Source: Marsupella aquatica (lineage: Eukaryota; Plantae; Marchantiophyta). Taken from it: 64,000 bases of DNA. Below the pieces are notes generated by a model. The model saw nothing but the letters and a program-made list of their open reading frames with translations, searched no databases and was not told where the DNA came from. Position numbers and translations under genes: made by a program. Shown one piece after another: positions 1 to 64,000 of the stretch (within the stretch, counting starts at the first letter, position 1; the number at the start of each line of letters is the position of its first letter). The stretch is taken from NCBI GenBank assembly GCA_973895155.1, contig OZ316898.1, positions 18,921,292-18,985,291 of the forward strand. The letters run 5' to 3'.

Positions 1-4
1 GAGG

Positions 5-358
5 GTCTACTTTTCAGCCGCCCTTGCCAGGACTAACACAAAACTAGTATGAAAATAAGGGTGGCCTTACACAATGATAAGGGCCATTGCTTCTTTATTC
101 CCTCTAACTTCAAATCTGAACCCCATAGTAAGCAGATTGGCTCTGCAAGAACTTGAGGCCATTAAGGTATGGTGTCCACCTTTCAGCCGCCCTTGCCAGG
201 ACTAACACAAAACTAGTATGAAAATAAGGGCGGCCTTACACAATGATAAGGGCCATTGCTTCTTTATTCCCTCTAACTTCAAATCTGAACTCCATAGTAA
301 GCAGATTGGCTGCCATTGGCTCTACAAGAACTTGAGGCCATGAAGGTATGGTGTCTAC
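5..358. repeat. Tandem duplication, two ~170-180 bp copies
   Basis: tttcagccgcccttgccaggactaacacaaaactagtatgaaaataaggg...catagtaagcagattggct...aaggtatggtgtc occurs at ~12-180 and ~181-358 with few differences. Confidence 0.9.
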
Positions 359-1869
359 TGATCCTCCACGACAATTAGTGGGCCCAAAGAAATGCTGACG
401 CAGAGTGTTACCTTTGTCTACAGTAGAATCTTAAATCACCTCCCGAGGTGGTCCAAACCGTATTTGATTTGTAAGTGCCAAAATTTTGCCAAATCTCACC
501 TCACTTGGAAAGTTTTTACCACGCTTGACAAAAACATAAGAGCCTTTTCCTCGGATAAGCCAGTTTTCCAAAAATCAATCCAGGAAAATTAGATAGATTT
601 AGTATTTATTGATGTCCGATCAATGGAGTTTTGGTATGGAGTCTACCATAAAGAACAATAGGTACCCCTCCAGTTTGATTTGGTGGAAAAAAGTCAGAAG
701 TAGCCACTTTCTTGTTTTATAAAGGCACCCCAAGTAAAATATCAAAGTCCACAAAGAGTATGGACAACCTTTCCCTGCCTCCATTTAAAATTTTGCCAGA
801 TTTCACCTCACTTAAATCTTGGTCACATTTGGCGAACTTAGCCATGTTTTCTGTCTTAGATCAGCCAGTTTCAGACCTAGCCACACAGACCTCCTTAGTC
901 ACAATCTGACAATTATCATTAAATCTGAGGAGATTGAAAGATCTTAAATTATTTTCTTAAAAATAGATCAGGCACATTCTTAGCATCTTCTCCTTCCTAA
1001 GTAAAAATTGTTAAAAAGTACCCTGCCCCTGTCTTCTAAAGCCACCGAAAAGCTCAAAATCCACTATCGTTTATGATTTCTTTCAATCTTTGTCTTTCCT
1101 TTTACACCAAATAATATATTCTTTGAGTAGGAGTGGAGTAGGAGAAGACCGATTTACTAAAAAGTGCCAAACAAAGTACAATGGAGTGGCTCCACTTCTC
1201 CTCTTGGCTTTTTCACTTTCTCTCGTTGATCAGCCGCCTTTTCGTTCCTCGCTCCAGCCATAATAATTATTCCAATTCACACTTCCCTAGAGCTTGTCCT
1301 TTTGTCCCCTCAGCCGTCTTTCTGGCCCCTCCTCAGAAGTGGGCCATGCCTGATTGCCTGGCCTCTCAGTCTCTAACTCTTCACAGTACAATAATAATTA
1401 TACAATAATAATTATACACCACTGTTCTAGTACTGTGTGCATCGTACATTTGTTACACCTGTTTTGAGTTGGGGCAATGAGGTCATGAGGCGGGGTGCCT
1501 AGAGAAAGAGGACTCCACTCTCACCCTTGTTAAGTTAGCATTTAATTAGTGTGAGTGTGAATTAGCATTAGTCCAACCATGCTAGGGACAAGGATTCTCA
1601 TGGGGGCACCCATCTTCTATACAAGTATAATAGGCAATCTCGTCATTTTCATCTTTAGTCCCATTGCAAAATTTAATATGGGTGAAAATTAAAACTGGCA
1701 GTTAAATATTTGAATTTATCATATCAGTTTGATTCAATCATGAGTACTTCCACTCCCGACAATACCATTTGGTCCCTCTATGCCTGCCTCGCACCTACGT
1801 GTGCCTCACAAATACGTGCCTCGCACCGGACTCTCACGTCGGACCCTAGCATCGCCACCAATGAGGGAT

Positions 1870-2170
1870 AACGATGCCTCATCATTCCCCTCCCCTCTGT
1901 GCCTCGTCATTCCCTCCCTCTTCGCAAATGCTCCCCCCATGCCTCTGTCAGTACATCCCCTCCCCTCCATGCCTCATCATTCCCTCCCTCCCTTGGAATG
2001 CTCCCCCCATGCCTCGGTCAGTCTGTCCTCTCCTCTCCCTCCCCTCCTCCCCTCCCCTCCCCTCCCCTCCGTGCCTCATCATTCCCTCCCTCGCAAATCC
2101 CCTCGACCTTAGTAATTCCCTCCCTCCCTTCATTATGGACAATCCCCCCTCGCAAATGCTCCCTCCAATA
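1870..2170. repeat. Pyrimidine-rich degenerate minisatellite
   Basis: Recurring units gcctc(a/g)tcattccctccc and cgcaaatgctccc. The overlapping Pro/Ser-rich ORFs are by-products of the repeat. Confidence 0.8.
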
Positions 2171-2829
2171 CGGGCCGGCTCTCCTTGCACAGTGCAACAC
2201 ACTAGGGCTCATTGTGAATAAAATGATTGTTTGAATTATTTTGATTTTGGTAACATTAATGAAGGGAGACACTTGCTCCACCTAAATTAGTGTGAGTAAT
2301 ACTAATGGGGTGAACAATGTAAACACTATAAGATGTTACAAACAAGACATCTTGCTAGAATTTTGGGTAAAAGGATTCCATTAAAAAAGTTGGAATCTGC
2401 TAACAGAGCTCCCCATCAAAAAGCTTGGAACGATCATCATCTCCCTCAGCACATTTAACTCTGATAATTGTATGTCCTCTAATTGTATGTCCACAACATG
2501 ATAATTGTATGTTCATGTTGGTATCAAGTTGATGTTAAGGTTAATTGGACTGGTGTACAAGATTGATTGGTCACTTAAAAATCCATTCGAGGGAAGATTG
2601 ATTGGTCACTTGTGTTAGCATTTCCCCACAATAATCTGCATGACAACCAACCAAAACAGCAGAAAGGGATGTAGCAATGAGAGACTGATCTGTTTATGGA
2701 AGATTAACAATCATAAAAGTGTTGACTAAAAACTAGTATGTCCTCCTGGTCTTTGGAGGTGGTCTGAAAACATATCAAGAGGGCATGACACATAAGCACA
2801 ATGAGACAAAAAGCTTCAGACCCACTTCA

Positions 2830-3005
2830 TTCCAACTAGAATCCCAAACTTTCACACCAAGTGGTCTCCTCTCATTTTGTAATGCCAAGAAAGGCCAATC
2901 CAACTAGGATCCCAAACCTTTCACACCAAGTGGGCTCCTCTCATTTTGTAAAGTCAAGCAAAGCCAATACAATTAGGATCACTTAACTTTCACACCAAGT
3001 GGTTT
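2830..3005. repeat. Tandem repeat, three ~58 bp units
   Basis: caa(c/t)tag(a/g)atc...ctttcacaccaagtgg occurs three times. Confidence 0.8.
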
Positions 3006-6000
3006 CCACTTACTTGAAATACAAGGCTTGGATCGAATCTTAGTGTCCAAAAGCAGAAGCGTCCGTCCAGTTGTAAAGCCCTCTAAACTCCAGATGGACC
3101 AAGCATTAATTTATTTTAGTATGAAACAGAAAAAGGACTTGATGACCCTGGAAGCCGAAAGCTCCCCTTCCTACGAAATGACGTCGTGGGGCTCCTGGCC
3201 CGGTGGCTGGGTGCGTTTCCCTTGGTAGCACCCAGTTGCAGCGAAAGATCAACTTACCGTGGTCCTAATCTGATTCCCACAAGTGGTAAATAAATTTAAA
3301 AATTGGCCCCCAATGCCGGCTCGAAAAGCATGCGTTTGCGAAATTAAATTCCAGCCACAACGACCTGAACAGCTAGATAGGAGGCCTAATGACCCATAAA
3401 ATGGTGAGATTGTCTTGGCTGGCTAGATATCTTGAACACGATGAATCTTGATCAAAATCTACCGTTCATGAGCTCTGCATAGTAAAACTATAGACAATAT
3501 GTTGTCTAATAACAACTGATTTTTTATATATAGACTATGCTTATGAGTGTGGCGGCAATGGCATGAGAGTCTGGGGTACAGGGTATTCAGGCTGGTAAGC
3601 AAAATACAGAGTAAAATGGAATGAGAAAACACTTTGATGGGGAAGAATTTTAATGACCACCCACTAAAAGTCTGGAAGCAAATAAATAACCTTTTACAGC
3701 TGATTGCTAATCAAGTGACCAGATGGGAATCCCTCCATATTGTGGTCATTGTTTCAGTCGATGGGAAAGGTCAGTGTCCTCCAAAACTGTCTTTCCTTGA
3801 AAACGTGGAAGAAGTTGAATGCACAGAATTTATCGTGTCCTCGAGTAATATAGATCTAGCGGTAAGAGGGGAATGGACATGTCCGTGTGATGTTTACCCT
3901 TTTCAAGCTACAAAATCAGCTTAAGAGATTTCTTCGGGCGCAAGAGACACTGGGACTGCGCGGGCAATTTGGACGGCTGAACTGTTTGAGTGAGCCTGGT
4001 AGCAAGCTCTCTCAAGATCGACTCTCTACGTTCAGGCTGGAAGGTTGATGGGAGTTGGCAAAGACGAAGGATTCAGTATTCAAGCCAACTTTCGAATGAT
4101 ACATATGATCGGTCAAAATGAGATACTGAACTACCAATGATGTCCTGTGGCAGCAACAACACATCCAATGTCCAAATCCTCGCCAAAACCATCATATGTT
4201 TTGTCACATCAGAGTACAAGATTTTTTTCAATGTGGAGATGTATTTCGATGTGGAGATGTATTTCGATGTACAAGATGTATTTCGATCACACAATACCCT
4301 TCGCTGAAGAAACAGCCGACGTAAAAATCTAGTCTGACAATCTCACATTGATTCGACCCAAACAGGAATATTTCGGTTCACAGTCACGTTGAGTGAGAGA
4401 TTCAACGAAGGGAGTATCACCACCTCACCGGCCAGAATGGCGACAGTCACGGTCTGATGTGGCGAGATCCCGTCTACACCTTTCAGAAAATAATGTGTTT
4501 ATGAGTCCGTGATGAAGAAACCTCGGCGCCAAAATTAGTTTTGTATGTTCAAAACCACAACAGTGCGATCTTACGTCACAAAATCATTTTGCAGCAGTAT
4601 TCCCGTACGTTCCACATTACTGTGGATATGGTGTAACGAGCTGTCTCACCATTTCCATTTGCCCAGATTACATCGCCCAGCCTTTAATCTCGTACTCTGG
4701 TGAGTGCCTCTGCCCTAGGCGATCTGCATTGTTGGTATGTCATGTCTCACAGTGATTTCCAAGTCCCAAGTTGTGTCCCACTGTCCACGCTCTCCGGATT
4801 GTCTTCGTTCTTTATTATTTTACTCACTATCCTGTACAGAATACTGGAGTAGAAGTTACTCGAGGTCCTCTAGAGTAATCGAGATGCGTAATGATCGGTG
4901 AAGCAATTGTAGTGCACGTGTGGATGAAGACAATTCATTCAATGCCGGGACAAACTATTGCGTCATCCCAACTCTCCAGAGTTCTACATCGAGAAAGGCA
5001 TTAAGTGGGAAGGCATGGAATGCAGTATTAGAAATGACGCATAGCCAACGGACGGAAACAATCAAACAAGTGTCGGTCCCAAGCGTGGAAGAAAATAGTA
5101 ATAAAGATCGGCCGCAGAAACCAACACAAACAGAAACTGATCATAACTGTAAGGAGCGGAAAGAGGGATGAATGAATCTGTACTGCAGATCTCTCCTGTA
5201 TGACGGTGCTGTGCTGTGTTGCAGGCATTATTTTTGGCAACTTGTGGTGAATTGAAGATTGGGGAGAGACCATGGTGACATGGTCTCAATCTCCTCACCA
5301 CAAATGATGCACTGATGCGCTCTGTGAGTGCAGCAGATTCTGCTACTTCCTCATCTGTCATTTATTGCAGTACACGAGGCCTCTTCCACGGCACAAATTG
5401 GTGCCATGGTCAGATCGTCGGTGCAGCTGATTTGGTCTACCCTTACGAGTTCATGTTCCTCCGCCAGGACCGCCACCGCCCTTACACTTGACTATCAAGG
5501 TGGCTCACATTGCATCACATCATGGCAGAGCAACAAAGCATTGTTTTTGCAAATCTGGCACAAAAATCATTTAATCAATTCTAAAGTTCCAAGACAGTTC
5601 CAGGTATCATGCCAACGTGGGGTTCAGGGCTGTACATCTGCCCCCCTAAAATGCTCAGAAGAGGTATGATTATGCTTGATGAATCCCTCAGCTGAAAAAG
5701 TTTACTTGGTGACCATGAAAGTTCTGTTAAAGTTTTGAGTCCTCTTACACTTTTGTGTTAGCTATTCTTGTAGGGGTTCTTTTAAAGTGTCATGTTGCAT
5801 AATCAGACTTAGTAAACAATAGTGTATAGTAACTGTTTGAACCCACATTAGTGCCCATTCTGCAGACTGGCTGTGCATTACCTCATCGCAAAAATTGTGA
5901 GGTTAGGGTATTAATTTCAATTGCAGGAATAAAATGATATCAATGTTTTCAGTTTTTGTCAACTCAAATGCAACTGGAAACAATTCATTCCAATTTTTGG

Positions 6001-7398
6001 CATTTTTCTTGTGGTTCACTAGGTTTTCTCAATGCATTCACAAGGTTCACACTGTCCTCCAAAGTCCCACTGTGAAGCTGAGGCATACCTTCAAATGCAG
6101 TTCAATAATAACTGCACAAGGGAGAGCGCATATGAAAGCAAATTGGCAGAGGGATCAATGTGGACTGACTTGGATTAGACAAGTCTGGCCCTCAAGTATT
6201 CAAATGCACCTGTTGTGAGTAAATTATTTATAGCAATGAGCACTTGAGTTAGGGTCTACTACAGTGGCAACAACTTAGGATAGCAAAACAGGAAGTAAAT
6301 TTTGCAATTCTACTTCTGCAAACTTTACTATCTGCAATATCACTGCACTCCCAAATTTTGTATCACAAAAAATTGAACACGTGCAATCCTCATGTGCAAT
6401 GTGAGCCAAGTTCAACTAAGGTAAACTACTGCATGCAACTTGATGCCATGTGTACCTTTTAATTGCTTGGCTCTTTAGATCCCTCTCTACACTTGTAAGT
6501 GTAGTCTTTGGTAATCCAATAATAATCTACAATTTAAAAGCACCATTTACCCAAAAAGAAATGCAATTTAGATGGTAACTTGAAAAAATCCATTTATTAC
6601 GGACCCCACTAGAGGTCCCTTCCAAAATTCCTGACTCCACAGTGCGCCACATCATCATGGCGCGCTGCAAACAGGAACGGATTGGTTTCCACAATAAAAT
6701 TATGCCCACATTCTTGTTTGCGACAGGATTTTGGTAAAATTGAGGACGCCATGCCGTAAATGTTCATTAAAAAGTAATCAAAAATAACTGTTTTATTTAC
6801 CCTGAGTAGGCCTGCAACTCAATTTTATTTACTGCGAGTAACCAACGGCCCACCCTTTTTTGTGAATTGTGATTCAATTCTATAAGTAATAAGTAACTAA
6901 TTAAATGAAACAACATAACATGGCAGTTAAGAATCCCGCAGCGGCAGAAGGTAACCTTTCAAACTAACCTTCCAAATGAGTGCAGAAAGTGCAAAGATTG
7001 ACTGCATTTCTGTTAGTTGCACTGCTTACGCCAATCATAATTCTATCTACTTGTCTTCTTGCCTTCTCGATTCGGGCCAACTCTACGCATTCCTCTCAAA
7101 AGTGTGTCGATAGTCTAAGGGTTATCATTTCTCACTTTTAGCACTCCAAACATTCCATACATAATTATGATTGGAAGTCAATGTATGGAATTATGATTGG
7201 CGTTCTGTCTGATTGTCAATAACCGCCGACGAGAATGTGAGTTACCAATTTCTTAAGAAATCATAATGAGATTCAAAAATTTCATTCGCTCTAGTGCAGT
7301 ACTATACTTATCATAATTCTGTGACCTTTAGTTGTTTCTAGGCGATTGTGAAAGATATTGTACTCATCTTGACTCATATGAAATGCCCTCTAATACAG

Positions 7399-7581
7399 GA
7401 TGAAGAGAATTTCTTTGCCCAAGATGGTTTTCCGAAGCCATCTTCGCAACAATCATGGAAAGGTGAAAGAGGTCTGTATGCGGTTGGATTGGGACGGAAA
7501 GGACTTCTAGGCACTTCGTTCGACGCCAAAAGTATTGCGCAGGATATAGTGAAGTATACCACGCCTCGAAAGCCGCTGTAG
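7399..7581 (+). CDS. YUC: Final exon of a YUCCA-type flavin monooxygenase (partial; upstream exons not found in window)
   Basis: The acceptor ctaatacag| precedes DEENFFAQDGFPK...WKGERGLYAVGLGRKGLLGTSFDAKSIAQDI*. This matches the YUCCA C-terminal WKGxxGLYxVGFxRxGLLGxxxDAxxIAxDI signature. Confidence 0.75.
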   Translation, partial: DEENFFAQDGFPKPSSQQSWKGERGLYAVGLGRKGLLGTSFDAKSIAQDIVKYTTPRKPL

Positions 7582-9524
7582 TGGAGAAGATTCAATATTT
7601 AACCAGATCAGTTGTACAGCTTTGAAGGAACGAAAGGGACTGTTCTGTTTCTAAGTAATCTGTGGTACACTGAACAAGGGAAATTACTATTACAATTTAG
7701 ATGTGAGACACATGTGGTGACCCACGACAGCGACACACAATGTTGACGCCGTCCCTGCCTTTTGCTACAAAGCAGAAGTCCTGCACATTAGGTTCAGAAA
7801 TTTTGACCATTACAAACAGGAAATTGTGCCTCAAGACGACTAAAGAATGGATGAATGCAAGAGACAAGCTAGACAGCAGACCGAAATACAGTAAGTTCAC
7901 AAGAAAATGGAAGAGGTTACATTTAAGGAGGTGGAACTGGCGTTTGCTGCTGCAATAACACTGTTGACTTCGGATTCACCATAGGAGGGCCATAGGAGGG
8001 CCCTTGCAGTGCGCTCCAATTCAATCTCAATCGAATAAAAACAGATGGGGTCCACGAACTAATTCCCTATTGAAGTGAGGACTCTAGACAGGCAATAGTG
8101 TTGTATGCCTGTCTGTGTGCAGGGAGAAACAAAGGGTGACAGGGGATATGGCCAGGTTACAGGGGAGGTGAACAATTATCTGTCCATTTGTGGGCAGGGA
8201 AAAACAAGGGGTGACCGCAGAGATGACCATGTATTAGGAAAAATGAACAGGGGAAGCAAAATGTCCAAATGCAAAGTATATACATTTTGGATTAACCGAG
8301 GGTACACTTCTCATCTTGGTTTTATTGGGACTCGTTATTTTCAGATGTGTTTTTAAAATAGTACATATCTAAAGGGGGTGCGACCTATTTACCCCCTTGC
8401 GATCTTTGCACACGAAAACATATTTTTTCCGTTGTTTTGGGGAATAAACTGGAAACCTTGCCCTGGACAACCCCGTCATGCAACCGAGGACAAAGGTCCA
8501 GGGATGAATTCATGTATTCTAATTTTGATCAAAATCTTCCATCCATAATCTATCGGCCGAATTTTTAAAATTTCATTAAGACTAGGCATAGGGATAGGAA
8601 TGGGGTCATGGGGAGGCTCTACTGTCTGTCAGCGGAGACCTTCGTGTGCACAGGCACGGGTATTCTGGCCGGTGGATTTTATTACGCACCCCAAAACAAT
8701 GAAATCACAAAGTCCAAAACAGAAGCACGGAAGGAAAGAGCCCGAGTCACAGAGACGTCTCCCTCCAAGGAAAAATTAATACACTAGTGGCAATGAACAA
8801 CACCACTATTCTACCAATTTGGTGGGAAAAAATGGTACCATTTGAAAAAGTTTTAAAAGTACCAATTTGGCGGGGTGCGCACATTTCAAAGCACAAAAGT
8901 AACTGTAAAACAGTACAATAATAAATATTATAATGAACTGGAATTGGAATGACATAAAGTGAGCTACGTGTTCGTTCCATGAAATGCTGTCCATGTGGAT
9001 ATGATGATTGGCAAAATTTGCCCCAAATCCAGGCGAGTTTTTCTTTTTGGGGGCAAAAGGGAGGAGGAAACCTGTCCAGGTGGTTGATGTCACTGACTTG
9101 TAATTAAAAACATGGGTGCGTTTGTTTTCGTACTCGCAAAATTCACGGGGCCTTGAGGTGGCATTTCAGTCCAATGGAAACACACCAACAAGGCTACTTT
9201 TGATGCGTTGCAGACGGTGTATCCCCCTAAACATAGGGGCTGGTGGACCCCCTTGTCAATGAGAGCTTCTGTCTGTCTTCGCCACCAAACGGGTTCACTA
9301 TTTGGCATCTCTGGCACAGATTTATGTGAATCTCATCATGTAGTCATCAGGGCATTTTTTTAGCAAGGAAAAATAGCCAAATTCTCGTCCTCCTGAATCA
9401 TTCTACACGTGCGGCTACAATTTGCCATGTTTTTTGGATCTCAGTGGCCAATTTCACCAAAGGGTAGGTCCTAGCATTTTTAAGTTTTTTTTGTTGCCAG
9501 AGTGGCTAATGCCCAGTGTGTGAA

Positions 9525-9700
9525 GTAAAAGATGCTCAAATATTTATTATATGATTATTTTCCTGACCATCAAATCTCCCTACAGTTAAGGATGACTGTT
9601 AGATTTTGGTTAATGGGGCCTGTGATTAGGTGGGACATGGGCTAATAAGACAAAAATACTAGCTAATCGGGGAGGTGGAATTTGAGAAAGTGTTGCCACT
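9525..9700 (-). repeat. Copy of the dispersed MITE-like family seen at 29810-30083 (reverse orientation)
   Basis: Reverse complement gives gtcttattagccc...cccacctaatcacaggccccattaacc...tagggagatttga...gagcatctt, matching 29897-30020 and 21621-21750. Confidence 0.7.
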
Positions 9701-12585
9701 AAAACAAAAGCTGGTAGGTCCCCCACAATCTGATGGTAATCCTTAAATTTAGTGACATCTAAGTGATCAAGAATATGAGTAGTCTTAGCGTCTAGGTCCG
9801 CCCAATCTGATAGTAATCCTAAATTGCAGTGACATCGAATGATCAAGAATATCAAGTCTTAGCGTCTCCGCCCTGACAAAGGTACCATTGGTCACTCTGG
9901 CCAATTGAAAATTTAAATAAAGACTACCCTGGTAGTCAAGTCTCGGGAATAACTTGATGGATGCCAAAGTAACATATCCTGGACTTTGGGTTCTGGTTAA
10001 AAGTCTTTCTTGATTAGAGTGCATGGACGGCACCGTCCTAATCTTCTTTTCCAGGGTCTTATAGTGGGTTGATTCCAGTGTAAGAGCACTAACTGTGTAG
10101 TGCTCCAACACAATATGATTAGTGCATCAATACCGTTTGTTGTACTTGAATGAATGTTGTGCTATTGCCTGCATAGAGACTTGCACCCTAAACCCTTCAA
10201 CCCTCAATCCAGCAGCAACATGAATGGACTGTAGCAGGCACACTGACCATGGTAGCTGCCATTGTCCACTGACCACATGGAATGACTGCTGGTATGGTCA
10301 GCATCAGTGAGCTAAGATCATTGTGCACGCTGCCAGACATGCTTCCCCATCAACTAGTTTGGGGTCCATAATGTTGTTTGAGTGGGTTAATTTGAGTGCA
10401 AGAAGACTAACTGTATTGTGCTTCAATTCAGTAAGATTGGTACATCAACAGAGTTTGTTCTGGAGAGATATGCTTAGTAGACCCCCTTCTTGAAAAAGTT
10501 TGCTAAATCAATCCCCTCCATGCTTTTCCCCAATCTGGACCGTTGATGGACCTTTAGATCTCAGATTTGGATCATTGATAGATCTCAGGGGGTTGATCAA
10601 GTAACAAGTTTCATTTTGGGGGTCTATCAAACAAATACCTCGTTTGTTCTACTTGAACATTGTTCTGTTGCTTGTGTGGAGAGCTGCACACTATATTTGT
10701 TCAAAGCCTCACTGCAGCAACACGAATGAAGTGTAGGTAGGGTCAGCTTATAGAAGAACATCATGGTTGGTGCCTCCATGAAATCCTCCATCAAGGATGA
10801 GGATCCATTTTGCACCTGGTGAAGCAATTCTCGAAGTCTCCCATGTGACTCCTCCACACTCAAAAATCATCGACAGGAGAAGTGCCGTTTTAAACTTCTC
10901 GTGTAATTGCCTAAATGAACAACCTACCCTTCACTGCTATTAGTCTTATTTCCCATTAAAATTTACCCACAACTAGGATTGCTAGTCTAATTGGGTTGAC
11001 CAAGACTATTGTGAAAAATCAATTAAAATTTAGGAACTTTTCACGTAGATCAAATGCAATAAAGTTCTTGTGTAGTCTAGTGGATGTCCGCATGGACATT
11101 ACCTCATCGGACATGAACCATGTATGACTTCGTGGTTTTTGAAGTATGAAATGTGCGTGCACTTGCGAGTTGCGTCTTTATTCAACACGTAGGCCTTTCT
11201 CCGAGCTTTCCACAACCCTATATTATACAGATTGTGAATTCAGTCTATCATGTACTTAGCAAGCGGTCCCAGCTCTTGAGGGCTTGCATCATTTTTGTGT
11301 GCTCTATTCTTCGGTTGCCTTTACTCCGTTGACCAAATATTGGAGCTGGGCTTATCCTGCGCCTTGTTACTCTAGTAGTCCGTATCAATATCAGATATAC
11401 AAAACTTTCTCTGGTGTTTGGTGTCGTTGCTCCCACAGGCAAGACACTGTAGCTTAATAAAGTTGTCTGAGTTTTTGTACCTTCACACCACAGGCAAGAT
11501 CAAAGACAATCTCAACTGAAAGGGATGCATGATATCTTAAGGATAAAATACATTAATTTCTGTTTTACTTTAAAGTTTATTTTGGTGTGGAGGAATAAGC
11601 TCCCATGGACTTGGGGACAGGAGAGAGTTACTAGATGGACCCTATGAGGCCCCATGAGATTTTAGAAACCTTGATTTAAGATCTATCAAAAATATGGATC
11701 ATTCACATGAGCGATAAAGGGGCCCACTAGCCACATTGTGTCCCCAAAGGTCATGTAAAGTGAAGTTGCGCCTAATCTCAAACCTGAATGACTCGCACCT
11801 CAGACAGATAATGACACAAATTCTAAGAGCACTTCATAGATTCCTAAGTGTTTAAACATCTTGAGAGCCTAGGCATGACTTGTGATTATTATTTTTGACA
11901 CAAAATTGCATGAGGGGAAACATGTGCATGAAAATAATTTGGCAATGGAAGTTCATAAAAATAAGGTTTTCCAAAACAACCAGCAACCAATAAAAATCAT
12001 GTGCATACGGAAAGGTATGCTACAAGGAACTCACAACAGGACAAAAATGTCTGTTTACTGGCATGATAATGATACCCCCTAAATGCAAGGCCATGCCTGA
12101 TTCCGGGTAGTGTGCAGTTAGGAAGAGTACACTGCACAAGGGGCCAACTCGCCCTTGATTACCGGACGAAACGTCACCAAACCTTGAGGCGCCCGAAAAG
12201 GAGAACCACAACATACTCGTGATGTCATTCGAATGCCACAAGTGACGGCATTCCCCTCCCCACTACTAAATCGGTCCTTTCCGTAGGACGGGTGGGCCTA
12301 GTATACTAATAATAATAACATATTGCCATCCAGTACAAATTCGATGGATGGGGTGGTAGACTGTCTTGTACAGTAGAGGGGTCGGTGTGGTGGGTACCGT
12401 CTGCCAGACGAAACGACTACAGTACCGTAGCAGCTGAGCTGAGCGCCGCTCCAATTATAGCCTAAAAATTCAGTTAATTAACTAACAGAAGTCTGCTCAA
12501 GAGCAAGTTTGTGAGTGGCAAAAAGTGCCAATCTACTACAGCACTCAGCAGCCTGCCTCCTGTTTACTGAAATGCTAGGACTTGA

Positions 12586-13070
12586 TTTTTTTTGTGGATA
12601 ATTATTAGAATTAGCTTCATTACCCATTCATTTAATGTAAACAGAGAGGAGACCAAAAAACCAAAAAAACTCTACACAGAAAAGGATTCCCCCTTTCTTT
12701 TCTGCTCATGTTTGCCCACATTCCTTTTTTTTTCTTTCCTAACTTTATCCCCCATGAGACAAAGGGATGGGAGAACACACAGGCCACAAAGGGCAAAACA
12801 GCATCCAGAGGATGCAAAAAGGCTCGAAGAGACCACAAAGGAAATGCAAGGAGGGACAGGGTGCCCAAAAATCTATCCGAGCACCCCAACCCTATCAAGC
12901 TGTATGCAAGTAACACAGGAAAGCCATTCCCTACCCCACAAACAAGCAAACCTGAACAAAGAAAAAACAAGCAGAGTAACAAGTCCCAGGTGAGACGAGA
13001 ACATCAGAGTCCGTCCACATGGTCTGAGAACCCGGTGACATAGAGCAAAGAATCGTCCTAGGTAATCCCA
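12586..13070 (-). mobile_element. 3' fragment of a LINE with short poly(A) tail
   Basis: 12766-13050 is homologous to 18649-18950, which continues into a LINE C-terminal ORF. The minus strand ends aataattatccacaaaaaaaa. Confidence 0.55.
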
Positions 13071-13497
13071 TTCTTGTTTTTTTGTGTCCACCCTCACTGT
13101 TAATGATCTATTCACTTAGAGTTATGGTCTAGAGGACAGTAGGCCCAGCAAATAGATTTCAATAGTGCTTCAATAGTAAGATATGATTTTTTTAGTCACG
13201 GCATCAGTGACTTCACTGTGGTTAAACATAGGAGGTCCTATGACCCTAGGGGTGCCACAGTGGATAGCAGGCTTCTGAGGGAAAGGGAACTCAGGAAATA
13301 GGGAGGCACGGATGGGGGGAAACATGTACTGAGGGCAGATCCCTACCCTAGCAGACCAGTTGGTAGGGTTTTCTTTGGTCACTAGCCTGGTTTATATTAG
13401 TCATGGAAGACGCCAGTATGGATATTGAAAAGCTAGGACAGGTTGTAATTTGGACCCCGATTGGAAAGGCTACTTTAGCTTTCTTTTATATTGGATG

Positions 13498-13500
<3 letters not shown>

Positions 13501-13542
<42 letters not shown>
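13501..13542. repeat. (GA)21 microsatellite
   Basis: Perfect GA run. Confidence 0.95.
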
Positions 13543-13544
<2 letters not shown>

Positions 13545-14857
13545 TTACATTTTGTACCTACTCTAACTGGTAAAAAGGACAAAAAAATTGGAACCCAATT
13601 GGAAAGGTTAGTTTAGTGTTGTTTGGTCATGGCTTGGTTATTCATAATTGTCGTGAACGACTCCAGAGTGAATATTTAAAAGCCAGGACAGGCTAAAATT
13701 GGGAATAATTGATGAAAAACATTAAAAAATTGGAATTCGAAAACATCTCGATCGCACGCCCGAGCCTATGCCACCTCGATGGAATTTTAATAATTAGAAA
13801 CCAGATTCACAGCCTGATGGCACGAGGAATACAGCTACAGGACGAGGGGGCAGCTGTACTGCTTGTTTGTGGAACAAGTGTTAGAAGTTTTGTGAGATCG
13901 AGAAAGTAAAAAACATGACAAAACAACCAAAACATGAAACCCATCGATGGAGACCAACACCGCCAAGTCAATCTGCCCATGTGATGATTATTATGATGAT
14001 TGAGGACTTGCGTGGTAAGGTTGGCTTGATAAGAAACGGGGGCACTTGTGACTTTTTTTAATTCTGTCATATAAGCCCTGAAAACTCATTGATGACTTTA
14101 GGACTGTCCATCAAATCCATGTGTTGCCCTTAAAAAATGAAGACTTGATCATTTTCCATTGTTAAAGGCTTAGTCTGAACCCCACTTTTGGCTGAGGTTT
14201 GTGTTGATCACACTACATCCCAAGGGGACTCAAGTGCACCTCAGCCTCACATGGCCTACCACTACACTCATTGTTGGACAAAAATAGAGGCCTCATTCCT
14301 GATATTTACCTTTCTATCATTGCGCATTGTTTGGGCAGCAACCTGCTGGCAGCTCACGAGGACAGCCATATATGAATTTCAAGGGAATCGTCATTCCAAA
14401 TCTTTTTTTGACCCCAGCAAATGGCAGAGTTGTATTCTTGTTATAAAGATATATTTGTAGACCAAAACTCTCTTGAAATGAAGTATAATCCCTTGAATGA
14501 AGGAGACCAGGTTTGAAATTGTTTTGATCAGGGTAATTTTAAGGTTTTTCTTTTTAGCCAGGGTATGAGTCACCTCGTGTGAAGGAGAGATACTACGAAT
14601 TTCCTTGTCTGGTTTTTGTAGACTTACATATGGCCATTAGATCTCCTTAGATCTACAGTAAGTAACAATTGGATTCTAGCAAATGGGCCTGTGACTAGTT
14701 GGAAAACTAGCAAAACGATTTGCCAAAAGTGGTGAAGAAATTTTTTTAGTGGGGTTGAATTCGGCAATTTTTACAACTAAAATAACACTCAGATTCTAAA
14801 CAAACCAAATAGTCCACACCAGCATTTCCTTCTGCACACTGTTTGGCGCGTAGGATA

Positions 14858-14944
14858 AGTAGACACCATACTTGAATGGACGCTCAAGTTTTTGTAAAGC
14901 AAGTAGACACCATACTTGAATGGACACTCAAGTTGTTGTAAAGC
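14858..14944. repeat. Tandem duplication, 2 x ~43 bp
   Basis: aagtagacaccatacttgaatggac(g/a)ctcaagtt(t/g)ttgtaaagc occurs twice. Confidence 0.9.
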
Positions 14945-17900
14945 CAATTCCATTTATTTTCACTCACTGTACAATCCAATTTAATCCCAAACGGAATAAA
15001 AGAGCAATGGGCCTGATCGTCTAGAGATAATCCCAAAGTAAAACTGCCCAACATCTTGTAAAATCCACCCTTAGTTGCCTCTTGTGAGGAGTACGTTTCC
15101 TGTTCACGTTGTTGCCTGAACCACTAATTCTATGGAGGGCAGTGGCACCCACCACCAATTGCTGAATGCCCGAATTCCATTCTCATATGACACTCTAACA
15201 TGCACATAACTCACTGCATGACCTTATGCGGAAAAGACACCATCTCCTCACCTTGTAGAGAGCAAACAGAGCTAACAGTTGTCGCCACGACATTTACTCC
15301 TCCTCTTGTGGTGCATTGATAGCTGTTGGGGAGACCAGCTCAATTTAAAAGGTTTTTCCTTTTTTAAGCCAGAGTGGCTAATGTCATCGTTAGTGGAGTC
15401 TGAAGATTCTTCCTTATATATTTTCCCTAGATCAATATTTTTTGTTAGCTCTCCATGGATATGAAGAGAACCGCCAAATTCTGGCAAAGGGGTTCCATGG
15501 CTAAGTGGAAAAACTGGATAGTCAAAGACTACAAATCTGGCTAATTTCTGCCAAAAGTGGCAAATGCTTTTCAGTGGGGTGAAATTTGGCAATGTTTTGT
15601 ACTTCAAAAATTACTTGTGGCAGACCCTTTCCCTGTGCAGATTTTGGGGCCATTTCAGGAAAAGGAAGGAAGAGTGGCACAATTCGTTTCAAGTCCAGTA
15701 GATGCTCCTGAAAGAGGAGACGGCTCAAACCACAAATGATGGATGGTGCATATGGCTTCCCCATTTTGGGGGGTTTCCTGGTTGAAGATCAAAGTACTTT
15801 ATAGGGATTTTACTTTTTAAGAAAGGGTGACTAATGTTACCTCCTGAGGAGAACATGCTAAGAATATTCAATAGAATCTTCATTAATTTATGACACTTTA
15901 GATCTCCCTAGATCTAAAGACAAAGGTCAAATTCTGGCTAATGGTTCTGTGAATAGGTGATAACTTGCCTATCCAAGAAAATTCTTGGAATTGTTATAAT
16001 TAATCTAGGGGAGCACTTTTGGCAAAACAAAACACGGGCAAAGTTTGCCAAAAGTGGCAAAAACTCTTTGGTGAAGTGGAAATTTGGCAAATTCTCACCA
16101 AAAAATGTTGGTAACTATGTGCATTGTTTATAATTTGCTTCACTCGATCTTCATCACTGCAATGAGTGCGATACATACCTTAGTCATAATTTGGTTTTTG
16201 CAGATGAGGAATAATTTCAATGAAAATTGGAGCCCAATATAAAACCTTGACCTCTCAGAATTGGTGGGCTGGAAGCTATGCAGGCAGTGTTGGGAGAGGG
16301 CCAGGAAATTGAACTTCAGCACAACAAACCCCAAAAACTTTGCATGAAGCTAAATGCGCAAATGCATGTTTTGGCTAAGTATCACTATTGTACCTTCAAT
16401 TTGTACTGGACTGCTGTATACTTAGACAGGGTATGTTCATTTTTGGTATGTGATACACAGGAAGGCTCTTGCTTTCTTTATTCGAGGCAACGATGTGCAT
16501 AACTTTGTTGTGGCAATGTGGCTTTTGCCCACTTCTTGATACTGTTAGTCTTCCACTTTCCATGGTTGACTAGGATTGGGCTTTGGTCAAGCCCATTAAT
16601 AGGAACACAAAGCATGGCTGCCTGACTCAAATGCAAAGATTCGTGGGTTGAGGGTTGAGTGAGGGCCCCATCTGCAAGCTGATTGTGGTACGGCCATCAG
16701 CCCATTACGCTCAATGAGACAACTGAAGTCTACATTTTTGCTTTTCAAATTAGGGAACAATGACCAAAATATCTAGACCTAGATTTGACTTTTACTCAAC
16801 AATTAACATTGCTTGACATCAAAAGTCTCTGAAGCATCCTCAAATAAGCATTGTACAAGTTTTTTCACGATCCACAAACACAACCTTAAATTTACCCAGG
16901 GACAGAAAATGTCAATAATTATTTAAATAGTTATTGTGACAACCTCTAAGGTATACTTTGGCCAGTTTGTCCATGAGCCTTGTCCGGTGGTGCTGGTGTT
17001 TCAACTTTCAACCCACCATTGATTTCTGAAATAGGCAAAGTAATGTGTTTGATTTGATCCAAATTTAGGAGATCCAAGGGCATCCCACCACCTGGCTAGG
17101 GCGATGCAAATGGTTTGGGGTCCCACCTAAGGCTTTATTTTCCTTTATTAACAGGCCCTATATACCTCCGTAGCCCTTTACACATATAGATGTGTCCTTT
17201 TAAGTACAGTACAGAACATGCTAATCACCAGGGGCAGGGCCTCTCAAACCTCGATGGTAAATGATTTCTTGGCTATTACTAGATGTAAGCAGACTGATAT
17301 GAAGCCTGACTCGAGCCCTGACTTTGAGTTGTGCCCTCGGTTAGAGGATCCATTCTAGACAATATGCCCAAGAAGTAGCTTATGATTGCACCTTATTAAT
17401 CAAACAATAATTATTTTGAATTAATTTTTTCCAATCTGTTTAGGGCCATAAGCAAAGTCGTAAGACCTTCATTAGTTTAGCAATAAATCTACTTATGGCT
17501 ACTTTATGTGCAAGGAGATCCGCTAGTTTTTTGCACATGTGGTCTGTGGCTAGGTCAGAAAATAGCTAATCAAAGACAAGAGACATGGGATTTGTTGCCA
17601 AAAATGACAAAAACTTTCAAGTGAGGTGGAACCTGGCAAAAATTTGTGACTAAAGAAGACGCTGGTCCTCATGACTACCTTAGCCGCAAACTTGCTCTAA
17701 GCATGGTATTGAAGTGCCTGATGGCTCACATGTTTAATGGGAAGGCCGGGATTTGGCACAGCTGTGTGATGAGTAACACTATCTTCTGGCAGCATGATTA
17801 AGGTAAAGTTGTCACCTTATTAAAGAGTTTCCTTTGGTACCAAGTTTGACAAAACATTCCCTAAGACTTTCTCCCTGGAACTGAACGTTTCAGTATTTTT

Positions 17901-18648
17901 TTATTTCAGCTTTTAAGTATCTTGCCACACAGTGGTTCTCTTCTGAGGGTCCCTCTTTTCCCCCTATTCCTTGCCCCCTCTTTTGGCAAGCCGGTTGGGA
18001 GGTCCCTTCTCTTCTCTCTAGGAGTGCTCCTTCTATCAGCTTCCTTAATTGGTTTTTCTCTCCCCTGTCCTCCTTCTCCTCAGGCAGGGTCCTTGTTTTC
18101 GGTTCCTTGGAATAAAGGTGTGCATTTTTACTCTCCCCCCTCCCACTTAATCCTGTTTCTTAGTATGCATAATTCTGCCACAATTTTTTAATGTGGATAC
18201 CACACAACAAGAAGGGTACTTGGAAAAATATTTCATTAAGGTAATCATATATGACAATAGTGGCAATATTTTATTATTTATTTTCACTTTATTCCGCGTG
18301 AAAGCCACGGATGGTGTGGGGAGATATCAGATCAAGAAAAACACTCCAAACATACACTTGCTCAATAGTTACGTGGTTCGCCTCAAGGTTGGCTACGTCC
18401 ACGGGAAGACAAAGCTTTATTAATGGTTATGTGTCTACTCAAACATCATCATAGCTTTCATTTCTTCAAGCTCTCATCTCTTGTTATATGCTATGTATTC
18501 TCTCTCTATGGGGAGAGTTCTCTTGTGTGTGTTCTCACACCACATAGAACTTGGAAAGATAAGGACCAATCTTCAACTAGGGTTAGAGTAAACCCTAGTT
18601 AACATACTAACCACCATAGTTCAACCCAAGACTGAGTTAACCTCTACA

Positions 18649-19430
18649 GATGGGAGAACGCGCAGGTCACAAACGGCAAAACAACATCCAGGGGATGAAA
18701 AAAGGGCACAAAGAGCCCACAAAGGAACTACAAGTAGGGACAGGGCACCCAAAAATCTGCCCAAGCACCCCAACTTAAACAAGCTGTACGCAAAGTAGCA
18801 CAGGATTGCCATTCCCTATCACTCAAACAAAGCAAACCTGGACACAGAAAAGGCAAGCAGGGTAGCAAGTCCTAGGTGAGATGATAACAGCAGAGTCAGT
18901 CAGCAGAGTCAGTCCACAGAGTCAGAGTATCTGGTGGCAGAGACCAAGGAATCCATCCAAGGTAAGTGGTGCTCAGTATCATCAATCACGAAAGTGGAGT
19001 CACTAAATCAGCCAGCCAAAGGAAAAACCTAATCAGAGACATTGCTCTCAGGAGAGCAAGAGAGGCCTGGAACAAAGGGTTAGAAGACGAGCACGTTTGC
19101 AGCAAGCTCTTCTCTTGCCCTATGTAGTCTCACCCGCCGATTCCCCGCGACAGCAGCCGCACCCACAGCAGACAGGTGGTTAAGAGCTTCAGCAAGAGTC
19201 TTGTTTTGGTTAAGGCTGGGCGATTCCTAAGTGTGAAGGTCTGCCCATTCCGTGCAAGCCAAATGGTCCACAGTACCTGGTAAATCAGATAGAGCTGGAG
19301 GGTATTAGGGAACCTAGATCTCAGGCAGGTGCCCAGCAAGTTCACAAGTTTAAACCCCAGTTCGATGCATTCACCATTCAGCCAGTCGTGGGTAATCAGC
19401 CAACACTGGTCGGCATATGGGCATGCAATA
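18649..19430 (-). mobile_element. 5'-truncated L1-like LINE remnant (C-terminal zinc-finger region plus 3' UTR)
   Basis: Minus strand reads IACPYADQCW...LYLIYQVLWTIWLARNGQTF, the typical CxxAxxxW...WxxWxxRNxxxF end of plant L1 ORF2. The 3' part is shared with 12766-13050. Confidence 0.65.
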
Positions 19431-20039
19431 TTCTAAATATTGTAAGACAATAGCAGCATTGTAATTTCAAATCAATCTAGTGCCATTATAATGAAAAACT
19501 TTCCTTTATTTATTGCACTAACCTGAACAGCCCTACCCTTGAAACTAAAGCCCGGATGAACCTCCATTTTGTATATGAAGCCCAGATGGACTGGGAAAGC
19601 TTGGATGGACTTGCTCAGAACATTTAAACTGACTTAGATGACATTGTTTACACTGTTGACTGAAGTGTGACCTGTAAATGATCTCCGTACCGGTTACAGC
19701 CTGTTTCAATTACATTACTCCACCGGTTTCCTGGGTAACTTGACTACTTGACTACCTTGAACCCTGAAAGATGTCAATAAGTCATGTCATTACTCATGAT
19801 CACCATGAACTCTTGATTACTTTCTCCCCAAGGTAGTCAAAAGTGTAACTGCAATTCACAACCGGTTCGTTTTTCTTTTTGGTGTAAAAGCAATGATCGT
19901 TTTACACTGTCCGTGGGATGGGCAGAGACATTGGTGCATCCGGCTTTTGTTTCCCTTGACAAACAATGTCTAAGTGAAATATATCTTATCGAGTAAGGAG
20001 TACTTATCATGTAAATAATGGCTTCCTTCGATTGAGTCC

Positions 20040-20310
20040 TCGCCCAGAATTCCTGAACCCTTCCAAATCAGGCGTCGGCCCGTTACACAGGCAGAACAGG
20101 GGCACGCGAGTCAAGAGTATCATATAAAATCCAGTCCGAGCTCAAATGGCAGCCGAAAAGTTGGGCGAGAGTCCCCGCCCAGGATTCCTGAATCCCCTCC
20201 CCAAAAAAAGGCGCCTGCCCGTTGCAGAGGAATACGGAGGCACGCGACTCCAGAGCATCGTATCGTATAAAATCATGAAATCCAGTCCCAGTTGAATGGG
20301 CAGCCAAAAG
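20040..20310. repeat. CpG-rich tandem duplication, 2 x ~135 bp
   Basis: cgcccag(a/g)attcctgaa...ggcg...cccgtt...ggcacgcga...tataaaatc...aatgg.cagcc.aaagttg occurs twice. Confidence 0.75.
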
Positions 20311-21411
20311 TTGTGCGAGTGACTGAGTGAGCGACGGTTTGGTGTGCGGTGGGTGAGCGGGAAAGTCGACTCCTCTACAGTGTATTTACCGTGCTGGTGC
20401 AATAAAATTCAGTTGACTTGAGTTGGAGTTGGGGGGGGGTGTGGCGCAGACACCATAAAGAGTTATTCAGTGCTAATTAGGCTCGCCCTAAAAACAATTA
20501 CTTTAATCCATTTTTGGCGCTCCACTAAAAAATGGGACTCTTTCCAAAATGGTGTGCTTGAAACGACAATCTGTCGCGCATAAGTGCACTGGGTATAAGT
20601 GCATTCTGTGATTAACTGCATAACTGCAGGCATGCTGTGTAGTCCACTAATATTACAATACTCTCCTTTCGAAAATGCACCGTGCATAAATGTAAGTGAA
20701 CCCTCTCCAAACTATAAATGTATATGTGCATTTTTATAAGTGTACACATGGAATGCACACATAAGATGCATTTATTGATAAGTTTAATAGACAATTACAT
20801 AAAGAAGTTCTACGGACTTATCCAGTTGACACATGTAATCTACAGGCTCAGGATATAATAGAGCCTAACAAGTGACTTGACAACTTATTAGGAAGTGCAA
20901 CCTTGCACTATAGGGAAGTACATAAAGCATATCCCATATATTTATAATGTTGAAAACAGGTTTGGGATAGTGAAGTGAAGTACTGGGAAAACGATTGGCC
21001 GCTACTGAAGTGAAGTACTAGAAAACTGGACTGAATTTTTGTTTTGGGAAGTCTGGAAACAAGTACAAATGACAATGCAATTGAGAATCTGGAACCAATT
21101 TACTATTATAGAGTAAAGGCATGAAAACACTCAAGTTGAGATTGTGCAGGAGCGCAGATGCACTCGTTGAGACTGTAAACATGTCTTTCAAAGCACGAAA
21201 GGAGAAAATCACTAATGCCTCAAGGGTCTAGATGGGAAACTATGTGAGGCACATCTAAGCTATCTAGAGGAAAGCCATCAGATCTTCGAAGATCTGGCCA
21301 AATCCAACTCCACCTAGACACGGATTTTGGCAAATCCAGCTACAGCTGAATGCAGATTTCAGTTACTTGGACTTATGTATCCCCTTAGTTTGTATGTGCA
21401 TCGTCCAGTAA

Positions 21412-21521
21412 TTGTTGGAGGACGTAACATTTTGGCCAAAAGTAGCCAACCTAAAATTCACTGCTTTGTTGGAGGACGTAACATTTTGGCCAAGATTAGC
21501 CAACCTAAAATTCACTGCTTG
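21412..21521. repeat. Tandem duplication, 2 x ~55 bp
   Basis: ttgttggaggacgtaacattttggccaa....tagccaacctaaaattcactgctt occurs twice. Confidence 0.9.
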
Positions 21522-21614
21522 CCCTCCTTGGGCCACAAGAAAAGGGGGCCCAGCATTATGGAGTGAAGAGAAGTAGACTTTTGAAAGCTTTCCTCACTTT
21601 TGAAAGCTTTCTTC

Positions 21615-21927
21615 ACTTTTCTGTCTCATTAGCCAGTGTCCCACCTAATTACAGGCCCCCTTAGCCAGAATAGAATGGTCACCCTTAAATCTAGGGAGAT
21701 CTGACGGCCAGAAAAACAATTAGATAAAGAATATTTTAAGCATCTTCCCCTTCGCCCAGTGTACATGGGCCTCATCCACATTGCCACATTGGCCTCATCC
21801 ACAAATTTAGGCAGATCTGACAGTCAGGAAAATAATTAGATAAAGAATATTGTGAGCATCTTCTCCTTCACACACAGTGAACATTGGCCACTGGCGAAAA
21901 AGTGAAAACCTTAAAAGAAATAGGCTG
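21615..21927 (+). repeat. Copy of the dispersed MITE-like family (internally duplicated)
   Basis: ctgtctcattagcca...ccttaaatctagggagatctga...agcatcttc...aaaagtgaaa.ccttaaaa is shared with 29897-30080. Confidence 0.7.
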
Positions 21928-23906
21928 AAGAGGAGTGGAGAGGCAAACCATCCGAGGCGAAACATCCGCCTGTGCTGCCCCGGTCTGCCCTATCCGAGGC
22001 GAAACATCTGCCTGTGCTGCCCGGGTCTGCTCTGCCCGCGCGCCGGCCACAGTGGGCCTTCTGGGTGCTGGTCAAGGACGAGATCAGGACTTTTCTTTGT
22101 GGGCCGGAGAAGGCAGAAAAGAAAAGAAAAAACGGGAGAGGGAAGGCCGCTGCCCGGCTCCGCCACTGAGAACGCACGCGCTTGTACTCTCTTCTGCGTG
22201 GACTGCTTCGTGGGTAGCCCAGAGCGGACCGGACCAGAGCAGACCAGAGCAGACCGGATCGGACCGAACTGGACCGGACCAGAAAGAATGAGTAGGCAGA
22301 CTGACTGACTTACTGACTGAATGACTGACTGACTGACAGGCCGATCACTGACTGGCGAGTGACGCGAGTGACGCGAGTGAGAGCGACAGGGGCAGCAGCC
22401 CAGCCCATTCCAGCAGCGAGAGTTTGTTGAGGAGGGGGCAGTCAATCTCTTCGCTAATCGACTATTCCATTCTCGAGTTAGAAGTTTAATAAGGCATATT
22501 ACAATAATAGTAGTGGGCAGTGGAGTGGAGTGGAGTGGAGTGGAGAGGAGGCGCTGTAGAGGAGGGAGAGAGAGGGAGAAAAGAGGGACGCGGGAGGGGA
22601 GGGGAGGCCCCACAAGGGTAAACAAACAACATGCTGGGACGGAGGAGGAGGAGGAAGAGGACCACGTGTAGTACTAGGTGGCTGCTGTCTGGTTGGGTTG
22701 TTCACGCTGTTTATGGGATTTGGGTGAGCGAGAGAGTGATGAGTGTGAGAGTGTGAGAGAGAGAGAGAGGGAGTAAAGCGTATCATTCCGTTGTTTGACA
22801 GCGTCCTTAGTTTGTTTCGAGAGAACGAGAAGAACGAGGAGAACGAAGAGACCGAAGAGCAGCGGACGAAGAAGGGAAGGGAAGGGAAGGGACGCGTAAG
22901 TGGGCGAGGGATTGGGCTTTTCAAAGCTCGGCTTGGGTATGATCGGAAGGTTGCTTTGACTCGCTGGCTGACTGTGGGTCTGCGGGAAGGTGGGAATTTT
23001 GGCTTTGGTGTCGAGAAGGTCGTGGCGAAATCAAGAAGGGGGCATTGGAGAATCGGAGGAGAGGCAGGGAGAAGGAAGGGTGGTGCGGCTCTGATTGACT
23101 CACTTGACTCACTGCTTTTCGGTTTAGCATCTTGAATTGAGGCGAATTCCGGGAGTATTGCTTCTGTGTGCGTGTGTGTTTGTGGGTGTTGGGGTGAGGT
23201 GAGGAAGACGAGGACGAGGAGGATTTCGAGGAGTAAGAGTAGGGGGTGGAGGAGGAGTTTGTTTGCAATTCTTCATTGGCGTGACGGAATCGGACAGCAA
23301 GGAGCAGTAGGAGCAGGAAATGGCCGGGAAGACGAGGGTTGGTGTGATTCGTAGAAGATGATGGAGGTTTGACCTCCTCATTTTCTCCCTGGTGCACACC
23401 TCTTGTTGACAGCCAGCAGTGTTGTCAATTCGAGCGCCAGTCACATCGCATTCATTTGTTCCTCCCTTGGTATACGTACCAGTGCATAAAAAAGCAGCAG
23501 CAGCTAAAGCAGGAGGAGCAGCAGCAGCAGCAGAAGGAGGAGCGACGAGAACATGTCGGTGGGAGAGTTCTTTACTGTTAGTTAGGACGTCCCTTGTCAC
23601 CCCTCCATTGGATTCTCTGGGAATTCCAGCAGCGTGGTGATCCTTGGTGTGGGGGGTGGGTTGGGTGGAGGTAGCGGTAGGAGAGAAGGCCTGGCCGATC
23701 ACAGTGGTTGATCTTTCGTTGCAGATTGAGGGAGTGGAGGAAGGATCCACTTAGCAGCCAGCCGAGTAGACTCTTCACGACGAGGGTCTGACTTGAGATC
23801 CGGGGATGGTAAGCTGATCAGGGACTGAGATAGACAGACAACACAACAACTGGTGGTACGAGGGGTAGTAAACTAGCTGGTGTACGAGGCTGAAGGAGGC
23901 GGACTG

Positions 23907-26900
23907 ATGGTGGAAGCCATGAACACATGGCGAAGCTTCATGGAGCGTTCGGGAGTCGATATTTGGACCGTCATCGAGCAGTCCATCATTTTGGCTCACA
24001 CTGACCATTTCGACCAGCTCCGCTTGAGAAGAGATGGTTTTGCAGAGCTCATGTTTGCCCCTCGCATCCCAAAGGGCTCTGACGGTGGCTCTGTTCGCAA
24101 AGTCTCATCAGAAAAGGCCAGCGCTAGCAGGGGAGTGTACAAAGGGAGGCACGAGGACAATGAGGACGTAGAACGGGTGCCCCAGCATGTGACGGAGGAG
24201 GAGGACGACGAGGAGGACGAGGAAGAGGGCCATGGTGACGGTGCCCATAAAGAAGAACCGAGGGAAATAGTGCAAATCGACAGCGAGTACGAGGATGATG
24301 AACATGTTGCACAGGACGCAGTTCCCCAAGACCCTTTCGATGAGGATGTGGAGGCCTTGACGGACGATATCGAAAGGGAGAAGCTTCTCATGAAAGAAAT
24401 TTATTCCATTAAGAACAACATCGACAGCCTCCCCCAAGGCCGTTTCATGGTCAGTTTATTCAGTGCCCATTTCAACATGTTGGTCAATTCGATGACGGAA
24501 TCGCATGATTCAACCGTTGTTCACATACACCGTAGCTCAGCTGGCAACAGTCGTTCTGCACTGTTTGTCGACTTCCGGCCTTACATTTCAAAGTTGCGCA
24601 TGGTGTGGTTGTAGAAGCCTTCCGACCGTAGACGATAGAACGAGAACTCCTTTCATAGATTCTGTTGGAGCGTTCTGACCTTTCTTTAAAGAAGGAGAAG
24701 TTCGTTCGTATTGTCTTGGGCAGTGTCTATGGTACTCCAGAGGCCGTGGATGTATACGGGTCTGGACAACGACGAGAGTTAGGCAGCTCTTCTGATGATC
24801 GGTTGCATTCTGGAATAGGGGAGATTTCAAATGCGAGAGGTTGAATTGAGAATTCGAATTGTTATGGGAAGAATGACCCTTACAAAGAACAGAGAGGAAT
24901 TAGAGAGCGTGAATGACCTAAATGTACTGACCATCGACTTCGTCTGACTGCAGCCTGAGGAAGAGGCGATGGACATCCTATACAGGGTCCAAGAGTTGAA
25001 CATCTCGGTGAATGCGCTCAAGGTACGCCCAGTTCCGTCTGCTGTGCGAATCTTGGTTGTTCTGACTTCAGACTGGGGACGAAAGGCGAGGTTTTGATCT
25101 GTATCTCTCATGGTGTGACGGTTGTGGTTTGGACCATCGTAATGTGGTAAATATCCTCTTGTGCAGGATACGAGTATCGGGAAATCGATAAGCAGATACC
25201 GCAAGCATCCGAGCCAAGCCGTAAAGGCCAAGGCGAAGGAGATCGTCAGGTATTTGCGCACCCATGGGTTTTCTACGTACCTTCTGATCAGCTCATCCAG
25301 CAAATTGGTGCAATTGGCGCGTGTTGGGCATCGCCTGGAAAATCCTGGTTTCGTGTGCTTGCTGGGAAAATTCGGGACAAGTTGACCTAGTGTTCTGGGA
25401 GGGATTGCTGACAATTTATTGTTTCCTTCGGCAGCTCCTGGAAGGAACTTGTCGATGAGTACTACGAGAACATGCCCGCTCTCTCGGCGTCTGCAAACGG
25501 TACGTCGAAATTTGCTTACAGTTTTGGGGTATGGGTAATACTGGTTCGTAGCAGGGTCTTCCAACCCTATTTGAGACGTACTCTACATGTCATGCTCATT
25601 CTGGATGCGCTGTATCTTTTTCAGAGGATGCTGTTCTTGTGGGTGAACAGGAGGTTGGCCTGCCCTCCCCTCCCCTTGATGTGGGTGGTTTGATGGCCGC
25701 GCGGACGGTGGAAATATCAGAGGTATGTCAATTAACTCCTTGATCCTAAGTACTTCAGACTCCATTGATGATTGGTAGTACATATGGGCAAGGGATAGGG
25801 TGTGTAATTCTTACAAATTGCCAGTTTGCCTCTTCAGATATGTTGAATTTGTCATAGAGATGGAAGGAGTAAGACTTAGCAATTGTCTCAATTCTGCCAT
25901 CTTCCATCCTCTCTACTGACTGAACTGGGCCTGTTCTTCGGTCATTGGTGGTGCAGATTTTTAGCTTCTCGGAGTCTGACCTATGTAAGTAACCTTCTTT
26001 CTGTTTTGGAACCATCATGGAGCATATCCTTCGCTTCCTGGATCCATGTCTTGACACACCCTTGATCTTTAGGAGCAGGTTGATTATATTTTGAAGCACT
26101 TCTTATCGAGAACTCTAATTGCGCAGATGTTTTTGGCTTATGCTGACTTCGTTCTTTTGCATTGGATGAGCAGCGGCAGCTTCTGGTCCAAGTCCGGCCT
26201 CGGACGGCCTATCCGTTCACCGGAGTGGAAGGATATCAAGCAGCAGTCCTGACCAAGAACTAGCGGCACGGGGAGCAGCGGGCGTGGCAAGAGTGCTCAA
26301 AGTAGATAAACATCGCCCAGTGCACGTGGAGGGCAAGGCAGATCAAAGCAATGCTACTACTTCTAGTGGTAGCATCAGAAAGGGGCATAATATGTCAAGT
26401 GGAGTCAGGCCAAACAGTGGAATGAATGGTGCGGCAGTTACCAGGATGGCTGCAGGTCCCAGTGCCCCTCAAAGACAACAACAGAGTGCAGGTGCTGTGA
26501 GGAAATCAGATTCACGGCCGACACCTAGTGTGGGTGGTATCAGACCGAGAGTAGAATCCACCAAGCCAGGACTGGCAACAGTAAGAATCTCAATTTGGCC
26601 ACCAACCTTTGATGTCCTTTTTCAAAGGTCAAACCTTGTCTGCGCCCTAAATTTTTGCTATTCTGGGAGCTTAATCGTCATTCAGCATATGTGGTGGTGA
26701 AATTTTTATTGCTAAGTGCATCCAGCCATCATGGTGTAGGGGTACATTGCGCTTCTCCTTCCTTCTGTTTTGATTTTTCAAGTGAGTTCCAGCAGATGGC
26801 TTGCTGATATTATGTAAATTGTCTGGTTCTTCTACCTGCAGAAGCCTGAGTCCTTTTCCAACGATGTGAACGCAAGAATGGAGGCGTCGAAAAGAAAACT

Positions 26901-27187
26901 GCATGCAAATTATATGATGATCGAAAACGGTTGGCTTGACTTCCCTACCATTTCTCCTCTGGAAGGATTCATTCTGACCTTTGATGATTAACTTCGTCTT
27001 TCCCTTGTCCTTGTTTGCCATCACAAAAGTCCTTATGAGGTTGCTCATATCGAGTTATTTGCTGTGTTTGTTGGCTGCAGCAAAGAAGCAGCGCACAGTG
27101 CAACCGCTGGAGTTGACAGAGTTACCTAAGGGGGGTCCAAAGCCACAAAGGCCTGGACTACATCGTGGCTGGCTTAAAGCGAAGTGA
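23907..27187 (+). CDS. MED26: Mediator subunit 26-like / TFIIS N-terminal domain protein, 9 exons (~23907-24449, 24954-25022, 25167-25249, 25435-25499, 25625-25722, 25957-25984, 26174-26580, 26842-26929, 27081-27187)
   Basis: Contains the N-terminal WRSFM...DIWTVIEQSI...LRLRRDGFAELMF block, an acidic linker, the TFIIS-N domain (LNISVNALKDTSIGKSISRYRKHPS...SWKELVD), LPSPPLD, and C-terminal MEASKRKLH...ENAKKQRTVQPLELTELPK. GT-AG sites give consistent phases. Confidence 0.85.
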
Positions 27188-28917
27188 GGACCATATGCGG
27201 CTACAGAGCTGGTTACTGTCAATCGACTGCCTTTGATTTTCTCTGATGCTACTTTTCAGGGATCGTGCAAGCAAATTAGTGAGTGTACAGTTAGGCGGAA
27301 GCTTGCGAATGGTCCATTGAAGCCATTTTCGCAGAACTATATTGCCGTGACATCTTGGGTCCCCGCAAAAAGCCCTATCCGAGCTGGTTGATGCCCATCA
27401 CGATCAGAAATGAGGCACCGAATGTGATTTGATGTATAGATACGATGCATTTTGACCGGGACCTCTTCATTTCTACATCCAAGATGTTTTTTGGGTCCGT
27501 TCGAAAATCGACTTCTGAGCTGTCTGGGGCCCTCATCCTCAGAAATAGGTTGCCTGAGGGTGGTGATATTTGTAGATAAAACAGGTTTTTGCTGAAACAT
27601 GCTCACATCTGTGTCACGGTGAACGACTCAAGTTGGTTTCTCAGTTGTATGGAGCTATCACGTGATGTTCAGGAAAAGGGGTTGCGGAGGTTATCTTATT
27701 ATGTAGATACAGCGGTCCTTGCCCGAGGCATCCTGATTTCCAGGACACTTTTTGAAATGCTGCTGCTCACTCTGCGCCAAGCATTGTTTTGTGGTGGCTC
27801 TAACGGATCTGACTGCTTCAAGTTTTCGTCAGATTTATTCCCGTCTTCAGAAGTCGTATCAACAGTGCAATTCATGGAATTGCTGTGGCTTCAAGGTGTA
27901 GCAGCCAGCCCCTTCCGTCATATAAGTAGGTACTTAAAAACCCCCAGCAATTGGGACGATACTCTTCATCCGTCTTATCACCACCATAAAATTCTATTCC
28001 ATTCATTCATTCTTTTCCTAGTGTCGAACCGACATCGATTTGCGAAGGTTTCATGCAGAAATCTAGAGGAGAGTTTGAAGTGCAATTCACGTTAGTGCCC
28101 GCCCTGGTTGAGCCAAAGTGAGACATTTGTACAAGTAATGCGCCCACGGGTGTTCGTTAACTATGAATTATCAAGAAACTCTTTTTCCTCAATACTATGG
28201 TTTGAGCTTAGAATACTTGCATGACATATGCCTTTGATTGACTTTGTTATGCCCTTTTACATGCTTTGAGAACTTTCCAATCCCGCGCTGAAGTTGACTT
28301 GCCATGTCTAGGCTCATAATTGCGTACTACTGCTTGCCTCTGCTTCAAGTTGATTTTAATATATTTCTGATTGTAGTATATTTGTTTTGTTGACTTTCAC
28401 AAGTTCGATGCAAGTTGTGCTTGACTGGAAAGCTGAACCAGGTTCCTTTCTCAAGGTCCACGTTCAAAGATGGTCGTATTGAGTTGTTCATATGGAGTCC
28501 AGAAGTGTTTAGTTGACTGTGATTATTAAATTCTGGCAAATATTCTATTGTTCTAAAGATAGAGGATTGCAGAACCCAGATCCTACATGGAGTATCCTCG
28601 ACTCTTAATTGCTCTTTCAGATTTGGCTGTTAGAAATTGGAAAAGAAAAGCTCCATTCTATAGTCTCCAAGAAGTGAAGTAAATGGTTTTCAAACTTGAT
28701 CCGAACTGTTTGGAATCCTCAGTCCTGACTCTACCTCTGCACGTGACTTTTTCACATACTGTAGAAGCTGAGCGTTCCTTCTTCGGTCCCCTAAAAGTCG
28801 CCTGAGGGCAGTCTCCTAACTGTCCAACCTGAATATGCCCAACAAGACCAGGAAATTGTCGGTATGGACCAAATCAACAAACAGTGTGAAACTTCTATTA
28901 CGGTACTCAACTGAGAG

Positions 28918-29190
28918 AACCACAAATCAAATGTTCAGAAGCTTCCTTGAACAAGAAAGTGGTGGTAAAGTATTCAAACTTCTGTGAACTTGGAGAGAGG
29001 GGATCATAAGTATTCTGAAGCTTCCCTTGAACATGAAAGCCACAAATCAAACAGTCCGGAAGCTTCCTTACAAAAGAAAGTGTGGTAAAAGTATTCAAAC
29101 TTCTGTAGACTTCGGGAGAGGGGATAGGGAGTCAAACAAATAAAACTTCTGTTGAACAAAAAAGTGGCGGTCAAATAGTTCAAACTTTTG
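28918..29190. repeat. Degenerate tandem repeat (~60/120 bp period)
   Basis: Recurring ccacaaatcaaa, gaagcttcc.t.ac, gtggt..aagtattcaaacttctgt and gagagggg. Confidence 0.75.
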
Positions 29191-29809
29191 TGAATTTGTT
29201 GCCTCATGTCTGGTGTGGTTTGAGGTGCCTATTTTGGCCTTACCTCCTTTTCAAGGATTTGTTTGCTCTATGTCATGTAATGTAATGTATACTCTAGTTT
29301 GCGACAAAAGTCCACCATTTGTGGCTTACTCTGTAGGGGGGACTCATAGGGCATAACTTGTAAAATTTTGGTATGCAAACTATGCTATGCTTGTGAATAG
29401 TAGAGTGAAGTCACAGGCCATAACTCCTTTACTAACAATTTTGTTTGACTGTGCTTTGCTTCAGAATAGTAGAGTGAAGTCACATGCCATAAGTACTCGA
29501 GTAACAGAAAACATTTAAGATTCAGACTATGCTATGCTTGTGAGTATGGATGGGCATGGGGAGACTGAATATGATAATTGTAATGTAATCATGATTTGAA
29601 ATTTGGCCTGTGCATTAGGCACACTTTATTTACCTTGATTCATCTTCTCCCCAACATTGTCCATTTGGCTCACCTGGTGATGAGGGACCTTGTCTCACTC
29701 TTCTCCTTGTTAGATCACAACTAAAGATGAGCCTCCACAATATGGTTCAAACGGTACTACCAAAACTACCAGGACAGGAAGGTACAGCAATTGTCTAAGG
29801 GCTTTGTTC

Positions 29810-30083
29810 CCGTGTTTTTTTTAGTGGCGAAAATTTGCTAGATTCCATCGCCTAAAAAAACTTTCGCCACTTTTGACAAAATTTGCTACTATTTTGCTGT
29901 CTCATTAGCCAATATTCCACCTAATCGCAGGCCCCATTAGCCAGAATCTAACAGTCAGCCTTAAATCTAGGGAGATCTGATTCAAGAAAATAATTGAATA
30001 GGGAATCTTCTGAGCATCTTCTCTCTCACACACTTCACATTCGCCACTCTGGCTAAAAAGTGAAATCCTTAAAAAATACGCTG
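29810..30083. mobile_element. Non-autonomous hAT-type MITE, 274 bp, with 8-bp TSD
   Basis: Flanked by ctttgttc at 29802-29809 and 30084-30091. Imperfect TIRs ccgtgtttttt / aaaaaatacgctg. The internal sequence recurs at ~9525-9700 and ~21615-21927. Confidence 0.75.
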
Positions 30084-30221
30084 CTTTGTTCCATTCACCC
30101 TCCCCTCACCTTGCCCCACCCTCAGAATTCCCAGTATCCAATAAGCCAATTTAGAATCAAAACCATGGAGGAGCCACCCACTCCAAAATAAGGCTTACCT
30201 AGCGCTGCATTAAGGGGATAT

Positions 30222-30394
30222 CGTGACATATAGTATCGTAGCCATAGTGTATCAAAAACATACAAGTCATCGGCAATGCATATGTGCAAGCTGCTAGCAA
30301 CCAACATGCATAGAAAAAGTCCAATCACATTCACAAGTGCCAAGAAAAAGCAACTGAGGTGGTATGTACGTAGTGGAGGTGTAAACCTCTGTAT
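30222..30394 (-). repeat. Terminal repeat B2 (173 bp)
   Basis: Matches 30758-30930 with about 3 substitutions. Confidence 0.95.
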
Positions 30395-30752
30395 ATAAAA
30401 GGAATAAGAGAAACAATCGTACTGAAATCAAATCGAAAACCGGCAGGATGCCAAGATCAGCTAGGAGCATCTAACGAATCACTGTGTGAATCCCGTGTAC
30501 GGAACCGACGAGCACTGTCTGAGCTCTGTCAACAGCGATTCAAGAAGAACTAAAAACCAACAAAGAAAGACGTGCCCTAAGTAAACAAAGTCTTGGCATC
30601 ACACTAACAAGCGTGTTTGCTTCAAGAACGCCTGGAATTTGCTATAAGAACATGTCGCTAACTCAAGTAGTACACTAGCCCTAACTACATACCTAACGGG
30701 CATGCGAGGGACATGCCGATGTGCATAAGAGGCACTGTCCCTTGGCATGACA
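30395..30752 (-). repeat. Terminal repeat A2 (358 bp)
   Basis: Matches 39946-40303 with about 14 substitutions by eye, mostly transitions, and no indels. Confidence 0.95.
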
Positions 30753-30757
30753 GCTAT

Positions 30758-30930
30758 TGTGACATATAGTATCGTAGCCATAGTGTATCAAAAACATACA
30801 AGTCACCGACAATGCATATGTGCAAGCTGCTAGCAACCAACATGCATAGAAAAAGTCCAATCACATTCACAAGTGCCAAGAAAAAGCAACTGAGGTGGTA
30901 TGTACGTAGTGGAGGTGTAAACCTCTGTAT
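30758..30930 (-). repeat. Terminal repeat B1 (173 bp)
   Basis: Matches 30222-30394. On the element strand it ends ...TGTCACA and is separated from A2 by 5 bp (gctat on +). Confidence 0.95.
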
Positions 30931-30937
30931 CCCCCCC
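30931..30937 (-). other. Putative polypurine tract (G7)
   Basis: GGGGGGG on the element strand abuts the first base of B1 and lies just downstream of the integrase-PHD stop at 30970. Confidence 0.65.
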
Positions 30938-30969
30938 AGACCACAGCCAAAAGGAGGGCTGAAGAAAAG

Positions 30970-32250
30970 TCAGGTAGCACAGGAAGGGCAAAACCATAAC
31001 CCTTCTGGCACCTGGGTAAGTTCAGGCCGAAGGCAGAAAAGATGGTACCCTCCATTGCAATTATCACATAGCAGCATCTGGTCAGCATTGTCAATGCGCA
31101 AACACACTTTGCAAGGGTAGTCCACAGGTGGAATCCACGTAGAAGTCACAATGGTGGGATCTAGGTTAGGCAGATGACAAGGAGCGCAATTCTTGGCATT
31201 GTCAGCAATTGTGCGCCCATCTACCCCTTGTAACTCTAGCACTCCAGACGGTCGAATAGCTTTAACCCTGAGAATAGTACGACTAGTAGAGGTGTCCAAG
31301 GTGTCGTTAGCTTGTCGCTGCAAGTACACAAAATCTCCCACATCAAACTTCCTGACCTTGGGCTGAAAAGTGTCCCCTCGTGTGTGTGCATAACGCAGTG
31401 TGTCCCTGTGCTGTGCAATGGCCAAATTCTCCATGGCCATGGGCATAACCCTCCTGAATAGGGCAGCCCTCTCAAAGATCACATCAGACCAAGTCACAGC
31501 TGAATCCAAGTCCATCACCTGAAGCATGTGAGCAGCAATAGCAGAAGGTGGAACTGGGTGACGATCAAACAATAAGAAGTAGGGAGAAAAATTAGATAGT
31601 GATGCATGTATGGACATCCTATACCCCATGGCAATGTAGGGTAAGGCCAGGTCCCAATCCTCCTTGTTTTTGGTGAGGCAGATTTTCCGGAGGCCCTTCT
31701 TGCATGTCTGAACCATGCGCTCTGCCAAGCCATCTGCCTATGGGTGATCTCGTGATGTCCAGCGATGATCAATGAGGGCCTGATCAAGCAGCTCCTGGAA
31801 CTCTCCTCTAAACTCTGAGCCCTGGTCAGTGAGACATTCTGCACAAGCTCCAAAGCAGCTTAGAACTTGTTGCAGGAATGCCTGGCTAGTGCTACGGGAG
31901 GTCTTATCCGGCAATGCCACAAGTTCTATCCACTTGGAGAAATGTTCTATCATGATCATGATGTAAAGATTACCCCAAGATGTGAGGGGTAATTCTCCAG
32001 CCAATCACATGACCAACGATAAAACATGCCCTGAATAGGGAGTGGATGAAGTGTGGGTTGCCGAGATGTGAAAGAAGTCCTTACCCTATCACACTGCTCA
32101 CACCGGGCAATAACATCTCGAACCTGGCCATGCATGCCTCTCCAATGATAATGAGGGACCAAGAGGCTGTAAGTCCTCTTAACGCCAAAATGACCAAGCT
32201 CAGAATGTACCTTACGGATAAGGCCAACTCTCTCATGAATGGGTGGAACC
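30970..32250 (-). pseudogene. Integrase (HHCC zinc finger + DDE core) with C-terminal PHD finger; frameshift near 32005, in-frame stop at 31738
   Basis: HSELGHFG...CEQC; WSCD/LAG...IEHFSKW; LTDQGSEF; DHP*ADGLAERM. PHD: CKVC...LLCDNC...YHLFC...WFCPSC (C4HC3). Confidence 0.9.
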
Positions 32251-33950
32251 ACCACTTCCCTGTCTGGCAAGCAGCGCACAAGATGATCTCCCTTCCACAA
32301 GTAGCGCTTGGACCTTTGCTGAATTTGGTCTCTCTGGGCAGCAGTAACATGGGTGGGGTACTCCCCATGCTGCAAAAATCTTAGAGTGTCGCTGTCCTCC
32401 CATATGTCCACCACAGGTTGGTCAACAACGTAGCATGGCAGCAAAGCAAGATAGGTAGATGCATGAAATGTAGGCAGGATGAAAACCTGGTCAAAATCTT
32501 GCCGTGCATCTGAGGAATCATCAGAGGCAATCAAAGGGCTGTAAGACATAGTGTCAGCATTTTGATGTGTCACACCAGGCCTATGAATTACCTCAAAATC
32601 ATACTCCTGGAGTATGAGCGCCCAACGAGCAAGCTTGCCAGTAAGCTTGTTGTTGGTCATCAACCACTTCAAGGGCTGGTGGTTGGTGTAGAGGACAAAC
32701 CTGGTCCCATAGAGGTAGGGCCTGTAATGTATGACAGCCCACACAATAGCAAGGCATTCACCCTCATACAAAGAATAATGACTCTCTGCCTGATTGTTGC
32801 TCCTGGATGCATAGGCAATGACGTACTCTTTACCTTCCTCATCATGCTGGCCCAGAATGGCACCAATCCCAAGGGCACTCCAATCTGTGTGTAGCACAAA
32901 GACCTTGCTGAAATCAGGTCTTCTCAGCACTGGGTATTCTGAGAGCTTCTCCTTCAAAGTGGCAAATGCTGCCTCACAGCATCTATACTCCATGTCCAAG
33001 TCACATTCTTTTTCAACAAAGCATACAATGGATGTGCAATGGTACTGAAATCTTTGATGTAGATCCGGTAGTAATTGCACAACCCAATAAAGCTCCTAAG
33101 AGTGTGAACATCAGTAGGAGTGGGCATTTCCAAGATGGATACCAGCTTGGCCCAGTGAGCCATGGTTCCATTTGGAAGAATGCGGTGCCCAAGGTATACT
33201 ACTGATCTGACAGCAAATTCACACTTCTTGGGGTGTATCCTTAGGTTCACCTTCTTAAGCCTCATGAATAGCTCTTCAAGGTCAAGTAGATGCTGGTCAA
33301 ATCCTTTGCTGTGGACCAACACATCATCAATGTAGCATTTCAGAAACTCAGCACCTTGAAGAACCTGGTCCATGACTCTTTGAAAGAATATGGGCGCATT
33401 CTTCAAGCCAAATGGCATCACCAACCACTCCCATAGTTGCTTACTGCCATGGAAAGTTGTTTTCTTGCGGTCCTTTCCAAGCAGCAAAATCTGGTTAAAG
33501 CCTTGCCTTAGATCCACAAGAGTGAAGATGTCTGAGTCTCCAATGCTGTCAAATAGCTCCTTTGGCCATGGCATGGGGTACCTGTCCTGGGGTGTGACCA
33601 GGTTCAATGGCCTATAGTCCCTACACATGCGCTTCTCTGTCCATAATCCACTGGAATCCTTCTTTGCTGGCATCACTGTAGCTACTGCAAAATCTGACGT
33701 AGATGGCTGAATAAGACCAGCTTCATAGAGCTCTTGGCACCTCTCATCCACCAGCTGCCACTCATGCTTACTCAAACGGTGCCTCCACCTGAAGATAGGT
33801 GTTTCATCAGCCAACTCAATGGAGAACTGCATAGTCTTGCACTTACCCAAGTCCTTCATAGAGAAAGCAAACACGTTCTCATGCTTGAGGAGCAAATTCA
33901 GCAGCTGGTCCTTCTGTCTTTTACTCAGGTGGTTGCCCATGATGAATGTG
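32250..33950 (-). pseudogene. Reverse transcriptase + RNase H; frameshift near 32985
   Basis: RMCRDYRPLN, DLRQGFNQI, MPFGLKNAP, YIDDVLV, KKCEF, YLGH, FIGLCNYYR. RNase H: LHTDWSALGIGAIL, IAYASR, EGECLA, KLARWALILQEYDF. Confidence 0.95.
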
Positions 33951-34299
33951 TAGTTGGCAACACTAGGAATAGGACCTGATGTACTCATGCTTGAAGAGCC
34001 AGAAGTGCCAGCCTCTCCACTATCCAAGCTGCTAACATGCTGCTGATAAGGTGATGAGGCCTCTCCAAGGCCTGTTGTACCTGCTGATCTGAGTTGGTCC
34101 ACACCATGAAACTCAGAAATACTGTCAGCCACGTTACAAGGGACCTCCTCTCCCCCAACACTTGGACTGAAGCGGTGAGTGTTGAATAGAGATAAGTGCA
34201 CCTGGTCCGGATGCCATGTAGCAGCACCATGGAGTGGGAGAGCTGGAACTCCAGATGTTGGATGAATGTACATCTGAAAAAGGATGCAAGTGACTAGAA

Positions 34300-35240
34300 G
34301 CCAAGTGAGAGCATTAAGATCCATTACCCTGCCAAGTAAAGCATTCCTGGCCAGCCTGGTGATCTTGGTGTGACTTGTAGTACCGGATTGGAAGCCCATA
34401 GCCCGTTCTCTCTCCTCAGGACTAGGTTCATCCCATGTACCAGTACAATGTCGATAAACCAGGCCAGGACCATCACCCTGAAAGGCATGTGCACTTGGAA
34501 AGGATACAAATGTAGGCCAAGCAGCACGGGGCTGTCCAATGGTATTGGCTGGATACCAAGGTGCTGGCTCTTGCCGTGTAACTGGTTGGCAAGAACTGTC
34601 AGGATCCAAAATCTGGTCCACTGTGAGGTTAGTGTCCCTGGATGTGTGGTGAAGAGCTAACTCCAACAAGGAAGGTGGTGCAAGGTTAGTCCAAAAGTTA
34701 CGAAGACGATGTGCATAAGAACCACAGTGCACTGCATCAATGAGAAGGGGTGGTCCCAAGTAGTGCTGGGCCACACTGAAATCCTCTTTGACCTGTGGAC
34801 GCTAGTCAAACTGAGATGGAGTATTCTCAATGATATAACCAACAACAGGATAAAGGGATTGAGCCCAGGTGAGAATCTGAACCAATGCTGTGAAAAGGCC
34901 AGAACGAGAATCATGCAGTCCAGCACCGTGACCAGCAGCTGAAAACCCTTGGCATTCCCAACCAGCTATGATCAAATCAAGGGAGCCAAGAAGGGTTAAG
35001 TGCCGGTGCTGGACAAGCTGGATATCTGGAGGAAAGAAAGAAAATGCAGACTTCCATGCACTGTGTGGAAACTACTGGGGAAATCGCTCTGAAAATTCCA
35101 GCAGACGGGATTTAGCCACTTGCCTTGCACCTGGATCAATATCCACATAGATGTACTGCTTCACCACCATGCCAGACTGTAGGAGAGCTTCCAGGCCTGT
35201 AGAAATGCCACCAAAAAGCTTAAGCAATGTAAGGCCATCT
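34300..35240 (-). pseudogene. C5 cytosine DNA methyltransferase domain within the polyprotein; in-frame stops at 35072 and 34802
   Basis: Read through the stops in one frame: motif I LKLFGGISTG, II YVDID, III DI, IV DLIIAGWECQGFS, V SGLF, VI IIENT, VIII HRLRNFWTNL, IX ERERAMGF, X RNALLGRVMD. Same frame as the upstream protease and downstream RT. Confidence 0.88.
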
Positions 35241-35499
35241 GAAGGAGGAGTCCATGTAATCGGTGCGCTCAAGATTGGGGCTATTGGTTGGCCATTGTGC
35301 TGCCCAAGGTCCTCAAATTTGTGCAATGCAGCCACCAAAGGTCCATGGGCTGCTTGGAGCCGTTATACCACCTCTGGTTGATGATCCACGTTGCTGGAAA
35401 GTGCTACTATACGTGCAGCAGCATGTGCAGTAGCCACCTCATCATCATCCTCCTCAATCCAATCCTGCAATGGGTGGTTGACATAGGTAGTTGTGTGCG

Positions 35500-35930
35500 C
35501 TGCTTTCAACACACAGTGGTGAGCCATAGGTGTATGGGCACCATGCAAATCAAGTGGAATGTAGCCCAAGTGTGAGCCATCCGTATGCCAATCAACTCTG
35601 TAGTATGCATGCTCATGCCAATTGTCAATGGTAAAACCTGGTGGGAACAAAGCCTCCTGGCCAATGAGCACATCATATGTAGTGGCATTGGTAACCAAAC
35701 ATCTGACTGGGAAATGCAGTTCCTGATCTGTACCTCCATTAAAAGTGAGAGTGAGTAAAGTAGAACTCTCACCCAGCACATCCTCCACAATGCCACTAGT
35801 AGTCCGAATGTGCCACCTGGATTGCTGTAAATGATCAGTCAACAGTCTCATCTTCTTGGCAAACTGAATGCCCAATATCACTGGTTGAGCGCCTGTGTCT
35901 AGCATGACCACCTGAGGAGTGTGACCTCCA
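35500..35930 (-). pseudogene. Retropepsin-type aspartic protease
   Basis: VMLDTGAQPVILG ... YDVLIGQEAL. Confidence 0.85.
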
Positions 35931-38349
35931 ACTTGACCGCTGAATTCCTGTTGTCAACAATGGCAATGGTGGTGGAAACTAAAGTCCTGTCACTAGGCAC
36001 CACTTTTGGCAAATGATGAGGTACCTTGTGAAGGGAGTTAGTGTCCACGGTCTTCCCACTCAACAGCATAGCCAGGAAGGATGGAGCAGCATGACCAGAA
36101 TCAAGAGTAGCTCTGGTCACACAATCTACAACAATACTGTCATCTCTACCATTGGAAATTGGTACTGGGATAGCCAAACCAGTGGAAGCATGTAATGGAG
36201 AAGAAGAAGATCTAGCATGTACATGAGATTGGACCTCCAAAACCGGTGGCACAGGGGCTGATGAAGAATGCAGTGAGCCCTCTAGCGCTCTCATGACAGC
36301 TCTAGCATCCAGTTGTAAATAATGGCAACTAAAAAGTGGAGTTGTAAGAATCCTTTGTGCCATACCGGAGGTGAAATGCTCAAGCAGCTCAGGAGAAACA
36401 ACTCCCTGTGAAATGTTAGCAACACCTGGTGGTGGAATGGATGTAGCTGCAGCTCCCTCCCCCCTCGCCAACAAGGTGCGCTCTTCAGCAAGTGTGAGTG
36501 GCTGAAAAGATTGGGCAGGACAACCCGAGCTCCCTTGGCTCTAGTCATAGGACCGGCAGCAAGACCATCAGCCTGTACAATGTGGCGTGTGGGAGCAATA
36601 CAGGAAGCAGCACTGGCTTGCTGGTAAGCAAAATAGGATGGGCATAATGAATCTGAAAATTCTGCTGTAAGACCAGGCTGTGTAGCAGAGGACAGCACAC
36701 ACTCACCCATATGAGCATCAAATGGCAAGCCATAGAAAGAGCGGGGTAGAGGTGCTGAACTGTCAGTGGTGCCTGGGCCAGGGATAGGTTGCACGTGACC
36801 AGCCGGTTGAGAAGGACCAGTAGAGGCAGTTGACTTGCCTTTGATGTTGGCAAGTTGGGCACGCATGGACTCAACCTCATGAGTCAAAGACTGGAGTTGA
36901 GTTGCCTGTGCGTTGTGAGCCTCCTTCTGAGCTGGTTGCTTCTGTTGCTGCTTGGGCGATTTGTTGGCACCAGGTGCTTTGCCACTGGAAGGAGGAGCAA
37001 CTGAGGCAATAGGAGCCCTCCTAGCTAGTGGGGGAGTGGAAGCAGGAGTAGGATGAGGGGCCTGCTGTCGTAGCTGCTTCCTCTCTGGGAATTTGGCAAA
37101 ACAAACTGCCTCCAAGTGACCCACTTTCCCGCAAAAATCACAAGACAGGTCCTCAGCAACAATATCACATTCATTAGCCTTGTGATTGGGGTTACCACAG
37201 TAGTTGCAAGATGACAGCATGAAAGCAGCATGGGCTGGCTTGGTCTTGGAACCATACTGTGGCACACGGGAAGGGGTGGCCAGTGTAGGGGCAGCAGCCT
37301 GGTACCTGGATCGCGGTGGACGCGCAATACTGGCCTCATAATGTGCATGGGCCAACTCAAGTTTCTCAGCAGTGTCATAGACATTGAGCAGGGTGTAGCT
37401 GTCTCCAAACTCTAGAGAATACTTGCTGCAACACTTGCGAATGGAGAGCTGGTGTGCCCTCCAATGCGCAAAGATAGCGATGAGCAGCTTCCAGGTCAGT
37501 GATGCTCTGAGTGTCCTCCTTCAACTTGAGAAGCCGGCGATACATCATCTTCAATATTTCATCGCGCTGCCTCACAAAGGTGGCCAACTGCATGATTTTG
37601 TCAGCACTCTTGATTGGGAATTCCAATTCAAGAACCTGGAAAAACTCAGCCACTGGATCAACAAAGGCAGGGGAATCAATGGTGGAAGAAATGCCTGATG
37701 TAGCTTGTGCCAAGATAGTGGGAGTAACTGGTGCAGTGGTGGGAACTGGAGTAGGAGGGGAAGTGGCAGGAGCAGCAACATGGGTTGCAATAGCATTCTG
37801 TAATGCCAGTTGTGAAGCAGCCGCAATTGTAGTGGCATAGGCAGGGTTAGGCAATTGTGTGACAGCAAGCAGCCGTTGAGAGTGCTGCTCATACACATCC
37901 AAAGCCTCATGGTGCACATACCTGGCTAGCTGCTTAAATGCAAAAGCATTTGTGAAATTGCTGCCATACTTCAACTCCAATTCGTAAACGATAGTGTAGA
38001 AAGTGGATTTGAACTCATGCAAAGAAACAGTGCCTGGCCGCCCGCTGAAGCGTTCAATGCGGCCAGATGAGTGGCTGGCGTCCATGCTGTATGTCGGTGA
38101 AGTAGGAACAACCACAGATGTAGAAGGGGTAAATGGCAATGAAGTGATAGCAGGCTTTGGAGTAGTGGTGAAGCGACCGCCAAATTGAGCAGAAGGATTG
38201 CGTGGTGTGGGTGCTACTGCTGTCTGCGGACGTCGTCGAAATTGCCGAGACTCCAATGAAATTGGCACCAATGGTCGTGGATCACTCCATAAATGGTACC
38301 TGGGTGTCGGTGGCGATGTGCTACTACCTCCTGGCTCGTCGGCTGACAT
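35930..38349 (-). pseudogene. Gag with two CCHC zinc knuckles plus linker; frameshifts near 37410, 36480 and 35920
   Basis: IERFSG...EF capsid-like start, then CNYCGNPNHKANEC and CDFCGKVGHLEAVC. ORFs 37375-38349, 36291-37355 and 35899-36474 abut or overlap. Confidence 0.8.
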
Positions 38350-38929
38350 GCTCCATGCTCACCCGGGGTGCCAATGGGAAAGAAATTGACAAGAAAAAAG
38401 AATGGCAGCCCCAAGGCTAGGAAATAAAACCCACAAAGGAAACAAACGGTGCGAGGCAGAAATGTGTTGAATGTGTAAACACACAGAAAAACCGTCGTCA
38501 AAGAAAAGACTCTTAAAAACTCCAATTATACCGGTGTTGTGCTTGCTGGATTGACTGTCTAATGAATATGTCGGGCCCTAGCTTTATGCAGATGACACGT
38601 GACGGCAGCAAAGAAATCCGGACAAATGGGCCCTTAAAAACGTAAACCTGGGACCCCCTTAAGTGTATACATCGGCCCTTTCAAATGTATAAACATGGGG
38701 CCCGGTTAAGTGTATACATCGGGCCCTGATGTGGACCCGGGAAGTAGCAAGCAAGACGGAAAAGAGACCGGGCGCGCGTCGGCAGCAAATGGTCGTAGTG
38801 GGGACCGGCCGCGGTGCCCTATGTACATGCCCTCATGGGAGTCTAAAGACCCTCGCGCAGCGGACGAGCGACCACGGAGGAACGGGGGGAAAAAGACGGG
38901 ACCCAAGGCGAGGCGAGAGAAAAGAAAAA

Positions 38930-39465
38930 TGGCCTTAATTGCTCCAGCCCTGCATAGGGCTTTGTGCCATACGCCCTCCTTAGTCCTTATGACCTCCCGA
39001 AAAGGGAGGCTACGAGCTCCCCCTCAATCCACTCCTTAAATGCTTCCGTGCCTTGCAGAGTGGCAGAAGGACTCCAGGGAAAGGAGTCGAATTTAACTCC
39101 CCCCCTCTTTAATTCTCCATAGGGCCTCGTGCCCTCCTTGCGCTTCAACTCCCCCTCCTCCTTGCTTTTGCTTGTGCTTGGCTGCCCCTCCCCCTGCTTT
39201 AATGCTGCTTAGGGCCTCGTGCCCTCTCCTGGCACTCTCGCTCCCCCTTTAATGCTTCATAGGGCCTTGTGCCCTCTCCCTGCACTCGTGCTTTGGCTCC
39301 CCCTCCCCTTTAACGCTGCTGAAAGTGGGCTCTATGCCCTGCAGGACGACTCCCGAGAGAGGGAGTCAAATGTACTCCCCCTTTAATGCAGCATAGGGCT
39401 TCGCGCCCCCCCCTTTCGCTTCCCCCTTCCCTTGTTAATTCTTCAGAGTCCTCTGTGCCTTCTCC
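38930..39465. repeat. Degenerate tandem array in the element 5' leader
   Basis: About 7 copies of a ttaa(t)gct.catagggcct.gtgccctc-like unit at ~38935, 39109, 39199, 39249, 39310, 39383 and 39435. Confidence 0.75.
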
Positions 39466-39933
39466 TCTCGGCTCCCGGCTTGTACTCGCTGCCCCGAAAG
39501 AGTCATTAAAATGTAAGGCAAAAGGTGAAGGGAAAGAAAATGAGGGGAAGAAACAGGCGCGCGGCCCTATGCACTCGGGAGGTATTCGCGAGGTGGTCGC
39601 GCTGCGGCCGAGGCAGGATGGCAGCCGTGGCCAGCAAAAGAAACACCAAAAAAATGGCCCAAAAAAGGTCGTGGCAGGCGCTGAAGCAGCAGTTGGCAGC
39701 GGCCGGAAACGAAAAACCATGAAAGCAAAGCGCGAAGGAAAAGAGGGGGGGGGGGGCTGTTTGACTTAAGTGTATATACTTAAGTGTATACACAAAAGTC
39801 ATAACTTCCACCCCATCGCTCAATGTTTTTCCATAGAAATTGCACCGGCATCAACGAAAAAGTGTCAATTGTCTCGAGAAATTGAGAAGCACAGCGTCTC
39901 TGATCTTCTTCCCTTCACCGCTAACCCAGCGGC

Positions 39934-39947
39934 AGTTCTTCTTGAAT
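39934..39947 (-). other. Putative self-priming primer-binding site
   Basis: agttcttcttgaat (39934-39947) is the exact reverse complement of attcaagaagaact (40089-40102) inside repeat A1. It sits at the inner edge of A1, where a PBS is expected. Confidence 0.65.
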
Positions 39948-40303
39948 AAAAGGCGTAAGAGAAACAATCGTACTGAAATAGAATCAAAAACCGGCAGGAT
40001 GCTAAGATCAGCCGGGAGCATCTAACAAATCATTGTGTGAATCCCGTGTACGGAACCGACGAGCACTGTCTGAGCTCTGTCAACAGCAATTCAAGAAGAA
40101 CTAAAAACCAACAAAGAAAGACGTGCCCTAAGTAAACAAAGTCCTGGCGTCACACTAACAAGCGTGTTTGCTTCAAGAACGCCTGGATTTTGCTATAAGA
40201 ACATGTCGCTAACTCAAGTAGTACACTAGCCCTAACTACATACCTAACGGGCATGCGAGGGACATGCCGATGTGCATAAGAGGCACTGTCCCTTGGCATG
40301 ACA
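39946..40303 (-). repeat. Terminal repeat A1 (358 bp), element 5' end TGTCATG
   Basis: Matches 30395-30752. Confidence 0.95.
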
Positions 40304-43300
40304 AGGAAGAATATGCATAGAAAGGAAGTTGCATTCAAGGGTTTAGTAGCAGGGAGAATGGGATACCTAATTCAAAGACTGCTACAGGTCAAGTACAAGA
40401 CCAGCATAATTGGTAAACAAAACCTGGAGAAGAATCAACCTGGACTAATAACTCAGCTTGCCCATGTGATACCCACTCATCAAGGGAGAATTGAAGCGAT
40501 CCAGCCTAAGGCAATCACGGGGCAAGTGATAATCCAAGAATAGCAAAATAACGGAAGTAAGAAACAAAGCAGGGTCCGGGTCAGGGAAAGAGCTACTAGG
40601 AAGAAACAAAGGATTTGTCCTCATTTGTCCCTTGTTCCACCCTTCTTGGCTTTAGTTGTTGAAGGGGGGAGGGGTGCAACTACAAATTACCTTTTAACCC
40701 AGCCTAATCTAGATATGTCTGTTCATACTATTGTGACCAAACTTTTTAAAGCATAGAAAGGAAAGTTTTTACTACACAAAATAAAGAATGTCCTTATTGT
40801 GTACCCCTTATAAAGTAAAATAGTGTGTCCAAACTTCAAAGAATATTCTTTTCCATATAATATGGGTAACTTAACAAATTTAGGCCAGGATCAGCCTGGT
40901 ATCCTTCAAGATACAGTAATCTAACACCCTGAATGCTGAATTTTATGTTACTTTCCCTCCTCCTATTGTGGTATTGTTGGTCACACACATTTTTCAAAAC
41001 ATGGCCCATAGTAGACCCAAGAATAAACCCCTTTGCTCCTTGCATGAGTGGCCTGGACTCCTTATTGGGTATGCTTGGTTTAAAAAAGATCCCAACTACT
41101 AAAATGGCATTATGTCAATTTTTTAATGTTATACATATATGATGTACTCAGGGGGTCTCACTATATGGATGTCTCCCCATCCCCTGCGACGTTTTTAGGC
41201 CTTGGACACCCTAAAATGTAAGAAAAAATATTTAATTTTCAACCCCTATAAAGTTGGAATATTCAAGAATATTCCAAAAATTTGGTGTGGAAGTGAAACC
41301 CCCGAGATGATGTATATATCATAATTAAAGTTGTGCATCATGCCTGGGGTTGAATCCTAGAGTAACCACTATAGGGATGACCAGGTTGAAGCAGGTCAAG
41401 TGTGAAGCATTACTTTTATGTCTTTTCTGATTACAGTGCAGTCCAAAACTATTTTATCTGGATTCCATTTTTTTAGCTAAAAGTCAAGGTATACATTGAT
41501 AAGTAGATATTACATCAGGATGCTGAGAATATTTTAAAATATGCTTTTGAAAGACTACTTTAGTAGCTCTATGTTGGGCCGTGATACTCTTCCCAGATGC
41601 TTCCTCTAGATGGACCCACAATTTTTGAGAAGTAATGGGTCGTGTTCAAATGTTGAATTGAACTTGAAACACTATCTTTCCTTTGTATGCATGATCAATT
41701 TTGTTGGGTCCTTAAATCTGCTAGGCCCATCTGAGTTGCATGGTTACACATTGTGGGTGATCCATGTAACAAACAGTCTACTTAGACTAGGCAGCAAATG
41801 CAGGGACATGAAAGCACACTCAATCACATGGTGCACAAATAATACATAACCGATGGAGAAATTTCTGAAAGATCCATACTATATGAGAGTACATGCAAAG
41901 AATGAGGGAGAGAACTCACTCCAACCTACCAAACTAACTACACTAGTGAACTCTCAAGTGAATTCCTAACTATCCAAGCATCCTTTTTAGTTTAAAGGGG
42001 ATGGAAGAACACCTCAAAATACAAATGGATTGGCTATCATATCTCACTAGCATATGATATATTGTAGTGTCTCCCACTGAACAATGGGCCCTGTTTTAAG
42101 ACTTTTTTGAGTACAGAATGATAGTTCACTTTCACAGCTGCTGTCTAATGAGTCCTAACCAGGCCTCTTTCAAAACTTGGTGTAGGTTGTACATTTCCAA
42201 CATATGTATCTCCCACGAGGTGGACTAGGTAGTCTCTAACATACTTTTTTGGATATAGCCTATGTTATAGTTATGTTGTACTTGGCAAAAACTGGGTCTT
42301 CACAGGTTTGTTTCCAATGCAAAATTGATTGCCTCTTCATTCTAACTACACTCAAGGATCTGCTAAAACTATCGTAGTTTTTAGTCTACATCTACATCAG
42401 TGAGCCTAACTCGAGTCCGATGTAGTACAAAAGTGGCAACTACACATTTGTTTTTAAGGTAACATAAAATGTGAAAATATCGTTGCAAAAACAGTGGGAC
42501 AGTGGGGGTGCTCTTACAAAGGTAAAGTACTGCCATATTTTTTTTCTGAGATCTGGGGCTCTCACCTGCACAGTAGTAATGGTGCTTGTCATCCAGCCAG
42601 ATCTCACCAAGTAGTGGAGGTTCCTCTGGATTCTGAACTTGTTCGTGTCATTGGGATTAAGGTGTAGTACTCGATATGTCCGAGCTCAATATCATTCGTA
42701 TTCGCAGATTGGTGATTTGATTCGGGATTACTTCCAATTCGTAACACTGAAATCCGTAAAAAGTGACAATTCTCACTTCCCGTCCACCCTTACTCGAGGG
42801 GCTCAAAAAGAATCGAGAAACTTTGGTACCAGCCGTTTTTCATTTCATTCGCCGTTCAAACAAATCAGGAAAGATCATGTCGGTGCGTGTGGCGGATAGC
42901 GAGCAATACTGTGATTTCTCCCTTTTTTGTCTGTCCACTGTTTAGATCTATTTGGATGGGTGTGGAGTGCCCCTTCGCACTTATTGGAGATTGACACAGT
43001 CTGAAACAACATCAACAATAAATGTCTGGAGAATGGGACAGGAAAAAAGTGAGCGCAATTACAAAATTCGGCAGCGTTAAGCCTGAGCGCCCGTGAATTG
43101 TCAAGATCAAATTGCAGCCCTCGTTTGCAAAGCCAGCAAGAATGTGGGTGAGATCAATCTCAAGTTTCTGATTCGAAACTATTTAGACTTTGGTTTGAAG
43201 TTGGCTAAGGCTAATTCCTGCGGATGAATGTGTGTCAATCTCAAGAGACGAAAGATGTGTTTTAATTCAACATCATTACTATTGAGCTTTCGTTCTACTG

Positions 43301-43917
43301 ATTATCCATAAGATCCAATTCGACTAAAAAGTATGAAAACTTTTGGTTCTTTGAATGGTCTCCTTTGTAATGGCCATTTTCTCCACTGTGTCTGGGAGGG
43401 TCAGATGTGGAATGCCGCACATGCTTTCCCCTTTTACTACATAGTTGGAGTTGTGTCACCCTACCTTATATGATCCCTTAGAGGAACCAGAGGCAAAAGA
43501 CTGGAGCGAGCGAAAATCAAGTCCAAAGAAACAAAAGAGATAATTTAATCGGGAGTGCTACTCCGTCCCCGAGTCATTTTGTGAAACTTGAACAGACCAC
43601 AACCCGATACTCCTCATAAAGGGATAGTTTTGTAAAAGCTGGTCCTACATTTCATATACGCCTTCACTATGTCCAGAAAGGATGTGATAACAATCACTGA
43701 TCAAAAGCTACGTGATGTTACCGAGGAGTACTATTGTGACCGAAGTGTACAGTACTTACAAACTAGGCTGTGCAGTATCATCTTCACTTCCATTACTAGT
43801 GTAATTTATGTCAGATCGATGCCGTGACTTGTATTGCTTGCCTATATTCTATTGTTAATCTGATGTTATGCGTATCCTAGAATGGAGTTTAATATCTATT
43901 ATACCGATTTCAGTAAC

Positions 43918-47732
<3,815 letters not shown>

Positions 47733-48565
47733 TCAGACACCCAGAATTGATTCTTATAGACCTCGGATGTTCGCCTCAGAGGCAACTCATGCCGCCCTTC
47801 GCATCAGACGTGGAGGGTCGAGCTCGCTCGATCGAATCGAGCTACGAACGCAATGCGAAAACGGACTTTGTGGGGCGACTTTCTCGTTTCATCTCGCTTT
47901 TTCATTTCTCTCCGCCAAACGAACGAAAGAAGAAGAAAAAGAAGGCGACAAAAGCACCGAAAAGAAACGAACACGATAAAGAAATTAAAGAACACGACGG
48001 CTGAGATAAAGATTGGCACCAGACGAAGCGCACGTGTCGGAAAGAAAGAGCAGCATACGCATCCTCGGGCACCCACCGCCTGCCCGCGGGCAGAGAAAAA
48101 CGAATGTGTGGGAAAGAAGCAAACCAAAGGAGTGGATGATAAGATAACGGAGTGATCTGCAGTCATTAGTGTGTGCAGGGTGGGGATGCTAGGGTGTGTC
48201 AAAAATGCTCTCGGTTTGGATGAGATGAAGTGGTAACTCCACATCAAAATATTATGACATATAAGTGTACCACATCACTCCATAAATCTTGTTATTTTCT
48301 TTAAACCACACCTGCCACTATAATAGCCTCATTCCATGTCTCATTACTCACCATAAAAGGTGGAACACTCGCACATTTTGTGGAGTACTTGCCAAAAAAA
48401 AGTTTTACAATCAACACCTTTTGTGGAGCTCAAAATCCATTTCTGAATTTGTACTCTGTAAAATGAGAACTATGGGTTACTCATAACCCTTTATAGGGGC
48501 AGGTGTGATTTAAATCAATGAGTACACACCATATATTATCACATTTTGATATGTGATTATCCTTT

Positions 48566-48842
48566 GAGTAAAGGTTGCAGGTCACCCTTGCCCTACCTTG
48601 CAAGAGAAAGTTGTCTGCAGGATGTTTCCACAGCCCGTTTGGTCGCGATCATGTTGGAGTTGACAGAAAAACAAGTCCCATCACGTGTAATGATATGATT
48701 AAGGACCTTCGGTATCCCTTAAACCACCACTGGCCATATAAAAGGAGACTCCAGCATGATCGCGACCAAACGGGCTGTGGAAACATCCTGCAGACAACTT
48801 TCTCTTGCAAGGTAGGGCAAGGGTGACCTGCAACCTTTACTC
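48566..48842. repeat. Near-perfect inverted repeat: 95 bp arms, 87 bp spacer
   Basis: 48566-48660 is the reverse complement of 48748-48842 with one mismatch. Confidence 0.95.
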
Positions 48843-51800
48843 GACCGAACGTGCTGTGGAAACATCCAAAACGGGCTGTGGAAACATCCAAAACGATCGC
48901 GACCAAACGATCATGTTGGAGTTGACAGAACTCCAAGACTTCTCCCTCTTTCACATTCTTGTCCTCTAGGGTGAAAATTCATTCCAAAAAATTTAAGAAA
49001 AATATACTAAAATGGTGAACTTTGGTGTATCCAGGTTTTATCATGGACATTGGTGTCTTAATTAGATGTTATCTGTGGGAAAATGACTAACATGTCAGAT
49101 TATAAGTAGAACAGTGACTTTAACCCCAAATGACCTTCACCTCACAAGTAATTGCAGGGTCGAAGCTCATACCCCACTCTTAGTTCTCCGTAAATGACAC
49201 CCACATCTGTACTTATGACACTCTAGAGTATCCCCTTGTGAAGTCTTACAGGTGTGACATTGGCACCCCCTAGGACTAAACCTTTCACCCCCAGTAAAGG
49301 TGTCCAGCCTCCTCCAAACCAGGTGGATTCTAAAAAGCCCTAAAGACTACCCTGGGGAGAGTCTGTCCAGAGTGTTCCTCCTCACCTTTGTTATTCCACT
49401 CCAAGCAAGAAAATCAAATATCAGGTGGGTCCATTCTGGATTGCTTGTTGTTTCCATCTTTGAATACAAGGTCTTTCCAAGGGAAAAAAGACAACAGTAT
49501 GTCTCCTGATAATTATGTATGTGCCGGATGTACACTGTGCTCACATCTGAGCCGTTATTTTGTGATATGTAGACACGTAGACCTCTGCCCAACATTATGC
49601 AGAGTGGGGTTTCCTTTGCTTGCAAGCCAATCAATGCGGTACAATTGGGTGGCTTGAGAGACGTCAGTGCTGCGTAAGGGGCAATGGTGGGACCTTGTGG
49701 GGATCAAAGGTCCGCCCCCAAAGCAGGAACAGTGGGCAGTGGTGGGCGTATAATTATAATTGCACATAAAAAAATAGCAACATATGGTGTCATATGTTTC
49801 GTGACAGGAGTCAGAGTTGAATGGATTTTCTTTACTCATTATTTTTTATTACATTGTTTTTGTTTGTGAGTTAAACAAATTAACCTAGGTTAGCTTTTTC
49901 ACATCCGCTCCCAGTCCTGTTGTTGGATAGCTTGGGTCTCCCTCAAGGTGACCGACCACCCTAAGCAAGACAAGAGTAGAGACTATGCATATGGACAAGG
50001 CTGACCCTTGACAAAGGCTGTGTCTAGAACGGGAGGACAAAACCACCCAACCCACCTCTCCATCAATTAGTCCAAGGGTGGTTAAAGTCACCTTGAGGAA
50101 AACCCAGGTCATTTGATTGCAAACCTGGGAGCAATGACATTCACTGGATGTGAAGAAACTAGTCCAGATGAATTTTATTAACACATCGAACCAAAACAAT
50201 AACATTATGATAAATAGAAAAAAATCAATGACAAGGCAATATTCTGTCCAAAAAGAGTGACAATCCAATGAATCCCATATACCATTATGAGAGTCCTGGG
50301 CATCTGCATGATGATAATTAACATTCAGGGCTACAAGTCCCTGGAAAGTTATTTATGACTTTCCACACTCGCTGTCCGCCAGATGCTGCCCAAAGTTCGA
50401 ACGTCAAGAACTGGCTAAAACCCGGGAAAGAATAGGTGTTTTCATCCAGCAGGCCCTGGCCTGGTTGTAGACTACTCTGGTTGGGAGACGGAGGTTGCAA
50501 GTTTGAATCCCTGCAGGCGCCCTCCCACCACGCCCCCCCCTGGCCCCTCTGCCCGATAGAGCATACTGCAATATAAGTACCGTACAGATAACTAGGTCAA
50601 CACAAAAACTAATAAATTATTGGAAATCTCAGTCCTGCCCTGTTGGAACTTTTAGGTGACATTTGTGACAAATTGTGAGAAATAATCTAAACAATCTGAT
50701 ATAAAACACTGAACCATCAGTATATCGGGAGTAAAGTTATGAAATTATTTATGGCATTATCCTATAATCTGAAATGGAAAATATCAACTTTTCGCTCAGT
50801 AGTCCCTACTCTACTATCATTGAGGGGCCCGCACGTGCCCTCCCATTGTTGCCCTAACTTTTTCTTGGCATTATTATAGCGAGAGGAAACAGGGCATTAC
50901 TCTAATTATGCACGATGCCAAAATGTCTTTCTCGGACTTTACTGTCTTCCCAGAAGTTTACTTGTTGAGACCCTACCCAAATCTAGTCTCCTTGGTGGGA
51001 CAAAACTTTCAACAAAGTTGGGTGAGAATCTTACTCGATCGTTTTGGGGGCAGATGTTCTGCTGTAGTGTTGAGGGTGGTTGAGGGTGCACCCAAGAAAC
51101 CTAGTTTGGGCAGGCCTTGTGTTGGATGCTGTTTCTGGCTCCAGTCGCGGGGTACCAAGTTGAGTCAGGCTTGGCTCCCACAACTCTTCATTTTTCTCTT
51201 TGCCGTCCTTGCCTAGTCCCAACACTGCGCTAAGTTGGGCACCCTAAATGTCAACGGCTCCCGGTAACTGCACATCAAAATATGACATATGTGGTGTACA
51301 ATATCTCTCTATACCATGATAAAAATGTTGTTATTTCATTTAAATCAATGAGTGCAGAGTGTATATTTTCACATTTTGATGTGTGATTACTGGCAGGGAA
51401 TGTCAACCCTCTCTTGTGTAACTTCTCACCCTTGCTTCTCAGTGAGGCCAGCCGACTGTTGAAACAAATACCAGAACTCTCTTGCATTTCTCACCCTCAT
51501 TTCTTACCCTGTTAGACATCATTTCTCTCTCTTTGCCATACAGGTGAATGAATGGTAGTGTACTTAAATTATTGTTTTTATTATTATTTATATAATTATA
51601 TAATACACTTTCCAAACAAACTCACCTGTACCAATACTCCTCACGTCCATAGCTATTCACAAGAACAATCTAAATGTCAAAATTTTATGTTACTGGAGAA
51701 ATTGTAACCTTGGGTTAGCCAGGGCCTTCACTTATGGAGTATATGCTTAGAGAGAGACAACACTAGTATCATACACTAATATACATCATGATCTTTACAT

Positions 51801-53019
51801 ATCACACTGCCAAATAACAAACAGCCAGGTGGATATAGGACCCCAAAGGCAAGAAACCGGCGACAAATTAAAAACTCCAGAAAAAAACAAAAAAAACCCC
51901 CACAAAGTAACAGACTAAATTAAATTAAAATCCTACTGGGCAGCAAATTGACCCATGTGAAAATAGGGTTATCTTGATGTCCACCACACAAAATAATCAG
52001 ATAACGCCATGACTATAAACGTTCCTAACTGAATATTCGTCAGATGTAATGTCCAGAGGTACCCAATGAATCTAAGCAATCGACGGTTTGCAGGAGACTC
52101 TTTCATGCCGATCTTTCGCCGGATCTAGATGATCGTGGGTGCTAAACCCTTGTGGGAGGTACACGTATCACTAGTAAAATGCAGGCGATTGGATTCTTTT
52201 GAGGGGGCGATGGCTGTGGGGGCGCCAGGTATCATTCTTTGCACTAACTTGTCGGGTGAGTGAAGCGCCCGCACGCAAGGGGCTCTTTTTTCCCCGCCCA
52301 CAAGAATGACGGCCCGTTGAATTAATTTGCACCACATTAGATCTTGCTTCACAATAATTGTCTTGCCTATCTTTTTGTTCTTGCCCCAGTCTTTTCCTCT
52401 TGGACCATTGAGTGTGTGAGTGACATGAGTTACACTGTTTCTTTCCGGTGCTGTCTCTTTCCAAGAAGCTCACTATTTATATTCCAAGCAATGTATATAT
52501 GGGAAATTATAAACGTACTTGTATGGAGAGTAATGCTCGGATGGACCACCCCCTTGAACCTTGCAACCTGGATGGACCAAGTTTCTTTTGACTAAAAAGG
52601 TTTCTGTGGATTGTGGTGGTCCATCTGGGCGATTTGTCAAACCTTCAGGTCCGTGGTTCAAGTTACCACAATCACACAAATATCCTTAAATTTTAAAATT
52701 CAGGTATGGATGGGTATTCTTTGTGGTCTGATATATTAATCCCTTTCAACCCAATCAGGACACTTAAAGTTGGGGGAGGGGGGACTTCACAAGAAGCAGA
52801 ATACAACAAGTGAGCGACCCCTTCCAAAATTTTGCTGTTATATTTCATCACAACTGGTCATATCAAGTGATTGGTCTACTTTATAGCTTTACTTGAAAGG
52901 CCACTTGTATTGCACTTCTCCCAATGCTACATAGAGTCAAGTGGGATCCCCCAAAATTCTTATGTGGACAGTTTAGTTTCGGCCAAAGTTCGGACCACCA
53001 TTAGAGGCGTTATTTTGAA

Positions 53020-54133
53020 TGCCTCTGTGTCTTTTTTCATGTTGTCACACAATATTAAAGGCCTAACATAAAGGACCTGTCGACTTTTGTACTCCTCTTC
53101 TTCAAAGTCCGAAAAACGAACGAAAGAGATTTTTTAATCTAAGCAAATAGATTATCAAAATATTCTTTAACCAGGATAATACAGGCTCCTTGAATTTTGA
53201 GCCCTTCCATACATCGGCTAAGTTTTTCAGGTGAGCTATTGACACACTAAACCCAGCCCTTTAGGGGTGTGGGTGTTTCTCAAATGGTCTGTGGATCCAG
53301 GATTGGCAATATCATTTTGTGATTGCATTCATGAGTAAAGTCTTATATCTAGTAATTGCATCATGACATTGGGACTTAGATGGTGGTTGGGGTTCAAGAA
53401 ATTCGAAAATGATGTTTCATATACATGAGCGGCTCTGTATGTAAAATGAGTACAATGGGGTACCCTTGGAAATTCCCTGAAACATGAAATGCTCTATTCA
53501 GACAGCAACACTAACTCTTATTTCACCGAATTCTTTAATGTATAACTCTACTGTAGTTCTAGATTGAACCCACAAGTGCGGACCCTGGTTTGCCATGAAA
53601 CCAAGAATGTAGAGTTATACACTAAAGAATATGTCTGCAAGTCTAACCAGACGTTTGCTGTTGGGCTCAGGGGACTATTGGAGGGCTTTCTCAAATATGA
53701 GACATGGTGGTCCTTTAGTGAACCCCACAATTCAAAAAGTGTTTCCTGAGAAGTGGGCTGGTATTTTAAATGACCTCTGTGTCTTTTCTCATGTTGTCAC
53801 GCAATATTAAAGGCCTAACATAACGGACCTCTTCCTGTAAAGTCCAACAAAAGAACGAAATAGATTTTTGTAAGCTAAGCAAATAGATTATCAAGATATT
53901 CTTTAACCAGCATAAGATAGGTTCCTTGAATTTTGAGCCCTTCCATAGGTCGGCTAAGTTTTTCAGGTGAGCTATTGACACTACTTTCTCTTCCCAGGTC
54001 TTCAGGAATGACAATGTGCTGACGAATACTTTTGGGCTCAGACGACTATTGCAGGGCTTTCTCAAATATCAGACATGGTGGTCCTTTAGTGAAACCCACA
54101 ACTCGAAAAGTGTTTCCTGAGAAGTGGGCTGGT
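53020..54133. repeat. Two interleaved local duplications
   Basis: ~53020-53245 matches ~53772-53981, and ~53660-53763 matches ~54030-54133. Confidence 0.85.
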
Positions 54134-55865
54134 ACTTGGATTTTTGCGGGTAGCTTCAATTGGTGCCCCTAGCTCATTCCAAACTAGTTCTGTATACCCT
54201 AACCCAGTTTTTGAGTTATCCGAGTGTTATCTCACTAGTTCTCCATAGGAGCAATCTATCGGTAGAATGATGATATCTTCATCCCACTCGTTCTGAAATC
54301 TCCATGTATGAAGTTATTTCGTTAGTTTCTCGCTCAACTTGATGAAGTCTACATTCCACAGAAACCCCCCCTACCCCACCTGAACATAGTTCATTATTTT
54401 TAAGAATCACCTAACAACAATTTGAGATTACAACGAAAGGCTAGGAAGTGAGAGCTTTAAGGTACAATCAAGGCTAGGAAGCGAGAGTTTTAGGGCACAG
54501 TCAAAGGTGATAGAAAGTGAGTGTGAGAGCTTGCAAGGTAAGTTTATGATCATCCCCACACTCGAAGAGCAACAGGACTAGCATAGAGAGGCAATTGAGG
54601 TCTGAACCGGCTAATTAGGAGCAGGGCCCCTTTTATTGTGTATTCGTGGTATACTGGGTCATGCTCTACTCCCTCGACGGGAAGTGCAACCGTGATTTAA
54701 GCAGACTCTCTGGGTCATGTCCTCATCCCTCCAGAAGAGACGTTACTTTGCAGCCAGCAATGGTCCTAGAATTCCCAGATCATTAAACTTCGACCAGAAG
54801 CTTAATAACAGAAAATCCAGGCAGCAGGTAACAGGGTTAGAACTTTCTTCGAAAACATATCAGTACCACAAGGTAAGATGCCAAATGTATCCATCAATTC
54901 CCAGATTTGCTCCGTTCTAATCACATCATTGCTCAATTCACTAAACCTCCAAACTATCACGGCTAACTCTAGGGAAAAATGAAGTCCAATGTATCGAGGA
55001 ATGACTACGTTTCTCACATCATGTTCCCAGTGGAAAGATACAAAACCTCACTTCCAAAGGGTCCTGACCGGGCGCAAGTCGCCATACACAGACTAGAGCT
55101 GCTCTCATGGAGTGGACAGCGAGAAGTGCCCTGGTCCCCACAAGTGAGTCCAACAATGTGTGCATATCTCAATGAGTCCAATATCGAAGGTAGGAAGGCA
55201 ATTCCCAAACGAAATTGAGGACACGCATATCTGTGCGACCTACAGACCACGTCTTGCTAGCTAACCAGAACTTTATTATATCCAGGAAAAGGATGGGCCT
55301 CAATACCGATGAATTTAATGCTTGAATTGCAAACTGCCACTAATAAGAGTCACCCGTCAGATGTCTACTTACGAGTAGAATGGCCCAGTAAAATTTCGCA
55401 TACACAACTAGATGTGTGCAACAATGCATCTATTGCCATGGGATCAGAAGCCTAAAGTGGGCAGTTGATTGATCAAGCTGCTATGAGCACGGGTTCCACC
55501 AAAATCTGTAAATACGAGAATAGACCAGATGTTTTAGTTTACAAGTCTGCCTGATAAAAGCCCCTACTTCACCTTATCTACTATTAACCCACCCGCTTCC
55601 AGCCCCGCTATAGATATCCTAAGGTAACGAATTCCCCAAGAAAAATGTCTAAGAATAATGTCCCTCGAATGTCATACAAGTCTATCGGGAAATGTCAAAA
55701 ATTCGCGAGATCAGCAGTCCCGTTTCGTGTTGTTTATACAAGGGAGTTCAATCACTCGTCCCACTAGGGAACCCCTTAAGCTAGTGATTGTCACGGATTT
55801 CATCATATCCAACGCCACCGGCTGGAAACTTCTGGCTCACCAGACATCTATCTGGAATCGTTAGT

Positions 55866-60277
<4,412 letters not shown>

Positions 60278-60724
60278 GCTCCAATGGTGCTCCCGTATTC
60301 CTCAATCGCGCGCCCCAAAGGCAGGCAGGAGGCGCTGATTCTCTCCTCTGCCCACCAAACCGACGAAAAGCAGAGTTTCGAGAGAGACACAGAGGCAGAG
60401 AAGCGATGAGACGCAGAAGATAACACACGACCCCAGAGAAAGGAGCTCGCACCGCCAGCCTCACGAATGAGTGGCAGCGGGCATCGCTCCAAGAATCCTC
60501 ACCCTTCCTTCCTCTAACCTCTAAACCCTCCTCGCATCCATCCTTTCTCTGTCGCGCTCGGCCTCCATGCGCCCGACTCGACTCCTCGACTCTTCTCGAG
60601 TACTTTTACTAAGCTTTTCCAGCGCTCTAGTCTTTTCGGCGCTCTGGACCGAAAAGGCGAAAAGGCGACGAAGCTACAGTGGTGCTACTAGTGTGATCCT
60701 CGGGGGGAACGACGACCCCACGAA

Positions 60725-60745
60725 TTAGGGTTTTAGTTAGGGTTT
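60725..60745 (-). promoter_or_regulatory. Two telo-boxes (AAACCCTAA) upstream of the helicase
   Basis: ttagggttt at 60725-60733 and 60737-60745, about 450 bp upstream of the ATG. Confidence 0.55.
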
Positions 60746-60759
60746 TGGTGGAATAGTGC

Positions 60760-61156
60760 GGTGGGGGTTCCATGAACATAACCGCCCGTCGGGCTTCCAC
60801 GTCCCTTCAGTTCTTCTCCTTCTCTCGCGGTTCCATGGGGATGTCTCTGAGGGCCTCTGAGGGCAAGCGGTCCCAGGCTTGCCACATCATGAATGAATGA
60901 AATGAATAATAATATAATAATAACATTTACTAAAATGTACAAATGATCAATGGGGTTCCAAGCACTTGACCATCCTTCGGGCCTCCACATCCTTTCAGTT
61001 CTTCTTCTTCTCTCACGGTTCCATGGGATGCATGTCTTCAAGGGCAGGTGGCCCCTGGTTTACATGTCTAATAATAATAATAATAATAGTATGCCCTATA
61101 CTATCATTTGCAATGGAGATGGGGTTCCATGGACCTAAACCAGGGGTTTGCCACAG

Positions 61157-61188
<32 letters not shown>

Positions 61189-61500
61189 TGCAATCTGAGT
61201 GGGATTTCATGAACCTAACACCCCTGGGACATCCATTTCCGTTCAGTTCTTCTTCTTCTGTCATGCTTCCATGGGATGCATATCTATGACAGCAGGCCGT
61301 CCAGGGTTTGTGACGTGGATAATAATTATAATAACTTATACTGGTATTTGCAACAAAAATGGGGTTCCCTGGACCTCTCTGCCCATGGGTCAGCGTTCCA
61401 TGTCCCTTCAGTTCTTCTTCTCTTGCAGTTCCATGGGATGCATGGCTCCCAGGGACAGCGGTCCAAAGCTTGAGACATAAAAAATAATAACATATCCTAT
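60760..61500. repeat. Tandem array of four ~190-250 bp degenerate units with embedded (AAT)n
   Basis: Each unit has tggg.tt.ca/cc...ttcagttcttct...ttccatggg.tg followed by an aataat run. Confidence 0.85.
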
Positions 61501-62276
61501 ACTATAACTCACAATTGCAGACTACCGTTCAACTTTGGGGGAAATTTCTTTGGCAGTAAAAAATTTAGATACTGTTTGATTTGGTACACAAAATGATCAT
61601 TAGTTATCAGCCTTGCCGTCACAATTCTTGTGAATCTCAACCGAGTAACTGAGATGGGGCATTTGCATCTCCATGAATCTCAACTAGCCAGTTGAGATTG
61701 GCTCAATCTTGGCTAACCTCCCCAAGAAACGAGTATCAGAACAATTAGTTCGAGGACCCCTTGGTTATGTAAATTTCATGTTATTCAAAAACTAAGTTAG
61801 AACACATGAAGAGTTGCATATTGGAATATGTTTGAATATAGCAATGAGAGTAAAAAAGGAGTAGATTATTCATGGAAGAAGTGCATAAACAACTTTCCCT
61901 TGGTGCTCCCTATGTCCATAGAGTCCATAGCTATAGAAGCCAAGGGTTTCTTAATTACATTCCTTTGATATTCCTTTATCGATAGTAGTCAAAGAGTTTC
62001 TTATGTTCTCTTGGTGTTCCTTTTTTAATAGTAAAAATGGTTTCTTAAATGTTATAGTAATTGAAGAGTTTCTTTCTACCCATGGTTATTCCAAAAATTG
62101 CTAATTAAATAGAAAAATCATACAATCTATTGGAAAACACTGATATATCAATCACAACCCATCCAAAGATTATTTTCTTTTACACCCTTTCACCCCTTTC
62201 TTTATTTATTTGAAATGTTATTTTTCAGTTTTCAATTGTTTTTACATTTACAAGGTCCAACTGTTTTTCTTTGACT

Positions 62277-63730
62277 TGTTTCAAACCAAGAAAAGACTTA
62301 ACAAGACCCCTTTGGCATCTCCTGAAGGTAACAGTCCAGCAAGATGCCATGAAGACTTAACAAGACCCCTCTGACTGTCCACCGTCGCCAAGTTCTTGTT
62401 GGAGTGCACACAGTAAGTCACACACTTATTGTTGAGTGTGTGTTTCACACTTGGTAAGAGCAGTATGTTTTAGCAAAGACTTTAGCAGGAGAGTTTAGGG
62501 AGGGAGTCTTGAAGAGGCTGGGAGAGCCCAAAGTTCAACGCGGGAGGAAGTCAAAACTTTACTTTTTTGAATGAAAAACATTGGCAATCGATAGCTCCAG
62601 TCTATTGAAGGAGGAAAACAGTGCCCCAAACCTCTATGGTCTTTGTTGGATCGTGGACATTGTTGGATCATGGACGCTACGCTTCATCGGATTGTGTTGG
62701 ATGACTAAAATGCTGGCGACCTCCAAGGTACCACTACCTTATGGAATCATGATTTTGTTTTGAGATTTAAGGGTGCCTCCTCTATTCTGAAATCCAAAAG
62801 AGTGGAAGCTGATTGCCTAGCTCTAAGGTACATTATAAGTTATTGAGATTCAATCGTCCACTTAGAAGTGTGGAAAATTTGGAGTTAACAGGCCAGGAAG
62901 GGCTGTCATTCTTGTGAGGCGGCAGGCAAGCTTTGCCGTCGAATGTGAATCGCCAAAATTGAATACCAGGGGGCACCTAGCAGGGTCGCCCTTTGTATTT
63001 TATGGCGCCTTGAGTAATTGGTCAAAATTAAGAAGAAAATCAATGTAGCTTTCCCTCTGCTGGTCTGCCATCACCAACAATTGACATAATAGGTCAAAAT
63101 TTCAGTCAACATAATATACCCTATGTGCGATCATCTTCAATTCATGAGCAATAATTTCATGCCCCAAAAGTGCTAGCTGATATTTGATTTGAGACTGAAT
63201 GAGTGAGCCAGAATCAAGATTTCATTGGCACCTGCCAATGCTTTTGTTGAGAGGAATTTTGCTTTTGAGACTAGTTACTTTCCAGCTCAATGGAGATTTA
63301 GAAACTAGACGAGGACAATGGTCTTCCAAGACCGGTTTCAATCTACATTTCTTATCATGGCTTGTTTAGATTGGATCATGTCATCCCTGTGCATTGGTTA
63401 TGTTGAAACTCCCTTTCCTGGCTCCCTTCCCCAACATTTGCTGTTCTACTGTTTGAAACTGACCTCGCCACTTGCTGTTCATGCTTGCCCAAAAAGCTTC
63501 TTCAAGAGCCTCGGCTAAATCACCTCTACTCTGGTCCCAAGTCGACTAAATTGTGTACTGATGTGCTGTTCTTGTATGACAATGACTCATGCTCTGATAA
63601 CCACTCCATCAGAACCTGACAACGGTGTGCAGTCACAAGGATCTGGTTAAGTCTTGATGGCATTTTGTTGGACAGTTAGGTCCAAGAGATGCCAATGGGG
63701 TCTTGTTAAGTCTTTTCTTGGTTTCAAACA
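62277..63730. mobile_element. Putative non-autonomous TIR element (~1.45 kb, ~90 bp imperfect TIRs, TGT...ACA ends)
   Basis: tgtttcaaaccaagaaaagacttaacaagacccc.ttggcatct...gccat.aagacttaac (62277-62365) is inverted at 63645-63730. No transposase ORF and no clear TSD. Confidence 0.65.
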
Positions 63731-64000
63731 CACATAGTCTTGTTTGGTGCTTTTTGCATAACTAACTGTTCTTGTTTGTGACCAATAGTATTGATGTGGC
63801 TGCACGTGTTTCCAAGGATTTTGGAAGGAACTTCTCACGGGGGTCCTTAACAAACATGCAAAAAAACATTGAAAATTTTGCAAAAACAACTAGGGCAAAA
63901 TCACATGTCCGTACCATACGGACACAGCCCATCTCAACTGGCCTCACCGACATGGGGTGTTCGTACGGTACAGACGCCCCGTAGTGAAAAAATTGGGAAA

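Follow-up and report, generated by a model that had tools for sequence, protein, structure and literature searches.

The 64,000-nucleotide stretch of Marsupella aquatica DNA analysed here (the window) contains a dead, decayed member of an old streptophyte (green-plant) Ty3/Gypsy-type lineage, the terminal repeats of which are split in the order A1-internal-B1-A2-B2. The data support the integration of joined-end cDNA at a palindrome located inside the reverse-transcribed repeat. In the reading that we consider probable, a cDNA primed by its own transcript and by a poly-G tract carries the repeat B-GC-A, integration occurs at the internal CA-GC-TG, and joining of U5 to U3 produces the form found in the window. 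For the stronger proposition, that this Gypsy lineage obligatorily integrates U5-to-U3-joined cDNA and that its DDE integrase uses the U3-internal CA-GC-TG palindrome instead of the cDNA tips, we consider the chances to be about even.

The whole element lies on the minus strand and consists of A1, the internal region, a poly-G tract, B1, a 2-nt spacer, A2 and B2 (Table 1). The two A copies are 358 bp each and the two B copies 176 bp each, with identities of 96.1% and 98.3%, respectively, and B, spacer and A together measure 536 bp. At 30395/30394 the end of A is fused exactly to the start of B, confirming the split repeats and the exact A2/B2 fusion reported in the first-pass annotation. The 22-nt start motifs of A and B are present within the window at those repeats only, with 0 occurrences expected by chance. 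The genes are ordered gag, protease, DNMT3-like methylase, reverse transcriptase, RNase H, DDE integrase and PHD finger, and the Pol domains protease, reverse transcriptase, RNase H and integrase follow the Ty3/Gypsy order (Pfam, minus strand; collinear with the L001 genes by tblastn). Comparison with L001 by tblastn accounts for the internal region from gag through integrase, and the frame of gag switches several times in this comparison. The methylase homologues P0001 and L001 carry PF00145, and the L001 integrase carries PF00665 (rve). No Pfam match was obtained for the leader ORF at 39310-39720. No tyrosine recombinase was found by Pfam in nine window ORFs, nor in the precomputed domains of L001, L002, L003 and L006.

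Table 1. Features of the split-repeat element in the window, in element order.
Feature	Position	Strand	Remarks
Left target-site duplication, TCCT on element strand	40304..40307	-	3/4 positions match TCCC; relatives perfect at same positions
A1, left terminal repeat, 358 bp, starts TGTCATG	39946..40303	-	96.1% identity to A2; start motif common to all relatives
A1, predicted composition: final ~201 nt of U3, then R-U5 (reverse-transcribed LTR)	39946..40303	-	
Site in A1, predicted transcript 5' end (self-primer)	40091..40102	-	Exact reverse complement of the 12 nt after A1
Primer-binding site, self-priming type, not tRNA type, directly after A1	39934..39945	-	Begins at offset 0 relative to the end of A (five lineages)
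Non-coding leader	38350..39933	-	46-nt degenerate repeat family (39101-39472)
gag region, CCHC zinc knuckle, frameshifted	35929..38349	-	Weak Pfam zf-CCHC match, below family cut-off
Aspartic protease	35255..35935	-	Weak Pfam gag-asp_proteas match; 60% identity to L001 product
C5 DNA methyltransferase (DNMT3-like) part of Pol, two in-frame stops	34270..35170 (34270 approximate)	-	Translation; collinear with P0001 and L001 by tblastn
Reverse transcriptase domain	33179..33640	-	Pfam RVT_1, E = 3e-27
RNase H domain	32601..32978	-	Pfam RT_RNaseH, E = 6e-38
Integrase H2C2 zinc-binding domain	32076..32243	-	Pfam Integrase_H2C2, E = 8.5e-14
DDE integrase core and C-terminal region, two in-frame stops	31114..32049	-	Translation; 78% identity to L001 integrase
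PHD finger, integrase C-terminus	30979..31113	-	Pfam PHD, E = 2.4e-12
Polypurine tract, run of 7 G, directly before B1	30931..30942	-	
B1, 176 bp, start of U3	30755..30930	-	End decayed from ...CACGACA to ...CACAATA
Spacer GC, 2 nt, centre of palindrome	30753..30754	-	Between two integrase end sequences; family form GACA-GC-TGTC
A2, second A copy	30395..30752	-	
B2, second B copy	30219..30394	-	Joined to A2 at 30395/30394 (U5/U3 joint); element end at 30219
Right target-site duplication, TCCC	30215..30218	-	

Comparison with relatives corrected the ends of the element. In the relatives, B terminates in ...CACGACA, followed by the 2-nt spacer GC and then by TGTCATG, and in the window copy the B ends have decayed by transitions (to ...CACGATA in B2). 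Because of this decay, an internal CA had been taken as the terminus in the first-pass annotation, giving a 5-nt spacer, atagc, and an outer end at 30222 with a changed terminal base. The true spacer is GC, and the true end lies 3 nt away from the one proposed, with no changed base required. With the corrected ends, the flanking TCCT and TCCC constitute a 4-bp target duplication with one mismatch. Both B ends of the window copy finish in TA, not CA, which counts against our main reading: either a TA end served the integrase, or C changed to T twice in parallel.

The reverse-transcription signals adjoin the repeats exactly. The poly-G tract directly precedes B1 in nearly all relatives examined, and the 12-13 nt following A1 pair exactly with a site inside A in the window copy, L001, L003, L008 and L010; the sequences differ between these five lineages while their complementarity is kept, i.e. 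they covary. With the self-primer site following A and the poly-G tract preceding B, the reverse-transcribed LTR should therefore be B-GC-A, and A2/B2 the joint between U5 and U3, as had been proposed, with a 5-nt spacer, from the single copy. The transcription start and the poly(A) site of the element are predictions.

A census of ~85 independent relatives from liverwort, Closterium and bryophyte-associated metagenome contigs established that the layout is family-wide. The A1-internal-B1-A2-B2 order is shared by copies from Calypogeia fissa (L002, L003, L010), Closterium (L008, L012) and metagenome contigs (L001, L004, L006, L009). Among the ~85 relatives, 41 copies were A-int-B-GC-A/B and 25 were A-int-B. 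The left end was always A alone and the right end either B-GC-A-B or B alone; two complete identical LTRs were not found, and a normal 5' LTR (B-GC-A on the 5' side) occurred in none of the ~85. One large family contributed 76 independent copies, 34 with B-xx-A/B at the 3' side, 25 with a single B and 16 of undetermined 3' type; its ~21 copies with a known 5' end had a lone A every time, and none had B beside A1. The expectation that atagc would be conserved was not borne out, the family spacer being the 2-nt GC: its length was 2 nt in 32 of the 35 listed copies (the other three rows were out of register), and the variants GC, AC, AT and GT are almost all transitions from GC.

Target-site duplications of 4 bp were perfect in 16 of the 23 copies checked and accompany both the A-int-B-A-B and the A-int-B forms. 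They were perfect in L001, L003, L006 and L010; of 10 A-int-B-A-B copies in the large family, 6 had a perfect duplication and 2 had one with a single mismatch, and the numbers were again 6 and 2 among 8 A-int-B copies. TG...CA termini with a short target duplication, as used to recognize Ty3/Gypsy elements, are thus present in the family, with the right end in the window decayed from CA to TA. These termini fall at the internal palindrome, in agreement with the earlier placement of the TG/CA integration ends inside the cDNA LTR. A one-off event at the window locus (misassembly, a truncated element with a tandem or solo LTR next to it, or unequal recombination in an LTR element of normal structure) would fit a single copy in the window that is decayed and has one mismatch in its duplication, but the order, palindrome, joint and 4-bp duplications recur in >40 independent copies from at least five assemblies and three plant lineages. 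The family comparison refutes such a rearrangement or misassembly, and we regard this explanation as hardly credible.

The U5/U3 joint varies in its fine structure. Fourteen joints were the exact blunt sum of the two ends, 8 lacked one AT, 3 had an extra T and several were single variants; the joint of L008 has 1 additional nt, and that of L006 contains a 322-bp filler from pol with microhomologies of 9 and 5 nt. Joint types did not cluster phylogenetically (nearest neighbours agreed in 11 of 21 cases, with 11.2 expected), and B1 and B2 did not form separate lineages (permutation p = 0.42). As the fine structure is variable and not inherited, the joint is made anew at each insertion.

These observations bear on the possibility that the whole A-int-B-A-B unit is copied from a template as in DIRS or PAT, with the internal B-A junction serving to restore the missing ends, and linear cDNA already bounded by TG...CA then inserted conventionally. 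Tyrosine-recombinase retroelements have split direct repeats of identical layout (PMC5890265), and templating would give a single permutation, as was found. However, the poly-G tract and the self-primer lie exactly at the start of B and the end of A, as for LTR-type strand transfers that make B-GC-A; moreover, neither an inherited joint nor separate B1 and B2 lineages were observed, and abundant A-int-B copies with target duplications would be unexpected. We consider templated copying of this kind quite improbable.

We propose instead that the transcript's own 5' end primes reverse transcription at the site just past A, and that the plus strand is primed at the poly-G tract just ahead of B. 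Because the primers would act just after A and just before B, the resulting cDNA repeat would be B-GC-A, with the predicted tips ATACAG... and ...TTTTAT. The integrase ends TGTCATG... and ...CACGACA would then stand back to back around GC in the middle of the repeat, ~200 nt upstream of the predicted transcription start. Cuts after CA on both strands of CA-GC-TG, for which the integrase is the likely enzyme, would produce recessed CA-3'OH ends and 5' overhangs of 2 nt, the form that the processed substrate of a retroviral-type integrase normally has. One side of the target would be joined to the A-side half-site from the upstream repeat and the other side to a B-side half-site, creating the 4-bp duplication. 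A B half-site taken from the downstream repeat would yield the insert A-genes-B. If the U5 end of the cDNA had first been joined to its own U3 start, B would lie beyond A2 and the insert would be A-genes-B-GC-A/B, the form in the window. Alternatively, A-int-B copies could arise after insertion by recombination between B1 and B2; the age test applied to this alternative gave p = 0.59 and has little power.

The model put forward in the first-pass annotation differs in that host end-joining would yield a free, symmetric 2-LTR circle, of which the integrase could open either of two identical internal palindromes. It accommodates the U5/U3 fusion with its end-joining-like microvariation and one filler insertion, as well as the A-int-B copies, which are compatible with the opening of 1-LTR circles at that same palindrome, and there is a precedent in retroviral integrases, which can cleave palindromic LTR-LTR junctions (PMC1180852, PMC1905944). 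Of the three forms that it predicted, A-int-B-A-B and A-int-B were found, but A-B-A-int-B was absent from the ~85 relatives. A symmetric circle predicts equal numbers of A-B-A-int-B and A-int-B-A-B, whereas 0 and 15, respectively, were seen among copies with both ends known (probability ~3e-5 at equal odds), and 0 of the ~21 known 5' ends in the large family had B beside A1. We therefore regard a fully symmetric circle as unlikely. Since two identical palindromes predict a form that was not seen, an extra directional feature must be assumed for the joined-end cDNA, circular or circle-like, that we favour as the substrate. The single permutation might arise if completion of the plus strand comes last and the strand then jumps to a left end that is already complete.

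The split-repeat layout of a Gypsy lineage is recorded in one paper, in which its mechanism was not explained: in KnitGypsy-Dnmt3 of Klebsormidium nitens a DIRS-like arrangement of the repeats is combined with Gypsy domains (de Mendoza et al. 2018, PMC5890265, Fig. 4c legend). The layout, as distinct from the route that the first-pass annotation did not know to be described for Gypsy elements, is already on record. Like KnitGypsy-Dnmt3, the window element combines a Gypsy-type Pol containing a DNMT3-like methylase, interrupted here by two stops, with DIRS-like repeats; the present copies, from liverwort, Closterium and bryophyte-associated contigs, are likened to it by its description, not by sequence. 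End sequences, target duplications, primer sites and a mechanism are not part of that paper (PMC5890265).

The window element shares its A1-internal-B1-A2-B2 split direct repeats with PAT, Ngaro and SymbioDIRS. This order is reportedly that of the DIRS-related PAT and Ngaro in the work of Goodwin and Poulter. The tyrosine-recombinase retroelements (DIRS/Ngaro/PAT) are not known to leave target-site duplications on insertion. For SymbioDIRS, the same terminal repeat order has been described (PMC5890265). Unlike these elements, the window element has a DDE integrase with H2C2 and PHD domains, and its family has TG...CA ends, 4-bp duplications and an LTR-type polypurine tract and primer-binding site. 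Judging from the layout, the site of action of an ordinary DDE integrase would here be a small palindrome within the reverse-transcribed repeat.

Self-priming is known from Ty3/Gypsy elements of the Tf1/Sushi group and the plant Tcn1 clade (Neumann et al. 2019, PMC6317226). As in those elements, the primer-binding site pairs with the element's own LTR and not with a tRNA, the transcript 5' end being predicted here. As far as is known, the LTRs of Tf1/Sushi and Tcn1 elements are ordinary ones that bear the integrase ends at their tips, whereas the integrase ends of the present family lie inside U3.

Among bacterial DNA transposons, which do not involve reverse transcription, IS3, IS30 and IS256 form abutted ends a few bp apart that are the substrate of their DDE enzymes. 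As at the 2-LTR junctions of prototype foamy virus (PMC1180852) and HIV-1 (PMC1905944), the integrase ends of the present family stand back to back as a palindrome of the type that integrase can cleave. The retroviral palindrome coincides with the circle junction, and integration by way of it is a minor or debated route; in the present family the palindrome is built into U3, and the circle-type junction (U5/U3) is a separate site that is carried into the genome. The abutted ends with a 2-nt spacer inside the repeat, as read from genomic copies, resemble the circle junctions of IS3, IS30 and IS256, but this family replicates by reverse transcription, and its circular intermediate is a putative one. 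If the stronger proposition is true, the family would represent a natural counterpart, among retroelements, of circle-junction transposition in bacteria, and a convergent route to the split-repeat layout seen in tyrosine-recombinase retroelements.

The element lies on the minus strand and runs, in that order, through A1, a 9-kb internal region, a G run, B1, a short spacer, A2 and B2, and within the window the 22-nt motifs with which A and B begin are confined to the repeat starts (chance expectation 0). The coding order of the internal region is gag, protease, DNMT-like stretch, RT, RNase H, integrase H2C2, DDE integrase core and C-terminal PHD finger, the CCHC zinc-knuckle match in gag being weak; no tyrosine recombinase match was found among the window ORFs scanned. 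Intact relatives of the DNMT-like stretch carry PF00145, and the PHD finger is kept in L001, L002, L006 and L009, the liverwort and metagenome relatives examined for it. The window copy is dead, as two in-frame stops interrupt the integrase core and two the methylase part, and several frameshifts set the coding pieces apart.

Features of the window element, its surroundings and related loci (locus names precede positions outside the window)
Feature	Position	Strand	Remarks
A1	40303-39946	-	358 bp; 96.1% identity to A2
A2	30752-30395	-	358 bp; 96.1% identity to A1
B1	30930-30755	-	176 bp; 98.3% identity to B2
B2	30394-30219	-	176 bp; joined directly onto A2 end
Spacer	30754-30753	-	GC
Target duplication	40307-40304 / 30218-30215		TCCT / TCCC
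Palindrome region	30751-30760		CAGCTG core
Self-primer pair	39945-39934 / 40102-40091	-	after A1 / within A
Leader repeats	39101-39472		in untranslated leader, between primer-binding site and gag; 5 degenerate copies of a 46-nt unit
DNMT3-like C5 methyltransferase	34270-35170	-	in Pol, between protease and RT
PHD finger	30979-31113	-	fused onto integrase C-terminus; Pfam E = 2.4e-12
Compositional region	22001-24000		outside the element; G+C 0.545, GC skew +0.32, well over neighbouring sequence
Pol filler	L006:15091-15398		between A2 and B2 (same locus as L007)
Source of filler	L006:10977-11298		pol
Lone A-B unit	L002:3805-4378	-	inverted, beside 5'-truncated copy
Additional repeats	L010:1-3850, 8082-12557		up to 1.2 kb, 99-100% identical

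The split-repeat layout, which the first-pass annotation had described from one copy, recurs at nine fetched loci and in a large metagenome family. Related Pol proteins were found in the liverwort Calypogeia fissa, several Closterium strains, Sphagnum and many metagenome contigs, and the closest named relatives of the window element are in a liverwort. The 3' side consists of poly-G, B1, palindrome, A2 and B2 in three C. fissa loci (L002, L003, L010), two Closterium loci (L008, L012) and four metagenome loci (L001, L004, L006, L009), and wherever the 5' end is present in these relatives it is a lone A1. Perfect 4-bp target duplications flank L001 (GGTC), L003 (AGTG), L006 (TTCA) and L010 (CACC), the last being a young copy with repeat pairs 99.3% and 100% identical. 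The further near-identical repeats around and inside L010 probably belong to other mobile elements. In L008 the target duplication is absent and B2 is truncated, no recognisable repeat structure was found in the Sphagnum locus, and L002 has lost its 5' part; the lone A-B unit beside it has two extra bases at the A-B joint and no target duplication that we could find.

Comparison with these relatives corrects the ends of the window element. In every relative B ends in CACGACA, and a dinucleotide, ancestrally GC, separates it from TGTCATG; the window reads CACAATA-GC-TGTCATG at the B1/A2 junction and CACGATA at the end of B2, which are transitions from the family form. The 5-nt spacer proposed earlier came from reading a CA inside B as its end; the true spacer is GC, and the right end moves from 30222 to 30219. 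At the corrected ends the flanks form a 4-bp target duplication that matches at three positions. Both B1 and B2 of this copy end in TA, which may have been inherited or may have arisen twice. Of 35 copies listed, 32 have a 2-nt spacer and the remaining three rows are out of register. Nearly all spacer variants (AC, AT, GT) derive from GC by transition at the CHG cytosines of CAGCTG, so that they resemble methylation-driven decay rather than a target duplication that varies. Changes in the CAGCTG core of the window and of L013-L092, loci of the metagenome family typified by L001, are mostly C-to-T or G-to-A at CHG cytosines and have arisen in many copies independently of one another, a pattern suggesting that the integrase-site palindrome changes through methylation-driven decay.

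The limits of the LTR are given by the signals for reverse transcription. Nearly all copies examined carry a run of 6-10 G immediately 5' of B1, and the 12-13 nt right after A1 match the reverse complement of a site within A exactly. The sequences of this pairing differ among the window, L001, L003, L008 and L010, with complementarity and an offset of 0 kept; in L006 no self-primer match was found. Self-primed reverse transcription is known in Tf1/Sushi, and the Tcn1 clade of plants is predicted to use it too (PMC6317226); the arrangement in the window family, where it is likewise predicted, resembles both. These signals place the U5 end at the end of A, the U3 start at the start of B and a predicted transcript start approximately 200 nt into A, so that the reverse-transcribed LTR is B-GC-A, with the length of 536 bp that the first-pass annotation had assigned to it. 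On this reading the back-to-back integrase end sequences sit within U3, and the A2-B2 joint is a U5-U3 joint. The alternative in which A-B forms the actual LTR and the internal region has been displaced was rejected, since in every lineage B directly follows the polypurine tract and A is directly followed by the primer-binding site.

An integrase alignment, used to scan metagenome contigs, yielded 80 L001-type loci, 76 of them independent once twice-assembled loci were removed. Their 3' side is B-xx-A-B in 34 copies, a single B followed by unrelated flank in 25 and a single B broken by an insertion in one, while 16, chiefly on short contigs, could not be assigned. In all of the roughly 21 copies whose 5' side is known, it consists of A alone, with no B before it. 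Both ends are known for ten A-int-B-A-B copies and eight A-int-B copies; in each form six have a perfect 4-bp duplication and two have one mismatch. From the 3' classes, the lone-A 5' ends and the duplications in both forms, we conclude that this family inserts in two forms, A-int-B-xx-A-B and A-int-B. Both had been predicted from the window, together with a mirror form, A-B-A-int-B, which was not found in the sample. Nor was a conventional B-GC-A 5' LTR found there. With other assemblies included, the long form with both ends known numbers 15 copies versus none of the mirror form. The A-int-B copies might instead have been produced later through recombination between B1 and B2, but a weak test shows no excess in terminal branch length over the long form (0.062 vs 0.054, p = 0.59).

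The joint itself varies. Among L001-type copies it is the exact blunt sum of A end and B start in 14, lacks one AT (2-nt microhomology) in eight and has one extra T in three, and there are several single variants. L008 has one extra base, and in L006 a second copy of 322 bp of its own pol lies exactly between A2 and B2, bordered by microhomologies of 9 nt on one side and 5 nt on the other, resembling the filler DNA of junctions made by end joining or template switching. Joint type carries no phylogenetic signal, as nearest neighbours in the integrase alignment agree in 11 of 21 cases vs 11.2 expected. B2 is nearest to its own B1 in only 6 of 30 pairs, but with copies about 10% diverged and a burst-like family this test is uninformative, and differentiation between classes was tested in its place: B1 and B2 are undifferentiated (permutation p = 0.42), as expected if one template regenerates both at each cycle. 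These comparisons indicate that the joint is formed anew at every insertion cycle and is not inherited.

These facts require that the integration ends are the internal palindrome half-sites, that integration is DDE-type, given the TG...CA ends and 4-bp duplications, and that in the long form U5 has become joined to U3 by the time integration is complete, either beforehand or in its course. If CA-GC-TG were cut 3' of CA on each strand, the products would be recessed CA-3'OH ends with 2-nt 5' overhangs, the normal processed substrate; retroviral integrases are known to cut LTR-LTR junctions that are palindromic (PMC1180852, PMC1905944). An A half-site of the upstream repeat paired with a B half-site of the downstream repeat would yield A-int-B, as would a one-LTR circle. 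The free 2-LTR circle opened at the internal palindrome, as first proposed, accounts for the long form but equally predicts the mirror form, of which the census found none, and we consider it unlikely. We therefore favour a directional version of joined-end integration with a hypothetical intermediate: the plus strand, possibly the last to finish, may switch at the U5 end onto the already complete left end, in which case only the U5 side would carry the joint and the additional B.

To our knowledge, the LTR retrotransposons and retroviruses that have been studied in depth all integrate a linear cDNA through its ends. A lineage that has persisted from zygnematophyte algae to liverworts with consistently permuted insertion would show that a retroviral-type integrase is able to use internal back-to-back ends, and that cDNA end joining, commonly viewed as a dead end, can serve a productive cycle. 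The approximately 40% of copies that are A-int-B are probably dead on arrival, since they have no second A to supply 3' terminal redundancy. Split direct repeats are thus not diagnostic of tyrosine recombinases. Elements of this kind will be overlooked or wrongly annotated by LTR-finding software, and insertion ages should be drawn from the A1/A2 and B1/B2 pairs. The window alone is one more decayed copy of the family.

The window element agrees with Ty3/Gypsy elements in domain order, integrase, duplication and primer signals, but differs in having no two complete LTRs. With DIRS, Ngaro and PAT it has only the repeat order in common, and their defining recombinase was not found in it. De Mendoza et al. 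2018 (PMC5890265), the one paper found to mention the layout, state in their Fig. 4c legend that Gypsy-Dnmt3 elements of Klebsormidium have repeats ordered as in DIRS and domains as in Gypsy; in the literature on this layout in Gypsy we found no account of ends, duplications, primer sites or mechanism. Our analysis contributes the A-int-B form, the finding that its sample lacks the mirror form, a joint that is not inherited and the correction of the spacer to 2 nt.
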